A DNA stretch of 49,749 nucleotides. It comes from Bacilli bacterium (GTDB lineage: Bacteria; Bacillota_I; Bacilli_A; RF39; UBA660). Shown piece by piece: positions 1 through 49,749 of the stretch. Within the stretch, counting starts at the first letter, position 1; the number at the start of each line of letters is the position of its first letter. Location of the stretch: the NCBI GenBank assembly GCA_017462455.1, contig JAFTRC010000022.1, positions 1 to 49,749 of the forward strand. Direction: 5' to 3'. The position numbers and the translations under genes are program-made. The notes under the pieces were generated by a model. It made no database searches, had not been told where the DNA came from, and saw only the letters and a program-made list of their open reading frames with translations.

Positions 1-262
1 AATTACTTACTGTTCCACTTAAGCATATATTTCCATTACTCATTATTTGATAAGTTCCATTGGCTACTAGACTACCTTCCATCTCTTTTACTAACAAATC
101 ATTTTCTACTGCTCTTATATAATTTTTAACACTCGTTTCTACTGTTTTTGTTTGTGATGAACTTATAATTTGTGTTACTACTGGTACTGTTATTAAAGCT
201 ATTATTGCTAGTATTACTATTACTGCTAATAATTCTATAAGCGTAAATCCTTTTTTATTCAT
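1..262 (-). CDS. Type IV pilin-like protein with class III (prepilin) signal peptide; runs off the window edge
   Basis: Not in ORF track. Minus-strand translation from ATG at 262 (SD AGGAGAGG): MNKKGFTLIELLAVIVILAIIALITVPVVTQIISSSQTKTVETSVKNYIRAVENDLL..., with the G|FTLIE cleavage/methylation motif. Confidence 0.85.
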   Translation of the reverse strand, partial: MNKKGFTLIELLAVIVILAIIALITVPVVTQIISSSQTKTVETSVKNYIRAVENDLLVKEMEGSLVANGTYQIMSNGNICLSGTVSN

Positions 263-287
263 TTTACCTCTCCTATCTTATAATATT

Positions 288-316
288 ATTATAATATTTA
301 TAGTCAAAAAAAACAA
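288..316 (-). promoter_or_regulatory. Putative sigma-A promoter of the pilin-like gene
   Basis: TTGTTT-17 bp-TATAAT upstream of the SD. Confidence 0.5.
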
Positions 317-333
317 GATATCACTCTTGAATT

Positions 334-1062
334 TTATATTATTTTTAAATTTTTTAAAAATGTTTTACTTTTTAAATACAATCCTGTATATCTATCATAA
401 TAATCATCAATAAAATTATTAACTTCATATATAATATCTTTATTTATATCTAATTTAGATATTTTATCTATGTCTACTAAAGTATACAATCTAACCAATT
501 TTATTGCTTTATTACTTACAATAGGTTCATTAGTATGGCATTTACTACATAGATACCCACCTTTATCACTAGAGAGTGTTACTACATTTTTATTGCCACA
601 TATACTACAGCCATCTAAATTAGGCATTACTCCTAAATAATCCAAATACTTTAACTCTATTATATTAGTTATAATTAATGGATTAAAATTATCATTTATT
701 TTTTTTAATGAACTTATAAGTAAATCATATAAACTACTATCTTCACATTGTTTGTATACTTGACTAGTTAAATCTATTAAAAAACTAGCATAACTTATTT
801 TTTCTATATCTTTTTTTATATTAGAAAAATTATTTATAACACTAGCTTCACTAAGTATTGATAATTTATCTTTTTTATAATAAATAGTAAATGTAGCGTA
901 TGTTAATTTATCAGTAACACTTCTTAAATTACTCTTTAAAGATTTACACCCTTTAGCTATTACTCCAATAATACCATATTCTTTAGTTAAAATATCTATT
1001 ATTTTACTAGTGTCACCATAGTTTTTAGTATTTATTATAATTCCCTCTACATCAATAACCAT
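334..1062 (-). CDS. recO: DNA repair protein RecO
   Basis: N-terminal OB fold (YGDTSKIIDILTKEYGIIGVIAKG), zinc motif CSICG...CSKC, position downstream of era. Confidence 0.95.
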   Translation of the reverse strand: MVIDVEGIIINTKNYGDTSKIIDILTKEYGIIGVIAKGCKSLKSNLRSVTDKLTYATFTIYYKKDKLSILSEASVINNFSNIKKDIEKISYASFLIDLTSQVYKQCEDSSLYDLLISSLKKINDNFNPLIITNIIELKYLDYLGVMPNLDGCSICGNKNVVTLSSDKGGYLCSKCHTNEPIVSNKAIKLVRLYTLVDIDKISKLDINKDIIYEVNNFIDDYYDRYTGLYLKSKTFLKNLKII

Positions 1063-1292
1063 TATTCATCAACTTCTTCAAAACGATATTCTTGTTCTAC
1101 ATTAGGATACTTTTCTCTATCCACTAACGAATTAAACATATCATAAGGTCTAGCCCATATCTTGTTAGTTCCTAAATGCTTATATATTACTAAATTTTCA
1201 CCGTTCTCGGTATGCTCTGCAAAGTCAATAACTTTTACAATATGTCCTTTAAAATGTCTATAAGTTTTACCTATTTCAATTACTCTTTCCAT
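1062..1292 (-). CDS. DUF1653 domain protein
   Basis: YRHFKG...VIY...WARPYDMFNSLVDREKYP..Q.YRF signature. Confidence 0.85.
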   Translation of the reverse strand: MERVIEIGKTYRHFKGHIVKVIDFAEHTENGENLVIYKHLGTNKIWARPYDMFNSLVDREKYPNVEQEYRFEEVDE

Positions 1293-1374
1293 CTTTTTTC
1301 AACTCTTCTTTATATTTCATATAATATTCTATTTTTCCTGTACTTTTAAATAATCCCCATAATAATTCTTTCAT
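1276..1374 (-). CDS. yqzL: YqzL-like small protein (32 aa)
   Basis: Not in ORF track. MKELLWGLFKSTGKIEYYMKYKEELKKDGKSN with SD AGGTGA; W-x-x-F-x-x-T-G-x-I-x-x-Y pattern and the era-yqzL-recO position known from Bacillus. Confidence 0.8.
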   Translation of the reverse strand: MKELLWGLFKSTGKIEYYMKYKEELKKDGKSN

Positions 1375-1419
1375 TTTATCACCTATTTAATTATGATAAA
1401 TATTTTCTTTTTTATTCAA

Positions 1420-2307
1420 CTAATTTTCAAAATCGTTAAAACCAAATTCAGACAAATATTTTTCTTTTTCTCTCCATTTTTTTACAGTTTTAACAAATAG
1501 TTCTAAATATACATTTTTATTTAAAAGTTTTTCTAAATCTTTTCTAGATTCTATACCTATTTTTTTTATCATTTCGCCTTGTTTACCAATTACAATTTTC
1601 TTTAATGAATCTCTATCTACTATTATAGATATTCTAATATTATAACTAGTTTTACCTACTTCAACACTATCAGTTATACATGTAATTGAATGAGGTACTT
1701 CTTCTTCTGTAAAATTAAATACTTTTTCTCTTACTATTTCTGACATTAAAAAATCTATTGATTTATTTGTAACGCTATCCTCTCCATAATATCTTATAGT
1801 ATCTGGTAAATATTTTTTTAATGTTTCAATTAAATCATCTATATTACTTTTTGTAATAGAAGATACTGGCACTATTTCATCAAAATCATATAAATCTTTA
1901 TAATCATTAATTCTATTAAGTATTTCTTCATGTGTTATTTTATCTATTTTATTTATTACAAGTATAACAGGTTTATTTATATTTTTTAATTTATCCAATA
2001 TATAAATATCCCCTTTACCTAATCCTTCAAATGCATCAACTAAAAAAAGAATTATATCTGTATCATCTATACTATAATAAGCTTGTCTATTTAAAGTTTT
2101 GCCTAATTTATTTACAGGTTTATGTATACCTGGAGTATCTACAAATACTATTTGTACCTTATCTTCATTATATATACCTTGAATAATATTACGTGTTGTT
2201 TGAGGTTTATTTGAAGTAATTGCCACTTTCTTACCTACTATACTATTTATTAAAGTACTTTTTCCTACATTTGGTCTACCTATTATTCCTACAAAACCGC
2301 TTTTCAT
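1420..2307 (-). CDS. era: GTPase Era
   Basis: GRPNVGKST, PQTTR, DTPG, NKID motifs; KH domain with IVIGKQG. Confidence 0.98.
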   Translation of the reverse strand: MKSGFVGIIGRPNVGKSTLINSIVGKKVAITSNKPQTTRNIIQGIYNEDKVQIVFVDTPGIHKPVNKLGKTLNRQAYYSIDDTDIILFLVDAFEGLGKGDIYILDKLKNINKPVILVINKIDKITHEEILNRINDYKDLYDFDEIVPVSSITKSNIDDLIETLKKYLPDTIRYYGEDSVTNKSIDFLMSEIVREKVFNFTEEEVPHSITCITDSVEVGKTSYNIRISIIVDRDSLKKIVIGKQGEMIKKIGIESRKDLEKLLNKNVYLELFVKTVKKWREKEKYLSEFGFNDFEN

Positions 2308-2317
2308 CTAATCACTC

Positions 2318-2725
2318 CTAAAATAATGCTATAACTTTTGGTAAAAATATTATTATATTGAGAATAATAGCAACTAAAAATATTACAAATGTGGCTCCAC
2401 TACCACAATCTTTAGCTATTTTTATTAATGGATTATATTCTTTAGTTATTGCATCACATGCATTTTCTATAGCTGTATTTATAAGTTCAACAGATAATAT
2501 AATACCTAAAATACAAATTATTAGTATCCATTCTAATCCATTTATATTATATGAAAATCCCATAAGAATTTCAACTATAACACCAAGTATATATATAACT
2601 ATACTTTTTCCTTCTTTAGCATAACTTTTAATACCATTTAAAGAATTCTTAGCTGATTGAAATATACCCTTAGGAGTCACATCTCTTTTTTCTATTTCTT
2701 CTTCAAGTTTATTTTTCAATTCCAT
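2318..2725 (-). CDS. dgkA: Diacylglycerol/undecaprenol kinase (DgkA family)
   Basis: ELINTAIENACD...AKDCGSGA motif, three hydrophobic segments, ybeY-dgkA-era synteny. Confidence 0.92.
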   Translation of the reverse strand: MELKNKLEEEIEKRDVTPKGIFQSAKNSLNGIKSYAKEGKSIVIYILGVIVEILMGFSYNINGLEWILIICILGIILSVELINTAIENACDAITKEYNPLIKIAKDCGSGATFVIFLVAIILNIIIFLPKVIALF

Positions 2726-3155
2726 ATTCCCTCAATATCCTTTCCTGTAATTCAAACATAATTTTTTCTTCTTCTTTTTCCATATGATCGTATCCAAGTA
2801 AATGAAGTAATCCATGTATTGTTAAAAAAGAAATTTCTCTTAAAAAGCTATGTCCATATTCTAAACTTTGAGAATGTGCTTTTTCTATACATATATAAAT
2901 ATCACCCAACACTCTGAAATCAGTTTTTATAAAAGTATTATCATCTTCTAAAGCAAAACTAATTACGTCAGTAACACTATCTTTACCTCTATATTCTCTA
3001 TTAATTTCATGTATTTTTTCTTGATCTACAATAATTATATTGAAAACTGTATTATTAATATTTTGGTATTTTAAAGCAAATTCTACTAATTTTTTTACCG
3101 TATCTAATTCTTTTATTTCTTCTGTTGTCTCATTAACAATTTCAAAACTATTCAT
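2709..3155 (-). CDS. ybeY: rRNA maturation RNase YbeY
   Basis: NREYRGKDSVTDVISF and HGLLHLLGYDH motifs. Confidence 0.97.
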   Translation of the reverse strand: MNSFEIVNETTEEIKELDTVKKLVEFALKYQNINNTVFNIIIVDQEKIHEINREYRGKDSVTDVISFALEDDNTFIKTDFRVLGDIYICIEKAHSQSLEYGHSFLREISFLTIHGLLHLLGYDHMEKEEEKIMFELQERILREYGIEK

Positions 3156-3211
3156 ATTATTCTCCTAACACTATAATTATATTATAAATACAGTCTTTTT
3201 TCAAGCAAAAA

Positions 3212-4411
3212 CTAAGGATTATTTATCTGTTCTTCTATTTCTACATACTCTTCTATTTCTTGATATTCAGTTATATCTAATACTACATTAAAAAATATAT
3301 TTAAAGTAATAGAATCATTATTTTTTATTTTGTTTAATACTTTATAATCACTAACATATTCATTATCATTTAAATTTTCTTCCATCTTATTTTTTGCATA
3401 TTCTATAGCTTTTTCTATTAATTGTTCTTCTGTATTATTTTCATCTATTATATTTGTCTCATATTGTTTTTGATATATAAATTTTATAGGTAATAAATTA
3501 TTTTTTAACAAAGTATTATTTTTTTCATCTTTAGTTTCATATTTATTAAAATTAAATAATTCTATTTCTTTATTTAAAAACTTTATAACAAATACATTCT
3601 TTTCATTACCAGTCCTAGTTTTTTCATAATATTTATAAGGATAAGTTATTGTTACATTATACCAAGTTTCACCATAAACACTACCTTTAGAACTTACTGT
3701 ATCTTTAACACTATTATTCAAATAAATATACCCACTAACTATTATATCTCCCTTTTTTACATATGAATTAACACCCTTTATAATTTGTCCACTAGATATT
3801 TTCATATCAGTTATTACTGCATCCCTACTAGCTATAATATTTCTTAAAGGGGTTTCTTCATTTTCATTATTGAGTATTCTAGGTTCATATCTAATTATAT
3901 ATTTAGTACCTATATTTTCTATCTCTAACCATTCCAATTCATTTTTATGTTTACTTAATATCTCTTTTTTTATTTCTTGTAATTTCTCATAACTTTTCTT
4001 AAATTTATATTTATCTATACCGTATTCTTTTAAATCATTAATTAAAGTTGCTTCCATTTTAGAATCATTGGTAACCACATCCACATAAAAAATCATATTA
4101 CTAAGTATATAAAGTCCTATTAAAGCAAATAAAATAGATAATATTACAAATTTATTATTTAATATATTATTTTTATATTTAATCAAACCATAGTAATCTA
4201 ATGTATTTATTTCATATATAGTTTTTAATTTTATTATTTTATCATAATCTTTTTTGTAAACTTTTATATTTATTTCGTTTTTAGATATATATTTTATATT
4301 TAATATTTCTATATTATTACTCTTTAATCTTTTTATAAATCTTTCTACATTATTACCTTTAATATTTAAACTTAATTTACTTTCTAATAAATAAAATATG
4401 TAGTTTTTCAT
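3212..4411 (-). CDS. yqfD: Sporulation protein YqfD
   Basis: IIASRDAVITDMKISSGQ...VKKGDIIVSG...G.VYGETWY; adjacent to yqfC. Confidence 0.9.
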   Translation of the reverse strand: MKNYIFYLLESKLSLNIKGNNVERFIKRLKSNNIEILNIKYISKNEINIKVYKKDYDKIIKLKTIYEINTLDYYGLIKYKNNILNNKFVILSILFALIGLYILSNMIFYVDVVTNDSKMEATLINDLKEYGIDKYKFKKSYEKLQEIKKEILSKHKNELEWLEIENIGTKYIIRYEPRILNNENEETPLRNIIASRDAVITDMKISSGQIIKGVNSYVKKGDIIVSGYIYLNNSVKDTVSSKGSVYGETWYNVTITYPYKYYEKTRTGNEKNVFVIKFLNKEIELFNFNKYETKDEKNNTLLKNNLLPIKFIYQKQYETNIIDENNTEEQLIEKAIEYAKNKMEENLNDNEYVSDYKVLNKIKNNDSITLNIFFNVVLDITEYQEIEEYVEIEEQINNP

Positions 4412-4415
4412 AGTA

Positions 4416-4655
4416 TCACCTAAATTCTATATTATTAAAATTACCAGTAATCAATATTTCATCGCTTAATAATTTTGATACCACTAAATCATTTCCTTTA
4501 ATTATAATATCTTTTTCTACTCCTTTAATTACTATTTTATTAGAATCAAAATGACCTATATCTTTATAATTAACAATATTAATCTTGTTATTTAATATTG
4601 TTATTTTTAATTCAGAATCATTTATATAGGATCTAATACCATTAATTATATTCAA
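4416..4655 (-). CDS. yqfC: YabP/YqfC family sporulation protein
   Basis: INIVNYKDIGHFDSNKIVI...IKGNDLVVSKLLSDEILITG; precedes yqfD. Confidence 0.85.
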   Translation of the reverse strand: MNIINGIRSYINDSELKITILNNKINIVNYKDIGHFDSNKIVIKGVEKDIIIKGNDLVVSKLLSDEILITGNFNNIEFR

Positions 4656-4687
4656 AATATCACCTATATAATTTTATTAAGTAAAAC

Positions 4688-4715
4688 AAAAAAAATACTA
4701 ACATTAGTATTTTTT
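4688..4715 (-). terminator. Intrinsic terminator after the DUF4956 gene
   Basis: AAAAATACTA-ATGT-TAGTATTTTTTTT hairpin with U-tract on minus. Confidence 0.65.
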
Positions 4716-4718
4716 ATA

Positions 4719-5399
4719 TTAATATTGGCTTTCCCCATCTTGACTCATCAAGTTAACTTCGCTAACACCTTTAATCTTTAGTATTTCATTTACAAATTCT
4801 TTATCTTTTTTTACTTTTAACTCATATATATAACTTGATTCTTTACTAGATAAATTTTCTGACTTTAATTTATATTTTATTTTATAACTATTAAGTATTA
4901 TTTCTATATCCCTAGTAGTTACATTTTTAAAATATATAACAAGTATATAAGGTGTCTTTTTCTCAGGTATAATATCAAAGAATAACATTGCTATAGCAAG
5001 TATTATAGCTAATACTATAGCCATAGAATAAACCCCTGCACCTATAATAATACCATTAGATATACTCCAGAATAAAAACAATAAATCTCTTGGTTCTTTT
5101 ATAGCGGTTCTAAATCTTACTATAGAAAGTGCTCCTACCATACCTAATGATACAGTAATATTTGCTTGCATTGATAGTACTATAGCTGCTGTTATAATTG
5201 ACATTAAAGACATTGATATATTAAATTTTTTTGAATATATAACGCCTTTTGTAGTTAACTTATATATGAAAAATACAAATAATGAAAGTAAAAAAGCATA
5301 TATAAGTGTGACTGCGATAGTTGTTATTGATACATTAGCTGAAAAGTTATTTAAAAAACTATCTTTAAATATATCATCAAAAGTTACTTTTAAAATCAT
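4719..5399 (-). CDS. DUF4956 family membrane protein
   Basis: SLGMVGALSIVRFRTAIKEPRDLLFLFWSI signature. Confidence 0.92.
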   Translation of the reverse strand: MILKVTFDDIFKDSFLNNFSANVSITTIAVTLIYAFLLSLFVFFIYKLTTKGVIYSKKFNISMSLMSIITAAIVLSMQANITVSLGMVGALSIVRFRTAIKEPRDLLFLFWSISNGIIIGAGVYSMAIVLAIILAIAMLFFDIIPEKKTPYILVIYFKNVTTRDIEIILNSYKIKYKLKSENLSSKESSYIYELKVKKDKEFVNEILKIKGVSEVNLMSQDGESQY

Positions 5400-5400
5400 A

Positions 5401-6081
5401 CTAAAACCTCCTGCTTAAATCATCTATACAATTATTAAATTTAGAATATGAAGTTTGTTCTAAATGATTTAATTCTAATCTAAATCTAATAAAATCTGGA
5501 ATTAATTCATTATATTTTACTTCTAATATTTTATCTTTTAAATAATGTACTCTTTTTTCTTTATTAAATAAATTATTATATTTATTCGTATGTCTTATAT
5601 TATAATCGAGAGTTATTCTAACATTCCCTAGTTTATATACATATGGTATTCTATCATACTCTATACAAATTACAGGTCTCAATAATTCTGTTTTCATTTT
5701 TAATATAAATTCATTTAATAATGGTTTATTATCCTTACTTATTTTTACATTACCACTTAATATATTATCTAAATCATCTCTTGTTATTTTAACGCTCTTT
5801 TTATTTGTTAATCCATTTACTTTAGATTTCTTTTCTAAATTAATATATGAATCATCATAATTATAAAATCTTATTCTATATTTCCATCTTTCGCTTATTC
5901 CATTTTTAACTTGGTTATATGACGTTTTATTATAGTTATCAAAATAAATACTTGAAATAGTATAAAAGTCATCTTTACAATTAGAATCTTTTTTAATTAA
6001 TCCTCTTAGATTATTGTTAATTATACAAAAATCACTATCTGTAATTTTATATTTTAATTCTTTTCTAAATTTTCTATTCAT
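5401..6081 (-). CDS. VTC (polyphosphate polymerase) domain protein
   Basis: RKELKY, Y.ISSIYFD, KYRIRFY, LEKK, YDRIPY, RITLD, ILEVKY, SYSKF motifs of the VTC/CYTH fold. Confidence 0.9.
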   Translation of the reverse strand: MNRKFRKELKYKITDSDFCIINNNLRGLIKKDSNCKDDFYTISSIYFDNYNKTSYNQVKNGISERWKYRIRFYNYDDSYINLEKKSKVNGLTNKKSVKITRDDLDNILSGNVKISKDNKPLLNEFILKMKTELLRPVICIEYDRIPYVYKLGNVRITLDYNIRHTNKYNNLFNKEKRVHYLKDKILEVKYNELIPDFIRFRLELNHLEQTSYSKFNNCIDDLSRRF

Positions 6082-7594
6082 TTTCTAAACTTTCTATATA
6101 ATCATCAAAGAATTCTAATCTCTTGTGTATCCAAGTTCTAACTTCTTCTATTTCTTTTTCCCAAGCATATTCTCCCCAAACACTAGAATCTCTTATAATC
6201 ACACCCTTAGATAAATTATTTATATATTCATCTAATAAAACATTTATATATTCTTCAGTTAAAATATTTTTTCTAAGAGACCAATATCTATCTATTAATA
6301 ATTGATTTGTTTTTGGAGCATCTTGATGATAGAACATACAGGATAATTTATCATATCCTAAAAGAGATATTCTATCCTCTCCTAAATCAAATCCATAACT
6401 AAATTCCATATCCCAAGGTTGAATATAAATATCACTTGATAAAGTATCAAAATAAAAATAGTTATTATATCCCATACAATTATCTATATTACTTGTAAAT
6501 GCATTGAAAATTGTAATATCTATATAATTTTTTAAATTAAAAGAGGATTCTATTACTTCATCGGTTATTTTAATTTCAGAATCATAATATTTTCTTATGC
6601 TCAATAGTAATTTTTTCCAAGTATCTGAATAAAAATCACTATTGTTTGGATATTTTATTTCAAAATTAGCATAACTATATTCATCTATATTTTTATATGC
6701 AATATTTGAATCGATATCAACCCAACCAATCATTTTAATTACTGCGCTCGTATCTTCTGTACTTGTTTTAGGTAAATTTAAATTTTTCCTGTTTATTGGT
6801 TCTGTAAATACATATAACCCCATATATTCATTGTTTATAAATACTTCAACAAATTCACTATACACATCTACACTAGTAAAATCATTAGAAATATCATTCC
6901 ACAATTTAGTAGATAAGACATTTCTTATTTTAGATTCATCTCTATAATTAGCATCTAAAATAAAAGAGTCTCCATTATAAAAATTAGAAATTTGTATATT
7001 TTTTTCATCAGTATACTTGTTATTATACATATTAATTCTATATGATTTTTTAGGTAACTCGGAAGAAGAAGCACCTCTAATATGAATCATACTATTGCTA
7101 GTTATAACTTTATTAACTTCTTCTGAATTTATATATTTAAAAGTAGATTCTACATCTTCTGTTGTTATAGAACCTTGTGTTGTTATACTAATTAATGGAA
7201 GGTTTGTTAATTGTATTTTTGTTTCGTAATAATATTTATCGTTATATATAATTATATCTATAGGTTCATCATACCTAACATCAATTATATTAAAAGTCTG
7301 ATCTTTAATTTTATATTTATATTCATTATCTAAATCTAATTTTAATACATAACTATTATTTTCATAATCATCTGATACATTATAATAATATATATTATTG
7401 TTTTTATCATAAACTGTATCAATATTATTTATTGTAAGAGAATTAATTAAATTTTCTTTTTGTTTTCTACCTTGTTTTATTTCTTTTATGCTTAAATATG
7501 ATAAAGATGTACCAAATATACTACATAAAATTAGAAATATTAAAATTAATATTAGCAATATAAAAACAGCTATTTTTAACTTATTACTATTCAT
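6074..7594 (-). CDS. CotH kinase family protein with N-terminal membrane anchor
   Basis: IRGASS..PKKSYR, D.SKIRN, VEVFINNEYMGLY...EP, NNYFY, PWDMEFSYG motifs. Confidence 0.88.
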   Translation of the reverse strand: MNSNKLKIAVFILLILILIFLILCSIFGTSLSYLSIKEIKQGRKQKENLINSLTINNIDTVYDKNNNIYYYNVSDDYENNSYVLKLDLDNEYKYKIKDQTFNIIDVRYDEPIDIIIYNDKYYYETKIQLTNLPLISITTQGSITTEDVESTFKYINSEEVNKVITSNSMIHIRGASSSELPKKSYRINMYNNKYTDEKNIQISNFYNGDSFILDANYRDESKIRNVLSTKLWNDISNDFTSVDVYSEFVEVFINNEYMGLYVFTEPINRKNLNLPKTSTEDTSAVIKMIGWVDIDSNIAYKNIDEYSYANFEIKYPNNSDFYSDTWKKLLLSIRKYYDSEIKITDEVIESSFNLKNYIDITIFNAFTSNIDNCMGYNNYFYFDTLSSDIYIQPWDMEFSYGFDLGEDRISLLGYDKLSCMFYHQDAPKTNQLLIDRYWSLRKNILTEEYINVLLDEYINNLSKGVIIRDSSVWGEYAWEKEIEEVRTWIHKRLEFFDDYIESLENE

Positions 7595-7659
7595 AAAATC
7601 AAACTCCCATTTGTTTTGTTTTATATTATACCATAAAAAACAAAAAATAGAATAATAAA

Positions 7660-8580
7660 TTATTCTATTGTTATAATTCTTTCTTGAGTATCTGTATTAC
7701 CACTCGAATCTTGGGCTATGTATGTTATCGAATATTTTCCAACTTCACCAAATTTTATTGTTCCGCTTGTAGTAATATTGCATACGCCACTATTATCTGT
7801 ACAGGTGACTCCCTCTAATAAATCAAATTCAGTAACACTTGTACTTAATGTATTATTATCTGGAAGAGTTAATTGAGGATTCTCCTCATCGGTAATAATA
7901 ATATATCTAATTACCATATTAGAGTATCCATTATCATCTACAACTGTATAATATATTTTATATATTCCTAATTTGCTTGTATCTACGCTTTCCACAGAAC
8001 TATCATTTAAAGTAATACTAACATAAACTCTAGAAGTCAAATCAGTACCTTCACTAGACTCAGCAGTATAATTAACTTTAGTGTATGGTTGATTTATATC
8101 AATTTCTTCTACATAATTGCCATCTGAATTTTCAGGTAAATTTATATCAAAAATTATATCAGGTTTAAGAGAAGAATCAAGTGTTTGATTTAAAATTACT
8201 GTATATAAATAATCTCCATTTAATTTAGAATTAGAATTAGAATATTTATATCCTGCGCCTACATTTTCTATACTTATAACTAAGTTATTAGGATACAGCT
8301 CTTTTGTTTCTGGATTTTTAATATCAGCAGCTATCAATCCTTCATTTTTTAATTGCGCGAGAGTTATATAAGTAGTTTTTCCTCTTTCAGGCAATATGTC
8401 TAATTGTTTTAGCGATAAATCATATGCTGCATCTAAAATTGTATTTATTTGTTCATTAGAAATAGTTTCTTTACTTTTAACTAGAATATGTTCTACAGCT
8501 GGAAAAATTAAAATAAATATAACAGCTAATATCACTATCACAGCCAATAATTCTACTAAAGTGAAACCTTTATTTTTCAT
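7660..8580 (-). CDS. Type IV pilin-like protein with two C-terminal Ig-like (DUF5011-type) domains
   Basis: Start moved to ATG 8580 (SD GAGGTG): MKNKG|FTLVELLAVIVILAVI; VDTSKLGIYKIYYTVVD and GKYSITYIAQDSSGN repeats. Confidence 0.8.
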   Translation of the reverse strand: MKNKGFTLVELLAVIVILAVIFILIFPAVEHILVKSKETISNEQINTILDAAYDLSLKQLDILPERGKTTYITLAQLKNEGLIAADIKNPETKELYPNNLVISIENVGAGYKYSNSNSKLNGDYLYTVILNQTLDSSLKPDIIFDINLPENSDGNYVEEIDINQPYTKVNYTAESSEGTDLTSRVYVSITLNDSSVESVDTSKLGIYKIYYTVVDDNGYSNMVIRYIIITDEENPQLTLPDNNTLSTSVTEFDLLEGVTCTDNSGVCNITTSGTIKFGEVGKYSITYIAQDSSGNTDTQERIITIE

Positions 8581-8591
8581 AATACACCTCA

Positions 8592-9137
8592 CTATTTGTT
8601 AAATATACTTAATATACGAGCGAAATTAAATAATATTTGATTACTTTTTTTCATAGCAAAGCCTTTTTCAATAGCTTTACCACCTATAGTTAACGCGGAT
8701 ATAATTCCCATAATTGTTAAGGTCACTAACATATCATTTAAATTAGTTTTTTCAATTATTTTTAGAGCTATAACAGCACCAGTAGATCCTGAAATGATAC
8801 CACAGATATCTCCTACTACATCGTTACAAAAACTAGCAACTCTATCAGCATTCTTTTTTAATCTTACTGCCATTTTTGCTCCTTTAACTTTTCTTGCTGC
8901 CATTGAATGAAATTGTGACTCATCTGCAGCTGCTACTGCAACACCTACCATATCAAAAACAACACCTATAAGTACAAATACTAAAGTTAATATTATCCCA
9001 AAAAATATATTTAAATTCGGTATAGCAGTTTCTGATATAAAACTAAAAGCTACTGATATTACAAATGATAAAATTATTATTTGTGTTATCCATTTATAAT
9101 CAACTAAATTTTTTTTCTTCCTTTTTTCTCTTGACAT
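8592..9137 (-). CDS. oapA: OLE-associated protein OapA (CNNM/DUF21-like transmembrane protein)
   Basis: FDMVGVAVAAADE..FHSMAARKVKGAK.A..L.KNADRVASFCNDVVGDICGIISG, including the DxxxD motif; lies just downstream of an OLE RNA. Confidence 0.88.
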   Translation of the reverse strand: MSREKRKKKNLVDYKWITQIIILSFVISVAFSFISETAIPNLNIFFGIILTLVFVLIGVVFDMVGVAVAAADESQFHSMAARKVKGAKMAVRLKKNADRVASFCNDVVGDICGIISGSTGAVIALKIIEKTNLNDMLVTLTIMGIISALTIGGKAIEKGFAMKKSNQILFNFARILSIFNK

Positions 9138-9141
9138 ACAT

Positions 9142-9348
9142 TCACCTATTTAATTTTATTTCATTATTTTGAATATTATTTGGGATTTCTTTCTTTTGAT
9201 TTTTTATTCCTAATACTAGAAAAATTGTTAGTGAAATTACAAGAATATATAATATTACTACTATAACTATATAATTTTTACTTGTATCTTTTTTATCGAT
9301 ATCAGCAAAATCATTTGCCATATCTTTTGCATCTATATCGTTATTCAT
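9142..9348 (-). CDS. Small single-pass membrane protein (68 aa), unknown function
   Basis: Start moved from 9420 to ATG 9348 (SD AGGTGA). Acidic N-terminus, ~22-aa hydrophobic helix, then K/N-rich tail. Confidence 0.7.
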   Translation of the reverse strand: MNNDIDAKDMANDFADIDKKDTSKNYIVIVVILYILVISLTIFLVLGIKNQKKEIPNNIQNNEIKLNR

Positions 9349-9364
9349 CCTATCACCTATTATA

Positions 9365-9393
9365 ATTTTAACACAGATTATTAATTTTAACAA
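9365..9393 (-). promoter_or_regulatory. Putative sigma-A promoter for small ORF-oapA-pilin
   Basis: TTGTTA-17 bp-TAAAAT with TG extended -10, directly after the OLE terminator. Confidence 0.6.
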
Positions 9394-9401
9394 TGATAAA
9401 A

Positions 9402-9428
9402 CAAAAAAAGAAAAAGGCATAAGCCTTT
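9402..9428 (-). terminator. Intrinsic terminator after OLE RNA
   Basis: AAAGGC-TTAT-GCCTTT followed by TTCTTTTTTT on minus. Confidence 0.7.
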
Positions 9429-9439
9429 TAATACTATAT

Positions 9440-10018
9440 ATGGCGTTAACACAGTTAACTTTACGTCTTAGGTCAAGTTGGATTTCCCTAAATCTTACTT
9501 ATCGTTACCAATAAGCGGTTCCCCTTTAAAAGATTCAGTATATTGTTACCAAATATACTACTTGATTGCCACTTAGTACGCACTGCAATCCTATATTAAC
9601 AACACTCTAGGAGATTTCCTCACCATTTATTTATTATTAATTCTTTTTTGCAAACAGTATTTCATATTGCAAACTATGTAGATTCTAGCTATAAATTTAC
9701 TAGTTTGTTAACCAATAATCCCAACTACTCACGCAAGACAAGCTACACTACCCATAACTTTCGCCACAAGGTAGGTTTAATCCTAATTCGTATCTAGTCC
9801 ATCAGTATAAAACGTATAGGCCAAACACAAGTATAGGTCTCCACGAACGGTGGGTCATTTACATATGCCATTATGGATGCCCAACATTCTCATTTCCAGC
9901 ACTCACCCCTATCTGGGCGATAAAAGCAAGCACCAAAAGTTTCACAGATGTGCTCTTTGACGGATTTTTAGCCCCGCCTTCATAATAAATATAATGACTA
10001 GAATAATGTGCCATCAAC
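9440..10018 (-). ncRNA. ole: OLE RNA (ornate, large, extremophilic RNA), ~580 nt
   Basis: ORF-free, GC-enriched stretch with conserved OLE blocks in the expected order: GAAGGCGGGGCUAAAAAUCCGUCAAAGAGCACAUC, AAAUGACCC, GUAGUGUAGC, UGAGGAAAUCUCCUAGA, AGGAUUGCAGUGCGUACUAAGUGGCAAUC, AAAGGGGAACCGC. The 5' and 3' ends can pair (AUGGC/GCCAU), there are two GUAA-tetraloop hairpins (9497-9516, 9537-9559), and oapA is nearby downstream. Ends approximate. Confidence 0.92.
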
Positions 10019-10025
10019 AATTACC

Positions 10026-10054
10026 ATGCTATCATAAATTTAAATTTGTGTCAA
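10026..10054 (-). promoter_or_regulatory. Sigma-A promoter of OLE RNA
   Basis: TTGACA-17 bp-TAGCAT with TG extended -10; predicted start site ~10018-10019. Confidence 0.75.
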
Positions 10055-10111
10055 ATTAACATAAAAAGTTAAAATTTAGTTCATTCTTATTGCTTTTTTA
10101 TTAATTATATG

Positions 10112-11641
10112 CTAATTAATCATATTAATGAACTCATTCATTGTAATGTTATCAAAAATAACATATCTTGGTATTTTATATTTATTATTATTTCTACTAG
10201 CTTTTGTATTACCTCCTACAAATGCCACTTTAAAATCTAATTCTTCTAAAACTTCCATAGCTCTACTATTATATGTATAAAATGGAAAACAGAAGGATTG
10301 TGTAGACTGTACTATATCAATTGATTTTTGAAAATCGGCTTTTAACTCTTCTTTATTTAAACAATTGATTTGATAACCACAACTAGGAGACGAAAAATGT
10401 ATATCATATCCATGTGATTGTACATCTAAATATTCCGATCTATAATTTTCTATATCCCACCAAGCAGTTATTAAAAATAATGTTGCATGTTCTTTATACT
10501 CTTCTAATGCCTTAATTAAAAAATTCCCATTATGTGCGCCTGTACCATAAGCACCATCATCTATAGTTAATAATACTGATTTTTCAGGCAAACTGATTCT
10601 TCCATAATACCAATCAACAAATTCATCAATTGTTAATGTTTTATAATTATTATCATTTAAATATTGTAATTGTTTCCTAAATGAATCCATATCTAAACAA
10701 ATAGATTCGTTGCAAATACCTGCTTCTTCATAGAAAAAATGATAATTCAATACAGCTATTCTTTGATTTGATGAATCTTTAATACCATTTATGGCGTCTT
10801 TAAATTGATCTATATTAGTATTATTATATACTACATATTTATAATAATTTTTATCACTTCTTTTAATTTTATAAATATCTTCTGTTATATTATATTCATT
10901 TACTTCTTCTTGCGTATTATATTTATATCCATATTCATCAAATAAATTAATTACTTCTTCATCAGCCCCTAAATATATTAATAATATTGAATTTTTATTT
11001 AAATCTATAGAATTATTTTTCCAACTAATAAATTCATCTAATAATATAGTAGTATATTTATTTTCTTTTAAATAATCTAAATATATTTTTAAGTTATCTT
11101 TAGTAATATTATCATTAAATTCAACAAAACTAATTGATTCTAACCTGTCTTTTTCACTATCCAATATTTCATAATTATCTTTAATATAATATATATCATT
11201 CATAAATTCAACATAATAGTTACCATCTTCAATATATAATAATTCAAATATATTTTTTTTATCTATATTAATAACTTCTTTATTGTCTTTATATAAAATA
11301 GTAGGTTTAGTTACTATACTTTTAACACTATAATATTTTTTTTCTAATTCTGTTTTTTCAGTTTCTTTTATATTTTTATAATATATATAATAATCATAAC
11401 CTTCTATTTTATAATATTGTTTATTTATTTTTTCTAATTTTAATTGTATATCTTTATTTACTGTACCAATTTTATTAAATTTAGAATTTTTATATTCATA
11501 TATTTCTTGTTTTTTAGTAGTTGTAACATATTCACTAAAATTATCTTTTATTACTTTGTTTTTATAAATTAATACACCTACAACACTCATCAATATAATA
11601 AGTATCAATATAAATAATGAAATAATTATTTTTTTCTTCAT
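10112..11641 (-). CDS. Membrane-anchored polysaccharide deacetylase (CE4, IcaB/PgaB-like)
   Basis: VLNYHFF, VLLTIDDGA, QSHGYDIH, FCFPF, IPRY motifs; N-terminal TM helix. Confidence 0.88.
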   Translation of the reverse strand: MKKKIIISLFILILIILMSVVGVLIYKNKVIKDNFSEYVTTTKKQEIYEYKNSKFNKIGTVNKDIQLKLEKINKQYYKIEGYDYYIYYKNIKETEKTELEKKYYSVKSIVTKPTILYKDNKEVINIDKKNIFELLYIEDGNYYVEFMNDIYYIKDNYEILDSEKDRLESISFVEFNDNITKDNLKIYLDYLKENKYTTILLDEFISWKNNSIDLNKNSILLIYLGADEEVINLFDEYGYKYNTQEEVNEYNITEDIYKIKRSDKNYYKYVVYNNTNIDQFKDAINGIKDSSNQRIAVLNYHFFYEEAGICNESICLDMDSFRKQLQYLNDNNYKTLTIDEFVDWYYGRISLPEKSVLLTIDDGAYGTGAHNGNFLIKALEEYKEHATLFLITAWWDIENYRSEYLDVQSHGYDIHFSSPSCGYQINCLNKEELKADFQKSIDIVQSTQSFCFPFYTYNSRAMEVLEELDFKVAFVGGNTKASRNNNKYKIPRYVIFDNITMNEFINMIN

Positions 11642-12123
11642 AATACTTTTTCTATCTCCTTTTCTACTAATTTTCTAAATTTATTAGCATTACTACTATA
11701 CTTTTTAGGTTTAAAAGTTTTTGCTTGTTTTAAAAGTTCAGGTAATTCTTTTTCATTATTTAAAGCTAATATATAGCCACTATCACTAAATTGATTTATT
11801 ATTTGCAATTGATGATCATTGATGTGTTCCTGGTATTTGGCTAAACGTGGAACTGCTATTACTACTTTATTGTTTTTTAAACCACTTGTTATAGTTCCTA
11901 CCCCACCATGAGTTATTAAAAGATTACACTTTTTTAATAATTCATCAAATTCTTCCATAGGTATTAAATCAAATATTTTCAGGTTTTTTGATTTATAATC
12001 TGAAGAATAACCTGCTTGTACAATAACTTCGTCTTTAATATAACCATCTTTTATAGCTTTATCTACAGCTTTTAACAACCTATAAAATTTTTTATCTTGA
12101 GTTCCTAAAGTTACTAAAATCAT
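11638..12123 (-). CDS. pssE: PssE/Cps14G (Alg13-like) glycosyltransferase subunit
   Basis: Start moved to MILVTLGTQ (TAATG overlap with pssD); ITHGGVGTI, VPRLAKYQEHINDHQ. Confidence 0.88.
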   Translation of the reverse strand: MILVTLGTQDKKFYRLLKAVDKAIKDGYIKDEVIVQAGYSSDYKSKNLKIFDLIPMEEFDELLKKCNLLITHGGVGTITSGLKNNKVVIAVPRLAKYQEHINDHQLQIINQFSDSGYILALNNEKELPELLKQAKTFKPKKYSSNANKFRKLVEKEIEKVL

Positions 12124-12608
12124 TAATAAATCCACCCCCCATATATAGCATTTGGATAAAATTCTAACATACTTTCCCACTGTACTATAAATACATCAGC
12201 GAATTTATAAACTATTTTTCCTGTTTTAGTGGGTGCTGTACTATTAGCAAATGTTTCTATAAATATTAATTTTTTTCTAAATAGTTTAGCCAAACAACAC
12301 ATAGGACCTACATTGTGAGCTCCTGTCGTAATAACAACACTTGGATTTACTTTTATAATTAAATATAATGATATCCAACAATTTATGAACAATTTAAAAG
12401 GATAAAGTATTTTTGATAAAAAACTAGTATATGAACCTGAAATTAAAAAGTTAACTTTTTTAGGATATTTTTGTTTTAAAGATTTGTTACTTTTGGTATT
12501 TTCAGTTACTATATAACTATCATATTTTTTAAATAGTGGTTCTAATTGCAATAATTCATTTAAGTGTCCACCTGTACTCGCTATAAATAATATTTTTTTA
12601 TTTTTCAA
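12123..12608 (-). CDS. pssD: PssD/Cps14F (Alg14-like) subunit
   Basis: ASTGGHLNELL, VITTGA, FIETFA, FIVQWESM..YP.A.Y.G. Confidence 0.9.
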   Translation of the reverse strand: MKNKKILFIASTGGHLNELLQLEPLFKKYDSYIVTENTKSNKSLKQKYPKKVNFLISGSYTSFLSKILYPFKLFINCWISLYLIIKVNPSVVITTGAHNVGPMCCLAKLFRKKLIFIETFANSTAPTKTGKIVYKFADVFIVQWESMLEFYPNAIYGGWIY

Positions 12609-13722
12609 TTAAATCAATCCATTCTTGTTTTATATTTTGTGACAAATACTTATTAGCTTTTTTATAAGCGTTATTTCCCATAATAATTCTTCTATTTTCA
12701 TCATTTATTAAATTAATTATTTTTTTTGCCATTTTATTTTTATCTCTATTATCTATTAGATAACCATCCCAATTATTACTTATTATTTCTTTTGCACCAT
12801 TCGCACTATCAAAAGCTATACAAGGAATTCTATAACTCATAGCCTCTAATAAAACGATTCCAAAAGATTCATTTAAAGAGCTCATAACATATATTGAAGA
12901 TTCTTGGTATAGTTTATCTAATTCTTTAGAATTTTTATATCCTAATAATTTTATACTGTTATTTAATTTTTTTTGATTTATTAAATCCTGTAATGCATCA
13001 AATTCACTACCATCACCTACAATATTAAGATTCCAATCAGGGTATTTTTTTAATACTATATCAAATATATCAATTAAATCATTAAATCCCTTTATTTTTT
13101 CTAATCTACCTACGGATATAATTGTTTTGTTATTAAGGTCTGATACTTTATTTGGTAAACGTTCTATAGAGTTAGGAATACAAATTACAGGACATTTAAC
13201 CAATGATTTATAGAATTTTTTTAATTCATTAGATACTACAACAAAATAGTTTAATCCTTTTGTAGAATCTACTATCTTTTTTATATACTTTTTGTTGTTA
13301 TCATGGTGATTGTGCTCCGTAGCTATTTTTATAGCATTTTTATTTCCATATTTACCCAACCATTTATTATGAATATCTCTTGTACTAATTATTACATGAC
13401 TATCACAATTTTTTATATAATTAATCATTTTATATTTTTTTAAATATAAAATTTTTACACTCTTATATAGTTCTTTTATTAGAGTAATTAATTTTAATTT
13501 TTTTAAACTTTTTTCTATTTCTTTTTTATTTGGTTTTAAGTTATTAATTAAATACTTAACTTTAACCTTTTCATTCAATTTAAAAAAAGGCGTATCGAAG
13601 ATCTTATATGTAGAAATTATTTCAATTTCATAATCATTACTCAAACTATTGGATAAATTAGTTATAAATTTTTCTATTCCACCATAACCTAAGTGTAGAG
13701 CTAATATTGTAATCTTCTTCAT
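12598..13722 (-). CDS. GT4 family glycosyltransferase
   Basis: GYGGIEK, SVGRLEKIKG, ESFGIVLLEAMS; start moved to MKKITIL. Confidence 0.9.
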   Translation of the reverse strand: MKKITILALHLGYGGIEKFITNLSNSLSNDYEIEIISTYKIFDTPFFKLNEKVKVKYLINNLKPNKKEIEKSLKKLKLITLIKELYKSVKILYLKKYKMINYIKNCDSHVIISTRDIHNKWLGKYGNKNAIKIATEHNHHDNNKKYIKKIVDSTKGLNYFVVVSNELKKFYKSLVKCPVICIPNSIERLPNKVSDLNNKTIISVGRLEKIKGFNDLIDIFDIVLKKYPDWNLNIVGDGSEFDALQDLINQKKLNNSIKLLGYKNSKELDKLYQESSIYVMSSLNESFGIVLLEAMSYRIPCIAFDSANGAKEIISNNWDGYLIDNRDKNKMAKKIINLINDENRRIIMGNNAYKKANKYLSQNIKQEWIDLIEK

Positions 13723-13754
13723 TTTACCACCCAATATAATTATACCATATTTAC

Positions 13755-13781
13755 AAAAAAAAGAAAGTTTTTAACTTTCTT
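13755..13781 (-). terminator. Intrinsic terminator inside the glycan locus
   Basis: AAGAAAGTT-AAA-AACTTTCTT plus U-tract; followed by TG-G-TATAAT extended -10 for the next gene. Confidence 0.6.
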
Positions 13782-15048
13782 AATTTAATTTGTCTGCAAG
13801 TTCTTTAGCAGTTACCATAGAGTCTTCCATACTATTATAAATCCAAGCTCCATATCTACCAATAGTATACACATTTTTATATTTTAATTCTTCTTTTAGA
13901 TTATCTATTTTCTTATTAGTTCCTGTACTTATGTGTACATATGCAGGATCCATTACCACTGATACATAATCTACTAAATTCATATCAGAACTAATTATTC
14001 CTGATTCTTTTAAATTTTTTAAAGTTAAATTTAATTGTTCTTTTATCATATCTTCGGTAATTACATCATCTTTATTGTATCCTATTTCAATATACATGCT
14101 TAATTTATCAGTACCAAGAATGTTATTATAAAAACCAATTCTATAGTAATTAGAATCTTTTGATGGTATATATAACCAATGTTCTTCTTTACAAAGTGGT
14201 GAAGGTTTATCAAATCCTAAATTAAATACAAGAACTTTATTATATGACATTTCATTCAGTAAATCTTGATGTTCTTTAGTTAAAGTTAAAAAATTGTTTA
14301 ACGGCATTGTATTTATTAAATATTCATATTCTATTATCTCCCCATTTGATAACTTTACTTGATTTTTATTAAAATTCAAATCTACAACACTAACATTTAA
14401 TAAAACTTTTTCTTTGTCTAAATTTTTATACAGAATATCAATAAAACTACCTGCACCATTTTTAGGATATAAAAAACTATTATTATATGAATTTACTTTA
14501 CTTTCTTTCATATTTTTAATTATTGCTTCTTTATCAGCGTATGGAAAAAATCTACCCATAGCATCAACGTCTAATTTAGTTAAATCAACTGCATATAATT
14601 TTTCATTATATGGTTTTAAAAATTTTTCTACAATTGATTTACCAAATTTCCCGTAAAGCATATCTAAGAAATTATCATAATTGTCTTTTTCTTCTTTATT
14701 AAATAAATCATATAAACAATCAATAAACTCTTCTTTTTCTAATTGGTGAATGTTAGTTTGAAAAGGAAAATCAACAAAATTTCCTTTATATAATATTTTT
14801 GTACATTTAGTATTATATATTATATCTTCTTCTGGCATTTGACTTAAAAATTTATTTTTAAATTCATCTGTTTTAAAATGAAAAAAATGTCCTGCATAAT
14901 CCCAAACATAATCTTTTCTTTTAAATGTTCTGCAGTATCCTCCTACTTCGTTTTCTTTTTCTACAATCAAATAGTCTCCTTTTGCATAATTAGCAAATGT
15001 TAATCCAGATATACCAGCTCCTATTATTAAAAATTTTACTTTTTTCAT
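13780..15048 (-). CDS. FAD-dependent oxidoreductase, UDP-galactopyranose-mutase-like
   Basis: GAGISG dinucleotide motif, GG.CRT...DYAGHFFH, FPFQ.NI, PYNEK, GRYG.W.Y; sits in a glycan locus. Confidence 0.65.
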   Translation of the reverse strand: MKKVKFLIIGAGISGLTFANYAKGDYLIVEKENEVGGYCRTFKRKDYVWDYAGHFFHFKTDEFKNKFLSQMPEEDIIYNTKCTKILYKGNFVDFPFQTNIHQLEKEEFIDCLYDLFNKEEKDNYDNFLDMLYGKFGKSIVEKFLKPYNEKLYAVDLTKLDVDAMGRFFPYADKEAIIKNMKESKVNSYNNSFLYPKNGAGSFIDILYKNLDKEKVLLNVSVVDLNFNKNQVKLSNGEIIEYEYLINTMPLNNFLTLTKEHQDLLNEMSYNKVLVFNLGFDKPSPLCKEEHWLYIPSKDSNYYRIGFYNNILGTDKLSMYIEIGYNKDDVITEDMIKEQLNLTLKNLKESGIISSDMNLVDYVSVVMDPAYVHISTGTNKKIDNLKEELKYKNVYTIGRYGAWIYNSMEDSMVTAKELADKLN

Positions 15049-15059
15049 AATTATTCTCC

Positions 15060-16169
15060 TTATTTAGAATATTTTTCAATTATCGCATCTACTATTCTTT
15101 TACTAGCAAGCCCATCTCCATATGGATTACTTGCTTTACTCATTTTTTCGTATTCAAAATTATCAGTCAATAATTTTTTTGTTTCTTCATAAATAATATT
15201 TTCATCTGTTCCTACTAATTTCAAAGTTCCAGCAGTTATTCCTTCTGGGCGTTCAGTAGTATCTCTTAAAACTAAAACAGGCTTCCCCAATGATGGAGCT
15301 TCTTCTTGTATTCCTCCACTATCAGTTAAAATTATATAAGATTTATTTTGAAAATTATGAAAATCAAACACTTCTAAAGGTTCAATCATTTTTACCTTAT
15401 CACAATCTCCAAGTATCTCATTAGCAACCTCTCTAACTTTTGGATTCATATGAATAGGATATACTACTTTGACATCTGAAAATTCATCTACAATTCTTTT
15501 AATTGCTTTAAATATATTTCTCATAGGATTGCCTAAATTTTCTCTTCTATGAGCAGTCAAAAGCAATAATTTATCGTCACCAATCCAATCAAAAATTTCA
15601 TTATTATATTCTTTATCAACAGTAGTTTTCATAGCATCAATAGCTGTATTTCCTGTTATATATATTTTATTTTCATCTAAATTTTGTTTTAATAAATTTT
15701 GTTTACTTATTTCTGTAGGAGCAAAAAACATATCTGTCATACAATCTACCATTTGTCTATTCATCTCTTCTGGAAATGGAGAATACTTATCATAAGTCCT
15801 TAAACCTGCTTCTACATGTCCAATATCTACTTGATTATAAAAAGCTGCAAGAGCTCCTGCAAATGTAGTTGTTGTATCACCATGTACTAATATAATATTA
15901 GGATTTTCTTTCTTTATAACATCCTCAAGACCTAACAAAACTCGTGAAGTAATTTCTGAAAGAGTTTGTCCCTGTTTCATTATATTTAAATCATAATGCG
16001 GTTTAATATTAAAAGTTTCTAAAACTTGATCTAACATTTGTCTATGTTGCGCGGTTACGCATACTATAGATTCAATTTCTTCTCTTTTTTCTAGTTCATT
16101 TACTAAAGGAGCCATTTTTATTGCTTCTGGTCGAGTTCCAAAAACAGTCATTACTTTAATTTTTTTCAT
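15060..16169 (-). CDS. wecB: UDP-N-acetylglucosamine 2-epimerase (non-hydrolysing)
   Basis: VFGTRPEAIKMAP, HGDTTT, HVEAGLR, TAHRREN, DSGGIQEEAP, NPYGDG. Confidence 0.97.
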   Translation of the reverse strand: MKKIKVMTVFGTRPEAIKMAPLVNELEKREEIESIVCVTAQHRQMLDQVLETFNIKPHYDLNIMKQGQTLSEITSRVLLGLEDVIKKENPNIILVHGDTTTTFAGALAAFYNQVDIGHVEAGLRTYDKYSPFPEEMNRQMVDCMTDMFFAPTEISKQNLLKQNLDENKIYITGNTAIDAMKTTVDKEYNNEIFDWIGDDKLLLLTAHRRENLGNPMRNIFKAIKRIVDEFSDVKVVYPIHMNPKVREVANEILGDCDKVKMIEPLEVFDFHNFQNKSYIILTDSGGIQEEAPSLGKPVLVLRDTTERPEGITAGTLKLVGTDENIIYEETKKLLTDNFEYEKMSKASNPYGDGLASKRIVDAIIEKYSK

Positions 16170-17442
16170 TTTTTCCTCCAAATCGGTTTTCTACCATTTT
16201 GTCATATTCTTTTGCTACATTTTTGGCATCATATTTTTGTGTATTTTTCATTTTTATTTCTAATTTATCTTCTATAATCATTTTTAAATACATATAAATT
16301 TCGTCACTACTATATGAGCAAATCAAAGCTCCAACCTCTCTAAATACATCTGCACTAGCACCTTCAAACATAGTTACTCCTAACATTTTTGTTTTAGATC
16401 CTATATAATCTGCTACTTTAGCAGGAAAAAATATATTTTGTTGTACATATTTAGATAAATTTGCATCAAAAGATAATAACCAATCTGTATTCTTCATAAT
16501 ATTTAAGCTTTCAAAATAATCTACAGGTGCTTTAAATTTTACTATATCGCAAAGATAGTTATCAACTATATATAATTTATCATGATCTCCTAAATTACCA
16601 TAAAATTCAACTTCAATTTTATCTTTAAGATTTTTAACAGTCTTATTTAATCTATCTATAGCTTCCAAAAATTTTTTAGGCGTTCTTATTTCATCTAAAT
16701 GCCCTAGATAAGTAAATTTAATTTTATCATGTTTTTCTTTTTTATTTTTTGGATAAAAATCACTATCATATGAGTGAGGTAATATCACAACTTTATCCTG
16801 TATATTTCCATTATAAGAACTCAACATATGATTTTTCTGATATTCACTATTTAATATGATTACATCCGCCATGTTTAAAGTGGAATTTTGTAACTTTTCT
16901 TTTTCTTTTTCAGTATCAAATTTTCTTAAATATCTTTTGTGTCTAATTTGCCATATTGTATTTTTTATAATTCTTTTTGGAGATAAAAAATATTTTAACC
17001 CTACTTCTCCTGATAATACACCTTTTGCTTGGTGTGGAGATACTTGCTCATAATAATGTGAAAATGGATTATCTGATATTGGATCTCCAAATGAAGCAAT
17101 CCATTTTATTTCTGGGAATTCTTGTTTTACTCTTAAAGCTATAACATGTGATTCTGGAGCCATAGATCTTGACATAATATAATCATATTTTTGATGGTTT
17201 TTTCTTATATACTCTACTCCTTCTTCAATCCATTCTTTTATATCAGATTTTGTTGAAAATATAGGAGTTATGTTTTCACTAACCAATTTATTTGCATTAT
17301 CTCCATACGTCCATGATAAATTACCCTTTTGTGTAAAAACGTCATATTTATATCTTGAATTTTTTAATAATTTAAAAGTAACTAATCCTTCTGAAGAATT
17401 TATAGGTGGAAAATACCAACTAATAACCAAAGCTTTTCTCAT
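16156..17442 (-). CDS. GT-B (GT4-like) glycosyltransferase
   Basis: SWYFPP, WIASFGDP, FTYLG, FPAKVADY pattern. Confidence 0.7.
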   Translation of the reverse strand: MRKALVISWYFPPINSSEGLVTFKLLKNSRYKYDVFTQKGNLSWTYGDNANKLVSENITPIFSTKSDIKEWIEEGVEYIRKNHQKYDYIMSRSMAPESHVIALRVKQEFPEIKWIASFGDPISDNPFSHYYEQVSPHQAKGVLSGEVGLKYFLSPKRIIKNTIWQIRHKRYLRKFDTEKEKEKLQNSTLNMADVIILNSEYQKNHMLSSYNGNIQDKVVILPHSYDSDFYPKNKKEKHDKIKFTYLGHLDEIRTPKKFLEAIDRLNKTVKNLKDKIEVEFYGNLGDHDKLYIVDNYLCDIVKFKAPVDYFESLNIMKNTDWLLSFDANLSKYVQQNIFFPAKVADYIGSKTKMLGVTMFEGASADVFREVGALICSYSSDEIYMYLKMIIEDKLEIKMKNTQKYDAKNVAKEYDKMVENRFGGKNEKN

Positions 17443-18500
17443 TATTTATTTCCTCCCTTTCTTTTTGAAGTTTGTATCTCATAAAAATCAATTATACGTG
17501 AAAAAATATTATTTCCAAATTGAGAGAATAAGAAGTTTGTTCTTCTATTCCATCTGATATAAGAATATAAATTATTAGAATAGTTATAAAGATCTGGATT
17601 AACTTCCTTTAAATATTTATCAAATTTTCTTATTTCCTTCAATGCTTCTTTATTTGGAAGTTGAGATTTACAATATATTATATAATGAGTATTAACCATT
17701 TGAACTAATATATTAGATATAAAGTTCTTTTTATTAGAAGAAATTTCTTCACAATTCAAATAATTCACTAAGCGAGTTAAAACTTTTTCATGATCCTTAC
17801 GTCTTTTTATTAATGAATTAATATTAACGCTTTGATCATTTCTACCTATAAAATATCTATATATATCATAATCTAAATAAATGAAATTTTCTATTTCTGG
17901 AAGTGGTAATATTATAAATTCCATATCAACATAAAATGTTTTTTCATCTAATAAAACATTTGCTTTTCTTAATTTTTCTGTTTTAAATGTAGTAGTTGCC
18001 ATAAAAAAATAGTCATATTTAAATAAAGAAAAATCAAAATCGCTTAAATCATAAATTTTATTGTATTCTATTTCTGAATTATATTTGAATAATACAGTTT
18101 CTCCAGAATATATTAATTCCCTGGAATAATTAGTTAGTACAACATCTACATCTAATTTTGATAGCTCATTAAAATATTTTGAAAAATCATCTATATTTAC
18201 CCAATCATCTGAATCTATAACTCTAAAATATTTTCCCTTAGCTTCTTTAAGACCAATGTTAATAGTTGAACCATGCCCACCATTTTCTTTATCTATAACT
18301 TTTATTGTGTTAGGATATTTTTGTTCAAATGAACGAGCAATACTTAAAGAATTATCTGTACTACCATCATTAACTATTAAAAGTTCTAATTTATCTAATA
18401 TTTTTTCATCATAAACTAAACTTATTAAACATCTCTCCAAATATTTCTCTACATTATAAGTTGGGATCACTATCGTTAGTAATTTATCATTTTTTTTCAT
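17442..18500 (-). CDS. GT2 family glycosyltransferase
   Basis: IVIPTYNVEKYL, VNDGSTD, NGGHG, DSDD. Confidence 0.92.
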   Translation of the reverse strand: MKKNDKLLTIVIPTYNVEKYLERCLISLVYDEKILDKLELLIVNDGSTDNSLSIARSFEQKYPNTIKVIDKENGGHGSTINIGLKEAKGKYFRVIDSDDWVNIDDFSKYFNELSKLDVDVVLTNYSRELIYSGETVLFKYNSEIEYNKIYDLSDFDFSLFKYDYFFMATTTFKTEKLRKANVLLDEKTFYVDMEFIILPLPEIENFIYLDYDIYRYFIGRNDQSVNINSLIKRRKDHEKVLTRLVNYLNCEEISSNKKNFISNILVQMVNTHYIIYCKSQLPNKEALKEIRKFDKYLKEVNPDLYNYSNNLYSYIRWNRRTNFLFSQFGNNIFSRIIDFYEIQTSKRKGGNK

Positions 18501-18526
18501 TATATATAACCTCCATCATGTTTTTA

Positions 18527-19261
18527 TTACTTCATTTGTTCTTTATAATATTTATCACATATTTCTTTTGTTTTCCCTATTTCAATAATTTGCCCGTGCT
18601 CTAACCAAATAACTCTATCACATAAATCTCTAATAGAATCTAATGAATGTGATACATATAAAACAGTAGTTCCACCTTTAATCATACTCATCATTTTTTG
18701 TTTACTTTTTTCTTGAAATTTAAGATCTCCTACCGACAATATTTCATCTACAATAAGTATCTCAGGATCTACTACAGTTGCGATTGAAAAAGCAAGTTTT
18801 GCAACCATACCTGAAGAAAAATTACGTACTGGAGCATCTAAAAATCCCCTTAATTCCGAAAATTCTACTATTTCCTCAAACTTATCATCAATGAATTTTT
18901 TTGAATATCCAAGTATAGCTCCATTTAAATATATATTTTCTCTAGCTGTTAATTCATAATCAAAACCAGCACCTAATTCTATCATAGGAGATATAGCTCC
19001 GTTTACAACTACTTTTCCTTTAGTAGGTTTCATAACTCCGCTTACTACTTTAAGTAAAGTACTTTTTCCGGCACCGTTACTACCGATTATTCCTATTACT
19101 TCGCCTTGTTTTATATCAAAAGAAACATCATTAAGAGCCAAAAAATCTTTTTTATCTTTTTTTCTTTTACCACTCAACAAATCAATAAATTGTTGTTTAA
19201 AAGAAGACGCTTCTACTCCTAAATCAAATTTCATTGAAACATTATTTACGTGTATCATCAA
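18527..19261 (-). CDS. wzt: ABC polysaccharide exporter ATPase (Wzt/TagH type, no C-terminal binding domain)
   Basis: GSNGAGKST, FSSGMVAKL, IVDEILSVGD..FQEKS; only 244 aa. Confidence 0.9.
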   Translation of the reverse strand: MMIHVNNVSMKFDLGVEASSFKQQFIDLLSGKRKKDKKDFLALNDVSFDIKQGEVIGIIGSNGAGKSTLLKVVSGVMKPTKGKVVVNGAISPMIELGAGFDYELTARENIYLNGAILGYSKKFIDDKFEEIVEFSELRGFLDAPVRNFSSGMVAKLAFSIATVVDPEILIVDEILSVGDLKFQEKSKQKMMSMIKGGTTVLYVSHSLDSIRDLCDRVIWLEHGQIIEIGKTKEICDKYYKEQMK

Positions 19262-19269
19262 ACTACCTC

Positions 19270-20085
19270 CTATACATAATATATAAACTTATCTTGTTTT
19301 TTCTTAAATGCTATAGCTCCTATTAAAAGAGTACCTACACCTATTAAAGCTAATAATCCAAGTGTAGCTATAGATGGACTTTGTCCTGTTAATACTATAC
19401 TTCTTGTTGCAGTTAAAAATTGATATAAAGGATTGAACTTAAATAAACCTTGTAAACTTTCTGGTAATATTTCTATACTATAAAATACTGGAGTCAAATA
19501 ATTCCATATTGTGAGTATTATTCCATAAATATAAAACATATCTCTTAAAAATACTGATATACAAGAAAGTAATAAACCTATACCTATTGTAAACATAAAA
19601 TAGCAAGCAAATATAAATGGTAATATCAAATATGTCCAATTTATAGGACAAGCATACTCACCTAATCCTACATGTGATAATAATATTATTGCAAACCATG
19701 GTATAAGTGTTAATAGAAAGTTAATTCCAACAAATAAACATTTTGCTACTGGAAATATATATTTAGGTATATAAACTTTATTAATTAACGGAAAGTTCAT
19801 TACTACAGAAGACATTGCTAAATTCGATGCTTCACTAAAGTAATTAAACATAACAATACCTGTCATTAAATATACTAAATAGTTAATTCCTTCTACTTTA
19901 AATCTAAACATCTGTGAAAAAACTATTGCCATGACAGTCATCATTAAGATTGGATTTAATATGCTCCAAAGTACTCCTAATACACTTCTTTTGTATTTAA
20001 CTTTAAAATCTCTCGAAATTAATTGGCTCATTAAAAACGAATATTTTTTAAAGTTAGCCAATATATTTTTTAAACTTCTTATCAC
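19270..20085 (-). CDS. wzm: ABC-2 polysaccharide exporter permease (Wzm/TagG type)
   Basis: RDFKVKYKRSVLGVLWSILNP, YLTPVFY, FNP. Likely GTG start at 20085 after AGGAG; promoter TTGTAA-17-TATAAT upstream. Confidence 0.9.
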   Translation of the reverse strand: MIRSLKNILANFKKYSFLMSQLISRDFKVKYKRSVLGVLWSILNPILMMTVMAIVFSQMFRFKVEGINYLVYLMTGIVMFNYFSEASNLAMSSVVMNFPLINKVYIPKYIFPVAKCLFVGINFLLTLIPWFAIILLSHVGLGEYACPINWTYLILPFIFACYFMFTIGIGLLLSCISVFLRDMFYIYGIILTIWNYLTPVFYSIEILPESLQGLFKFNPLYQFLTATRSIVLTGQSPSIATLGLLALIGVGTLLIGAIAFKKKQDKFIYYV

Positions 20086-20149
20086 TACTATCGTCTCCTT
20101 AATCATCTTTATTAATTATATCAAATATGGTAATTCTTTACAAGAAAAT

Positions 20150-21094
20150 TCAAGAAATATGATATATTCTACAATAAAATTTTGTAAAGAATTTATTTTT
20201 TGATATTAATTGTTTAAAAAAGTTCATTTTATTAAAACATTCATTTGATTTATAATTAATAGTATTTTTTTCTATATATTCAAAAGCTTCATCTATAAAT
20301 TTATATCCTAATTTTAAATTTTTTTGATATTTTTGCAACAAACAATAATCTGTTAATTTTAATATAACTAATGAATCTAGACTTTTTTTTATGTATTTCT
20401 TATCTTTAAAATAATATAATAATTCATCAAAAGAAATAAATATATCAAATATTCTTTCATCCATAGTTGTTGTTTCACTATTCGCATGATGAGTAAAAAA
20501 ACACAATGATTCATTAACTTTACCTATTTTATTTGCCTTATCAAACAAAATTGATACTAATTTAAAATCTTCATATTTTATTCCCACAGGAAATTCTAAA
20601 CCATTAAATAATTCTCTTTTAAATAATTTGTTACAAGGGCCTAAATTTATATCAATTGATAAATTAGGAGTATCTTTTAATGTAGTATTGTTAAATTGAA
20701 TTAATTTATCTTCTCTTACAATATTATAATTAATAGAATCAACAGTATTATAATCACAAATTACAACATCTAAATTTTCGTCATGCATTTTTCTATACAT
20801 TTTTTCAAGCATATCTTCTTTTACATAATCATCACTATCTACAAAACAAATTGTTTCTCCGATACTCTTTTCTAAACCATAATTTCTAGCTATTGATATA
20901 CCCCTCTCTTTAGTTTTTAAATATTTAACTCTTTCATCTTTATAAGATTTTATTATAAGTGGGCTATCATCAGTTGAACCATTATCTATAAATAGAAATT
21001 CTGCATCTTTTAAAGTTTGACTTATCAAAGAATCTATACATTTTTTTATATATTTCGAAGAATTATAAACAGGTATTATAACACTTACTTTCAT
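20150..21094 (-). CDS. GT2 family glycosyltransferase
   Basis: VIIPVYN, DNGSTD, ARNYGL, FVDSDD. Confidence 0.92.
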   Translation of the reverse strand: MKVSVIIPVYNSSKYIKKCIDSLISQTLKDAEFLFIDNGSTDDSPLIIKSYKDERVKYLKTKERGISIARNYGLEKSIGETICFVDSDDYVKEDMLEKMYRKMHDENLDVVICDYNTVDSINYNIVREDKLIQFNNTTLKDTPNLSIDINLGPCNKLFKRELFNGLEFPVGIKYEDFKLVSILFDKANKIGKVNESLCFFTHHANSETTTMDERIFDIFISFDELLYYFKDKKYIKKSLDSLVILKLTDYCLLQKYQKNLKLGYKFIDEAFEYIEKNTINYKSNECFNKMNFFKQLISKNKFFTKFYCRIYHIS

Positions 21095-22005
21095 TTTATC
21101 ACCTTTAAATATAAACTTAGATTAAATTTCATCAACATTTTTTTTAATTTTCTAATGAAAGTATCTGTTAATATATTATCAAATACTTTCATTTCTTTTA
21201 GCTTATTTATATAAATCTCATAATCCTTTTTATTTAAAGCTTTTGCTTTCAAAATAACTGAATTAGCTATAAACGATAAATACGTTTTGCTTGCTTTTTT
21301 TGATTCAATTAAATAAGAATAGTGCTCCAATATATCAAATGCTTTCTTACATTCTTTATTATAATTAGAATTGTTCATTATACTATTATCTCTTTGTATA
21401 TAATTATATCCTACATACTCTATTGAAGTAACACTTTGTGATTCAATTATAATTCTAGGTATCAAGCCAAAATCTTCGTGATATAAACCTTCCTTAAAAA
21501 TATAATTATTATTGATATAAAATTTTCTTTTTATAGCATATAAACAAGCAAGTTCTACATACTTATAAGAAGATATTTTATTGAAAGCAGATTCTCCATT
21601 TAAATTTTTAAATGGAGACTCTAAATACGCTTTTTCTTTATCTTCATAAACAATATTTACCTGATACCTAATAAGTTCAGGATCATTTTTCACTTTACTT
21701 AGGTTAAATAATAAGTCCTTATTTAAATAATCATCGCTATCTAAAAATAATATATATTCTCCTTGAGCATTTTTTACGCCAATATTTCTAGCAACGCTTA
21801 ATCCCTTATTTTCTTGTTTTATATATTTTATATTGCCATATTTTTTTAAATAATCTTTTACTATTTTTTCTGAATTATCTTTCGAACCATCATTTACTAA
21901 AATAATTTCATAATCTTTAAGTGTTTGATTAATTACACTATCAATACATTTTTTCAAAAATTTTTCTGTATTATATATTGGAATAATGATACTATATTTT
22001 ATCAC
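21091..22005 (-). CDS. GT2 family glycosyltransferase
   Basis: IIIPIYN, NDGSKD, GLSVARN.G, FLDSDD, HEDFG. Confidence 0.92.
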   Translation of the reverse strand: MIKYSIIIPIYNTEKFLKKCIDSVINQTLKDYEIILVNDGSKDNSEKIVKDYLKKYGNIKYIKQENKGLSVARNIGVKNAQGEYILFLDSDDYLNKDLLFNLSKVKNDPELIRYQVNIVYEDKEKAYLESPFKNLNGESAFNKISSYKYVELACLYAIKRKFYINNNYIFKEGLYHEDFGLIPRIIIESQSVTSIEYVGYNYIQRDNSIMNNSNYNKECKKAFDILEHYSYLIESKKASKTYLSFIANSVILKAKALNKKDYEIYINKLKEMKVFDNILTDTFIRKLKKMLMKFNLSLYLKVIK

Positions 22006-24350
22006 TATATCACCTCATCAAATATTTTTTCTAAATTTCTCATTCTATTTGTATTTAACTTATTAAAATCTAATTTTTCTAATTTTAAATTATCATTAAC
22101 AACAATATCTTTTATTTGTTTTATCATAGTTTTTTCATTTTTTGAAACAATATATCCAAATCTATTTGGTATTGATATTTCATCATCACTAACATCAATT
22201 GTAGTAATTATTTTTTTATTTAGTACTATTGATTCTGGATACACTAAAGGAAAACCTTCATAGTCACTTGTAAGTATAATATAATCAGCTATTTTCATAT
22301 AAGGGTATGGATTTAATTTAAGCCCTAATAATTTAATATTTTTGTTTTTAATTAACTTCTCATATTTTTCTTTTTCTTCCCCGTCACCTATTATAAGAAG
22401 TTCAACATCTTTTAATTCATTAAATACATTTATTAAACGAGATACTTTTTTAGCTTCCTCTTCTAATCTACCAACAAATACAAAAGTTGTTTTATTGCTT
22501 TTAATATAATCTATTTTTTCATTAGATTTTTTTATTATTGCTTTATAATCAACTAAGTTATTTATAACGATACACTTATTTTTTAAATTTTTATAAACAT
22601 TTATAAAATCATCTTTAGCTTCATTAGATACAAATATAATTTTTCTATATTTATTTATTTTTCTACTATTGAAGAAATATTTAAATTCTTCTATATCTTT
22701 ATAAATTTGAGTATAATTACTATGAATAAATAAACTACAATTTTTACTAGCTAATTTAGAAAGTACATTTCCCGGATATGAATAAGTTGCATAACAAATA
22801 CTTGCATCATAAGTCATATAATTATTAAAAACAAACTTTATTCTTTTTAATATATTAGAAATTTTTCTTACTAATATATTTTTATTACAAGAAGTATTAT
22901 ATTCTATTATATTTACACATACAGGAACTTCATTTAATAATTCTCCACTCTTTGTTTCTAACATTAAATCTACATCATATTTATTATAATCAATATTTTT
23001 TAGTAACGTAATTAGTGCTTTTTCAATGCCACCTATTCTTAAATCATTAGCACAAAACAATATTCTTTTTTTATAATTACCATCAAAATATATTTTATAA
23101 GTAGAAGCTATTATTATTGCAGCTATTATACTAACAGATGGGGATGTTAATACATGGCCAGAAAATCCGCTCATTAATATAATCAAAATAAGAGATATCA
23201 AGTAAATTCCTGTATCTTTTATATGCTTATTTTTAAACCATCTCTTTACTATATTAAATAACAATACTATAAATGGAAAGAAATATATAATAAATCCCAT
23301 AATCCCATTCGCATAAAACACATCATAATAATCTATCTCAATTAACTTTTTATTAGTATCCACATTTTCATTTTCTCTAACAAACCCCACACCTATAAAT
23401 TTTTCTATAATATTAGAATTATCATAACTTTGTTTTATATTTTCTAAGAAAGTTATTCTATCGCTATATATAAATCTATCTATATTATTTGTATCTGTTA
23501 AAAGTTCACCAACACTCTCTATACCTAAAAAATTAAGATGTATATTTATATTTTTATAGAAGTTTGTTTTAGGTATAAATATTATACTTACTAAACCAAA
23601 TACAATAATAGCTGATAATAAAATTATTATTCTTTTTATTAAATTTATTTTTGATAAATATTTTAAGAAAAAATATAATAGACTTAAAAGCAAACAAATA
23701 ATTGGAACTTTAGTACCAATAAACAAGCATAAAATTGATACAAAAACAAATAATATTAAACTCATAAATTTGTTTTTCAAGTTAAATATATAATCTAATA
23801 CAAAAGGAATTAAAATTCCTATTATAGCACTTATATCACTAGCTGAATAAAATAAGCCACTACTACCTACTTTTCCTTCTAAATATGAATTAAATCCAAT
23901 TCCAAATATAATAGGAATAACTATTAAAATCACATATATAAAGAATATTTTAACTAAAATATTCTTATCAATAATTTTGTCTTTTTCTTTAAAAAGACAA
24001 AACATAAATACTAAAGTTATTGGAAAATACCAAAACTTAAATAAATTTATTAAATTATAAATTAAATTATTAAAATTAACAGAAAATAAATTATATAGTG
24101 AAAATATAAGTATATAGACAATTACAAACAAAAAATATATTATTGATTTCTTTTTATTTCTAAAAACAAATATCATGGAATAAATAGCAAAAAGCATAAA
24201 TAACATTTTTGTTATAATTCCTATACTAACAGTGCTTAAAAAAGAACGCGTTGTTATAGAAGTTATTAAATCAAAAATAGGTTGCAACAATATAAAGAGT
24301 GTTGTAATTTTAAATACATTTTTATTTATCCAATTATTTATTTTTTCCAT
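22005..24350 (-). CDS. Fusion of O-antigen ligase/polymerase-like membrane domain and GT4 glycosyltransferase
   Basis: Start moved to MEKINNW. Multi-TM N-half (G.FYSASDIS, IGTK, EIDYYD.F...G..G, SGHVL); C-half with GGIEKAL, FVGRL, EGFPLV..E. Confidence 0.75.
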   Translation of the reverse strand: MEKINNWINKNVFKITTLFILLQPIFDLITSITTRSFLSTVSIGIITKMLFMLFAIYSMIFVFRNKKKSIIYFLFVIVYILIFSLYNLFSVNFNNLIYNLINLFKFWYFPITLVFMFCLFKEKDKIIDKNILVKIFFIYVILIVIPIIFGIGFNSYLEGKVGSSGLFYSASDISAIIGILIPFVLDYIFNLKNKFMSLILFVFVSILCLFIGTKVPIICLLLSLLYFFLKYLSKINLIKRIIILLSAIIVFGLVSIIFIPKTNFYKNINIHLNFLGIESVGELLTDTNNIDRFIYSDRITFLENIKQSYDNSNIIEKFIGVGFVRENENVDTNKKLIEIDYYDVFYANGIMGFIIYFFPFIVLLFNIVKRWFKNKHIKDTGIYLISLILIILMSGFSGHVLTSPSVSIIAAIIIASTYKIYFDGNYKKRILFCANDLRIGGIEKALITLLKNIDYNKYDVDLMLETKSGELLNEVPVCVNIIEYNTSCNKNILVRKISNILKRIKFVFNNYMTYDASICYATYSYPGNVLSKLASKNCSLFIHSNYTQIYKDIEEFKYFFNSRKINKYRKIIFVSNEAKDDFINVYKNLKNKCIVINNLVDYKAIIKKSNEKIDYIKSNKTTFVFVGRLEEEAKKVSRLINVFNELKDVELLIIGDGEEKEKYEKLIKNKNIKLLGLKLNPYPYMKIADYIILTSDYEGFPLVYPESIVLNKKIITTIDVSDDEISIPNRFGYIVSKNEKTMIKQIKDIVVNDNLKLEKLDFNKLNTNRMRNLEKIFDEVI

Positions 24351-25395
24351 TCTTTTTTTCACACCTTGCTTTTTTTGAAAATAATATATCTGTTTTAAAT
24401 ACAAATATCATAAGCGCTATCATCAATATTCCATATATAGTGTATCCAATTTGATGATCTACTAATAACCAAATTATTGATGCAGCTGAGAATAAGGCAG
24501 TTATTAAATATATAATTAATACCGTAGTTTTAACACTGCAATTTTTTCTAAGTAATTGATGGTGAAAATGACTCTTATCAGGAGTACCTATACTCTCACC
24601 TTTTAATTTTCTTCTTATTATCGCACAAATAGTATCCAGTATTGGTACTATTAATATACAAAGTGGAATTATAATAGATGAAGTTATAATGCTCTTAAAA
24701 CCTAATAAAGTTATTACAGCTATTATAAATCCTAAAAACATAGATCCAGAATCTCCCATAAATATCTTCGCTGGGTTAAAATTGTGTACTAAGAAACCTA
24801 AAGTAGACCCAAACATAATAAAAGTTAAAATTACTGATAATCCAGTTCTTCCTTGACAATAAGCAATAATTCCTATAGTTAAAAAGAATATTGAACTAAT
24901 TCCTCCTGCAAGGCCATCAAGTCCATCTATTAAATTCAAACAATTTATACATCCTAAAATAAACAAAATTGTTATCGGATAAGCCCATATCCCAAAATTT
25001 ATATATATTCCAAAGAAACTAACATCTTTTAATAGTAATCCACCATAAAATACAACGATTAAAGCAGCTAATATTTGTCCTACTAACTTATGAGATGCTT
25101 TAAGAGGTTTTATATCATCAATTATTCCTGTTATAATTAATACAAAACTACCTATTAATATGGAATTCATAATTGTAGTATGTATCCCAAATATAATATA
25201 TCCAAGTAAAAAACCAGCATATATTCCAAGACCACCTAATCTTGGCATTGGTTTGTTATGAACCTTTCTTTTGTCAGGGATATCTAAAGCCCCTACATGC
25301 TCTGCTATTTTTTTTACAATTGGTATTATTGCAGTAACAAATACAAATGGTATAAAAATCATTAAAAGTATTGTTGTTATGTTTATATCCTTCAT
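24334..25395 (-). CDS. tagO: Undecaprenyl-phosphate GlcNAc-1-phosphate transferase (TagO/WecA)
   Basis: DIPDKRKVH.KPMPRLGG, GIIDD, NLIDGLDGLA, FMGDSGS, HFHH. Confidence 0.93.
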   Translation of the reverse strand: MKDINITTILLMIFIPFVFVTAIIPIVKKIAEHVGALDIPDKRKVHNKPMPRLGGLGIYAGFLLGYIIFGIHTTIMNSILIGSFVLIITGIIDDIKPLKASHKLVGQILAALIVVFYGGLLLKDVSFFGIYINFGIWAYPITILFILGCINCLNLIDGLDGLAGGISSIFFLTIGIIAYCQGRTGLSVILTFIMFGSTLGFLVHNFNPAKIFMGDSGSMFLGFIIAVITLLGFKSIITSSIIIPLCILIVPILDTICAIIRRKLKGESIGTPDKSHFHHQLLRKNCSVKTTVLIIYLITALFSAASIIWLLVDHQIGYTIYGILMIALMIFVFKTDILFSKKARCEKKNGKNK

Positions 25396-25533
25396 TTTAA
25401 TCACCTAGATTAATTATAACATATTTAAGATTATTTAGAAAGTTTTTACTTCTTATTTTGAGTATTTAGTCAATATTTGTCATCAAAACTTTATTTTTTT
25501 ATAAAAATAAGTTATAATTATTATGGTGATGAT

Positions 25534-26160
25534 ATGAAAAACAATAAAATAGATTTGTCAGATATAAAAGATAATGATTTAGATAAAACTTCTTCATTTA
25601 CAGATTTGATGTCAAGAAGTGAAAGAAGAAAAAGAAAAATGGAAAAAGATTCTTTTATAGAAAACAAAGTTAAAACTAACGATAATTTAAATGATATTGA
25701 AGAAATGATTAATGAAAAGAAAAAAAGTACTGCAGATTTAACTAAAGAACTTGAAAAAGCTAAAAAAGAATATAATAAAGATTATATTAATCAAGAAAAA
25801 AATGAAGAAGAAAACTTAGGTAAAACTCAAATATTAGAACTCACAAGACAAATGAAATTCAATTTTGAGGAAACTAAAGAAGAAAATAATATAAAAAAGA
25901 AAAATGGGATATCATTTTTAAATGTTATAGGTATTCTTAATTTATTATGTATAGGTTTTTATATATATTTATTAACATTTACAAATTACCAAGATAATCC
26001 AAATAACTACTTAATTACAGGTGGGATTATAGTTTTATTAGTTTTGTTATTTGGGCTTTCAGTTATATCAGGAAGAAAAGCAAGAAAAGTTTTTAATATT
26101 TTTAATTTTTTAACAATTTTAGCTTTTATTGCCTTTAATGTTTATCTATTATTATATTAA
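25534..26160 (+). CDS. Hypothetical protein with charged N-terminal region and three C-terminal TM helices
   Basis: Start moved to MKNNKID (SD GGTGA); divergent from tagO. Confidence 0.7.
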   Translation: MKNNKIDLSDIKDNDLDKTSSFTDLMSRSERRKRKMEKDSFIENKVKTNDNLNDIEEMINEKKKSTADLTKELEKAKKEYNKDYINQEKNEEENLGKTQILELTRQMKFNFEETKEENNIKKKNGISFLNVIGILNLLCIGFYIYLLTFTNYQDNPNNYLITGGIIVLLVLLFGLSVISGRKARKVFNIFNFLTILAFIAFNVYLLLY

Positions 26161-26188
26161 AAAAGCTTCATTAATTTGAAGCTTTTTT
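26159..26188. terminator. Bidirectional terminator between convergent genes
   Basis: Perfect 12-bp inverted repeat AAAAAAGCTTCA-TTAATT-TGAAGCTTTTTT overlapping the end of the 26171-27406 gene. Confidence 0.75.
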
Positions 26189-27406
26189 ATTGTATTTATT
26201 TACCTCTATAAGCAAGAATAACATAGTTAAGAAACATACACAACTAAGTACAATTACCATTGTTAAATATTTATCTTTTTCTTCTGTTACTTTATCTAAT
26301 AAAGTTGTATCATATCGTTGTATAGAATTTTCTTTTGTATCGTATAAATAATATCCTTCATATCCAGTTGATGTATTTGTTCCATAAACAAGATAATAAT
26401 CATCTATACCTTCAAGTTTATAAGCAGTCACTTCTACATCATTTATTTTTATAGTTGCTTTTTTATATTTATTATCCTTAGTATCATGAATATATAAATT
26501 CATTAAATCAAAATTAAATTCTTTATATTCTGAATATATTCCTGTTTTAGTATCATAAGAAAATAGTTTAACATTTCCTTCTTCATCTTTTAAACCTACT
26601 AAAGTTACTTTTGTAACTTCATTATATATTGCAGGAATTTCAAAATCATTTATTTTTACAGTTGTTTCTTTATATCCTTCCTTAAGTTCAATTAATTCTT
26701 TTTTCTTTACTACTCTATAATTTTTATTATTTAAATTAACTTCTATAGGATCCTTCTCTTCCACACTTGCAGTAATTTTATATGTTCTTTCATTACCATT
26801 TTCAGCAGTAACTACTACTTCTAATGTATTAATTCCTTCACTAACATTAACTTCTCCTGTACCTTTAAGAGATGCTGATGTATCTTCTAAAGAAGCTATT
26901 ATATTTACTAATTCTGTACCAGGTTCTAATTCAACTGTATATTCTAATGTTTCTTTATTAAATTCTGGGGTCAATGTATATCCATCTATACTCAAACCCT
27001 TTAAGTAATTATTTTTACTATAAACTGGATTTACATTTATTGACGGAGTTGATGTTTTCTTCACAACATTAATTGTAGTAGAACGACTACTCGTATATTC
27101 ATTTCCCTCAGCATCAGATACATCTGCAGCTGTAATAGTAATAGTAGCTGTACCTGTTGATTTAGCAGTAAAATACATTGTTATTGTCTCATCCTCTAAC
27201 CATTTAGAATCTGAACCAGCAAGTATACTTTCATCTGAAGAAGTAATATTAAATTTTCCTATAAGTCCTTTTGCATCTATCGTAACTGCTACATTTGAAT
27301 TTACATATACAGAATTAGATGCATTAATACTAAATGCATTTATCCTAGTCATACAAGTAAATGTAAATAATATAAGTGTTATTAATAAATATTTTATTCT
27401 TTTCAT
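26171..27406 (-). CDS. Surface protein: signal peptide, cohesin-like beta domain, cadherin-like beta-sandwich, C-terminal TM anchor
   Basis: NNYLKGLSIDG..LTPEFNKETLEYTV...VVVTAENG..RTY.I cadherin-like motif; FTAKSTGTATITITAADVSD resembles a cohesin C-terminus (lower confidence). Confidence 0.7.
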   Translation of the reverse strand: MKRIKYLLITLILFTFTCMTRINAFSINASNSVYVNSNVAVTIDAKGLIGKFNITSSDESILAGSDSKWLEDETITMYFTAKSTGTATITITAADVSDAEGNEYTSSRSTTINVVKKTSTPSINVNPVYSKNNYLKGLSIDGYTLTPEFNKETLEYTVELEPGTELVNIIASLEDTSASLKGTGEVNVSEGINTLEVVVTAENGNERTYKITASVEEKDPIEVNLNNKNYRVVKKKELIELKEGYKETTVKINDFEIPAIYNEVTKVTLVGLKDEEGNVKLFSYDTKTGIYSEYKEFNFDLMNLYIHDTKDNKYKKATIKINDVEVTAYKLEGIDDYYLVYGTNTSTGYEGYYLYDTKENSIQRYDTTLLDKVTEEKDKYLTMVIVLSCVCFLTMLFLLIEVNKYNKKASN

Positions 27407-27418
27407 ATTGTACCCTTT

Positions 27419-29488
27419 CTATTGTGAAACAGTTCCAGTTCCCATTATATGATTTTTTATTTTTACATAATCTACTGCTTTTATTTTTCCATTTTTATCT
27501 ACATCAGCAGCTTCTTTATATACACCAGACAATGTTGCAGTTTCCATTATGTGATTTTTTATTTTTACATAATCTACTGCTTTTATTTTTCCATCACCAT
27601 TTACATCACCATATATTACTATTTCATATGTTCTTATTTCTTCTCCAACAGTAATAATAACCTTATCTCCAGTTGATACTATACCACTATTTTTTTCTTT
27701 ATCACTACTATTTTTAAGTTCTACTTTAGCAGTACTATTAGCGCTTAATATTTTTTCTTTTATAATACTAATATCACTATCAACAGCTAAACCTGTAATA
27801 TATTTATCTCCATTTTTTATACCTGCGTTATTTAAAGTTGTTACTACATCAATTGGCTCTTCTGTTTTTTCTCCTGTAAGTGTTATTTTTATTTTATATT
27901 TTTTTACAGTTCCATTTTCAGCTGTTACCTTTATAGTCTTAGTTGTATTTTTAGTTATTTTAAATGTTCCAGTACCACTTACTTTTGCTGTACTACTTAT
28001 AGGGGTTGCCGATATTTTTAGTGTAGGATTATTTACATCCAAATTATAGTTATATGTTGTTGTTTCACCATCAAAACCTGAAATTTTATTACCATTTAAT
28101 GTAATACTTGACAAATAGTTATTAGGCCATCCACCTGTTGTTGGAAGCTTAGTTTCATCGGGCATATCATCATAAACTGGAATATAAAATGTATAACTCA
28201 AGTCTAACATACTATTAGCATAATATGATCTATATGTAGTTGTTGCTTCACTAGATGGTGCCTTTATATTTTGCATATATTGGTGCTCATAATTAGCATA
28301 TTCAGGAGTTTTTTTATTAGCAATCAAGTAATTATATACAACATTATATTTCTTGAAATAGCTTGTATCCTGACCTGCGGATAAATACATATCATAAATC
28401 CATTTAGCTCCTCCTACTATAGCATTGTATTCAGAATTCCATGGTCTTAAAGTTGATTCATCAGTATTAGCTGCAAAATCTAATCCTCTATAAACAGGAT
28501 CAGCTCCTCCACTAGCACCTATGTTATAAAAATTATACATTTTGTTATATGTTCCTGATATTGCAGTTCCAGCAGTAGAACCATTACCTACCTCTTCTTT
28601 AGAAAGAGATGCTAAATAAATTGGATTAACACCACTTAATTCTGCAGCTTCTAAAAAATAATCAGTAAACTTTAATAAATAATCGCCCTCAAATATTGTA
28701 TTTATGCTATTTTTTAATTTAGTTTTATCTACATTAGAATTATAAGATAATGTTTCAAATTGAAATATATACATATCTGATAAGAAATTTCTAGGATCTA
28801 AATAATAAGCAATAGTATCATAATTAGCTAAGTACCAAGGGTCTGAATCTGTTGTGTCATCATAGGCTATGTATGTATCATTTTTATAATCAAATGAACT
28901 TTCACCATAATCTAAATATGCGTAATTATTAGACATACTTCTTCTAAGTAAGCTTTTAGCACCATATGTTTGATTTGTTACTACATCACTAAATTTTAAT
29001 TCTGTATCTACAGCTATAAAATTCCAATTAGGATGTGCCTCTTTTAATAAAGCTAAATCAGCCCAATAACTTTCTGGGAAACCAGCATCTTTAAATTCTT
29101 GTTTTAATTCATCAGATACTTCAATTTCACTTCTTAAGTTTGCATTACAATAATATCCATAATATGTCGTTGACTTACTAGCAAAGAAAAAACTTGTCCA
29201 TACATAATAATCACTACAAACTGATTTATCATTAGATTCTATATTAGCATGTTTTCCATCTTCTAATACAGTAACTTCATCACCTGTATCAAGCCAAACA
29301 ACACCAGGAACATACCAAGATAAATCTTGATTATAATAACAATATCCTGTAGATCCACCATATTTGTTACAACTGGCACCACTAGGATTAAATACAGTAG
29401 CAGTATATTTTGCACTTACATTATTTATAAATAAAAATGATGATACAAAGAAAATGAATATAAATAAACATTTATAAATATTTTTCAT
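27419..29488 (-). CDS. Secreted beta-N-acetylglucosaminidase (GH73/LytD-like autolysin) with cadherin-like domain and C-terminal dockerin
   Basis: YYLDPRNFL, VNPIYLASLSKEE, YNFYNIGA, HQYMQNI; NNYLSSITLNG...TAENG; paired GDVNGDGKIKAVDY / ADVDKNGKIKAVDY. Confidence 0.85.
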   Translation of the reverse strand: MKNIYKCLFIFIFFVSSFLFINNVSAKYTATVFNPSGASCNKYGGSTGYCYYNQDLSWYVPGVVWLDTGDEVTVLEDGKHANIESNDKSVCSDYYVWTSFFFASKSTTYYGYYCNANLRSEIEVSDELKQEFKDAGFPESYWADLALLKEAHPNWNFIAVDTELKFSDVVTNQTYGAKSLLRRSMSNNYAYLDYGESSFDYKNDTYIAYDDTTDSDPWYLANYDTIAYYLDPRNFLSDMYIFQFETLSYNSNVDKTKLKNSINTIFEGDYLLKFTDYFLEAAELSGVNPIYLASLSKEEVGNGSTAGTAISGTYNKMYNFYNIGASGGADPVYRGLDFAANTDESTLRPWNSEYNAIVGGAKWIYDMYLSAGQDTSYFKKYNVVYNYLIANKKTPEYANYEHQYMQNIKAPSSEATTTYRSYYANSMLDLSYTFYIPVYDDMPDETKLPTTGGWPNNYLSSITLNGNKISGFDGETTTYNYNLDVNNPTLKISATPISSTAKVSGTGTFKITKNTTKTIKVTAENGTVKKYKIKITLTGEKTEEPIDVVTTLNNAGIKNGDKYITGLAVDSDISIIKEKILSANSTAKVELKNSSDKEKNSGIVSTGDKVIITVGEEIRTYEIVIYGDVNGDGKIKAVDYVKIKNHIMETATLSGVYKEAADVDKNGKIKAVDYVKIKNHIMGTGTVSQ
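27442..27594. repeat. Intragenic 51-bp direct repeat (50/51 identical) encoding the two dockerin segments
   Basis: 27442-27492 and 27544-27594, offset 102 bp. Confidence 0.9.
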
Positions 29489-29521
29489 TGTACCACCTCT
29501 ACCTTCATATTACATTATACC

Positions 29522-29546
29522 AAAAAAGGGCGAACTTGTACACCCC
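29522..29546 (-). terminator. Intrinsic terminator downstream of the rsmD-tagD unit
   Basis: GGGGTG-TACAAGTT-CGCCCT then TTTTT; followed by TG-G-TATAAT. Confidence 0.6.
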
Positions 29547-29580
29547 ACTAAACATATTTCCAAAACTTTACATTTCATAA

Positions 29581-29630
29581 ATTTTAATTTTTTTACTACC
29601 ATATTTTTTATCTTTTATTAAAGTTAATTT
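29581..29630. repeat. 50-bp perfect direct repeat, copy 1 (orphan duplicate of the rsmD 3' end)
   Basis: Identical to 30105-30154: ATTTTAATTTTTTTACTACCATATTTTTTATCTTTTATTAAAGTTAATTT. Confidence 0.9.
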
Positions 29631-29675
29631 ATAATTTATAATTTATATTTTTTAATTATAGAAATTTACTAAAAA

Positions 29676-30074
29676 CTACTTCAGACGCATATCTTCTTTT
29701 ATTTTTGAAGTTGATATACCTTCTGTCCTATCTAAGTATATTACTTCACAATATTTTTTTAAATATTCAAATTGTTCAGATCCGGCCCAATCACTTCCCA
29801 TGACAATAACATCTACTTTATATTTTTTAATGTCTAAAACTTTCTGATTCCATTTTTTTTCTGGTATAACCAAATCTACATATTTTATAGATTCTATCAT
29901 TTTTTTTCTTGTTTCATAATCATAATATGATTTTTTCCCTTTAATTTTATTAAATTCATCTGTAGATACAGCTACTATCAAATAATCACCCAAAGATTTA
30001 GCGCGTTGCAATAACCTTATATGACCATAATGTAATAAATCAAATGTTCCATACGTTAATATTCTTTTCATCAT
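29676..30074 (-). CDS. tagD: Glycerol-3-phosphate cytidylyltransferase (copy 1)
   Basis: TYGTFDLLHYGH, STDEFN, MGSDW, RTEGISTS. Confidence 0.95.
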   Translation of the reverse strand: MMKRILTYGTFDLLHYGHIRLLQRAKSLGDYLIVAVSTDEFNKIKGKKSYYDYETRKKMIESIKYVDLVIPEKKWNQKVLDIKKYKVDVIVMGSDWAGSEQFEYLKKYCEVIYLDRTEGISTSKIKEDMRLK

Positions 30075-30091
30075 TTTCTCCTACTATTTTA

Positions 30092-30625
30092 TTATATCTG
30101 ATAGATTTTAATTTTTTTACTACCATATTTTTTATCTTTTATTAAAGTTAATTTCTCATTTTTTATTTCTTCATCTTCATATTCACAAACTATAATTCCA
30201 TCTTCATTTAATAAATCATATTTAACTATTTTTTCTAGACAATCTGTAATTAAATTTAATTTATATGGAGGATCTAAAAATATTATATCAAACTTAATAT
30301 TACTATTTTTTAATAGTTCTAAAGCATTTTTGTAATCACTTTTCATAATATGTATTTTTTCATTCATATCTTTAGTATTCTTTTTTATTATATTTATAAG
30401 CTCTATATTATTATCAACAAAATATGCTTCTATAGAACCATTACTTAAAGCTTCTATTCCTAAAGAACCACTACCCGCAAAAAGGTCTAATACAACACTT
30501 CCTTTTATTTTATTTTGTATTATACCAAACAATGATTCCTTAACTCTATCCATAGTAGGTCTAGTGCCATCTATATCAAATCCTATTAAATTCTTTCCTT
30601 TATATTTACCACTTATAACTCTCAA
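30092..30625 (-). CDS. rsmD: 16S rRNA m2G966 methyltransferase RsmD
   Basis: RVISGKYKG, TRPTMDRVKESLF, LDLFAGSGSLGIEALS, FLDPPY; likely TTG start at 30625. Confidence 0.95.
   Translation of the reverse strand: MRVISGKYKGKNLIGFDIDGTRPTMDRVKESLFGIIQNKIKGSVVLDLFAGSGSLGIEALSNGSIEAYFVDNNIELINIIKKNTKDMNEKIHIMKSDYKNALELLKNSNIKFDIIFLDPPYKLNLITDCLEKIVKYDLLNEDGIIVCEYEDEEIKNEKLTLIKDKKYGSKKIKIYQI
30105..30154. repeat. 50-bp perfect direct repeat, copy 2 (inside rsmD 3' end)
   Basis: Identical to 29581-29630. Confidence 0.9.
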
Positions 30626-30647
30626 TTTAATCACCAATATAATTTTA

Positions 30648-30872
30648 TCATGAATTTAAAGATGAAACAATAGCACTTACCATTTCAAAAGTAGATAACA
30701 TTTTATTTATTTTATCACTAGGTCTTAATTTGTAATTAGTTTTAACTTCCTCAACAAATTCATTAAACATACTAGGATCTCTATTTAAAATCTTATACCA
30801 ATAAGAATTTTCATGAAGATATTTTATATATAAAGGATTACTTTTTAATTTAAATTGAACATCTAAAGTCAT
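30648..30872 (-). CDS. ylbE: YlbE-like protein
   Basis: YLHENSYWYKILNRDP motif; follows ylbD. Confidence 0.85.
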   Translation of the reverse strand: MTLDVQFKLKSNPLYIKYLHENSYWYKILNRDPSMFNEFVEEVKTNYKLRPSDKINKMLSTFEMVSAIVSSLNS

Positions 30873-31267
30873 TAGTCCTCAAAATGTTTGTACAAAGGTC
30901 TTGGCTTATAGGTTTGTTTTTGATTAGTAGATGTTGTATTATCTTTTTTAGATAAATCTTGAACCACTCCAAGCACTCTTTGAACACTCCCAATACTTTC
31001 TTGAATGCCATCCAAATCTACATTTTTAAACCAATTAACAACTTCACTTAAAGTAAGCCCTGCTATACCAGCTTTAGCTACTTTTTCTGTTTTTGTGGTC
31101 TTTTCCTCTACTTGAGGTGTAGTTATATAATCCTTCCATATATTTTCGTCTTCACCATATAAATCATACATTTCATAAAATTTTTGCCAGGTCATCTCAT
31201 TATTTTTTACATAACTAATAAGTTTGGGATTCTTTTGAACAAATGATTTAAATTCTTCCTTTTTCAT
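30872..31267 (-). CDS. ylbD: Spore coat protein YlbD-like
   Basis: FKSFVQKNPKL...TWQKFYEMYDLYGED...W; ends with KHFED. Confidence 0.85.
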   Translation of the reverse strand: MKKEEFKSFVQKNPKLISYVKNNEMTWQKFYEMYDLYGEDENIWKDYITTPQVEEKTTKTEKVAKAGIAGLTLSEVVNWFKNVDLDGIQESIGSVQRVLGVVQDLSKKDNTTSTNQKQTYKPRPLYKHFED

Positions 31268-31292
31268 ATACTCACCTATTTAAGTTTATGCT

Positions 31293-32184
31293 TTAAATTT
31301 TAGATTTTTCTATTATTTTTTCTAAATATTCATTGTCCTCTATTTTATTTATTCCAAAACATTTCTTACCTAAACCTTTTAAACTAGTTGAAAATCTCCA
31401 GATGATATAAAGTATTATCAGCAATTATAAAGCGATTATGAAATATATTTCAATATTTTATTTTTAAATTAGAATATCGTTGATTAAATCTGTTTATATC
31501 TAATTTAGTTAAGTAATGACTACTAATTACTAAATCTACGCTTACATTTTCTTTTTTATATATAAGCATATCTAATATACTTTTATCTATATAATTATCT
31601 ATTATAATTATTCTATTATTAGCTTTTTTTATTAATTCAATTATCAAACTATATGAATCATAGATTTTTCCGTTAAAGAATATCTTTTGTTTCTCTACTC
31701 TTTTAGGTTCCAATCTATCAAATAATTCATCTATTTTATCTTTGCACTCAATCATTTCATACTCAACTGTAGTTAACCTTCTAAATATAGCTTTATTTTC
31801 ATTTATAAATTTTATCATTGCTACAAAAGTTCTCAATATTTTTACACTAACGCTAGCTGCATTTTCTGTTCTTAGTACAGTAGCTAACATTGCAACTCCT
31901 TCTTCCGTAAATACTTGAGGATTATATTTTGAATACTGATTTTGTTTTAATTCTAAGGTTCTAAAATGGAACCTTAGAAATTTTACTTCTTCTTCTATTA
32001 ATTGAAAATAAAAATCATCTGGAAATTTTTCTATATTTCTTTTAACTGCTTTAATAATATCCTTTGTTCCGTTTTTGCATCCATATAATATAACTAAATC
32101 AGAATCCAACATTACTTGTTTTCCTCATATTTCATAAATTAAATTTTCTATTTTTATTTCTTTTTTAATTATTACAGCGTTCAT
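31293..32184 (-). pseudogene. ORF6N-domain DNA-binding protein pseudogene
   Basis: SD GGAGG and ATG at 32184 give MNAVIIKKEIKIENLIYEI*GKQVMLDSDL (TGA at 32125-32127). Second TGA at 31450-31452 (KIKY*NIFHNRFII), then a frameshift before SLKGLGKKCFGINKIED. The ORF track shows only the middle fragment 31450-32112. Confidence 0.85.
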
Positions 32185-32243
32185 TGCATTCCTCCCTACT
32201 AATATTATATTGTAAAACTTTTTGATTTCCTTTTTTTATACAG

Positions 32244-32277
32244 AAAAAAGTAGAAAAAATTATTTTTTTCTACTTTT
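32244..32277 (-). terminator. AU-rich terminator after the acyltransferase fusion gene
   Basis: AAAAGTAGAAAAAA / TTTTTTCTACTTTT inverted repeat. Confidence 0.55.
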
Positions 32278-32283
32278 CATTTG

Positions 32284-35190
32284 CTATTCAAAACTTTTTA
32301 TTACAGCTTCACTATATAGTTTTACACCTAAAGTACTATTTGGATGAATAAAATCAACCATGTATAATGAAGTATCTTTATCTTCTAAAAATTCTCTAAT
32401 ATATATATTTGGATTAACAAAATAGTAGTTATTTTCTTCAGCATATTCTTTTAATGCATCGCTATACTCATCTAACATATTGTTTTTTGCTTCCTCATTT
32501 AATTTTGATACTGTATCATTCGATAAAGAAAACCATGGACTTATTAAAATTATTTTAGCTGATTTATTTGATTTTTTTATTAATTTAATTATTTTGGTAA
32601 TATTTTTTATGTATTCTTCTTTAGTCATAGAGCAAGTTTCTTTGTTACGATACCTAACATCATTAGTACCAAGTGCAATAAAATATAAATCGCTATCAGA
32701 ATTTAATATCTGTTCTTTGTAATCCGAATATATTAATTTAGTTGTATATCCACCTTTTGAAATATTAACTATAGTTTTATTATTAAAACTATTCATCAAT
32801 GGTTCATACCAAGGATAATAATCATTTTTTGTTCCTTCTGTAATACTATCCCCAATAAATGCTACTTTTTTACTATCGTTTATTAATTTATACAATTCAT
32901 TATCTTCATAATCATTTATCTCATCTAAAAACAAATAATCTTCAGTATAATAATTGTTATTTATAAAATAATATTTTTCTTTAACATGATCTACAGATAT
33001 TTCTTTATTTATCATAACTTTAGTAATTAATTTTTGAACTTTTTCAACTCTAGTTAATTCGTAAACAGATAATTCTTCATTTAACTCTTTATTAGTTATA
33101 ATATCATATATTGGAAGAGCTCTATAATAACCAGTTTTATATTCTTGAGTATACATTGGTACTATACTTGAACCAATCACTTCTTTTGTTTCTTTATCAA
33201 TATGAATATTTACTAAAGCTGTTGCATCACCATCATTACCAACATAAGAGTTGGCAAAATTTCCAGGACAATTTACAACAATTGTTTCATTTATATACTC
33301 AATAGGTTGAACAGCATGAGCATGATCTGAAAGAATTATATCTGCTCCTAAATTAGAAAATATTTGATTCCATTTATCTTGAAAATCATTGGTAGTATGT
33401 TTAAATTGAGTTCCCATATGAGCAAAAACCATTATTAAATCTGCTCCTGTTTCTTTTGCTTCAACAAAATCATCTTTAATTTCTTGATATATTTCATCAT
33501 AATAAGGGTTACTTGTATAAGGAATGTAAGAGGTAATATGAGAATTGGTTTCGTATAAAGAATTTATTTTATAACCATTAACTGAACTCAGATATGATAA
33601 GACAGCTACTTTTACGCCTTCTATTTCAACTACAATAACATCTTTCTCTTCTTTTTCCTCCTGATTACGATATGAACCTGTATTTGTAATTTCTAATTCA
33701 TCTAACACATCAAGAGTCCTATAAGCCCCTTTAATACCAGTATCTAACAAATGATTATTAGCAGTTGTTACTAAATCAATTCCAGAATTTTTAATTGCTT
33801 CGGCAAATTCATCTGGATAATTAAGCATTAATTTTAAACCATCTCCGTAATTGCTTGTAGAATATGAAATTCTATCTCCTGCCATTGGACCTTCGAGTAC
33901 ACCTACAGCTAAATCTGCAGCTTTTAAATAAGTAGATGCATATTCAAACATATCGTTAAAATCATAACTATCAGTTTCTTCATTATATGCAGAAGTAACC
34001 TGATCTTTTAATAAAATTAAATCTCCTACATATGAAATTGTAAGTGAATCATCTAAATAATTTTTTAAATCTTCGTCTAACACCTTTATAGTTTCAGTAG
34101 TTGGATATATTGGTTCCTCATTAATTTTATTTACAATAGTTTTTAAAGGATTATATATTAGTACTAATATAGGAATTGCAAATATTGCAATTCTTAAAAT
34201 ATCGCTTACTCTATCCGTACCACTTACTATTCTTTCAGATATACTATTAAATAATTTAGATACGGAATTATTTATTTTTTCGCCTCCAAAAATAATTATA
34301 GTTATTACAGTAGCAATTAAAGAAAATAAAAGATATATAATACTATAATCATTTACCGGAAAAACACAAACAAATAAAATTGTTATAAAACGATGGAATA
34401 AATAAATTAATAATGAATTTCTACCTATTTTTGTTAATATCGGTATTTTTTTATTTGGAACTATTAAAAATGAAATTCCTATCATTATTGCAGATATCAC
34501 AAATATGATTATTCTGTAAATAATATCTTGTGGATTTTTATATGAACCCATTAAAAGCATTTTTTCTGTTATTGTATTATTTCTTATATATAATATTAAC
34601 AATATAGAAAAACTTACTAACAAACAAAATCCTAATAAATAATGTTTGTAGTTTCTCTTTTTTAGGAACGACTCAACTTTTTCTTTAGAAAATTTATATC
34701 CTATTAAGAAAAACGGAAAAAATGCGATTGTTCTTCTTATAGAAAGAATATTACCAAATGATGACCAATAACCAATAAGTAAAGATAAAATAATTGATAT
34801 TGGTATTATTCCTTTTACTTTTGATACTTTCTTTATACACAATCTCCAACAAATGAGTGATAATATATACCAATACGAATTATATGGATTTAAAATGCTA
34901 ATACTCGTTCCTTTTAGAAAATATAAGAAGAACATCATAGCAGTATTAAAAAATAAATAATAAAGCAAAAGTTTTATTAATGATTTAGAACTATCAGAAT
35001 TTTCTGATTTACTAAAATAACCTGATGCAAATATAAAAGCCGGCATATGAAAAGTATAAATAAAAACTACAATATCATTTACCAAACTTCCTATGTTATT
35101 AGATGAATAAGAATAAAGAAAATGACTGAATACTACTAAAAATATTAATATTCCTTTATAATTATCCCAAAATAAATTACGTTTTTTCAT
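32284..35190 (-). CDS. Acyltransferase-3 + CapA (PGA_cap) + SGNH hydrolase three-domain fusion
   Basis: WDNYKGILIFLVVFSH...FHMPAFIFASGY (AT3); VGDL, TANNH, AHMG, DHAH, PGNF (CapA metallophosphoesterase-like); FIGDSIT, GTND, DFIHPN (SGNH). Start moved to MKKRNLF. Confidence 0.85.
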   Translation of the reverse strand: MKKRNLFWDNYKGILIFLVVFSHFLYSYSSNNIGSLVNDIVVFIYTFHMPAFIFASGYFSKSENSDSSKSLIKLLLYYLFFNTAMMFFLYFLKGTSISILNPYNSYWYILSLICWRLCIKKVSKVKGIIPISIILSLLIGYWSSFGNILSIRRTIAFFPFFLIGYKFSKEKVESFLKKRNYKHYLLGFCLLVSFSILLILYIRNNTITEKMLLMGSYKNPQDIIYRIIIFVISAIMIGISFLIVPNKKIPILTKIGRNSLLIYLFHRFITILFVCVFPVNDYSIIYLLFSLIATVITIIIFGGEKINNSVSKLFNSISERIVSGTDRVSDILRIAIFAIPILVLIYNPLKTIVNKINEEPIYPTTETIKVLDEDLKNYLDDSLTISYVGDLILLKDQVTSAYNEETDSYDFNDMFEYASTYLKAADLAVGVLEGPMAGDRISYSTSNYGDGLKLMLNYPDEFAEAIKNSGIDLVTTANNHLLDTGIKGAYRTLDVLDELEITNTGSYRNQEEKEEKDVIVVEIEGVKVAVLSYLSSVNGYKINSLYETNSHITSYIPYTSNPYYDEIYQEIKDDFVEAKETGADLIMVFAHMGTQFKHTTNDFQDKWNQIFSNLGADIILSDHAHAVQPIEYINETIVVNCPGNFANSYVGNDGDATALVNIHIDKETKEVIGSSIVPMYTQEYKTGYYRALPIYDIITNKELNEELSVYELTRVEKVQKLITKVMINKEISVDHVKEKYYFINNNYYTEDYLFLDEINDYEDNELYKLINDSKKVAFIGDSITEGTKNDYYPWYEPLMNSFNNKTIVNISKGGYTTKLIYSDYKEQILNSDSDLYFIALGTNDVRYRNKETCSMTKEEYIKNITKIIKLIKKSNKSAKIILISPWFSLSNDTVSKLNEEAKNNMLDEYSDALKEYAEENNYYFVNPNIYIREFLEDKDTSLYMVDFIHPNSTLGVKLYSEAVIKSFE

Positions 35191-35222
35191 AGTACCTCCC
35201 ATTCAATTTATATATAATAAGA

Positions 35223-35244
35223 AAGTAATGTCTAGACATTACTT
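35223..35244. other. Perfect 22-bp palindrome AAGTAATGTCTAGACATTACTT (terminator/processing hairpin or operator)
   Basis: Exactly self-complementary; overlaps the stop codon of the ATP-grasp gene, ~40 bp upstream of the next SD. Confidence 0.6.
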
Positions 35245-36420
35245 ATATTTTAATTCTTCCCATCTTGGTTTCAAACCGCCATTACAAACTTGAATTCCTT
35301 TGAAAGAATAATTCCAATTTATTTCAACAATAACTGGACCAGTTTCAGTTATTGCTATATCCCAACCTATTGTAGCGAATCCAAAAATAATTGGGTGTAA
35401 ATTTTTAATTAATTCAACGGTTTCTTTCCAATATGGGATTTGATAATTGTTATATACTAGACCAGTTACTGGATGACTAGTAGTTCTTGGCTTATTGTAA
35501 AAATATCCATATTTATCTAATTTACCAGTATTCGTATTGATTGCTATAAATGTTCCTCCTGCATCAGCATTATCAACCACTTGCCCCTTTTTAGCTCCTA
35601 CCCTTATCATAGCAGCTAAAATATGAGTTTTTTCATTCCATCTAGTAGATATAATTCTTAAAGTATTAACTGTTTCATCATTTATTTTATTTATATCCGC
35701 ATGTTGTTTTAAAAACTCTTGAACAAGAAAAGGTTTTTGTATACTACTTTTTATTAAATCTGAAAGAGTAACTTCTTTATTACTTAATTTAATACTGTTA
35801 CCTTTTTTAGTAAGAGCCACTATCATATCTCCATGCGAACCTACTGTAGGTTTGCAAATATATTTTCCATCTGGTAAATTTTTGAATGCAACTCTTGTAT
35901 TTGAATATTTTTCATAAGGAGCAATAACTTTATTGCCTGAAAATGTAAATACAGTATTAGGAATATTATTTGGAAACATACTTCCTACATATGAATAAAA
36001 TACACTTTTGTCGTCTGCAATAATTGAATATCTGTCATTAACATTCGCTTTTCTAACTTTTACTAATGGGTGCTTTTTATGATGAACCATAGCCCTGTCT
36101 TTTTTTACATAGCCAAAATCCAAATAATCATCCATACTTCTAAAATTTTTTATATCTAATCCAAATCTATTATAAAAAAGATTTACTCTATGATATTTAA
36201 AATACCATTTAAAATTATCAAATAGTCTTGTTAAATATTTTTTTCTTTTCATTTCAGGATAAAAAGTCTTTTCACTAGATACCATGAAACACCTAAAAAT
36301 ATTAAATAAAAAACTTCCTCTTAATGATTTTCTTACCTTGCTTGGTAATGTTCTTTGATAAACTTCTTTTATATGATCATATCTCATTTGATCTTCATCT
36401 GAATATACAAAACTTGCCAT
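35239..36420 (-). CDS. Sugar-transfer-associated ATP-grasp protein (ATPgrasp_ST), paralog 1
   Basis: DDKSVF, KPTVGSHG, VQEFLKQH, VNTLRI, DNADAGG, IPYW, GWDIAITETGPVIVEINW. Confidence 0.85.
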   Translation of the reverse strand: MASFVYSDEDQMRYDHIKEVYQRTLPSKVRKSLRGSFLFNIFRCFMVSSEKTFYPEMKRKKYLTRLFDNFKWYFKYHRVNLFYNRFGLDIKNFRSMDDYLDFGYVKKDRAMVHHKKHPLVKVRKANVNDRYSIIADDKSVFYSYVGSMFPNNIPNTVFTFSGNKVIAPYEKYSNTRVAFKNLPDGKYICKPTVGSHGDMIVALTKKGNSIKLSNKEVTLSDLIKSSIQKPFLVQEFLKQHADINKINDETVNTLRIISTRWNEKTHILAAMIRVGAKKGQVVDNADAGGTFIAINTNTGKLDKYGYFYNKPRTTSHPVTGLVYNNYQIPYWKETVELIKNLHPIIFGFATIGWDIAITETGPVIVEINWNYSFKGIQVCNGGLKPRWEELKYK

Positions 36421-36504
36421 ACTAATTCTTCTTTCTATTTCTCCGTATTATTTCAATGCGATAATATTTTATCATTTTTGTTTAATTATTTCAATACCTA
36501 TATT

Positions 36505-38046
36505 TTATAAGTATTTATCTATCATAGTAGATTTTAGACCTTTGTTTTGCATAGATTTAGCTAATTGAACAACATAATAGGCTCCAGTGTTTCCTTCAAT
36601 TAAATCTATACCATTTTCAGTAATAGCAAAATCCCAGCCAATTAATTTAGAACCTTCCACTACAAAAGCAATTTCATTACATAATTTAACTATTTGATCC
36701 CAATTAGGTATATGAAAACCTTTAATTTTTTTATTAGTCATAGGACTTCTTTTATGAATATTATTATTCACATCAATCGCATGAGTATCTACAATTCCAG
36801 TTTTAACATCAACATTAGCAGCTACCCCATTAGCATGAAAATTATCAACAACATCACCATTTCCAATTCTAAATAAAGAACTTACTAATTCACATTTACC
36901 ATTATGTACTATTGTTGTTACTCTCACTGTATTAACAGAGGTTGGACAAAATTCTAACATTTCCTTGCTTTGAACAATATACTGTTCAATAATGGCTTTA
37001 CCAATAGACATTATAAATTCATAAGTTTTCTTATCATTTTTTTCACTTATATTACATTCAAAACATTTTATTCCTACCCCGCAAGTAGAAGATAAAGGCT
37101 TAACGATTATTTTTTTCAATCCTTTAATTTCCTTTTTAAATGCTTCGAATGTTAAATTATCATTTGTAAACCAACGACGCTTAATGTAATCTTTAAAAAC
37201 TTTGTTGAAATTTGATTTTATATCAAAATTATCACGAGTTGAATAATATTCATTGTATTTATTTCTAAGTCTGTCAAAGTTTTTTAAAGTTACATAAGAT
37301 GCCTGTTTTCTTGGACTTTTCTTGTAAAATTTAAAACCTAGATAATCTTCATAGCTACATTCTGATACTGATTTAGCTTTTCTTGTTTCAAATTCAACTT
37401 TTTCTATACTCCATTTAGTTTTTTCACATATTCGTTTTATATATTCTTTTGTATTTTTCCTTATTCTTTTCTTATCCGCTTTTAAGAAATTCGCAATTGA
37501 TTCAATATTTTCTGATTTATAAGCGCCTTTAGAAACAAAATGCTTATAATCAATTCCTTTTTCCTTAGCTTCATCCATTTCTTTTTTTGCTTTTTCCATA
37601 GACCAACCAGTAACTTTTTGAGCTAATTCCAAATAAAATTCATCATTCATTTTTTCTATTTCTTTACATTTTCTTAAATATCCGAGATATTCATCAAATT
37701 TTTTTGAGCTTAATAAATATAAATTTCTATCAAAATAAGTTTTATCAGTTATACCATATTTGTTTACCAAAAATTTTCTAGCAACTATTTCTTCTTTTAA
37801 TATTCCTGTTTTTAGTTTAATTAAATGTAATTCGCTATCTTGTTTTTCAATATAATCATTTATTTTATTATTTAAATCAACTATTTCTTCTTCAGATAAT
37901 TCCCAGGCTCTATTTAAAAGGAATCGCTTATATTTCATGCCATTTTTTCTTGCAAATCTTAATTTTGTTTCTATAACTTCTTTTTCTAAACCACATTTTT
38001 TAATAATCATTTTTTTACTTTTACTCTTTTTTAATTTTTTCTTCAT
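36505..38046 (-). CDS. Sugar-transfer-associated ATP-grasp protein, paralog 2, with repeated N-terminal module
   Basis: KSNFNKVF, VKPLSSTCGVG, EQYIVQ, SVNTVRV, VDNFHANG, IPNW, GWDFAITENG..LIEGN. Confidence 0.85.
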   Translation of the reverse strand: MKKKLKKSKSKKMIIKKCGLEKEVIETKLRFARKNGMKYKRFLLNRAWELSEEEIVDLNNKINDYIEKQDSELHLIKLKTGILKEEIVARKFLVNKYGITDKTYFDRNLYLLSSKKFDEYLGYLRKCKEIEKMNDEFYLELAQKVTGWSMEKAKKEMDEAKEKGIDYKHFVSKGAYKSENIESIANFLKADKKRIRKNTKEYIKRICEKTKWSIEKVEFETRKAKSVSECSYEDYLGFKFYKKSPRKQASYVTLKNFDRLRNKYNEYYSTRDNFDIKSNFNKVFKDYIKRRWFTNDNLTFEAFKKEIKGLKKIIVKPLSSTCGVGIKCFECNISEKNDKKTYEFIMSIGKAIIEQYIVQSKEMLEFCPTSVNTVRVTTIVHNGKCELVSSLFRIGNGDVVDNFHANGVAANVDVKTGIVDTHAIDVNNNIHKRSPMTNKKIKGFHIPNWDQIVKLCNEIAFVVEGSKLIGWDFAITENGIDLIEGNTGAYYVVQLAKSMQNKGLKSTMIDKYL

Positions 38047-38064
38047 ACTACACTTCCTCTACTT

Positions 38065-39117
38065 CTACTTAATTATACCATGCTCTTTGTAAAATTTACC
38101 CAACTTTTTATTTCTTTGTCCACCCCATATTTGAATAATATTCACTCCTGATGATGTATTAGCTTCAATCAATGATGTCCCACTATCTGTAACTAATATA
38201 TCCCAAGCAACGAAATTAAAATAAGGGTATTTTTCCATCACTTTAGTATATGTTTCTTTGATTTTTTTCCAATTTGGAATTTTCACCCCTTTTATTATTT
38301 TATTTGAATCAGGATGTATGTCATATTTTTCATTAGTTTGAATCGTTCTAGCTTCACTAAGTTCTCCTGTTTCTAAATCTATCTTAGAAACAAATCCACC
38401 CTTTGAACCATTATCAACCGGTATAGAGGATTTTCTACCAATGCGCTGTACAGCATATAAGACTTCACATTTTTTTGTTTCTGCATTTCTAACTGTTATT
38501 AAACGTATTGTATTTGTTGTATATTCATAAATATCATCTAAATATTTTGCTTGTTTTATATAATCTGAAATAAACCAATTATCTTTTCTCTTTAATAAAT
38601 TTATTATCTCAGATTCAGATATTACCATATTATTAATTTTTATTTCTTTAGTATTATATTCTATTTTATATATATCCGAACCCTTTCCTTTACTTATAGG
38701 TTTCATAATAAAAGATTGTTTATTTTTTAATAACTTTATTATATCTTTATATGTCTTTATATTCCCGCTTGAATATATTTTTTTACCTTTTTTAAAACAA
38801 TATACTTTTGGAATATCTAAATCATTTTTAAACAAATCAGAGCAAACTACCTTGTTGTTAAGCAAAAAACTATAATTACCATTTATATATCTAGATTTAT
38901 ACCAATCAAATTCTGATAAATAATTTTTTTTGTTTTTATGATTTAAATTATATATAACAATTTGATCGGCCATAAAACCGCCAAATATTGCATAATATAT
39001 TCTTTTGAATATATTAACCTTGAAATGAGATTTTGCAAACAAAATATTAACTATCCAAATTACAGATAACTTAATAAACTTAGTAAATCCATCATAAATA
39101 TTTTTTAATTTATTCAT
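38065..39117 (-). CDS. Sugar-transfer-associated ATP-grasp protein, paralog 3
   Basis: NNKVV, KPISKGKG, TTNTIRL, VDNGSKGG, IPNW, AWDILVTDSG..LIEAN. Confidence 0.85.
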   Translation of the reverse strand: MNKLKNIYDGFTKFIKLSVIWIVNILFAKSHFKVNIFKRIYYAIFGGFMADQIVIYNLNHKNKKNYLSEFDWYKSRYINGNYSFLLNNKVVCSDLFKNDLDIPKVYCFKKGKKIYSSGNIKTYKDIIKLLKNKQSFIMKPISKGKGSDIYKIEYNTKEIKINNMVISESEIINLLKRKDNWFISDYIKQAKYLDDIYEYTTNTIRLITVRNAETKKCEVLYAVQRIGRKSSIPVDNGSKGGFVSKIDLETGELSEARTIQTNEKYDIHPDSNKIIKGVKIPNWKKIKETYTKVMEKYPYFNFVAWDILVTDSGTSLIEANTSSGVNIIQIWGGQRNKKLGKFYKEHGIIK

Positions 39118-39123
39118 TTATTT

Positions 39124-40230
39124 CTACCTCATCTTATCTATTATAAATTCTACTATCTTGTTTGTTGCATCTTCAAAATTTTTAGGTAAATACTTCTTTT
39201 TATAAGTTTTAAAACTTTCAATGTCATATTCACCACTTTGTAAATTTTTTACTAATTTTTTACCATCTTTAAAGGTAAGTTTTGGAAATTCTTTAAATGT
39301 ATCCAAATTCAATCCATTACTTTTTATATAATCTTCATAATCATATAAATAATAATATGTTTTTTTATTTATAGCTGCAGCTTCAACTGCCAATGAAGAA
39401 TAATCTGTAATAAAATAATCACAAATAGTTAATAATTCATAAATGTTAATTTTTAATTTTGAACTTGTATATATATTTGGATTATCAATATTTAATTGAT
39501 GTTTTGGATGTGAAGTAATTATTAAAATATATTTATCATAATCTATATTTTTTATCAAATCTTCAGTACTACTTTTTTTACTTACTCTAAATGTTGGCGA
39601 ATATAATATTACTTGTTTAGTTTTTAATTCCGGATATCTTCTATATATTTTCTTTTGAATTTCTTTTAAGTTGTTATGTATATATGCAGCTCTGGGTAAT
39701 CCAATATTCCATAATTTATCTTCACTTATATTAAAGGACTCTGTATATGCATGATTCCAAGCTTTAGCACCCGCTACTACAATATCATAATTTTTATGCA
39801 TATCAAGAAGTAAAGCCATTTTTTTGCTCCTACCATCTGGTTTATCAAGAGTTTGATATCCAGATTGTTTTATTTTACCCATAGCATGCCATATTTGTAT
39901 TATAGTTAAACTTTTTTTATGTTTTAAAATACTGACAGGTAAAGAATATGAATCTATTACACATACCTTTGAAGTAGCTAAATGATACATGCTACTTAAA
40001 ATATTGGTTACAAAACTAAATTTTAAACCTTTTGTGCTTTCTACTCTTTGACAAATTGTAACTATTTTATAATTTTCTTCTTCTAAACCTTCAATAATCA
40101 ATCTGAAATCTAAAGGCACTCTATTAGATTGTCTAGATAAAAACAACACTTTATTTTGTGTTTTATTTAGTTTCATAAATAAATAAATAAATTTTAAAAA
40201 TAATTTTCCTATTTTAATGATTAATGTCAT
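39124..40230 (-). CDS. CDP-glycerol/ribitol phosphotransferase (TagB/TagF family)
   Basis: IQIWHAMGKIK..G, GLPR, YSPTFR, HP, ITDYSS. Confidence 0.88.
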   Translation of the reverse strand: MTLIIKIGKLFLKFIYLFMKLNKTQNKVLFLSRQSNRVPLDFRLIIEGLEEENYKIVTICQRVESTKGLKFSFVTNILSSMYHLATSKVCVIDSYSLPVSILKHKKSLTIIQIWHAMGKIKQSGYQTLDKPDGRSKKMALLLDMHKNYDIVVAGAKAWNHAYTESFNISEDKLWNIGLPRAAYIHNNLKEIQKKIYRRYPELKTKQVILYSPTFRVSKKSSTEDLIKNIDYDKYILIITSHPKHQLNIDNPNIYTSSKLKINIYELLTICDYFITDYSSLAVEAAAINKKTYYYLYDYEDYIKSNGLNLDTFKEFPKLTFKDGKKLVKNLQSGEYDIESFKTYKKKYLPKNFEDATNKIVEFIIDKMR

Positions 40231-40648
40231 ACTTCTCTCTCATTTCTGGATCTTTGTTTAAATATTCTCTTATTTTTGTTGATGAATAAGGTAAAGTTTT
40301 AGGTGTTTTATCTAAATAAATTACTTCACAATATTCTTTAAGGTAATCATATTTACCTTGCCAATCAGAAAAACTTACTAAAATATCTATATTATACTTT
40401 AATATATCATCTTTTTTTTGTTCGAAACTTTTTTGTTCGAATGTCTCATCTACATATTTTATAGATTGTACCATTTCTTTTCTTATTTCATACGGATAAA
40501 AAGCTCTTTTATTCTTTTTGTTTTCATTAAAATCATCACTACTTACACCCACGATTAAATAATCTCCCATTTCTTTTGCACGCCTTAAATAATCTAGGTG
40601 GCCGTAGTGTAAAATATCAAAAGTTCCATAAGTTAGTACTCTTTTCAT
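40214..40648 (-). CDS. tagD: Glycerol-3-phosphate cytidylyltransferase-like (copy 2)
   Basis: Start moved to MKRVLTYGTFDILHYGH; SSDDFN, SSTKIR. Confidence 0.88.
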   Translation of the reverse strand: MKRVLTYGTFDILHYGHLDYLRRAKEMGDYLIVGVSSDDFNENKKNKRAFYPYEIRKEMVQSIKYVDETFEQKSFEQKKDDILKYNIDILVSFSDWQGKYDYLKEYCEVIYLDKTPKTLPYSSTKIREYLNKDPEMREKYDINH

Positions 40649-40649
40649 T

Positions 40650-41417
40650 TTATACCACTTCTCCCATTTCTGCTTTATATTTAGAAATAATTTCTTTAGG
40701 ATTTCCTTTATCAACAACTACACCCTCATTTATCCATAGTACTTCATCACACAATTCTTGTACAGTTGCTAAACTATGTGAAACTATAATAACTGTTCTT
40801 TTATCAGAAGATATAAGTTCTTTCATTTTGTTATAACTTTTTGTTTTAAATTTAACATCTCCTACAGATAGCACTTCATCTATCAGCATAATATCTGTTT
40901 CTAAAATAGCAGTAATTGCAAAAGCTAATTTAGAATACATTCCTGAAGAATAAGTTTTAACAGGTTTATCTATAAATTTACCAATATCAGCAAACTCAAC
41001 TATTTCTTTTTCTTTTTCTGATATTTGTTTTTCAGAAAAACCTAATAACATTCCAGATAAATATATGTTTTCTCTACCAGTCAATTTTTTATTAAATCCA
41101 ACACCTATTGATAATAAAGAGATGCTATTACCATGAAGATTTATTGAACCTTTATCCGGAGAAAATATTCCAGCTACAGCACGCAATAAAGTACTTTTTC
41201 CAGCACCATTTTGCCCAATTATGCCTAATATTTTACCTTCTTCAATTTCAAAACTAATACCTTTTAAAGCTTTATGTATTTCTACTTTGTCTCTAAATTT
41301 CATAAATGATTCTTTTATAGAAGTTTTTTTCAAGCCTTTATAATATATGTGCAAATTTTTTACAGTAACAGCTATTTTCTTCTTTGAAGTTGTCTTTGTA
41401 TTTTCCTTCTTTTTCAT
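40650..41417 (-). CDS. tagH: Teichoic-acid-type ABC exporter ATPase
   Basis: GQNGAGKST, YSSGMYSKL, LIDEVLSVGD. Confidence 0.88.
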   Translation of the reverse strand: MKKKENTKTTSKKKIAVTVKNLHIYYKGLKKTSIKESFMKFRDKVEIHKALKGISFEIEEGKILGIIGQNGAGKSTLLRAVAGIFSPDKGSINLHGNSISLLSIGVGFNKKLTGRENIYLSGMLLGFSEKQISEKEKEIVEFADIGKFIDKPVKTYSSGMYSKLAFAITAILETDIMLIDEVLSVGDVKFKTKSYNKMKELISSDKRTVIIVSHSLATVQELCDEVLWINEGVVVDKGNPKEIISKYKAEMGEVV

Positions 41418-42199
41418 TATATCACCTTCGCATAAGTATTTTCATTTTTATGGATAATTCTAACTCCAATCATACATAGTATTATTCCTATTATTAACCA
41501 AAATAATAATCCTTCAATGCTTACCATTTTACCTTCTAACATACATTTTCTAGCTTCATCCATAAGAAAGGCAGCCGGATTCAATCGTAATAAGAAAAAG
41601 CCTATAGCGCCACCTATTTTAGTTCTAAGGTTATAAAATACTCCCGATACATAAAATAGCATTCTAAGACCTATATGAGTAAAATTTAATAAATCACTAA
41701 ACTTAACACCATAGTTCATAAGTATCATTCCTATCCCAAAAGATAGAATATATAGAACTATTAACACTGGAATAATTAATAATATATGCCATGTTATTGT
41801 TACACCTTGAATAAGCATTAAAACGAATACTATTAAAAATGAAATACCAAACTTAAATAAAAACGTAAATGACTTTGATAGTAATAATATATATTTTGGT
41901 ATATATACCTTGGTAACCAAATCCCTGTTTCCAGCTATAAGTCTAACACTTCCTGTAATCATTCTGTTAAAAAATTGCCATACAGTAAGACCTATATATA
42001 TAAATGAAGCATAATAAGGTTCATTATGTTTAAATATATATCCAAATACAAACACATATATAAGCATAAAACATAATGGTTCAATTATCCACCATAACCA
42101 ATTTAGATAAGAATCTGAAACTTCACTTTTTAATTCAGCTTTAGCTGCTCTAATCGCATATCTATAATATTTTTTTATATTACCGAAAAATTTCTTCAT
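41417..42199 (-). CDS. tagG: Teichoic-acid-type ABC-2 permease
   Basis: AELKSEVSDSYLNWLWWIIEP, FYVSGVFY, LNP. Confidence 0.88.
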   Translation of the reverse strand: MKKFFGNIKKYYRYAIRAAKAELKSEVSDSYLNWLWWIIEPLCFMLIYVFVFGYIFKHNEPYYASFIYIGLTVWQFFNRMITGSVRLIAGNRDLVTKVYIPKYILLLSKSFTFLFKFGISFLIVFVLMLIQGVTITWHILLIIPVLIVLYILSFGIGMILMNYGVKFSDLLNFTHIGLRMLFYVSGVFYNLRTKIGGAIGFFLLRLNPAAFLMDEARKCMLEGKMVSIEGLLFWLIIGIILCMIGVRIIHKNENTYAKVI

Positions 42200-42297
42200 A
42201 TAACCACCATAACCATTATATCATATATTTCTTTAATAAAGAAATAAAATGTCGAATATTTGCCTTAAAAATTAGTTTATTGACAAAAAAAATAGAA

Positions 42298-43569
42298 TTA
42301 TCCCTCAGTACAATATGGATATTCTATTTTTACAATTTTTACCTTTTTTAAAATATTTAAATCTTTGATTGTGCCTTTTGTTTTTACCAATAAATAATTA
42401 CCTGTATGACCTATAATATATCCTTCTTTGTATATTTCAGGTAAAAATTCTACTTCTTTATTTATAAAATTATTAAAATATTCTATTTCTAATTTTTTAC
42501 TTATTTCAAGTAATTCTTTTACTCTATTTTTCTTTGTTACATCATCTATGTGATTAGGTAATTCTTCTGCTTTAGTGCCTTTTCTTAAAGAAAAAGGAAA
42601 TACATGTATTTTAGAAAATTTTATTTTATTTATAGTATCTATTGTTTCATTAAAAAGTTCTTGTGTTTCGCCCGGAAATCCCACTATTAAATCTGTAGTT
42701 ATAGATATATTTGGTCTAATATTTCTTATTTTCTCTATTTGCTCTATAAAATATTCTTTATCGTATTTTCTATTCATTAATCTTAATATTTCATCACTAC
42801 CTGATTGAATTGGTATATGCATATGATCTACTAATATTTTACTACTTTTTAATACATCAAGGAATTCATCATCAAGCTCTGTTATCTCTATACTAGATAT
42901 TCTAAGTCTTTTTAGTCCATCTATTTTTTCTATTTCTCTTAGTAATTTAGAAAAACTATAATCATTTAAATCTGCACCATAATGTCCAGTATGTATTCCA
43001 GTTAATACTATTTCCTTATGTCCATCATTAATTAAATTTTTAATTTCATCAATAACTATTTTAGGCTCTTTACTTCTAACCTTTCCTCTAGCAAACGGAA
43101 TAATACAGTAACTGCAATAATTTTCACAGCCATCTTCTATTTTTACATACGCTCTAGTTTTATTAAAATTATTTAAACACATGTCTTCAAACTTTTTGGA
43201 CATTATATCCTCAATTTTTATTATAGGTTTATTAGTTTTTTTAAATTCTTCTATATATTCAACTATCTTGCTTTTACCACTATTACCAAGTATTATAGAA
43301 ACATTTAAATTTTCAAGTAATTCATAATTTACTTGAGTCATACACCCTACAGCTACTATAATAGCCTCCTTATGATTTTTTAATACTTTTCTTATTGTTT
43401 TTAATGATTTATTATCACTTGTATTAGTTACAGTACAAGTATTAATTATATATATATCTGCATCTTCTTCATTTGATTCTATATATCCACTATTTATTAA
43501 TTTATCTTTCATTACATTACTTTCATAAGTATTAACTTTACATCCCAATGTATATATATAAAACTTCAT
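42298..43569 (-). CDS. mtaB: tRNA t6A37 methylthiotransferase MtaB
   Basis: TLGCKVNTYES, INTCTVT, CENYCSYC radical SAM motif, HVFPFS.RKGT.A. Confidence 0.95.
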   Translation of the reverse strand: MKFYIYTLGCKVNTYESNVMKDKLINSGYIESNEEDADIYIINTCTVTNTSDNKSLKTIRKVLKNHKEAIIVAVGCMTQVNYELLENLNVSIILGNSGKSKIVEYIEEFKKTNKPIIKIEDIMSKKFEDMCLNNFNKTRAYVKIEDGCENYCSYCIIPFARGKVRSKEPKIVIDEIKNLINDGHKEIVLTGIHTGHYGADLNDYSFSKLLREIEKIDGLKRLRISSIEITELDDEFLDVLKSSKILVDHMHIPIQSGSDEILRLMNRKYDKEYFIEQIEKIRNIRPNISITTDLIVGFPGETQELFNETIDTINKIKFSKIHVFPFSLRKGTKAEELPNHIDDVTKKNRVKELLEISKKLEIEYFNNFINKEVEFLPEIYKEGYIIGHTGNYLLVKTKGTIKDLNILKKVKIVKIEYPYCTEG

Positions 43570-43626
43570 AAAATCACTTCCAAAAAGATTATACCAAAAG
43601 AAAAAGAAAAAAGATAGTTTCCTATC

Positions 43627-44334
43627 TTATAAATTTCTTCTAAATTCCTTTAATGCATTCAAGAAATCTTCTTGTTTTTTTATTTCTTCAGTTAATTCGT
43701 TATAATCTTTTGTATTCATTATATCTAAAATATTTTCTGACTTCTTCACTTTAGGATATTCTAAGTTAGTTTCCATAACTCCATATATAGGAGATATAAA
43801 CTCACTCTTTTTAAATTTCTTAGGTTCTTCTTTAATAGAATTTACAGAAATATTTTCAATAGCTTCTTTTACCATTTCTGGAGTTACAGATGTTTCTTCA
43901 TCACTTTCTATTACTGTAACAGGTTCATTTTCTACTTCTAAACTTAAACTTTCAACAAAATTAGTTTCAGATTCCTCATCATCTATTACTTCAATTTTTC
44001 CTGACTTAACATTATCAACTAATTCTTGATAACTAATAATTGCTTTTTCTTCTTGTTCTTCTTCAAATTTTTTTACTACATCTTCTGGTTTAACTTCTAA
44101 CTCTTCTTGCATTTTCTTTATTATATCTTCAAGTCCATTTGAAACTTCTGATTCTTCTATTTTTTCAAGTTCTGCCTCAACTTTTTCAGCTTCTACATAA
44201 TCATTTTTAATTTGTCTTCTTTTTCTTTGATTTGTAGCAACTATTAAAAGTATTGTAATTAAGATAAGTAATCCAATTATAATGCATATATATAAATATA
44301 TGTTTGACATAAGAAAATTGTAAATTGCATTCAT
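43627..44334 (-). CDS. Hypothetical single-pass membrane protein with acidic cytoplasmic domain
   Basis: N-terminal TM helix, KAIISYQEL, KFKKSEFISPIYG, FLNALKEFRRNL; promoter TTGAAA-17-TAGAAT at 44383-44411. Confidence 0.7.
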   Translation of the reverse strand: MNAIYNFLMSNIYLYICIIIGLLILITILLIVATNQRKRRQIKNDYVEAEKVEAELEKIEESEVSNGLEDIIKKMQEELEVKPEDVVKKFEEEQEEKAIISYQELVDNVKSGKIEVIDDEESETNFVESLSLEVENEPVTVIESDEETSVTPEMVKEAIENISVNSIKEEPKKFKKSEFISPIYGVMETNLEYPKVKKSENILDIMNTKDYNELTEEIKKQEDFLNALKEFRRNL

Positions 44335-44510
44335 TATAATCACTCCGTACTATTTTGAGGGCACCAACCCTACTACATATTTATTCTATCATATATAAAT
44401 CTTTTTTTCAAAAGGTTTTAAGTATAAAAATATATATTTTTTAAGTTTTTTTATTAAAATTGTTTTAAGCCTTTATTTCCAACAAAAAATCATTTACACT
44501 CACTATACAA

Positions 44511-45200
44511 TTACTTGATAGTAACTCCTTTTATTTTACCTTTATCAATCAAGTTTTGAGCATTTTCTTTAGTAATAACTTCTTTATCTATCATAATATT
44601 TAAAGCTTTTTGATTAAATTCTTTAACATTATCTGTATTTTCATATTCTTCTTTTAACTCTACTACCTCGTTAAATACAGCTAATGTATCATCACATATA
44701 CTTCCAAGTATTGGAGTCTTATCTAATATAGTATTTCCTAGTTTAGAATCTTTTATAATACTTAAATTAATTGTTGGTAAACTTAATATATACATTAATA
44801 TAAACACATATATTAATGTTTTAATTCCTCCTACAATACCTCCTAATATTTTAGATGGTATTCCAAGTATTATTGTAGCTTTTAATACTTTTTCAAATAA
44901 TTTTGTAAAGCTTACTAATATTTTAAATAATATACTGAGTACAAAAAATACTACAAAGAAAGCAATTACTTCATATAATAATATATTTAATACTGTTATA
45001 TCCTTAAATATTCCACCAAAATTAAAGAATGGTAAATTATTATATAAGAATACACTTATTGGATTTTTTAACATAAATGAAAGTATTAGTATTACAAAAA
45101 TTCCAAGGAGTGATACTAATTCACGTGTAAAACCTCTTTTAAATCCTAGTAATATCCCAAACCCCAAAAGCACTAATATAACTATATCTACTATATTCAT
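44511..45200 (-). CDS. cvpA: CvpA (colicin V production) family membrane protein
   Basis: DIVILVLL...GFKRGF..EL, SKILGGIVGG; divergent from rnhC as in Bacillus. Confidence 0.85.
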   Translation of the reverse strand: MNIVDIVILVLLGFGILLGFKRGFTRELVSLLGIFVILILSFMLKNPISVFLYNNLPFFNFGGIFKDITVLNILLYEVIAFFVVFFVLSILFKILVSFTKLFEKVLKATIILGIPSKILGGIVGGIKTLIYVFILMYILSLPTINLSIIKDSKLGNTILDKTPILGSICDDTLAVFNEVVELKEEYENTDNVKEFNQKALNIMIDKEVITKENAQNLIDKGKIKGVTIK

Positions 45201-45288
45201 TCTATCACCTATTACAATTATATTATAAAAATATAGAAAAAGAAAGTAATTTGTAAAAAAATGTGATATAATTTGTGTAGGTGATGTT

Positions 45289-46248
45289 ATGCAAAAAAAT
45301 AATGTTATTTCATTTGTAGCAAGTGATAAAACGCAAAAAATGATGAGTGAAGAATTAAATTGGTGTATGAGAGATAAAACTCCACAATACGCTAAATGGC
45401 AAGCAAAAGATGGAGATACAGTTATTACTCTTTATGAATCTGGTAAGGTTGTTTTTCAAGGTAAAGATGCAGACTTAGCTAGTGACTTTTGGATTACTAC
45501 AGAAAAAATTAATAGTGGTAAGGTAGATGTTAAAAATTCTGGGGATAAAAAAGAAACTAAGAAAGAAAAAAAAGAATACGTTAATCCTAGAATATATAAT
45601 TCATCTAGTATAGGTTCTGATGAAGTTGGTACTGGAGATTATTTTGGGCCTATCGTTGTTACTGCTGCATATGTATCTAAAGATAACATTGAATTTTTAG
45701 AAAATATTGGAGTTAAAGATTCTAAAAAACTTAATGACGATCAAATACTTGAAATTGTTCCTAAATTTATTAAACAAATACCATATGAATCAATGATTTT
45801 AACTAATAAAGAATATAATGATAGCTACTCTATCGATCTTAATATGAATAAAATAAAAGCTCTTCTTCATAATAAAGTACTTTATAAATTAAGTAATCAA
45901 ATTAAAGATTACGAATACATCATTGTAGATCAGTTTGCTGAAAGTTATGTTTATTTTAATTATTTAAAGCAAAGTTCAAATGTAGTTAGAAATATTACAT
46001 TTTTTACAAAAGGAGAAGATAAACATTTATCAGTAGCATGTGCTTCTTTGATAAGTAGATATATATTTATAAATGAATTTAACAAGCTATCTAAATCATT
46101 AAATATTATATTACCTAAGGGTGCAAGCAACTTAGTAGATGAAGTTGGTAAAACTATTGTAAAAAAATATGGCTATGATAAATTAAAGGAAATAGCTAAA
46201 TTAAATTTTAAAAATACAGAAAAAATAAAAGAGAGTTTAGATAAATAA
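45289..46248 (+). CDS. rnhC: Ribonuclease HIII
   Basis: N-terminal TBP-like domain (YESGKVVFQG), IGSDEVGTGDYFGP, DSKKL, VDQF, VACASLISR. Confidence 0.96.
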   Translation: MQKNNVISFVASDKTQKMMSEELNWCMRDKTPQYAKWQAKDGDTVITLYESGKVVFQGKDADLASDFWITTEKINSGKVDVKNSGDKKETKKEKKEYVNPRIYNSSSIGSDEVGTGDYFGPIVVTAAYVSKDNIEFLENIGVKDSKKLNDDQILEIVPKFIKQIPYESMILTNKEYNDSYSIDLNMNKIKALLHNKVLYKLSNQIKDYEYIIVDQFAESYVYFNYLKQSSNVVRNITFFTKGEDKHLSVACASLISRYIFINEFNKLSKSLNIILPKGASNLVDEVGKTIVKKYGYDKLKEIAKLNFKNTEKIKESLDK

Positions 46249-46266
46249 ATCTAAATTCTCTTTTTT
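46227..46266. terminator. Bidirectional terminator between rnhC and the pilin-dockerin gene
   Basis: AAAAGAGAGTTTAGAT / ATCTAAATTCTCTTTTTT inverted repeat. Confidence 0.65.
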
Positions 46267-46267
46267 A

Positions 46268-47044
46268 TTAAAATTCTTTATATAACATTCCTTCGATTGC
46301 TCTCAAAAGATATGAGTAATCGTCAATATTTAGAATTCCGTCAGAATTTGTATCAGAATTATTAAAAACAAATTCATTAATCGTAATTAAAGCTGCTACA
46401 TATTGACCAATCGTTTTAGCATCTTCAGTTTCTATCAATCCATTACCATCTACATCTCCAAGTATTCCTGTTTCATCAGAAGCAGCTGTAACTTTTCCTA
46501 ATATAGAAGATAATTCATTGATATCGGTTACAGTTATTTTTCTATCACCATCTACATCACCTGAACTTGAATTTTGTAATATCTCATTTGAGAATAAATA
46601 ACGAGATAAACTAATTACATCATCTTTATTTAATATTCCATCGTTATTTACATCACCAATTAGTTCTCCATATATATATTCTACTTCTACATCATTTATT
46701 TTACAATTAGCTAAATATACACTTCCATCACTATTTATATTTATTGTATCACATTCTACTTTATTTCCATCATAATCTACAGTTAACACCTGACTACCTG
46801 TTAATGTTTTACCTTCACTTGATTGAGTATAACTTCCCTTAGGTATTGCTTTTGATGGATTAACTAGCATATAATTAGCTACTGCATTTTCTACTGCTCT
46901 TCCATATAAATTTATACTTTGTTCATTTGTGCTTTTTCTAGAATCATCTATTATATTTAGTATTACTGGGGTTGCAATTAATGCAATGATTGCCAATATT
47001 ACTATTACCGCTAATAATTCTATAAGCGTAAAACCTTTTTTCAG
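46268..47044 (-). CDS. Type IV pilin-like protein with two C-terminal dockerin-type domains; apparent CTG start
   Basis: Frame extends 16 codons upstream of the track start: CTG AAA AAA GGT TTT ACG CTT ATA GAA (xKKG|FTLIELLAVIVILAII), GGAGG 7 nt before CTG. Contains GDVNNDG/GDVDGDR and GDVDGNG/SDTNSDG pairs. Confidence 0.8.
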   Translation of the reverse strand: MKKGFTLIELLAVIVILAIIALIATPVILNIIDDSRKSTNEQSINLYGRAVENAVANYMLVNPSKAIPKGSYTQSSEGKTLTGSQVLTVDYDGNKVECDTININSDGSVYLANCKINDVEVEYIYGELIGDVNNDGILNKDDVISLSRYLFSNEILQNSSSGDVDGDRKITVTDINELSSILGKVTAASDETGILGDVDGNGLIETEDAKTIGQYVAALITINEFVFNNSDTNSDGILNIDDYSYLLRAIEGMLYKEF

Positions 47045-47058
47045 ACAAATCCCTCCTT

Positions 47059-48309
47059 TTAACTTAAATCAGAAGTAGATACTGTAATTACTGGACGTAT
47101 TCCAAATGTTTTTTTGTAAATATCCCCTGAACTATCAACAAAAACTCTAAAACTATCTAATGTATTAAACTCTGTATTCATCGCCCAAGCTCCAGATAAA
47201 CCTTCTGTTGTTGAGGTCCAATAATCACCTTTTGACCATTCAGGACATCCTTCATAATAATAGCCCAAGCTATGATTAACATTCCAATCTTTCTCAACTT
47301 CAACTTCACATACATAATCATTTGCAAGTTCAGCGAATTTTGGTAATCTTGCAGATTGTGATAACTTTGTCCAATTTTTAGTTAAAGTTTCTGTGTAAGT
47401 TATTGCATATGGCGTACCTGTATACTCATAACTATATGTACCATCTAAAGACTCTACTTCCGTTATATTAGACTCATCTATAAAAACAACATCGTCTTCT
47501 AAATTCTCACTCATAAGTAAATTAACATTATTTCCTTCTGTACTTAATACATAGAAATCATAACTTTGTGAACTATTTACTTGACAAGTATATTTTGTTC
47601 CTAAGGCTGTACTTCCAGATCCGCCTGTACAAATTGTTGCTCCTGGTAAAACTGGCATTTCACTTGTTTCTTGTGTTCCATATGTTAAGGCTATATTTCC
47701 AAAATTCACTTCAAATGGTCCATCTGCTCTTGTTCCATTTGATGCATATGAAAGTGTTATCGTTACCGCTTCACTATTTCCTTGTAATAATTCATGATCT
47801 TCTATCCCTAAAGTTGTTGATGTTGCACTCTCACTTCCTACTGTTACTGTCGCACTTATTGAATTACAAGCACTTGCTACTAATGTTTTATCTGTACCTT
47901 CTCCTGGAATACATTCTTTAAATACTCCACTTGTTAAATCTTGGAATACTATACTTGTTAAGTATGCATCATATTTTCCTGTATTTCTCGCATAAAAAGT
48001 ATAACTTACACTATCTCCTGGTTCTGTAAAAGTTGCTCCTAAATTACTTATCGTTGGATATGTTCCACTATTATCTATTGTTGCACTACTTGCTGTTAAT
48101 GTGCTTGGACTCTTTGTTGGTGTTATTGCATTTGTTTCTAATGCTGTACTACTTGATGAAAATACTACACTAAACGTTGAAGAATCTGGATCTACACTTA
48201 AACTTGATTTGATTAATAAACTACTTGAAAATGCTGCAAACCCTATTGATACTCCTACTACTGCTATTAGAGCTATCATTATTATTAATTTTTTCTTTCT
48301 ATCTGTCAT
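47059..48309 (-). CDS. Exported protein with TasA/camelysin-like N-terminal region and unrelated C-terminal domain
   Basis: Signal ending VSIGFAAFSS; EPGDSVSYTFYARNTGKYDAYL resembles the PGD...N.G..D motif of TasA/CalY-like proteins; C-terminal GIRPVITV. Confidence 0.55.
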   Translation of the reverse strand: MTDRKKKLIIMIALIAVVGVSIGFAAFSSSLLIKSSLSVDPDSSTFSVVFSSSSTALETNAITPTKSPSTLTASSATIDNSGTYPTISNLGATFTEPGDSVSYTFYARNTGKYDAYLTSIVFQDLTSGVFKECIPGEGTDKTLVASACNSISATVTVGSESATSTTLGIEDHELLQGNSEAVTITLSYASNGTRADGPFEVNFGNIALTYGTQETSEMPVLPGATICTGGSGSTALGTKYTCQVNSSQSYDFYVLSTEGNNVNLLMSENLEDDVVFIDESNITEVESLDGTYSYEYTGTPYAITYTETLTKNWTKLSQSARLPKFAELANDYVCEVEVEKDWNVNHSLGYYYEGCPEWSKGDYWTSTTEGLSGAWAMNTEFNTLDSFRVFVDSSGDIYKKTFGIRPVITVSTSDLS

Positions 48310-48340
48310 ATTTTACTCCTCTCCTATCTTTGATATTACC

Positions 48341-48371
48341 ATTTTATCAAAAAAAAAAAAAAACAAGTCAT
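48341..48371 (-). promoter_or_regulatory. Promoter with a T15 tract in the -35/-10 spacer
   Basis: Minus strand ATGACTTG-(T)15-GA-TAAAAT; A-run at 48349-48363. Confidence 0.55.
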
Positions 48372-48792
48372 TTTTTCTAAAATCAGGTTTCTAAATAATT
48401 TAGTGGAAAATTAATTTTACATAAAGTATTCAAAAATAAGGATTATGATATGAACCCTTATTTTTTGTGTTTTATAATTTTTACCGTTTTTTACAGCTGA
48501 TAACAGTTATTTTTTCACTTTTTCTATTTCTATCTTTTTTTACTCACTTCACTAACTTTTCCATTTAAAATATACATCTTACTACTTTTTTTATTGTTTA
48601 ATCCTTCTATAAATCTATTATATAAATCTTAACAATTTTTCTCTTAAATCATATTTTAGTGTATCTATCATATGTTTATTTTTATATCGTTTTTCTTTCT
48701 TGTTTTATAATCTTCTCCCAACTTTAATAGTTTCTCTAACTCATTAATATTTTCATCTACGTCTAGTAATAAAAATCACAAAATTATTATAC

Positions 48793-48820
48793 AAAAAAGA
48801 GATAACTTTTACGTTATCTC
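48793..48820 (-). terminator. Intrinsic terminator of tuf
   Basis: GAGATAAC-GTAAAA-GTTATCTC-TTTTTT. Confidence 0.85.
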
Positions 48821-48847
48821 CCACTAAATTATCTAGAACCAATTTAA

Positions 48848-49749
48848 TTATTTGATAATTTCTGAAATAGATCCAGAACCAACTGTTCTACCACCTTCAC
48901 GGATTGAGAATTTAGTTCCGTTTTCAATAGCGATTGGAGCTATTAATTCAACTGTCATTTCAACATTATCTCCTGGCATAACCATTTCAACACCTTCTGG
49001 TAATTCAATAACACCAGTAACGTCTGTAGTTCTGAAATAGAATTGTGGACGATAGTTGCTGAAGAATGGAGTATGTCTTCCACCTTCTTCTTTAGTTAAA
49101 ACATAAACTTGTGCTTTAAACTTAGTATGAGGTGTAACTGTTCCTGGTTTAGCTAATACTTGACCACGTTCAACTTCTTCACGAGAAACACCACGTAATA
49201 ATACACCAGCATTGTCTCCTGATTCAGCATAGTCTAATTGTTTACGGAACATTTCGATTCCTGTAACAACAGTTTTCTTAGTTTCTTTTAAACCAACGAT
49301 TTCAACTTCGTCATTTAATTTTAATTGTCCACGTTCAACACGTCCTGTAACAACAGTTCCACGTCCAGTGATTGTGAAAACGTCTTCAATTGGCATTAAG
49401 AATGGTTTATCAGTATCTCTAGCTGGAGTTTCAATCCAAGCATCTACTGCATCCATTAATTCTAAAATTTTAGCTTCGTAAGCAGCATCTCCTTCAAGAG
49501 CTTTTAATCCTGATCCACGAATGATTGGAGTATTGTCTCCATCGAATCCATATTCGCTTAATAATTCACGGATTTCCATTTCAACTAAATCTAATAATTC
49601 AGCATCGTCAACCATGTCACATTTGTTCATGAATACAACGATATAAGGAACACCAACTTGTCTTGCAAGTAGTATATGTTCTCTAGTTTGTGGCATTGGA
49701 CCATCTGTTGCAGAAACAACTAGGATAGCTCCATCCATTTGTGCAGCAC
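48848..49749 (-). CDS. tuf: Elongation factor Tu (N-terminus outside the window)
   Basis: [48 protein letters not shown]. Confidence 0.99.

Follow-up and report, generated by a model that had tools for sequence, protein, structure and literature searches.

M, a fast-evolving small membrane protein predicted from the ole-oapA junction in one genus of uncultured gut Bacilli, and its possible role as an accessory of OapA

The DNA analysed here (the window, 49,749 nucleotides in full) belongs to a MAG of 1.2 Mb that is 82% complete. On its minus strand, a full-length OLE RNA gene, a small open reading frame (ORF), oapA and a gene for a pilin-like protein follow one another (Table 1). The protein of the small ORF is labelled M in this report, and its translation (68 aa) is MNNDIDAKDMANDFADIDKKDTSKNYIVIVVILYILVISLTIFLVLGIKNQKKEIPNNIQNNEIKLNR. 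Between the M stop codon and the ATG of oapA (9137) there is a gap of 4 nt (ATGT), and the start of the pilin-like gene overlaps or abuts the oapA stop codon; that is, the intercistronic gaps of the M-oapA-pilin series in the window are 4 nt or an overlap. The product of the pilin-like gene has a prepilin leader (KGFTLVELL) and Ig-like domains. Within the 2.8 kb that were scanned (7500-10300), the hairpin at the 3' end of OLE was the sole terminator-like site. The preliminary description of this DNA had pointed out, in the space separating ole from oapA, a small ORF with a good Shine-Dalgarno (SD) sequence and an end only 4 nt from the oapA start, and a product with an acidic N-terminus, one transmembrane (TM) helix and a K/N-rich tail. 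The sequence confirmed both, and the helix was also recovered by AlphaFold2 (residues 3-53).

Table 1. Positions in the window of the features of the OLE, M, oapA and pilin-like genes.
Feature	Position	Strand	Basis or details
Promoter-like TTGACA-17-TAGCAT with TG, for OLE	10054-10026	-	Consensus scan
OLE RNA gene, full length	9424..10030	-	Rfam RF01071, 383.3 bits, E = 3.5e-109, model positions 1-616
Terminator-like hairpin AAAAGGC-TTAT-GCCTTTT + T-run, OLE 3' end	9402..9429	-	
Promoter-like TTGTTA-17-TAAAAT with TG, just upstream of M	9365..9393	-	Consensus scan; putative function
TATAAT overlapping the promoter-like site of M	9364-9359	-	
Shine-Dalgarno AGGTGA, 4 nt before the ATG of M	9353..9358	-	Read from sequence
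M, small ORF, 68 aa + stop	9142..9348	-	ATG at 9348, TGA 9144-9142
M, acidic N-region with DFxDIxK motif (aa 1-25)	9274-9348	-	
M, TM span YIVIVVILYILVISLTIFLVLGI (aa 26-48)	9205-9273	-	
M, KNQKK box + K/N tail (aa 49-68)	9145-9204	-	
oapA, 181 aa	8592..9137	-	Pfam CNNM (CNNM/DUF21), E = 2.2e-8, 34.4 bits vs 28.4-bit cut-off
Pilin-like gene, third cistron	7660..8580	-	Pfam N_methyl (2.6e-6), Bact_surface_Ig-like (4.2e-16)

The genus of the window was sampled with 27 species genomes, 25 of which were searched for OLE. OLE was found in 23 of these 25, and oapA in 26 of the 27, with orthologues of 56-77% identity. Among the 26 oapA-bearing genomes, 22 contained an M orthologue that matched the M profile, started with ATG, lay immediately upstream of oapA and measured 44-216 aa; in all 22 the frame was open and conserved despite many substitutions and indels. 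The dN/dS ratio (Nei-Gojobori) was below 1 in each of the 11 pairs tested, amounting to 0.23-0.47 for the whole gene, 0.12-0.42 for the core formed by the motif and the TM helix, and 0.3-0.8 for the tail, and oapA in the same pairs showed 0.08-0.28. A conserved membrane-protein gene, present at the same position in relatives, had been anticipated, and these syntenic orthologues bear it out.

Homologs of M could also be identified beyond the sampled genomes. When the M profile was compared with 1.84 billion representative proteins, 86 clusters were recovered at E <= 1e-3 (51 of them at E <= 1e-10), and every member of the 86 was 52-172 aa long. A search of 5.8 billion proteins with the single M sequence returned only M itself and one relative of 70 aa. 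The first M alignment was too variable for pattern design. A pattern scan of GTDB genomes found two loci, both in uncultured Bacilli MAGs (one from goat colon, one from another gut sample), and no match was found in a scan of JGI metagenomes. From such sequence comparisons, M is almost certainly a real gene, and its predicted product is a fast-evolving single-pass membrane protein that is restricted to one genus of uncultured gut Bacilli with small, AT-rich genomes.

The hydrophobic span of M is single and covers about residues 26-48. Confidence of the AlphaFold2 model was highest across this span, with a mean pLDDT of 93 for residues 31-40 and 84 for residues 41-50. In the family as a whole, Leu-Tyr is invariant and one Gly nearly invariant in the TM helix; before the helix lies the motif (D/E)Fx(D/E)I(D/N/E)K, which is acidic and juxtamembrane, and after it a KNQK box. 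These residues (DFxDIxK, Leu-Tyr, Gly and KNQK) were kept across 108 sequences. The counts of K+R in the two flanks of the helix are equal (3.05 vs 2.93), and net charge slightly favors an orientation with the C-flank inside. N- and C-terminal tails vary freely. The M of the window is a short form, as is common, and about a quarter of the sequences (24 of 108) are long forms, which have an additional acidic, Asn-rich spacer and a conserved C-terminal peptide, (N/S)ILD(Q/Y)(I/L). The longest orthologue, of 216 aa (G001; L080 850-1500), carries about 140 aa of non-repetitive sequence beyond the TM helix, possibly a folded domain; the tails of the other long forms are of low complexity. In one protein of 172 aa found by the profile search (P0019), the M core is fused to a C-terminal segment resembling a histidine-phosphatase fold (...VLIVAHGAVVRALHF...), and this fusion could be real or an artefact of assembly or a frameshift.

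No family in Pfam or NCBIfam matched M at its cut-off, the best scores being 18 bits in Pfam (cut-off 29.1) and 16.1 in NCBIfam (cut-off 187). Membership in ETRAMP (PF09716), DUF6097, TMEM154, FliL or SAG1386/EF1546 was considered and rejected, because these sub-threshold matches covered the TM span only. An origin of M as a split-off or duplicated N-terminus of OapA was also rejected, on an hhalign probability of 3% over four aligned columns. The M motif superficially resembles an N-terminal extension of the type E-x-x-N-L-x-V-Q-T-R-R-K-E-K-K in the OapA of other genera. Such a basic extension of 15-25 aa was seen in the OapA of many other genera (L084-L111), with a recurring motif (for example, SEFENLLIQTEKKEK, ENLKVQTRRKEKK and LRNLEVQTRRKEKKKK), and the OapA of the window's genus is without it. 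The N-terminal class III signal of type IV pilins (G|F-T-L-x-E, followed by a hydrophobic helix) was absent from all 22 M orthologues and from the sampled representatives, and neither an N_methyl match nor a PilN/PilO-like domain was found in M by Pfam or NCBIfam; the downstream pilin-like gene has this signal.

Several conserved signals mark the boundaries of the transcription unit to which M appears to belong. In the genus genomes with OLE directly before M, a hairpin with a T-run was found at the 3' end of OLE in seven out of seven, with stem sequences that differ. Five of these seven OLE-adjacent loci had the block TTGTTAAAA...TGTTAAAATTATAAT-AGGTGAT before M, and the same promoter-like block precedes M also where a deacetylase gene lies upstream. 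The AGGTGAT element is conserved upstream of M orthologues. It should be noted that many database entries of M start with a spurious N-terminal extension ('IIIGD') as a result of the promoter-like block and AGGTGAT being read as coding sequence. At the other end, a pilin-like gene follows oapA immediately in 24 out of 26 genus genomes. Thus, M is probably the first cistron of an M-oapA-pilin unit, and the terminator, promoter-like block and AGGTGAT agree with its earlier placement at the head of the oapA operon. OLE RNA would stop at its own terminator, and a separate unit encoding M, OapA and the pilin-like adhesin would begin with M, which would be closest to the promoter and coupled in translation to the next cistron.

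The pilin of this unit is modular, about 305 aa long, with a prepilin leader and two Ig-like domains (loci L056-L081; window 7660-9137, minus strand). Its junctions with oapA in the genus are mostly overlaps or gaps of less than 10 nt, and a pilin-like gene also follows oapA in 2 of 28 other genera (L086 and L095). Prepilin peptidase was identified in 25 of the 27 genus genomes and PilB-type ATPases in all 27, so that pilins can be processed and assembled and this pilin is probably functional; the pilus machinery is encoded about 13 kb from the M locus or on other contigs. Relatives of the pilin-like gene have expanded greatly throughout the family, a genome of about 1 Mb having as many as 15 matches, and many of them are fused to large and differing C-terminal bodies (ORFs of 400-1300 aa).

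A downstream neighbour of M was visible in 33 contexts. In 28 of them, comprising the 22 genus genomes and six metagenomic contexts (L121/122, L123, L137, L138, L139 and L140), M lay immediately upstream of oapA, and this adjacency held where OLE was kilobases away or on another contig (G014, G007, G018, G021, G002, G003 and G006). In the remaining five (G022, G004, L119, L124 and L125/126), oapA was out of the operon and M stood directly before the pilin-like gene, which it overlapped by 8 nt in L125. These M-pilin cases formed three separate, supported clades among M-oapA-pilin relatives in the pilin tree (G022 with G004; L119/L124; L125/126), from which we infer at least three separate departures of oapA from the operon, with M kept beside the pilin gene each time. 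No context with M and oapA but without the pilin gene could be identified among those examined. Homologues mostly unlinked to ole or oapA had been named in advance as a finding that would speak against a role of M with OapA; unlinked homologues make up a minority, five contexts from at least three events, with the other 28 adjacent to oapA.

In L125/126, the backbone of the window, Alg14-Alg13-M-pilin-CotH-VTC-DUF4956, is present without the deacetylase, OLE and oapA. The syntenic region of the window (4719-13734, minus strand) reads GT4-Alg14-Alg13-(deacetylase-OLE)-M-(oapA)-pilin-CotH-VTC-DUF4956, the genes in parentheses being those missing from L125 and L126. This synteny suggests that OLE and oapA sit within a conserved gene cluster for surface polymers and adhesins.

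Some species of the genus lack an intact M. In G017 and G042, the promoter lies directly before oapA, which is followed by the pilin gene, and M is absent; of the two, G017 was examined for OLE and carries it. G015 (95% complete) has no orthologue of the Ig-like pilin and likewise no OLE, oapA or M; the module seems to be missing as a whole, or it fell in an assembly gap. In G014 (C4:70085-71421; L077), M is truncated to 44 aa and ends inside the TM helix, OLE is on a different contig, and the pilin gene that follows is shortened to about 245 aa, its match containing an in-frame TAA. This module may be decaying.

Outside the genus, the distribution of M differs from that of its neighbours. In a phylum-level sample, OLE was found only in the family of the window, and in an order-level sample, all of family f1, oapA was present in 65 out of 86 genera. 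Across 149 further genera of the family, the M profile matched nothing convincingly, the best score (27 bits) lying inside ORFs of 380-420 aa, and an M-like ORF was absent from all 28 OLE-oapA loci of other genera. In most of these 28 loci no gene-like ORF lies between OLE and oapA, which upholds the view that ole is typically followed directly by oapA. The exception is L092 (G043), with a multi-pass membrane protein of 330 aa inserted between ole and oapA. A soluble protein of 250 aa is inserted at the same place in L155 (G051), and a membrane-anchored polysaccharide deacetylase of about 418 aa occupies the ole-oapA junction in several species of the window's genus (L002, L005, L007, L012 and L013). 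Since other genes also occur between ole and oapA, the position of M alone is weak evidence of a functional link. Considering that OLE usually adjoins oapA in other genera, M probably arose at, or entered, the ole-oapA junction in the ancestor of the genus.

These data also bear on the suggestion that M could be a new component of the OLE ribonucleoprotein (RNP), which they support only in part. Co-occurrence with OLE and OapA across OLE-bearing lineages, as seen for Oap-type proteins, was not observed for M. Because M is restricted to one genus, missing in two species with oapA and kept beside the pilin gene after removal of oapA, its predicted place is not among the core OLE RNP subunits. 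A general role of M in the OLE RNP does not survive the comparison with 149 genera, the presence of oapA in 65 of 86 genera and the M-free loci of G017 and G042. We found no mention of an M-like protein in the published OLE papers that were consulted.

On the basis of the current results, we tentatively propose that M is a lineage-specific small membrane accessory and a physical partner of OapA, a reading by analogy that appears possible rather than probable. OapA is related to the Mg2+ exporters MpfA and CorC. As a small accessory subunit, M would insert into the membrane beside OapA and would stabilize or tune the CNNM-like OapA dimer, much as KdpF, AcrZ and MgtS act on their transporters. 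Its presence would be optional and specific to the lineage, and it would stand outside the core OLE RNP. The earlier idea of an additional membrane subunit or regulator of OapA thus stands in part: adjacency to oapA in 28 out of 33 contexts speaks for it, and the absence of M from G017 and G042 and its stay with the pilin gene in five contexts speak against it. The acidic N-region of M argues against direct RNA binding. We also performed a mirror-tree analysis with PilB, alone or together with a second ATPase, as the species proxy and with p values obtained by permutation. The partial correlation was 0.30-0.43 between M and OapA (p 0.03-0.005), 0.12-0.26 between M and the pilin (p 0.22-0.04; -0.03 when controlled for OapA) and 0.56-0.62, the highest of the three pairs, between OapA and the pilin. 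This slightly favors OapA over the pilin as the partner of M; a history shared by linked genes would account for it just as well.

Two other explanations are close rivals of a role with OapA. According to the first, the partner of M is the pilin-like Ig-domain protein or else the type IV pilus machinery; M would be a small membrane factor for holding, anchoring or presenting the pilin, and oapA would be an inserted passenger. M and the pilin gene are co-operonic in every context with visible downstream sequence, they remain direct neighbours, sometimes overlapping, after at least three independent removals of oapA, and L125/126 retain both on a backbone free of the deacetylase, OLE and oapA. 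Assembly of the pilin appears feasible with the peptidase and ATPases found in the genus, and the C-terminal peptide of the long M forms, placed after a disordered spacer, resembles a docking element. However, because M bears the promoter and SD of the operon, excision of oapA would leave M beside the pilin gene whether or not the two proteins are linked, and the persistent adjacency has a neutral explanation. In addition, no small TM ORF was found upstream of full-length pilin homologues at nine loci of other genera, the pilin gene is retained in G017 and G042, which have no M, and M has no prepilin motif or PilN/PilO-like domain. The residual M-pilin correlation is small and vanishes (-0.03, as above) once OapA is controlled for. 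This explanation is doubtful, though close in probability to a role with OapA.

The second explanation sees in M a young gene of restricted taxonomic range that has no particular partner and persists mainly as a leader cistron that sets downstream expression or as a generic small membrane protein, which may have been born de novo in the AT-rich spacer between ole and oapA. Consistent with this, no homologue was detected outside one genus and no family matched, length and sequence vary extremely (44-216 aa, with tail dN/dS up to 0.8), and the composition, rich in I, L, V, Y, K and N, is what AT-rich DNA is expected to yield. Moreover, M without exception comes first in its operon, behind a promoter and SD that are conserved, and is tightly coupled to whichever gene comes next, is dispensable in G017 and G042, and is truncated within the TM span in G014. 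However, the M core is under clear purifying selection (dN/dS 0.12-0.42), the residues conserved in 108 sequences go beyond what coupling would need, and the long forms retain a conserved C-terminal peptide. A partnerless M seems rather unlikely.

It is improbable that, in this lineage, M is a true extra membrane subunit of the OLE RNP beside the OapA dimer, which together with the co-transcribed pilin couples the OLE particle to a surface filament or adhesin. If this coupling existed, a single physical assembly would account both for the adjacency of oapA to the pilin gene, seen in 24 of 26 genomes, and for the co-variation that remains among the three genes. Judging by its features, the genome may belong to an RF39-like clade, in which case this extra subunit would occur where OapB and OapC are reported to be missing. 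Finally, although M is short and lies in AT-rich DNA, a chance, untranslated open frame is exceedingly improbable for an ORF that is kept in 22 genomes despite substitutions and indels, with dN/dS below 1 in all pairs, a conserved SD and 86 metagenome clusters.

To our knowledge, OLE RNA is among the largest bacterial non-coding RNAs for which a biochemical function is not known. The membrane protein OapA is its only partner known to be widely conserved. The reduced-genome gut clades RF39 and TANB77 have been reported to be without OapB and OapC (PMC11332333), which leaves room for other OLE partners and makes these clades natural minimal systems in which any extra partner is informative. If M binds OapA, as we tentatively propose, the part of the OLE particle that lies in the membrane could be approached through a small protein that is simple to mutate, and M would also hint at a connection of the OLE RNP with a pilin at the surface. 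Being confined to one genus, dispensable in some species and not obligatorily linked to oapA, M cannot explain OLE function in general. It also represents a clear case of a young, fast-evolving family of small membrane proteins left unnamed by standard annotation.

Comparison with known systems places M closer to some protein classes than to others. Like PilN, PilO and ComGG, M is small and bitopic; its gene can stand immediately ahead of one for a pilin, and PilD and PilB are encoded in the same genome. In contrast with these proteins, it has no prepilin G|FTLxE motif and no family match, is not encoded with the pilus machinery, and has no folded extracytoplasmic domain, except possibly in the G001 orthologue. 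The known OLE RNP proteins, described in Halalkalibacterium halodurans, are OapA, OapB (KOW, small beta-barrel) and OapC (YbxF/L7Ae) (PMC7936274, PMC9723947, PMC11332333), and OapA has been described as CNNM/MpfA-like (PMC11332333), with which our Pfam CNNM match agrees. M shares with the Oap proteins its place at the ole/oapA locus, whereas its confinement to one genus and its separation from oapA in some lineages differ from their correlation with OLE across Bacillota. The initial judgement that M does not resemble OapB or OapC is supported, M being membrane-embedded and acidic and the OapB/OapC type a soluble, basic RNA binder.

It is an established pattern that transporter operons begin with a gene for a small single-pass subunit; examples of small single-pass proteins that act with transporters are KdpF of KdpFABC, AcrZ with AcrB, MgtS with MgtA and MgtR with MgtC. 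M has no sequence relationship with KdpF, AcrZ, MgtS or MgtR, and its binding to OapA is a proposal. It also differs from the KdpF/AcrZ type in a far more variable length, in long acidic tails and, in the long forms, a C-terminal peptide, and in having a pilin-like operon partner. On the other hand, like all four it has one TM helix, and its short forms are well under 100 aa. Like the KdpF/AcrZ type, M is encoded alongside a multi-pass, transporter-like membrane protein and is dispensable in some relatives, and kdpF, like the M gene, is the first cistron of its operon. As a small protein with one TM helix in the operon of a multi-pass protein, M is a candidate for the class of KdpF, AcrZ and MgtS, which is one of function and not of homology.

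Follow-up and report, generated by a model that had tools for sequence, protein, structure and literature searches.

A full-length OLE RNA gene, probably organised as its own transcription unit, in a very AT-rich gut Bacilli genome

The minus strand at positions 9402-10054 of the window (the whole 49,749-nt stretch of DNA analysed here) most probably carries a complete and functional OLE RNA gene, ole, organised as its own transcription unit; we put the probability of this reading at roughly 0.8. Few bacterial non-coding RNAs are as large and as well conserved as OLE RNA, the known ornate RNA of ~600 nt in Bacillota. According to the model proposed here, transcription would start at a sigma-A-type extended -10 promoter (TTGACA, 17 nt, TGnTAGCAT), 3-8 nt before the conserved AUGGCAC, and would be ended by an intrinsic terminator ~15 nt past the conserved GCCAU. 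The ends of the predicted primary transcript, at ~10018-10022 and ~9402-9405, are read off the promoter and terminator positions only; because both elements sit close to the conserved ends of the RNA, this transcript of ~615 nt would need little or no processing. Homology leads us to expect that the RNA forms dimers and docks onto an OapA dimer in the membrane. The protein would come from a separate operon that starts 54 nt past the terminator and has an extended -10 promoter of its own, and in which oapA stands between the genes for a small single-pass membrane protein and a pilin-like protein. In Halalkalibacterium (Bacillus) halodurans C-125, the genetic and biochemical model for OLE, OapA brings the RNA to the membrane, and the stress phenotypes concern cold, alcohol and Mg2+. 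By homology with that system, the particle may serve stress or ion (Mg2+) homeostasis at the membrane. The features of the locus, listed in the direction of transcription, are:

10103-10111, minus: conserved box CATATAAT (here CATATAATT), shared within the genus
10049-10054, minus: -35 hexamer TTGACA of the predicted ole promoter (motif scan and genus comparison)
10026-10034, minus: extended -10 element TGaTAGCAT of the predicted ole promoter (TG at 10034-10033, TAGCAT at 10031-10026, spacer 17 nt)
9424-10030, minus: OLE RNA, covariance-model match (RF01071, full model)
9965-9969, minus: A-rich loop CUAAAAAUC of the first OLE hairpin (AAAAA at 9969-9965), read from the sequence and the model alignment
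9687-9690, minus: loop matching L9.3, self-complementary AGCU (model alignment, alignment A1)
9501-9553, minus: two GUAA-capped hairpins, with loops at 9549-9546 and 9508-9505 (model match and sequence)
9402-9429, minus: predicted intrinsic terminator, 7-bp hairpin AAAAGGC-UUAU-GCCUUUU (9429-9412) followed by UCUUUUUUUG to 9402
9359-9393, minus: promoter-like element, TTGTTA (9393-9388), 17 nt, TGuTAAAAU (TAAAAT at 9370-9365), with an overlapping TATAAT
9142-9348, minus: small ORF for a 68-aa single-pass membrane protein, with a strong RBS AGGTGA (9358-9353)
8592-9137, minus: oapA, 181 aa, predicted membrane protein with a CNNM-like domain (PF01595)
7660-8592, minus: gene for a protein with a prepilin-type N-terminus and an Ig-like domain, abutting the end of oapA

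The sole Rfam match in the window (cmscan, Rfam 15) is to the OLE family (RF01071), at 9424-10030 on the minus strand; it scores 383.3 bits (E 3.5e-109), the gathering score being 50, and spans model positions 1-616 without truncation. The original prediction had placed a full-length OLE RNA in this gap between open reading frames and expected a strong match at about 9440-10018 on the same strand, and the Rfam model indeed matches end to end. The gap holds a natural variant of a genuine, known RNA family and no new type of element; the family has already been surveyed across GTDB (PMC11332333). The 1.21-Mb assembly contains one OLE copy. Among 299 sampled genomes of the phylum, OLE was confined to the family to which this genome belongs, whose genomes of roughly 1.2 Mb carry Spo0A. 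The lineage consists of gut MAGs of ~0.9-1.6 Mb and ~23% G+C that have been labelled Bacilli, Tenericutes or Mollicutes.

The case for a dedicated transcription unit is built on both flanks of the RNA. Upstream, all 20 genus loci for which upstream sequence is available have an invariant TTGACA, a 17-nt spacer and a -10 hexamer, and in 19 of them the -10 is extended by TG. The hexamer scores 4-6 of 6 across the genus, TAGCAT in the window (4 of 6) being among the weakest, and its distance to the conserved (A/G)UGGCAC is fixed at 10-12 nt in every one of the 20 loci, with differing upstream genes. A motif scan of 2 kb counted 21 promoter-like sites where chance would give 13.5; the pattern alone is thus not significant, and the ole promoter gains its significance from conservation among relatives. 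The near-consensus TTGACA-17-TAGCAT promoter that had been pointed out earlier is therefore present and positionally conserved, and a promoter-like site directly upstream of ole is in fact common across Bacillota loci.

Downstream, a hairpin followed by a T-run is found after OLE in all 21 genus loci, 4-23 nt past the conserved GCCA, compared with 2.9% of random windows of this genome under the same criteria; the 21 loci use at least ten different stem sequences and the stems covary, which agrees with the intrinsic terminator proposed for the end of the gene. With these two flanking elements in place throughout the genus, and with ole unlinked from oapA in three genomes, the gene is very probably a transcription unit in its own right, as had been suggested from the window alone.

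The 5-bp core of the hairpin has a dG of ~ -5.7 kcal/mol and the next gene on the same strand starts 54 nt away; because of this weakness and proximity, some read-through from ole into the oapA operon is likely. A more far-reaching version, which we regard as rather unlikely, is that leaky termination couples ole to the small ORF and oapA, the strong ole promoter driving both, the second promoter being minor and the weak hairpin acting as an attenuator that sets a high RNA:protein ratio. The shortness and AT-richness of the hairpin fit such coupling, as does the next start codon, which follows the T-run at only 54 nt on the same strand; the second promoter, with a score of 9 of 12, is at chance level for DNA of this composition. 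Moreover, oapA starts 26-60 nt after the equivalent terminator in sister gut Bacilli MAGs, without room for a promoter, and for this reason the ancestral arrangement may have coupled oapA to ole by leaky termination. In the genus itself, however, the -10/RBS block past the terminator is conserved whichever gene follows: a 25-nt block, tgtgttaaaattataataggtgata, is identical in two loci (L015 and L018) and nearly so in two others (L016-L017), and TGnTAnnnT lies between the terminator and the next gene in 15 of the 21 loci. Genome G007, whose oapA is unlinked from ole, has this type of element ahead of the small ORF with no ole upstream. This conservation and the unlinked genes make independent expression at least possible in general and necessary in the unlinked genomes, and they lend substance to the second promoter that had been proposed ahead of the small ORF and oapA.

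The distribution of the two genes within the genus points in the same direction. In the window 286 nt separate the OLE match from oapA on the same strand, the shortest distance in the genus; elsewhere the genes are 0.3-8.7 kb apart, and in three genomes (G014, G007 and G018) they reside on different contigs, so that ole would there have to be expressed independently; ole of G014 is no less than 62 kb away from its contig end. These three genomes retain, elsewhere, an intact module of deacetylase, small membrane-protein ORF, oapA and pilin-like gene. The upstream arrangement, a glycosyltransferase gene followed by ole, tends to persist while the distance to oapA varies. The survey of ole context that the original prediction called for thus finds separations ranging from 286 nt to different contigs with promoter and terminator retained; since linkage slides and is lost within a single genus, co-transcription is not required for the partnership.

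The operon that would follow ole is well defined by comparison. Homologues of the small ORF, with the core KNYIIVxxILYIxVIxLxxxLVLGIKNQK, precede oapA at seven loci (L005, L008, L010 and L015-L018) and do so also in genomes in which oapA is unlinked from ole; the small ORF is best assigned to the oapA operon and not to ole, and its 68-aa product has no match among curated families. OapA matches PF01595 (CNNM) with 34.4 bits, above the cut-off, over residues 49-180, with no other domain, CBS and CorC included; four hydrophobic segments and a DVVGD (DxxxD) motif were read by eye, and it is the only CNNM match in the assembly. A protein search returned 454 relatives, and most of the best 80 loci have OLE ~20-200 nt upstream; this position beside ole, conserved in other Bacillota, identifies the protein as the OapA orthologue. 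The pilin-like gene is probably co-transcribed with oapA, and the order of the two is conserved in the genus, including the genomes in which ole is unlinked.

The region upstream of the ole promoter carries a further conserved element that bears on a second alternative. The CATATAAT box follows immediately on the stop codon that closes the upstream deacetylase gene, 48 nt ahead of the -35 hexamer. In 16 of the 20 genus loci CATA(T/G)AAT is found 8-49 nt ahead of the -35 irrespective of the upstream gene, with the exact form CATATAATA in 13. The box recurs near or inside the ole promoter of gut Bacilli MAGs that are more distant, three of which have it as the palindrome CATATAATATG. It is possibly an operator or a second promoter element. 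The box fits CATAnnnTA, a -10 consensus for a sporulation sigma factor; SigK (316 bits, above the cut-off) and a SigE-like factor are both encoded in this genome, and 26 of 27 genus genomes have Spo0A. OLE also tracks sporulation proteins phylogenetically (PMC11332333), and processing out of operon transcripts has been proposed for the RNA of H. halodurans (PMC9723947). On these grounds ole could additionally or mainly be transcribed from upstream, by read-through from the deacetylase gene or from the CATATAAT box, with a long precursor that is processed as proposed for H. halodurans. We consider this improbable: several loci have a hairpin and T-run between the box and the -35 that would stop such transcripts, and no processing is needed where a near-consensus promoter keeps a constant distance to the RNA start. 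As a sporulation-sigma promoter in particular the box is unsupported, given that no consistent -35 partner is seen by eye, that in three distant MAGs it falls inside the promoter spacer, in an operator-like position, and that the word is not enriched in the intergenic DNA of this genome.

The Rfam structure was projected onto 38 sequences of the lineage (alignment A1), with slid pairing partners and 500 shuffles as controls. The window RNA forms canonical pairs at 144 of the 153 projected model pairs, mostly A-U and G-U. Across the 38 sequences 92.2% of the pairing cells are canonical as against 37-44% with partners slid, the covariation score is 0.345 as against 0.06-0.09 in the controls, and none of the 500 shuffles reached the observed pairing or covariation values. 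Both sides have changed in 92 of 151 pairs, so that the AT-drifted stems noted in the original prediction do still covary, with compensatory changes; numerous A-U and G-U substitutions within the genus bear out the OLE fold, and the covariation shows that the RNA adopts the conserved fold in this lineage. That this OLE copy is a relic, decaying as the genome shrinks, its promoter and terminator being chance likenesses in AT-rich DNA, is hardly credible: the reduced genome does lack OapB, OapC and dxs, and promoter-like words are common at 23% G+C, but the full model is matched, the abundant compensatory changes already contradict decay, a G+C content of 36% is maintained against a window background of ~23%, and OLE is present in 23 of 25 genus genomes, 82-88% identical between them, while the flanking DNA is unalignable.

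Individual elements of the fold can be followed to their counterparts in the family. The ends pair as 5'-AUGGC (10014-10010) with GCCAU-3' (9444-9440), also in the minimum-free-energy fold, in agreement with the pairing 5' and 3' ends described at the outset. The two predicted GUAA-tetraloop hairpins are likewise there: the first retains its single-nucleotide bulge and keeps a GNRA loop in 36 of the 38 rows of alignment A1 (counted by eye), and the GGUAAC of the second is invariant in that alignment. We equate them with P13 and P14.1, which would make them the counterpart of the region on which OapB docks in H. halodurans; the determinants of OapB binding on OLE have been described (PMC7936274). 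In the first hairpin of the RNA the UAAAA core of the loop is invariant in alignment A1, and we infer that this A-rich loop corresponds to L4, whose A-A contact forms dimer bridge B1 in the cryo-EM structure of OLE (PMC12286853). The loop matching L9.3, the kissing-loop dimer bridge B3, reads AGCU in the genus and GGCC in sister MAGs; covariation between GGCC, GAUC and AGCU at this position has already been published (PMC12286853). Loop sequences matching both published dimer bridges, the A-rich L4 and the palindromic L9.3, are thus present in the window RNA. The RNA also has helices 5 and 6, our equivalents of P7 and P8, with covariation in both, which places it with the full-length type. A k-turn assigned by eye to J4a/5 with J5/6 was dropped, as the cryo-EM structure pairs J4a/5 with J6/7 (PMC12286853); both joining sequences of that assignment are largely conserved in alignment A1.

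The protein partners are a different matter. A profile for OapB (YbzG, KOW-motif), built from four homologues of OLE-bearing Clostridia and validated against PDB 7K9B (E 1.4e-11), found no homologue, either here (best E 0.34) or among 27 genus genomes. At the usual position of OapB, map and infA are direct neighbours, as they also are in 29 other genomes of the phylum sample, and with the Pfam KOW model only L24 and NusG carry the domain. OapC (YbxF, L7Ae family) is equally absent, PF01248 matching in 0 of 27 genus genomes but matching in the B. subtilis control. With the assembly 82% complete, a failure to find OapB, OapC or dxs in this one genome proves nothing by itself, and the weight lies on the absences across the genus. 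The particle of this lineage appears to be reduced to the RNA and OapA. The genus offers a natural experiment: its RNA is full-length, but for two of the three proteins that H. halodurans requires there is no homologue.

A bolder interpretation, to which we give only tentative credence, is a minimal OLE particle in this family of ~1-Mb gut bacteria with Spo0A and SigK: a full-length RNA would work with OapA alone (no OapB, OapC or MpfA) and would be made from a free-standing gene under a conserved palindromic, CATATAATATG-like box, with linkage to oapA dispensable. If so, the conserved sequences of the OapB site and of the k-turn would serve RNA architecture and not protein binding, and ole would have a regulator of its own, possibly tied to sporulation.

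Set beside H. halodurans, the locus shares a full-length RF01071 RNA with all conserved blocks and stems, a promoter of its own directly upstream of ole, an oapA gene downstream on the same strand and an OapA that is a small CNNM-like membrane protein with a DxxxD motif. It differs in that ole is bracketed by a predicted promoter and terminator, whereas that of H. halodurans is embedded in a large operon and presumably processed; a small membrane-protein gene and a second putative promoter separate ole from oapA; the stems are dominated by A-U and G-U pairs; and the genus has no homologue of either OapB or OapC, with which the H. halodurans RNA works. The contrast drawn in the original prediction, in which ole and oapA of that species lie within one long operon, was correct as far as the operon is concerned but overstated, since ole has its own promoter there too (PMC9723947).

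The claim that the gene stands outside its usual cluster needs a similar correction. The locus is not part of an isoprenoid/xse cluster and dxs is absent from this assembly, the flanking genes being of cell-envelope type (deacetylase, glycosyltransferases, pilin-like protein), but the "usual cluster" is not universal. An isoprenoid neighbourhood is common and was nevertheless rejected as a defining yardstick, because the locus of Clostridium ihumii differs, its ole-oapA pair being flanked by transporter genes.

Reduced forms of OLE have been described as variant 1 (TANB77) and variant 2 (RF39), which shorten or lose P7-P9, variant 1 often being without the OapB site (Fernando & Breaker 2024, PMC11332333). 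The genus shares with both the uncultured gut hosts, the reduced genomes, the restriction to a clade and the lack, for the most part, of OapB and OapC. Unlike them it keeps both GNRA hairpins, bulge included, as well as the stems equated with P7 and P8, and thereby combines a full-length RNA with a reduced set of proteins. Shorter OLE RNAs are nevertheless seen in sister genera within the family (541 and 577 nt) and at two further loci (L071 and L048).

The organisation is less new than had been claimed: an upstream ole promoter is common in Bacillota, and ole is split from oapA in other clades as well. The nature of OLE is unchanged by this locus; what it refines are the rules of gene organisation, and what it adds is comparative material, together with predicted clean ends that would be convenient for cloning or in vitro transcription of an RNA of native length. 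A parallel is found in Oscillospiraceae and Butyricicoccus-type Clostridia, in which ole and oapA are likewise kilobases apart with a terminator after ole. These belong to another phylum-level group with another style of genome, and, unlike their split loci, the genus shows a continuous range of separations, from 0.29 kb to unlinked. At five such split loci (L065, L075, L082, L081 and L089) the gap between ole and oapA measures 2.4-5.1 kb, and strong GC-rich terminators are seen at three of them (L065, L075 and L082) and at L074, where the gap is 0.5 kb.

Comparison of the whole window with Rfam 15 yields a single above-threshold match, to OLE (RF01071) at 9424-10030 (-), with 383.3 bits (gathering score 50) and an E-value of 3.5e-109. 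The match is untruncated, spanning model positions 1-616, and the window ORFs include no credible reading frame across the interval. The original prediction that a 690-bp gap in the ORF track holds a full-length OLE RNA, at about 9440-10018 (-), is borne out by this match; the observation is confirmed, and its interpretation as a stand-alone transcription unit is supported. G+C content is 36% in the match against a window average of ~23%, and the copy is the only one in the assembly, a MAG of 1.21 Mb in 68 contigs and 82% complete. The RNA itself is an unexceptional representative of its family, which is well known and has previously been surveyed across GTDB. Beyond the family, that survey, the ole promoter of H. 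halodurans and split ole/oapA loci, all already known, the present analysis adds evidence across the genus that ole is a free-standing gene, a continuous range of ole-oapA arrangements running from adjacent to unlinked, and a full-length OLE RNA in very small genomes that have lost OapB and OapC. The features read from the sequence are as follows.

10054-10049 and 10031-10026 (-), ole promoter: TTGACA, 17-nt spacer, TG and TAGCAT
10014-10010 with 9444-9440 (-), terminal helix of OLE RNA: AUGGC with GCCAU
9549-9546 and 9508-9505 (-), GUAA loops of two GGUAAC hairpin tips
9429-9412 (-), 7-bp terminator hairpin, then UCUUUUUUUG, with the T-run ending at 9402
9393-9365 (-), second promoter-like site: TTGTTA, 17 nt, TGuTAAAAU
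9358-9353 (-), strong ribosome-binding site of the small ORF: AGGTGA
9348-9142 (-), gene of a 68-aa single-pass membrane protein
9137-8592 (-), oapA, with a CNNM match (PF01595, 34 bits)
8592-7660 (-), gene of a prepilin-type Ig-domain protein, abutting oapA

Membership of the OLE family and conservation of its fold are both shown. The minimum-free-energy fold (z = -2.3) contains the terminal helix, in keeping with the predicted pairing of the 5′ and 3′ ends, and the two GUAA-tetraloop hairpins are likewise readable in the sequence. The Rfam consensus structure, transferred from the window match alignment to the window RNA, gives canonical pairs in 144 of 153 cases (70 A-U, 42 G-C and 32 G-U). 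Transferred to a MAFFT alignment that comprises 38 OLE sequences, from the genus and related gut MAGs, the same structure has standard pairs in 92.2% of cells, compared with 37-44% in slid controls, in which the 3′ partners are moved by 1-3 columns; the covariation score is 0.345 (0.06-0.09 in slid controls), and none of 500 shuffles reaches any observed pairing measure. As had been anticipated, the AT-drifted stems are useful for covariation, with changes on both sides in 92 of 151 pairs. Support extends to each of the 17 helices, among them those equated with P7 and P8, and the RNA is therefore of the 'full-length' type, unlike the published reduced OLE variants (PMC11332333). In the same alignment the loop matching L9.3 reads AGCU in the genus and GGCC in sister MAGs; a palindrome-to-palindrome switch in L9.3 is published evidence for a homodimer kissing loop (PMC12286853).

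By pattern alone the ole promoter is unremarkable (21 promoter-like sites in 2 kb, 13.5 expected). Comparison within the genus decides the matter: 23 of 25 genomes carry OLE, with RNAs that are 82-88% identical and flanks that cannot be aligned. The gene upstream of ole varies among the 20 genus loci with upstream sequence; all 20 have a -35 of exactly TTGACA and a spacer of exactly 17 nt, and 19 carry the TG extension. The -10 hexamer agrees with TATAAT in 4-6 positions, and 10-12 nt separate its end from the conserved (A/G)UGGCAC. The predicted near-consensus promoter is upheld by this conservation, and the intrinsic terminator fares equally well: a hairpin and T-run starts 4-23 nt past the conserved GCCA in 21 of 21 genus loci, against 2.9% of 1,500 random windows of the window's genome under the same criteria, with at least 10 different stem sequences (dG -3.3 to -10.4 kcal/mol). 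Transcription would thus start at ~10018-10022 and end at ~9402-9410, giving a ~615-nt RNA without need for processing. Since the hairpin in the window is weak (about -5.7 kcal/mol), there may be partial read-through. The promoter is accompanied by a conserved CATATAAT(ATA) box (window 10103-10111, minus strand), which in 16 of the 20 genus loci (L002-L021) precedes the -35 by 8-49 nt and in three distant MAGs forms the perfect palindrome CATATAATATG within the spacer of the promoter; box loci beyond the genus are L031, L035, L037, L040, L049, L053, L064, L066, L078 and L103. It is not enriched elsewhere in the window's genome and looks like an operator or auxiliary promoter element.

The strongest argument for a transcription unit of its own is the variable distance between ole and oapA. 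The gap measures 286 nt in the window, the genus minimum, and most other genus genomes have about 0.3-8.7 kb between the genes; G014, G007 and G018 carry them on separate contigs, and no contig end is closer than 62 kb to ole in G014. All three keep an intact module of deacetylase, small membrane-protein ORF, oapA and pilin-like gene at another place, and the genes following ole, judged from their sequences, are unrelated (Smr-like; TPR-like and MutS; or ComEA-like). In these genomes ole must be expressed and terminated alone. The window has the same signals.

Beyond the genus, 48 of 64 OLE loci spread over many Bacillota have a promoter-like element (at least 9 of 12 matches) equally far from the RNA start, with 12 of 12 matches in Clostridium argentinense; judging by these loci, a promoter upstream of ole is not special to the genus. 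H. halodurans ole, too, is reported to have its own promoter despite its large operon (PMC9723947), and the proposed contrast with that organism is overstated. AT-rich gut 'Bacilli/Tenericutes' MAGs usually have a terminator directly behind OLE, even with oapA 26-60 nt further on; such a terminator is also found in some Oscillospiraceae with split loci, and compact Clostridia loci generally lack it. In sister gut Bacilli MAGs (L037, L040, L044, L051, L053, L035, L064, L066 and L071) a terminator-like hairpin and T-run follows OLE, and oapA begins ~26-90 nt past the OLE model end. This leaves scant space, if any, for a promoter ahead of oapA. In these MAGs the gene probably owes its expression to leaky termination, a mechanism that would offer a simple means of setting a high RNA:protein ratio.

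The location of ole outside its usual isoprenoid cluster is supported. That cluster is a frequent neighbourhood and not a rule: ole-oapA of C. ihumii is flanked by MFS and ABC transporter genes. The dxs gene is absent from 23 of 27 genus genomes (the window's own and 22 others) and present in G003, G007, G014 and G018, always on a contig other than that of ole. Three of these four are the genomes with unlinked ole and oapA; the dxs pattern hints at a sub-clade of different gene content and arrangement.

The separate promoter proposed for the small ORF and oapA is also supported: a TGnTAnnnT element lies past the terminator in 15 of 21 genus loci irrespective of the next gene, and a 25-nt -10/RBS block is identical in two of them (L015 and L018) and near-identical in L016-L017. 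The small ORF, oapA and pilin-like gene would form an operon started from its own promoter, possibly with some read-through from ole. Genus-wide, the small protein directly precedes oapA, even where a deacetylase gene separates it from ole or where oapA is unlinked, and therefore goes with oapA and not with ole. Family members (window 9142-9348, minus strand; L005, L008, L010, L015-L018; L143-L145) are 68-150 aa long and share the core KNYIIVxxILYIxVIxLxxxLVLGIKNQK between variable acidic N- and C-terminal tails; no curated family was found for this protein, a candidate OapA-associated protein. OapA itself, whose CNNM similarity is already published, keeps the DVVGD motif, and OLE lies ~20-200 nt upstream of an oapA relative in most of the best 80 related loci. 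The gapless order of oapA and the prepilin-type/Ig-like gene, kept in the genus (L143-L145; gyrB follows in G007 and G018), suggests that OapA and a surface or pseudopilin-like protein are expressed together. By homology, OLE RNA may dimerise, dock on membrane OapA and contribute to stress or Mg2+ homeostasis.

Other known partners are missing. The L7Ae family (OapC/YbxF or YlxQ) has no match in 27 genus genomes, whereas the B. subtilis control matches. An OapB profile was built from homologues that lie between map and infA in four Clostridia with OLE; one of these homologues matches PDB 7K9B (E 1.4e-11). The profile finds nothing in the six-frame translation of the window's genome (best E 0.34) or in the genus. 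With respect to the OapB binding determinants of the RNA (PMC7936274), the GNRA-capped hairpin equated with P13 is kept, single-nucleotide bulge included, and the second hairpin has a GGUAAC that is invariant in the 38-sequence alignment; both probably serve RNA architecture in this genus. In the G014 OLE (L020, G014:C1:286106-286700) the first GNRA hairpin tip is deleted (alignment A1, columns 514-524) and the rest intact; this loop is the OapB site elsewhere, and G014 is among the genomes with unlinked ole. The assembly encodes no CNNM protein besides OapA and therefore no MpfA, in line with the published anticorrelation of OLE and MpfA.

The closest records come from rabbit, mouse, sheep and human gut. 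In the genome collection the phylum-level group contains only small genomes (0.7-3.4 Mb), including mycoplasma-sized ones, and one has an in-frame TGA in infA. OLE occurs in 4 of 299 sampled genomes (135 genera) of this group, G121, G297 and G316 among them, all in the window's own family, where 4 of 6 sampled genera have it. Two sister genera have shorter copies, 541 and 577 nt long, which make, beside the full-length form, a family-level reduction series. Spo0A is found in 26 of 27 genus members, with genomes of about 0.9-1.6 Mb; the genus would thus combine unusually small genomes with endospore regulators. Sporulation-related genes in the window's genome (G000) are as follows.

C50:9783-10094, Spo0A
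C64:23525-24232, SigK, above the NCBIfam cut-off
C40:2086-2772, SigE-like sigma factor
C25:32414-33025, SigH-like
window 6074-7594, CotH

The presence of Spo0A and SigK fits the published correlation of OLE with sporulation genes.

Follow-up and report, generated by a model that had tools for sequence, protein, structure and literature searches.

A widespread AT3-PGA_cap-SGNH fusion protein, co-acquired with teichoic-type and ATP-grasp genes, as a candidate tailoring enzyme of an exported envelope polymer

Introduction

What would a single polypeptide do that combines an acyltransferase-3 (AT3) membrane domain, a complete CapA-type (PGA_cap) domain and an SGNH domain? The question arises from a window of 49,749 nucleotides, the whole stretch of DNA analysed (contig JAFTRC010000022.1, assembly GCA_017462455.1, a Bacilli bacterium), in which an earlier note, made from the letters alone, had described an OatA-like enzyme with an inserted metallophosphoesterase domain, acting on the polymer made by the genes upstream. 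The role of CapA/PgsA has been open since poly-gamma-glutamate (PGA) synthesis was first dissected. Epimerisation is hinted at by MslH, a Ca-dependent peptide epimerase and the only solved member of the PGA_cap family, and by strains lacking pgsA: pgsBC without pgsA yields L-PGA (D/L 4/96, as against 75/25 with pgsA), and CapA/PgsA has been proposed as the PGA epimerase. In the fusion family described here, a CapA-type domain occurs away from polyglutamate synthesis and shares its polypeptide with two better-understood domains.

Results

Three domains in one open reading frame

A single minus-strand open reading frame spans 32284..35202 (972 aa, no internal stop). Because a GGGAGG Shine-Dalgarno sequence lies 5 nt upstream of the second ATG at 35190, the first ATG overlaps this GGGAGG, and M5, which corresponds to the second ATG, is conserved among homologues, translation almost certainly starts at 35190 and gives a protein of 968 aa; this version (32284-35190) matches both the gene call in public collections and the limits given in the earlier note. 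Residue numbers are counted from the upstream ATG at 35202, and subtracting 4 gives the position in the real protein. The gene and its parts are as follows.

32284..35190, minus strand: whole fusion gene, AT3/PGA_cap/SGNH, 968 aa (ORF, Pfam, homologues)
34291..35175, minus strand: Acyl_transf_3 (AT3) membrane domain, residues 10-304 (Pfam, alignment, model)
34120..34212, minus strand: helix 331-361, predicted 11th membrane-spanning helix (AlphaFold2 model, paralogue alignment)
33247..34041, minus strand: PGA_cap domain of CapA/PgsA/MslH type with calcineurin-like fold, residues 388-652 (Pfam, alignment, Foldseek)
32860..33246, minus strand: end of the PGA_cap fold and structured linker, residues 653-781 (model)
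32335..32859, minus strand: SGNH/GDSL_2 domain, residues 782-956 (Pfam, alignment, structure matches)

All three Pfam domains score above their curated cut-offs (31 bits for Acyl_transf_3, 27 for PGA_cap and 32.9 for Lipase_GDSL_2) within this one frame, bearing out the triple fusion noted earlier, and every catalytic motif quoted for it was found and is conserved across the 119 full-length homologues over which residue conservation was scored. The source genome is a bin of 68 contigs that is 82% complete, and the earlier note had named an assembly chimera as what could overturn the fusion. Independent assemblies yielded 6 contigs with an identical 968-aa protein in the same gene context, and relatives are encoded in 257 GTDB species genomes, so there is no chimera. 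A protein search with the query matched more than 600 clusters at 90% identity, and the collinear architecture is common to every full-length protein among the 120 matches listed. We found no support for an assembly or gene-calling artefact, a next to impossible reading that is refuted by the independent contigs, the listed homologues, the 257 species genomes and the single open frame.

An AT3 domain with the core hallmarks but not the OatA/OafA motifs

The Acyl_transf_3 match (72.2 bits, residues 10-304) spans profile positions 2-323 of 326. Helix 1 carries a K16-X10-H27 motif with exactly 10 residues between K16, present in 117 of the 119 homologues, and H27, which is the histidine of the conserved VVFSH motif and is found in at least 97%; D13, N14, H52, R120, Y221, R230, H270 and R271 are invariant. 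Two motifs of the fused proteins of OatA/OafA type, RXXR in helix 3 and GG-F/Y-XGV-D/P/V at the outer end of helix 2, are absent from residues 28-100, and by NCBIfam the domain weakly resembles the MdoC and NolL types, not OatA. The label 'OatA-like' is thus appropriate by analogy only.

The AlphaFold2 model of the full protein (mean pLDDT 91.6, pTM only 0.61) comprises approximately 10 membrane helices, an 11th formed by residues 331-361, and then two soluble domains. An amphipathic helix (308-327) precedes the hydrophobic helix 331-361, which is predicted to carry the chain to the outer side of the membrane and corresponds by homology to the anchor at the N-terminus of stand-alone CapA-like proteins, the paralogues aligning from about residue 337; the PGA_cap domain is approximately 30% identical to the genus's own stand-alone CapA-like proteins. 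The stretch 653-781, with the end of the PGA_cap fold and the linker, consists of beta strands followed by helices 698-731 and 759-776.

An SGNH domain with its conserved sequence blocks

Not every SGNH domain is a transferase; some are esterases. Here, Lipase_GDSL_2 was detected at 78.4 bits across residues 782-956, with blocks I (G784-D785-S786), II (G817), III (G845-T-N847-D848) and V (D950-x-x-H953) all present. The predicted triad Ser786-Asp950-His953 is strongly conserved (S786 in 115/119, D950 in 114/119 and H953 in 111/119 homologues), and G817 and N847 are the predicted oxyanion residues; the block-II glycine G817 occurs in 93/119, the other block residues in 111-119/119. In structure it comes closest to acetyl esterases rather than to OatA or OafB.

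PGA_cap, the best-conserved domain, resembles MslH in structure

The PGA_cap match scored 178.1 bits over profile positions 1-254 of 255, and the domain, at 56.6% mean pairwise identity, is better conserved than any other part of the protein. Its conserved residues are D394, E437, N483-H484-x2-D487, H595, H627-x-H629, N648 and D659, onto which the previously described motifs map: NNH is N482-N483-H484 (plus D487), HMG contains H595, and HAH contains H627 and H629. These residues are kept even in members whose SGNH triad, or whose K16/H27 pair in AT3, has been lost. Such persistence where other catalytic residues have decayed, and the near invariance of the predicted metal and acid/base residues across sequences 40-58% identical, argue against an ordinary AT3-SGNH O-acetyltransferase in which PGA_cap is a non-catalytic spacer or substrate-binding module. 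That idea draws on OafB, whose AT3 and SGNH domains must be joined by a structured linker, and on the AT3-SGNH proteins without PGA_cap that occur in the same subfamily; we nevertheless consider it very improbable. One of these close relatives retains the linker that normally follows PGA_cap, making 'inserted' a fair description of the domain.

A single-sequence PDB search with the PGA_cap domain returned no match, and alignment to MslH in the PDB search needed a 61-sequence profile, which pairs N483/H484/D487 with MslH N87/H88/D91, H595 with H259 and H629 with H295. By Foldseek, the top match of the domain model is MslH (E 8.6e-14, TM 0.65), followed by a nucleotidase (E 3e-8). We compared the residues that define MslH, namely the His/Asp pairs H88/D91 and H295/D11 and the Ca ligands E44, N87, H259 and H261, among which N87/H88/D91 and H259, together with H295, are essential for epimerisation by mutagenesis. 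Counterparts exist for 7 of the 8 (D11/D394, E44/E437, N87/N483, H88/H484, D91/D487, H259/H595, H295/H629), while H261 is replaced by G597. The domain is not an MslH equivalog, since it scores 20 bits against the 700-bit cut-off of the NCBIfam MslH model, and since H627 stands where MslH has G293, its metal site may hold two metals.

Against the calcineurin-like motif series (DxH, GD, GNH(D/E), H, GHxH), D394 is present but has no following His (GDLIL), E437 takes the place of the motif-II Asp, and N483-H484, H595 and H627-x-H629 are present; dinuclear enzymes, YmdB among them, have an HxH pair that is kept here (H627, H629) and partly lost in MslH (G293). As judged from sequence, this residue set does not distinguish between an epimerase and a phosphoesterase. 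'Metallophosphoesterase' holds for the fold and not for known chemistry, the nearest solved structure being a peptide epimerase. Likewise, the earlier link of CapA to wall anchoring is not supported, as PgsA/CapA is implicated in D-Glu content instead; wall anchoring in B. anthracis is the work of CapD.

A true metallophosphoesterase or phosphotransferase would act on a phosphodiester polymer, for example trimming a teichoic-acid-type chain, releasing it from its lipid carrier or re-attaching it, with AT3-SGNH acylating that chain. This would suit the calcineurin-like fold, the phosphodiesterases and nucleotidases that come after MslH in the match list, the nearly complete putative metal-ligand set (D394, E437, N483, H595, H627, H629) and the repeated presence of Glyphos_transf genes near members (in this window and at loci L003, L067, L069 and L113, the last being that of a hexapeptide variant, which also has LicD, IspD and GDPD). 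However, MslH is the better structural match by five orders of magnitude, the His of the first DxH motif is absent, and the PGA_cap+ATPgrasp_ST fusion described below argues for amide or amino-acid chemistry. No phosphoesterase was found among PGA_cap members in papers and we know of none, whereas MslH and PgsA, the two with functional data, point to epimerisation. We judge this alternative unlikely; were it right, the domain would represent a novel type of enzyme for processing teichoic acid.

A widespread family with exchangeable N-terminal partners

The relatives are spread across single-membrane Clostridia and Bacilli and double-membrane Selenomonadaceae, with a few in Riflebacteria, Anaerolineae and Proteobacteria; uncultured Clostridia and Bacilli from gut and rumen often carry them. 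The family is widespread and, as the earlier note had supposed, uncharacterised: no paper was found describing the AT3-PGA_cap-SGNH architecture, nor one assigning CapA-family genes a role in polysaccharide clusters or giving a PgsA structure, and a review of AT3 proteins lists only SGNH and alanine-racemase fusions (PMC9558356).

The commonest domain pairing is PGA_cap-SGNH, whose N-terminal partner varies between AT3, a hexapeptide acetyltransferase, an alpha/beta-hydrolase-like domain and a bare membrane anchor. Variants of the hexapeptide and hydrolase types lack any membrane segment, which makes a cytoplasmic location probable for their PGA_cap-SGNH pair. At locus L114, a 435-aa ORF upstream of an anchor-only PGA_cap-SGNH gene was tested as a split AT3 and is not one.

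The fusion gene was co-acquired with teichoic-type and ATP-grasp genes

In the window, the fusion gene closes an island of tagGH, tagD, a tarB-like gene and three ATP-grasps, bounded by a MiaB-like gene and ylbD.

31300..42290, no strand assigned: island of approximately 11 kb between the MiaB-like gene and ylbD (comparison with congeners)
31450-32112: ORF6N-domain gene within the island
35224..35243, minus strand: perfect 9-bp inverted repeat AGTAATGTC-TA-GACATTACT, then a T-rich run (read from sequence)
35239-36420, minus strand: ATPgrasp_ST gene 3 of the tandem three, weakly RimK-like
36505-38046, minus strand: ATPgrasp_ST gene 2 of the tandem three, weakly RimK-like
38065-39117, minus strand: ATPgrasp_ST gene 1 of the tandem three, weakly RimK-like
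39124-40230, minus strand: TarB/TagF-like glycerophosphotransferase
40214-40717, minus strand: glycerol-3-phosphate cytidylyltransferase (TagD)
40650-41417, minus strand: TagH-like ABC ATPase
41417-42199, minus strand: ABC-2 permease (tagGH with the TagH-like ATPase)

The three tandem ATPgrasp_ST genes (35239..39117) lie directly upstream of the fusion gene on the same strand, in one putative operon with it. The inverted repeat overlaps the stop of the last ATP-grasp gene and immediately precedes the ribosome-binding site of the fusion gene. Searches of 23-26 genomes of the same genus (26 for the fusion) found neither the fusion nor the ATP-grasps, two congeners have an empty insertion site, and no flanking direct repeat of at least 10 nt was found at the island ends. 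The fusion gene was thus co-acquired with the ATP-grasp and teichoic-type genes. From its gene content, we infer that the island makes an amino-acid-decorated, teichoic-acid-like wall polymer. Caps_synth_CapC had no match in the source genome (82% complete), the B. subtilis control being positive.

Most members lack such a cassette

We surveyed 80 AT3-type loci with 10-kb flanks, searching their ORFs by phmmer with the cassette proteins of the window. ATP-grasp genes lie near 3/80 and TagF-like genes near 3/80; all-against-all clustering of 602 neighbour genes gave a largest cluster present in at most 9 loci, and a Pfam tally of neighbours (141 genes at +-1, 138 at +-2/3) contained no family more than 5 times. 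These searches, clusters and tallies indicate that there is no obligatory partner gene. The majority of copies stand alone, flanked by housekeeping genes (RNase R, RmuC, MscL and ArgRS, for example). With 77/80 AT3-type loci lacking an ATP-grasp within 10 kb, most members must have a target for which such ligases are not required. A fatty-acid-CoA-ligase-like gene follows closely downstream in 5-6 loci with the labels Ruminiclostridium, Thermoclostridium, Clostridiaceae or Bacillota, plus one Oscillospiraceae locus; as the first five appear to reflect synteny that related organisms have in common, this is only a weak hint at the acyl donor.

The tie to the upstream polymer genes holds in this genome, through co-acquisition and through L003, which carries the same cassette gene set in a different order. 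Co-occurrence with ATPgrasp_ST, proposed earlier as a check, fails as a family trait but recurs independently in the cultured Alkalicoccus saliphilus, in which a PGA_cap+ATPgrasp_ST fusion adjoins the gene of a PGA_cap-SGNH protein, WP_160058167.1, with three more RimK-like ATP-grasps beside it.

The solitary copies would suit a general peptidoglycan modifier, combining OatA-like O-acylation with CapA-like action on a free-carboxylate stem-peptide residue, for which placement in a cassette is incidental. Peptidoglycan is the obvious envelope polymer common to the host phyla, and the source genome has penicillin-binding proteins and no other AT3-SGNH protein. Against this, the 26 same-genus genomes without the fusion have the same cell plan, the gene arrived with polymer genes whose set recurs in L003, some variants lack a membrane segment and are probably cytoplasmic, and the AT3 domain lacks the OatA/OafA-type motifs. 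We regard a peptidoglycan role as quite improbable.

Discussion

The reading we prefer, though we stop short of calling it probable, is that the fusion couples O-acylation of an exported polymer to epimerisation of its amino-acid decorations. The whole enzyme would be a polytopic membrane protein that tailors a polymer of the cell wall at the membrane's outer side. Its ten AT3 helices and the 11th would bind cytoplasmic acyl-CoA and present the acyl group at the outer face, where Ser786/Asp950/His953 of the SGNH domain would accept it and transfer it to a polymer hydroxyl, as OatA, OafA and OafB do. Between them, PGA_cap would act on the same polymer as a metal-dependent enzyme, most likely inverting the C-alpha (L to D) of amide-linked amino-acid residues with a free alpha-carboxylate, with the two His/Asp pairs H484/D487 and H629/D394 flanking a metal whose ligands are E437, N483, H595 and H627. 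The substrate here may be a glycerol-phosphate-containing polymer from the co-acquired cassette (TagD, TarB-like), to which the three RimK-like ATP-grasp ligases would add amino acids in the cytoplasm before export by TagGH. We infer the catalytic activities, acyl donor, polymer and amino acids of this scheme; the architecture, conservation, predicted topology, fold kinship, modularity and island are shown by the analyses above. The AT3 hallmarks, MslH as nearest structure, PGA_cap as the most conserved part, its fusions with SGNH and acyl-handling domains, its links to ATP-grasps and the co-acquisition speak for coupled acylation and epimerisation; the 77/80 loci without ATP-grasp, the probably cytoplasmic variants, the esterase-like SGNH matches, the retained HxH pair, the H261 to G597 replacement and the pTM of 0.61 speak against it.

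A broader proposal is possible, if rather doubtful: PGA_cap domains may be general post-assembly amino-acid epimerases which, with ATP-grasps, an AT3 or hexapeptide donor and SGNH, form an unrecognised route adding D-amino-acid and acyl decorations to teichoic-acid-like polymers outside the cell, independent of Dlt and cytoplasmic racemases, with the fusion as its single-polypeptide form. The swapped and split variants and the PGA_cap+ATP-grasp fusion of the cultured alkaliphile offer independent genomic evidence that CapA-type domains may act on envelope polymers together with amino-acid ligases and acyl-transfer modules, and make the CapA question testable with soluble domains and a culturable organism. 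Given relatives in 257 species genomes, modification by this family is probably a frequent feature of anaerobe cell surfaces, on which acylation and D-amino acids affect lysozyme, phage and immune recognition.

Among known systems, CapA/PgsA of PgsBCA(E) likewise carries PGA_cap outward on a single N-terminal helix and is partnered with ATP-dependent amide ligases; in contrast, no CapC was found in the source genome, the ligases here are ATP-grasps rather than the Mur-ligase-type PgsB, and the domain has AT3 and SGNH as fusion partners. MslH, the lasso-peptide C-terminal Trp epimerase (PDB 8GQ9, 8ITG), shares the Pfam family and fold and is the best structural match, but is approximately 14% identical, soluble and cytoplasmic, and acts on a ribosomal peptide with its partner MslB1, whereas the domain of the fusion is predicted to be membrane-tethered and outward. 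In DltB-DltD and PatA-PatB, a membrane acyl/aminoacyl carrier passes its group to an outward SGNH-type protein that modifies teichoic acid or peptidoglycan; there, the membrane part is an MBOAT rather than an AT3, the polypeptides are separate and no CapA-like component is present. Teichuronopeptide of alkaliphilic Bacillus halodurans (TupA-type ATP-grasp), a wall polymer of a sugar-acid chain and polyglutamate, is a precedent for ATP-grasp-dependent wall polymers with amino acids; we know of no CapA-like, AT3 or SGNH component for it. VanT is the other known AT3 membrane domain fused to an enzyme that inverts an amino-acid C-alpha, a serine/alanine racemase, but its PLP-dependent domain is of the unrelated alanine-racemase type and acts on free serine, and VanT has no SGNH. 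Racemase fusions of this type are the second commonest AT3 fusion. Finally, OatA (S. aureus peptidoglycan) and OafA/OafB (Salmonella O-antigen) are AT3-SGNH acetyltransferases with K/R-X10-H, 10+1 helices and an outer SGNH Ser-Asp-His, as here; only the fusion has a PGA_cap domain of approximately 265 residues between helix 11 and SGNH, its AT3 lacks RXXR and GG-F/Y-XGV-D, and its SGNH is nearest to acetyl esterases. As with most copies of the fusion family, oafA and oafB lie away from their own polymer cluster.

The fusion is genuine and belongs to a widespread family

The fusion gene occupies a single uninterrupted minus-strand reading frame (35202 to 32284). Its upstream ATG overlaps a GGGAGG ribosome-binding site; the next ATG (35190) follows this site at a distance of 5 nt and encodes a Met kept in homologues; on this spacing and conservation we place the gene at 32284-35190 (968 aa), in agreement with the earlier note. 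Residue numbers used here start at the upstream ATG (35202). All three proposed domains were found in this frame by Pfam, each well over cut-off:

Residues 10-304: Acyl_transf_3 (AT3)
Residues 388-652: PGA_cap (CapA type), whole profile length
Residues 782-956: Lipase_GDSL_2 (SGNH)

Every catalytic motif previously quoted for them was recovered and is conserved across 119 full-length homologues. The AlphaFold2 model (62-sequence alignment, mean pLDDT 91.6) predicts a membrane bundle of ~10 helices, an amphipathic helix (308-327), a hydrophobic 11th helix (331-361) and two globular domains. Six contigs of independent assemblies carry the identical protein in the same gene context, which shows that the fusion is genuine and that an artefact, such as the assembly chimera considered in the earlier note, can practically be dismissed. 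More than 600 clusters (90% identity) match the protein, and the collinear architecture is the same in every full-length protein among the 120 matches listed.

Scanning one genome per species revealed 257 genomes encoding a relative; the best 80 come without exception from metagenome assemblies or uncultured organisms. Hosts are mostly Clostridia (Oscillospiraceae, Ruminococcus, Lachnospiraceae, Acutalibacteraceae), with some Bacilli and Selenomonadaceae, and a few Riflebacteria, Anaerolineae, Desulfobulbaceae and Alphaproteobacteria. Searching 1.84 billion representatives exhaustively yielded 447 matches at E <= 1e-30.

Architectures (number of representatives) among the best 147 of the 447 matches, classed by domain HMMs
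AT3-PGA_cap-SGNH: 56
Anchor-PGA_cap-SGNH: 40, some being fragments
AT3-PGA_cap: 18
PGA_cap with short N-terminus, without SGNH: 11
AT3 only: 8
Other N-terminus with PGA_cap-SGNH: 7
AT3-SGNH without PGA_cap: 4
SGNH only: 3

The anchor-bearing homologue P0187 is genuine, sitting on a 109-kb contig. All AT3-PGA_cap entries stop at one common point directly ahead of SGNH, and one AT3-SGNH protein still keeps the post-PGA_cap linker. Among the proteins with another N-terminus, two begin with a hexapeptide-repeat, PglD-like acetyltransferase and one with an alpha/beta-hydrolase-like domain bearing a GSSLGG elbow; no membrane segment was found in any of these three. PGA_cap-SGNH thus emerges as the pair that recurs, with an interchangeable acyl-handling partner, and this gives good genomic grounds for assigning acyl transfer and the PGA_cap reaction to a single process.

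The PGA_cap domain resembles the epimerase MslH

Modelled alone (pLDDT 91.9, pTM 0.92), the PGA_cap domain had as its top structural match the lasso-peptide epimerase MslH (E 8.6e-14, TM 0.65); the next matches, all at E 3e-8 or worse, were nucleotidases, a YmdB-like phosphatase and purple acid phosphatases. A 61-sequence PGA_cap profile also found MslH in the PDB (E 2.6e-5), with the following counterparts:

N483, H484 and D487: align with MslH N87, H88 and D91 (profile alignment)
H595: aligns with MslH H259 (profile alignment)
H629: aligns with MslH H295 (profile alignment)
D394 and E437: correspond to MslH D11 and E44 (motif order)

In MslH these residues hold one Ca(II) and supply the two His/Asp acid-base pairs through which the C-terminal Trp is inverted, and mutation of any of them abolishes activity. 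The two domains differ in that MslH H261 is G597 in the fusion, and in that the fusion retains an HxH pair (H627, H629) at the position of MslH G293. A two-metal site is thus possible from sequence, which would also allow phosphoesterase chemistry; even so, given that MslH is the best structural match, we consider a genuine phosphodiesterase acting on a phosphodiester polymer unlikely.

Mean pairwise identity is highest in PGA_cap (56.6%; SGNH 47.5%, AT3 40.4%), and its key residues are kept in the few members whose SGNH triad or K16/H27 pair (AT3) has been lost. Conservation that outlasts catalytic losses in the partner domains makes a non-catalytic spacer very improbable, and points to strong selection on PGA_cap as a catalyst.

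The AT3 and SGNH domains

Helix 1 of AT3 carries a K/R-X10-H motif (K16, H27), which together with the 10+1 helix plan is as described for OafA/OafB. The RXXR and GG-F/Y-XGV-D motifs typical of fused OatA/OafA-type proteins are missing, and NCBIfam matches were weak only (MdoC, NolL). Judged on these motifs, the domain is an AT3, yet evidently no OatA orthologue, so that the label "OatA-like" applies by analogy only. In the SGNH domain all four blocks are present, as is the Ser-Asp-His triad; among solved structures, acetyl-xylan and sialate O-acetyl esterases come nearest.

The fusion gene arrived with polymer genes

The source genome is a 1.21-Mb bin (24% GC) from an uncultured gut Bacilli lineage. 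Its window operon comprises an ABC-2 permease, a TagH-like ATPase, a glycerol-3-phosphate cytidylyltransferase and a TarB-like glycerophosphotransferase, then three ATPgrasp_ST genes (weakly RimK-like) and the fusion gene. This island occupies ~11 kb (31300-42290) between a MiaB-like radical-SAM gene and ylbD, with an ORF6N-domain gene at its end; no flanking repeats were found. The fusion was found in 0/26 same-genus and 0/10 same-family genomes, which hold only stand-alone, anchor-bearing CapA-like genes (~30% identity). The island's ATP-grasp gene is missing in 22 of 23 congeners, the exception (G010) having a weak match (E 8e-11) ~9 kb downstream of the MiaB-like gene. In two congeners (G005, G012) the site is empty, ylbD-rsmD following the MiaB-like gene directly. 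The empty site and the absence in congeners indicate that the polymer genes and the fusion came in together, as one accessory island. What G010 has at this position is a different gene, of 373 aa, so the site may be a hot spot for insertions.

Other features were observed around the island. A perfect 9-bp inverted repeat with a T-rich tail (35224-35243, minus) overlaps the stop codon of the last ATP-grasp gene, 30 nt ahead of the fusion start. It might act as a weak terminator, or as a processing/stability element that sets the ratio of ligase to tailoring enzyme. After rsmD lies a second small cytidylyltransferase gene (29676-30074); G005, G010 and G012 lack it, the dockerin protein gene coming right after rsmD in these congeners. 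A second, ABC-transporter-dependent wall-polysaccharide locus (10112-25404) encodes a GT4 priming enzyme, a 799-aa O-antigen-ligase-like/GT1 fusion, three GT2, ABC-2 and ATPase, UDP-GlcNAc 2-epimerase, a Glf-like flavoenzyme, GT1, GT28_C and a polysaccharide deacetylase; the acceptor or linkage unit for the island polymer may come from this locus.

Elsewhere in this genome, the interval between rnr (RNase R) and smpB contains a tandem pair of stand-alone PGA_cap genes (374 and 386 aa; contig C31:60177-62463, equal to L087:10177-12463). The corresponding neighbourhood of related Bacilli MAGs holds a full AT3-PGA_cap-SGNH (L001) or an anchor-only PGA_cap-SGNH (L114), so it looks like the lineage's ancestral home of CapA-like genes. 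Directly after smpB is a 108-aa ORF with a Cas12f1-like TNB domain (TnpB-type remnant; L087:12920-13246), with a DDE transposase ~5 kb upstream. The genome further encodes penicillin-binding proteins and one AT3-only gene.

The link between PGA_cap and ATP-grasp recurs

Across 80 AT3-type loci no conserved neighbour was found: every Pfam family accounts for at most 5 of the 279 flanking genes, and the closest relatives adjoin housekeeping genes (RNase R, RmuC, MscL, ArgRS). The co-occurrence with ATPgrasp_ST raised in the earlier note is not general, ATP-grasp genes being present at 3/80 loci and TagF-like genes likewise at 3. That the fusion is a general peptidoglycan modifier whose position in the island is incidental we regard as improbable. 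The PGA_cap/ATP-grasp link nevertheless recurs in independent settings. L003, a Bacilli MAG locus, has the same eight genes as the window operon in another order, and in the cultured Alkalicoccus saliphilus (L115) a hydrolase-PGA_cap-SGNH gene adjoins a second fusion. Two loci carry:

L115:6349-8535: PGA_cap (6-265) and ATPgrasp_ST (439-699) fusion, 728 aa, without membrane anchor
L113:8001-10775: hexapeptide (PglD-like) acetyltransferase-PGA_cap-SGNH, without membrane segment

L115 also has three RimK-like ATP-grasp genes (one with an acylphosphatase domain) and a Bac_transf priming sugar transferase, and looks like an uncharacterised amino-acid polymer or decoration pathway in a cultured alkaliphile. 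L113 is a teichoic-type cluster (LicD, IspD, 644-aa Glyphos_transf, pyruvyl transferase, methyltransferase, GDPD). At five further loci (L014, L016, L018, L019, L020; labelled Ruminiclostridium, Thermoclostridium, Clostridiaceae or Bacillota), a fatty-acid-CoA-ligase-like gene (~544 aa where complete) lies just downstream on the same strand, hinting that the acyl donor there may differ from acetyl-CoA.

Proposed function and comparison with known systems

Our tentative inference, activities included, is that the fusion faces outward and tailors the island's polymer, combining acylation with epimerisation. AT3 would carry an acyl group from acyl-CoA across the membrane, SGNH would pass it onto the polymer, and PGA_cap would most likely epimerise amino-acid residues put on by the ATP-grasp ligases. 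The soluble domains and the cultured relative offer practical means to settle the function of CapA-type domains.

As the earlier note had supposed, no description of the AT3-PGA_cap-SGNH architecture was found in the literature searched; a review of AT3 proteins (PMC9558356) names only SGNH and alanine-racemase fusions, and public annotations of homologues go no further than "CapA family protein". The fusion joins known kinds, AT3-SGNH acyltransferases and CapA/MslH-type enzymes. The island's ATP-grasp and PGA_cap genes parallel the ligase-plus-CapA pairing of polyglutamate synthesis; CapC was not found in the source genome, an 82%-complete bin. B. subtilis with pgsBC and without pgsA makes a nearly pure L-polymer, and the MslH authors proposed that CapA is an epimerase putting D-Glu into polyglutamate. 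MslH chemistry requires an N-acylated residue with its free alpha-carboxylate on the metal, a parallel to the reaction proposed here for PGA_cap.

Follow-up and report, generated by a model that had tools for sequence, protein, structure and literature searches.

The wall teichoic acid pathway of Bacillus subtilis and Staphylococcus aureus, comprising TagO, TagA, TagB/TarB, TagD, TagF/TarL, TagGH, and LCP enzymes, serves here as one comparison system. Teichoic acids are d-alanylated by the Dlt system (DltABCD), which acts outside the membrane by means of an adenylating enzyme, a carrier protein, and an MBOAT protein. ATP-grasp enzymes are also linked to surface polymers. The C-terminal domain of Cj1438 from the Campylobacter jejuni HS:2 capsule is a TupA-like ATP-grasp amidoligase, which couples serinol phosphate or ethanolamine phosphate to glucuronic acid after activating its C6 carboxylate (PMC11800379). 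The teichuronopeptide of Halalkalibacterium (Bacillus) halodurans C-125, consisting of poly-γ-l-glutamate and a non-peptide acidic chain, needs the ATP-grasp-family gene for TupA (PMC8153356). Furthermore, the presence of d-Glu in poly-γ-glutamate requires PgsA (PMC6029982), and MslH is a lasso-peptide epimerase (PMC10406935).

The operon described here lies in a window, the whole stretch of DNA that was analyzed, of 49,749 nucleotides (positions 1-49,749 of contig JAFTRC010000022.1, assembly GCA_017462455.1, Bacilli bacterium). The host is a tiny gut bacterium. Judged from its genes, the operon and its island would provide almost a complete pathway of their own for a wall polymer of the teichoic-acid type that bears amino acids or a short peptide, a reading to which we assign a probability of roughly 0.5. 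Eight minus-strand genes run from 42199 to 32284 with intergenic gaps of -17 to 84 nt, in the order tagG-tagH-tagD-tagB/F, three ATP-grasp genes, and an AT3/PGA_cap/SGNH fusion, and a strong terminator hairpin with U-tract follows directly after the last of them (Table 1). The open reading frames fall exactly at the coordinates given in an initial annotation of this DNA, and the domain matches agree with its gene order.

Table 1. Features of the island and related genes elsewhere in the window
Feature	Position	Strand	Evidence
Accessory island, ~10 kb, between ORF6N/ylbD and mtaB	32241..42282	.	Synteny with same-genus genomes
TagG-like ABC-2 permease	41417..42199	-	PF01061 ABC2_membrane, 34.3 bits vs cut-off 26.9
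TagH-like ABC ATPase, nucleotide-binding domain only, 255 aa	40650..41417	-	PF00005 ABC_tran; NF010065
TagD-like cytidylyltransferase (CTP_transf_like)	40214..40648	-	TIGR01518
TagB/TagF-like polyol-phosphate transferase, 368 aa	39124..40230	-	PF04464 Glyphos_transf
AG1, ATPgrasp_ST ligase, conserved partner of TagF-like gene	38065..39117	-	PF14397 152 bits
AG2, ATPgrasp_ST ligase, rare subtype	36505..38046	-	PF14397 135 bits, residues 272-497
AG3, ATPgrasp_ST ligase, rare subtype	35239..36420	-	PF14397 152 bits
AT3 acyltransferase + PGA_cap (MslH/PgsA-like) + SGNH fusion, 972 aa	32284..35202	-	PF01757, PF09587, PF13472
Intrinsic terminator of operon	32243..32280	-	15-bp hairpin + U-tract, -14.4 kcal/mol, z = -6.2
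WecA/TagO-like phospho-GlcNAc transferase, outside island	24334..25404	-	PF00953 140 bits
Canonical TagD, outside island	29676..30074	-	TIGR01518 184.4 bits vs cut-off 165.4

The operon is a clean, strain-specific insertion of ~10 kb. In same-genus genomes, YlbD, (ORF6N), and MtaB follow one another without any of the eight genes in between; all eight genomes examined lack the island at the corresponding site, and its junction sequences were compared with genomes G021 and G025. The operon itself contains neither a glycosyltransferase nor dlt genes, as previously noted, but that picture requires a correction at the level of the window, where a separate glycan cluster (10112-25404) encodes the WecA/TagO-like GT4, several GT2/GT1 proteins, MnaA, and a second ABC-2 exporter. 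The WecA/TagO-like protein (TIGR02380, 153 bits, below cut-off) is a core gene product with 81% identity in congeners and the probable lipid-carrier priming enzyme. TagA/WecG, LCP, and DltB were not found in the 82%-complete assembly; 21 of 24 congeners encode an LCP protein.

The TagG-like protein has orthologues with 61-63% identity in two other loci (L029 and L032), and the TagH-like protein matches the teichoic-acid export ATPase model NF010065 with an E-value of 1.4e-66, below the equivalog cut-off. The reading frame of the in-operon TagD is open from a TTG at 40717 (40214-40717), its true start likely being the ATG at 40648. The protein carries the HxGH motif and falls under the TIGR01518 equivalog cut-off (E 1.6e-41, 141.3 bits vs 165.4), so its donor may not be CDP-glycerol. 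For the canonical tagD, the corresponding site in eight congeners gave no match. The TagB/F-like protein (PF04464, 142 bits, E 3e-41) aligns to the TarL structure 8va1, including the WHAxG, PTFR, HP, and DYSS..E stretches.

All three ligases exceed the ATPgrasp_ST cut-off of 31.4 bits and carry the K-P, hinge Q, N-T-x-R, R-x-G, V-D-N, W-D, and E-x-N motifs, which are invariant across them and their orthologues. In AF2 models, AG1 (pLDDT 85.5) and AG2 (pLDDT 80.6) fold as ATP-grasps, with RimK and LysX as the nearest Foldseek matches of the former and Ddl, VanA, and RimK of the latter; their structural neighbors also include PsnB and cyanophycin synthetase. The N-terminus of AG2 consists of four helical repeats of ~60 aa (residues 1-265, nt 37252-38046). 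AG1 begins with a hydrophobic or amphipathic helix and the TagB/F-like protein with a hydrophobic one, suggesting that both act at the membrane. The three ligases are not recent tandem duplicates: they share 22-28% identity with each other but are each 59-75% identical to orthologues in two other loci. A more fitting description than three tandem paralogs is a single conserved ligase, AG1, accompanied by two rare ones. AG1 orthologues form a single clade present in all 82 loci, while the AG2 and AG3 subtypes occur in four and five, respectively. It is AG1 that consistently accompanies the TagF-like gene; AG2 and AG3 are swappable, lineage-variable subtypes.

An AG1 orthologue was found in 238 species. 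A TagF-like gene adjoins it in 61 of 76 loci, usually together with TagGH; 57-58 of 80 loci have a TagH-like gene and 56 a TagG-like gene. Between AG1 and TagF-like proteins, pairwise distances show a correlation of r = 0.95; shared species history also gives rise to such correlations. The modal number of ligase genes per locus is three (32 of 48 loci), and in two other genomes all eight genes are found again in a different arrangement. LCP genes were found within or alongside 11 loci, in L113 and L029 immediately adjoining the operon, and an alanine racemase and a MurF-like ligase are encoded in sister loci. The initial annotation had proposed a teichoic-acid-like pathway to a candidate peptide- or amino-acid-decorated wall polymer, to be abandoned if the ligases lacked catalytic residues or activity or if tag and ATP-grasp genes were not co-inherited. 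Since the nucleotide and Mg motifs are kept in all three ligases and the gene-neighborhood association was found, this interpretation is supported at the sequence level. The idea is not new, as the Pfam family name already records the link of the ligase family with surface-polymer genes; novelty would lie only in demonstrating the chemistry, which the genomes of more than 200 species predict.

The fusion protein combines Acyl_transf_3 (~11 transmembrane segments by hydropathy), PGA_cap, and Lipase_GDSL_2 domains, the last with intact GDS and DxxH motifs. N483-H484..D487 and H629 of its PGA_cap domain align with N87-H88..D91 and H295 of MslH, whose catalytic dyads are conserved here (PMC10406935). 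In other genomes, the fusion often stands alone amid housekeeping genes, so its substrate may be another. PGA_cap is present in 14 of 43 multi-ligase loci, and in the sister locus L093 it forms one protein with an ATPgrasp_ST ligase; the PGA_cap partners in L093 and L112 are without a membrane segment, so the membrane side of PGA_cap action is not uniform.

The polymer that we favor, at the same roughly even odds, would be a lipid-linked, ABC-exported polyol-phosphate, to which amino acids or a short peptide are added in the cytoplasm and which is tailored after export. The core WecA/TagO-like enzyme would prime undecaprenyl phosphate, the TagD-like enzyme would deliver a CDP-polyol, probably CDP-glycerol, and the membrane-associated TagB/F-like enzyme would add at least one polyol-phosphate unit. 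AG1, the steady companion of the transferase, could then form an acyl-phosphate from ATP and join the first amino acid to that unit. RimK/LysX-type ATP-grasps usually activate a carboxylate of the acceptor; glycerol phosphate lacks such a group, which counts against this reading, and the amino acid's own carboxylate would therefore probably be activated and an ester formed. Ester formation is within the reach of the ATP-grasp fold, as VanA and PsnB illustrate. AG2 and AG3 might extend or diversify the product through amide bonds. As to the amino acids, there are hints of residues of the Glu or Ala type. After TagGH has moved the lipid-linked product to the outer side, PGA_cap could act as a metal-dependent epimerase converting l- to d-residues, the AT3/SGNH pair could O-acylate the polymer, and an LCP enzyme would probably link it to peptidoglycan.

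A possible, although doubtful, alternative is that the polymer is the peptide itself. The TagB-like enzyme would lay down a single glycerol phosphate as primer, and the ATP-grasps would polymerize amino acids into a RimK/cyanophycin-like chain resembling teichuronopeptide or poly-glutamate, exported by TagGH and epimerized by PGA_cap. Among NCBIfam models, the transferase matches that of the TarB primase best (136 bits, below cut-off), and an enzyme of only 368 aa may be limited to single-unit addition. The structural neighbors of the ligases include the poly-Glu maker RimK and cyanophycin synthetase, all three ligases weakly match an 'alpha-l-glutamate ligase-like' model, and PGA_cap is the domain of the poly-glutamate protein PgsA/CapA (PMC6029982). 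However, PgsB and PgsC are lacking, three distinct ligases with variable partners better fit the stepwise addition of different residues than a homopolymer, and the same ligase trio occurs in a ribitol-type locus (L115) with TarI/J and a full TarL-type ribitol polymerase.

It is unlikely that assembly takes place at the precursor level, where AG1, and perhaps AG2 and AG3, would modify a soluble phosphorylated handle before CMP activation, and the TagF-like enzyme would transfer the amino-acid-bearing phospho-unit, possibly onto a polymer made elsewhere in the genome. Such a route would fit the core trio of transferase, AG1, and small nucleotidyltransferase (60-68 of 80 loci), the last following AG1 in 66 of 80 loci and being replaced by TagD here. 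It would also fit the divergence of the in-operon TagD from the canonical copy and the three further Glyphos_transf genes on other contigs, two of them long. On the other hand, the island carries its own exporter, the N-terminal helices of AG1 and the transferase suggest membrane work, and the 64%-identical transferase in L029 stands alongside a different nucleotidyltransferase family, suggesting an ordinary donor.

By analogy with Cj1438, the ligases might instead amidate a carboxylate of the polysaccharide from the neighboring cluster, which we regard as improbable. A TupA-like ATP-grasp has been biochemically shown to amidate capsule GlcA (PMC11800379), L049 encodes a fusion of a TupA-like with an ATPgrasp_ST domain, and the glycan cluster lies 7 kb from the island; yet no UDP-sugar 6-dehydrogenase, the source of uronic acid, reaches the cut-off in the assembly, the cluster is core in the genus whereas the ligases are not, and AG1 tracks the TagF-like gene rather than glycosyltransferases. 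That the ligases add peptidoglycan side-chain or cross-bridge amino acids, like ATP-grasp d-aspartate ligases, and are merely co-located with tag genes is highly improbable: MurF-like, MurT, and alanine racemase genes do occur in some sister loci and Ddl is among the nearest folds, but the TagF-like/TagGH adjacency is tight and widespread, the island is absent from congeners presumably of the same wall chemistry, and MurT and ThrRS seem to be housekeeping genes at the flanks.

The favored amino-acid-bearing polymer can finally be set against the known systems. We found no studied member of such a cassette. As in the wall teichoic acid pathway, a TagD-like enzyme, a TagB/F-like enzyme, and a TagGH-type exporter are united in one operon, with a WecA/TagO-like gene nearby and LCP in the genus and beside sister operons. 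Unlike that pathway, there is no TagA, a single short phosphotransferase, and no dlt in the assembly, the island adds three ATP-grasp ligases and the AT3-PGA_cap-SGNH protein, and most sister loci employ a small MobA/IspD-like nucleotidyltransferase instead of TagD. The proposed outcome, amino-acid esters on a polyol-phosphate polymer, resembles that of Dlt, although soluble ATP-grasp ligases would act inside, prior to export. Cj1438, the sole biochemically studied relative found, is likewise an ATP-grasp ligase of a surface-polymer locus that uses ATP to modify the polymer during its growth in the cytoplasm, but belongs to PF14305 rather than PF14397 and depends on a uronic acid. Like teichuronopeptide, the proposed polymer would join a peptide part with a non-peptide acidic chain in an ATP-grasp-dependent manner; its predicted backbone, however, is polyol phosphate, not polyglucuronate, and the three ligases do not match the TupA family. 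RimK, LysX/ArgX, Ddl/VanA, and PsnB, the nearest solved folds, share the ATP and Mg motifs at an identity of 9-15% and TM-scores of 0.25-0.53, with unrelated N-terminal substrate regions. The PGA_cap domain has the fold of PgsA/CapA and MslH, including the N-H-x-x-D dyad and the later His (PMC6029982, PMC10406935), but scores far under the MslH equivalog cut-off. As in OatA/OafA-type O-acyltransferases, an AT3 membrane domain and an extra helix precede an SGNH domain with intact triad, here with the PGA_cap module of ~320-400 aa inserted between the two.

The eight ORFs of the island lie on the minus strand, are spaced by -17 to 84 nt, and encode, in order of transcription, a TagG-like permease, a TagH-like ATPase, a TagD-like cytidylyltransferase, a TagB/TagF-family transferase, three ATPgrasp_ST ligases (AG1, AG2, and AG3), and a protein in which AT3, PGA_cap, and SGNH domains are fused. 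This is the gene content and order described in the initial annotation, and the ORF calls together with the Pfam and NCBIfam assignments show that description to be correct. The window has a G+C content of approximately 24% and carries nearly all of its genes on the minus strand. Directly 3' of the last gene, an intrinsic terminator consisting of a 15-bp hairpin and a U-tract was seen on direct folding; the AT-rich hairpin was not picked up by a standard terminator scan. A promoter scan returned 100 sites (109 expected) and is uninformative in DNA of 24% G+C.

The assembly is a MAG of 1.21 Mb in 68 contigs (82% complete), and the closest named relatives at the locus are uncultured gut 'Bacilli bacterium' MAGs. 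The island was found in one of the 27 genomes of the genus, and just one of 26 same-genus genomes has an ATPgrasp_ST gene, which is a different copy located beside tagO. Upstream of the island lies mtaB, a core gene of the genus. None of the eight island genes was found in the region beside mtaB in eight same-genus genomes, five or six of which keep, in whole or in part, the order tagO-orf227-cadherin-like-dockerin protein-rsmD-ylbD-(ORF6N)-mtaB. Comparison of the junctions with same-genus genomes yielded the insertion limits listed in the table and placed the insertion site in a T-tract 3' of mtaB, just ahead of the ORF6N promoter. As the island is absent from the syntenic sites and its junctions can be mapped, we can state that the eight genes mark a real accessory island. 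Its G+C content is the same as that of the flanks, and its proteins are 49-75% identical to their best relatives, so none of the sampled genomes was its recent donor. Next to it, a 19-codon stretch ending in TGA lies in frame ahead of the ORF6N gene. The orthologue of another same-genus genome (L125) has AGA (Arg) at this position, within the conserved motif IYE(V/I)RGKQVMLD, which indicates that the ORF6N of the window is N-terminally truncated or a pseudogene.

Coordinates of the features discussed (L-numbers are loci fetched from other genomes; C-numbers are other contigs of the present assembly, G000)
Feature	Sequence	Position	Strand	Size
Separate surface-glycan cluster	window	10112-25404	-	
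TagO/WecA-like gene	window	24334-25404		
Canonical tagD	window	29676-30074	-	
ORF6N gene	window	31450-32112	-	
TGA ahead of ORF6N	window	32125-32127		
Insertion limits	window	~42282 and 32241		
Eight-gene island	window	42199-32284	-	
AT3-PGA_cap-SGNH fusion	window	32284-35202	-	972 aa
AG3	window	35239-36420	-	393 aa
AG2	window	36505-38046	-	513 aa
AG2 repeat region	window	37252-38046	-	residues 1-265
AG1	window	38065-39117	-	350 aa
ATG ahead of the TagD domain	window	40648		
Further Glyphos_transf genes	G000:C38	18614-22269		
Further Glyphos_transf genes	G000:C26	5664-6749		
Stand-alone PGA_cap paralogs	G000:C31	60230-62351		
AG2-type repeat with ATP-grasp core	L049	3069-5900		
AG2-type repeat with ATP-grasp core	L072	14051-15373		
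Example of the ~199-aa protein	L087	2245-2844		
ATPgrasp_ST-LRR_5-PGA_cap protein	L093	11612-15388	+	1258 aa

Of the Tag-type products, the TagG-like ABC-2 permease scores 34.3 bits against PF01061 (cut-off 26.9), and the TagH-like ATPase matches TagH models with E 1.4e-66 and 3e-53, both under the equivalog cut-offs. The TagB/TagF-family transferase, a 368-aa Glyphos_transf protein (PF04464, 142.1 bits vs 22.1), has the TarB primase as best named relative and aligns to the TarL structure 8va1 (E 1.4e-17). The in-operon TagD-like cytidylyltransferase contains HxGH and reaches 141.3 bits against TIGR01518, under the cut-off of 165.4; its reading frame is open from a TTG inside tagH, and the domain starts just after an ATG. 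A second tagD, between the dockerin protein gene and rsmD, passes the same cut-off with 184.4 bits. From its position after rsmD it was at first read as coaD, which was rejected when NCBIfam identified it as canonical tagD. Eight same-genus genomes have no counterpart of it at their syntenic site; the gene is apparently a second strain-specific teichoic-acid-related insertion, and CDP-glycerol made by its product could serve the island or Glyphos_transf genes on other contigs. Three of the latter (ORFs of 802, 595, and 403 aa) were found elsewhere in the assembly; the island is therefore not the organism's sole teichoic-type pathway, and these genes point to at least one more in the 1.2-Mb genome.

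The TagO/WecA-like gene (PF00953, 140 bits; WecA model, 153 bits, under its cut-off) is not part of the island and belongs to the core genes of the genus. The separate surface-glycan cluster of the window, whose tagO end is conserved in the genus, encodes this WecA/TagO-like GT4, three GT2s, MnaA, a GT1, an ABC-2 exporter pair, a 799-aa O-antigen-ligase-like/GT1 fusion, an amine-oxidase-like flavoprotein, an Alg14/Alg13-like pair, and a polysaccharide deacetylase. No LCP gene was found in this assembly (82% complete); since 21 of 24 same-genus genomes have one, its absence here is probably an assembly gap. In two of the loci fetched from other genomes (L113 and L029), an LCP gene adjoins the orthologous operon.

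The three ligases score 152.3 (AG1), 135.0 (AG2), and 151.9 bits (AG3) against PF14397 (ATPgrasp_ST; gathering threshold 31.4). They share 22-28% identity with one another, and each is 59-75% identical to its own orthologue in two other loci. The proposal that these paralogs are ligases depended on their retaining the ATP-grasp catalytic residues, and a nine-sequence alignment shows that all three do: K139-P140, the hinge Q189, N202-T203-x-R205, R225-x-G227, V234-D235-N236, W305-D306, and E318-x-N320 (AG1 numbering), among them the ATP/Mg residues, are invariant in nine of nine sequences. A PDB sequence search with AG1 and AG3 returned nothing useful and no sequence-level relative. The AlphaFold models of AG1 and AG2 are confident (pLDDT 85.5 and 80.6), and their top Foldseek matches are all ATP-grasp ligases (probability 1.00), the nearest folds being RimK, LysX/ArgX, PsnB, Ddl, and VanA (TM 0.25-0.53, 9-15% identity). 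Judged from these models, AG1 and AG2 are genuine but distant predicted ATP-grasp ligases. The N-terminal part of AG2 consists of four repeats of approximately 60 aa (motif approximately TGWS-x-E-x-A...GI-x4-Y...LY-x-LS-x-EE), modelled as three-helix units. This repeat has no Pfam match, and the AG2 fold search gave ATP-grasp matches only; it also precedes the ATP-grasp core in several ATPgrasp_ST subfamilies, for example in L049 and L072.

AG1 has hundreds of metagenomic homologues (46-79% identity), and a scan of one genome per species found a relative in 238 species, from which 80 loci were fetched. These come from Oscillospiraceae, Lachnospiraceae, Eubacterium, Anaerovoracaceae, small-genome Bacilli, Coriobacteriales, and one Microbacterium, and three cultured isolates have sister loci: Anaerostipes sp. 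992a (L106), Lachnospiraceae bacterium XBB1006 (L072), and Microbacterium sp. YY-04 (L093). The expectation of the initial annotation that tag and ATP-grasp genes are inherited together is borne out: a TagF-like gene adjoins AG1 in 61 of the 76 loci with enough sequence, and TagH-like and TagG-like genes are present in 57-58 and 56 of the 80, respectively. The modal number of ligase genes is three (32 of the 48 loci that have 5 kb or more of sequence on each side). When all neighbouring ORFs were clustered without supervision, the same core was recovered along with a protein of approximately 199 aa encoded immediately 3' of AG1 (66 of 80 loci), in whose place the window and L113 have TagD. This protein shows a weak NTP_transf_3/IspD match, above threshold in Microbacterium, and the family is probably, as judged from sequence, a divergent cytidylyltransferase. 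The pairwise distances among AG1 proteins are correlated with those among the partner proteins, namely the TagF-like protein (r = 0.95), TagG (0.94), the nucleotidyltransferase (0.90), and TagH (0.86), which fits a cassette, but shared ancestry also predicts such correlations. L113 contains all eight genes without rearrangement and, after them, an LCP gene and a PBP gene; L029 contains all eight in rearranged order with tagO and an LCP gene nearby. L115 combines a ligase trio with TarI, TarJ, and a TarL-like polymerase in a locus of ribitol type.

To assign ligase subtypes, 193 ligase domains were placed in a tree and clustered by distance; a midpoint-root split of the tree put 149 sequences with AG1, and distance clustering resolved the subtypes. 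AG1 forms a single clade with one member in every locus, and the AG2 and AG3 types occur in just four and five loci, respectively. The commonest partners of AG1 are proteins of 670-770 aa, guessed at one point to be TupA-like; this was rejected as Pfam identifies them as ATPgrasp_ST with a degenerate N-terminal copy. A TupA-like domain does occur as a separate protein in L114 and as a fusion with ATPgrasp_ST in L049. Other loci contain MurF-like ligases with LRR_5 tails (MurF-like ligase-LRR_5(-ATPgrasp_ST) fusions in L030 and L062), a true alanine racemase (L112), or acyl-CoA-ligase-like enzymes (17 loci). A constant AG1 with variable partners is what would be expected were AG1 to catalyse a shared initial step on the TagF-like product and the other ligases to provide lineage-specific variation.

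The last gene of the island encodes the fusion protein, in which AT3 (PF01757, 72.2 bits) and SGNH (PF13472, 78.4 bits) flank PGA_cap (residues 388-652). Unlike in proteins of the OatA/OafA type, where SGNH is joined to AT3 by one linker helix, PGA_cap here lies between them. Hydropathy indicates approximately eleven membrane segments followed by an acidic C-terminal part of 620 residues. In the OafA/OatA family, the C-terminal portion after AT3 is located outside the membrane, and by analogy PGA_cap and SGNH would be outside here as well. The SGNH triad blocks (G784-D785-S786, N847, and DxxH) are conserved. The architecture occurs in more than 100 clusters at 90% identity (54-67% identity); in other genomes the gene often stands alone amid housekeeping genes, and in the window, where it is inside the insertion, L029, and L113 it travels with the ligases. 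The triple fusion was found in none of 22 same-genus genomes, which have only stand-alone PGA_cap paralogs. Most genomes of the genus contain such paralogs (approximately 380-420 aa, approximately 30% identical to the domain of the fusion), frequently arranged as tandem pairs, and several second copies have many internal stops.

A single-sequence search with the PGA_cap part failed to find a structural relative, and a six-sequence profile reached MslH structures (8gq9). In the profile alignment, N483-H484..D487 falls on N87-H88..D91 of MslH and H629 on H295; D394, E437, and H595 are invariant in the family and are assigned to MslH D11, E44, and H259 by motif order only. Mutagenesis showed that the MslH residues reached by this alignment are required for Ca-dependent peptide epimerisation (PMC10406935); the catalytic His/Asp dyads of MslH are H88/D91 and H295/D11. 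The similarity to MslH is not at equivalog level (NF038314, 20.4 bits vs a cut-off of 700). The founding PGA_cap member, PgsA, is needed for D-glutamate in poly-gamma-glutamate, whose D/L ratio is 75/25 with pgsA and 5/95 when pgsA is missing (PMC6029982). Of 43 multi-ligase loci, 14 contain a PGA_cap gene; none of five single-ligase loci does. In Microbacterium sp. YY-04 (L093), ATPgrasp_ST, BspA-type LRR_5, and PGA_cap are joined in one protein. Neither this protein nor the PGA_cap-LRR protein of L112 has a membrane segment, so the side of the membrane on which PGA_cap works differs between systems; LRR_5 seems to be an intracellular scaffold in these ligase systems.

In the best-supported model, every step of which we infer, WecA-like, TagD-like, and TagB/F-like enzymes would make a lipid-linked polyol-phosphate chain or primer, to which AG1 and then AG2 and AG3 would add amino acids in the cytoplasm; TagGH would export the product, the fusion protein would tailor it outside, and LCP would attach it. 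As glycerol phosphate has no carboxylate, the first bond would most simply be an ester from an activated amino acid, a chemistry that is possible for the ATP-grasp fold (VanA and PsnB). RimK-like matches, PGA_cap, and the teichuronopeptide precedent hint at glutamate as the residue, and the racemase, MurF-like ligase, and Ddl-like folds of sister loci hint at alanine.

To our knowledge, Dlt is the only established means of putting amino acids on teichoic acids, which set surface charge, phage adsorption, autolysin control, cationic-peptide resistance, and host recognition in Gram-positive bacteria. We propose tentatively, with a probability of roughly 0.3, that gut Firmicutes and some actinobacteria have a Dlt-independent route to a second peptide-bearing wall polymer besides peptidoglycan. 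Inside the cell, AG1 would esterify an amino acid onto a polyol-phosphate unit from its partner TagF-like enzyme, and swappable ATP-grasp ligases (MurF-like in some loci) would extend it into a short strain-specific peptide. PGA_cap would turn residues into the D-form without a racemase, and the whole cassette would move between strains like an O-antigen locus. The cassette, which at least 238 species carry (most of them uncultured Firmicutes of the gut and rumen), would add amino acids prior to export, using soluble ATP-grasp ligases, and its products could be peptides, not just single residues. If true, wall polymers would gain a new class and the PGA_cap epimerase-like domain a new use, and some of the surface variation between strains of gut bacteria would be explained.

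The original definition of the ATPgrasp_ST family already predicted a link to genes for surface polymers (Iyer et al. 2009, cited in PMC4431377); PMC4431377 names teichuronopeptides and O-antigen among the products of linked ligases. A literature search turned up no experiments on any PF14397 member or on a locus combining TagF and ATP-grasp genes. Among the known systems, PgsBCA/CapBCA differs from the island in that the operon has no PgsB-type Mur-ligase-like gene or PgsC; the Mur ligase of the sister locus L030 is MurF-like, not PgsB-like. The island is also not a TupA/teichuronopeptide system: none of the three ligases matches PF14305 at E <= 0.01, and a UDP-sugar 6-dehydrogenase (PF03721) gave no match above cut-off in the assembly. 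Without a source of uronic acid, amidation of an acidic sugar as by Cj1438C (PMC11800379) is argued against as well. Nor is it a Dlt system, as DltB (PF03062) has no match in the assembly. The classical Tag/Tar system shares its export and polyol-phosphate logic with the island; the differences are that TagA (WecG family, PF03808) has no match in the 82%-complete assembly and that ligases have been added.
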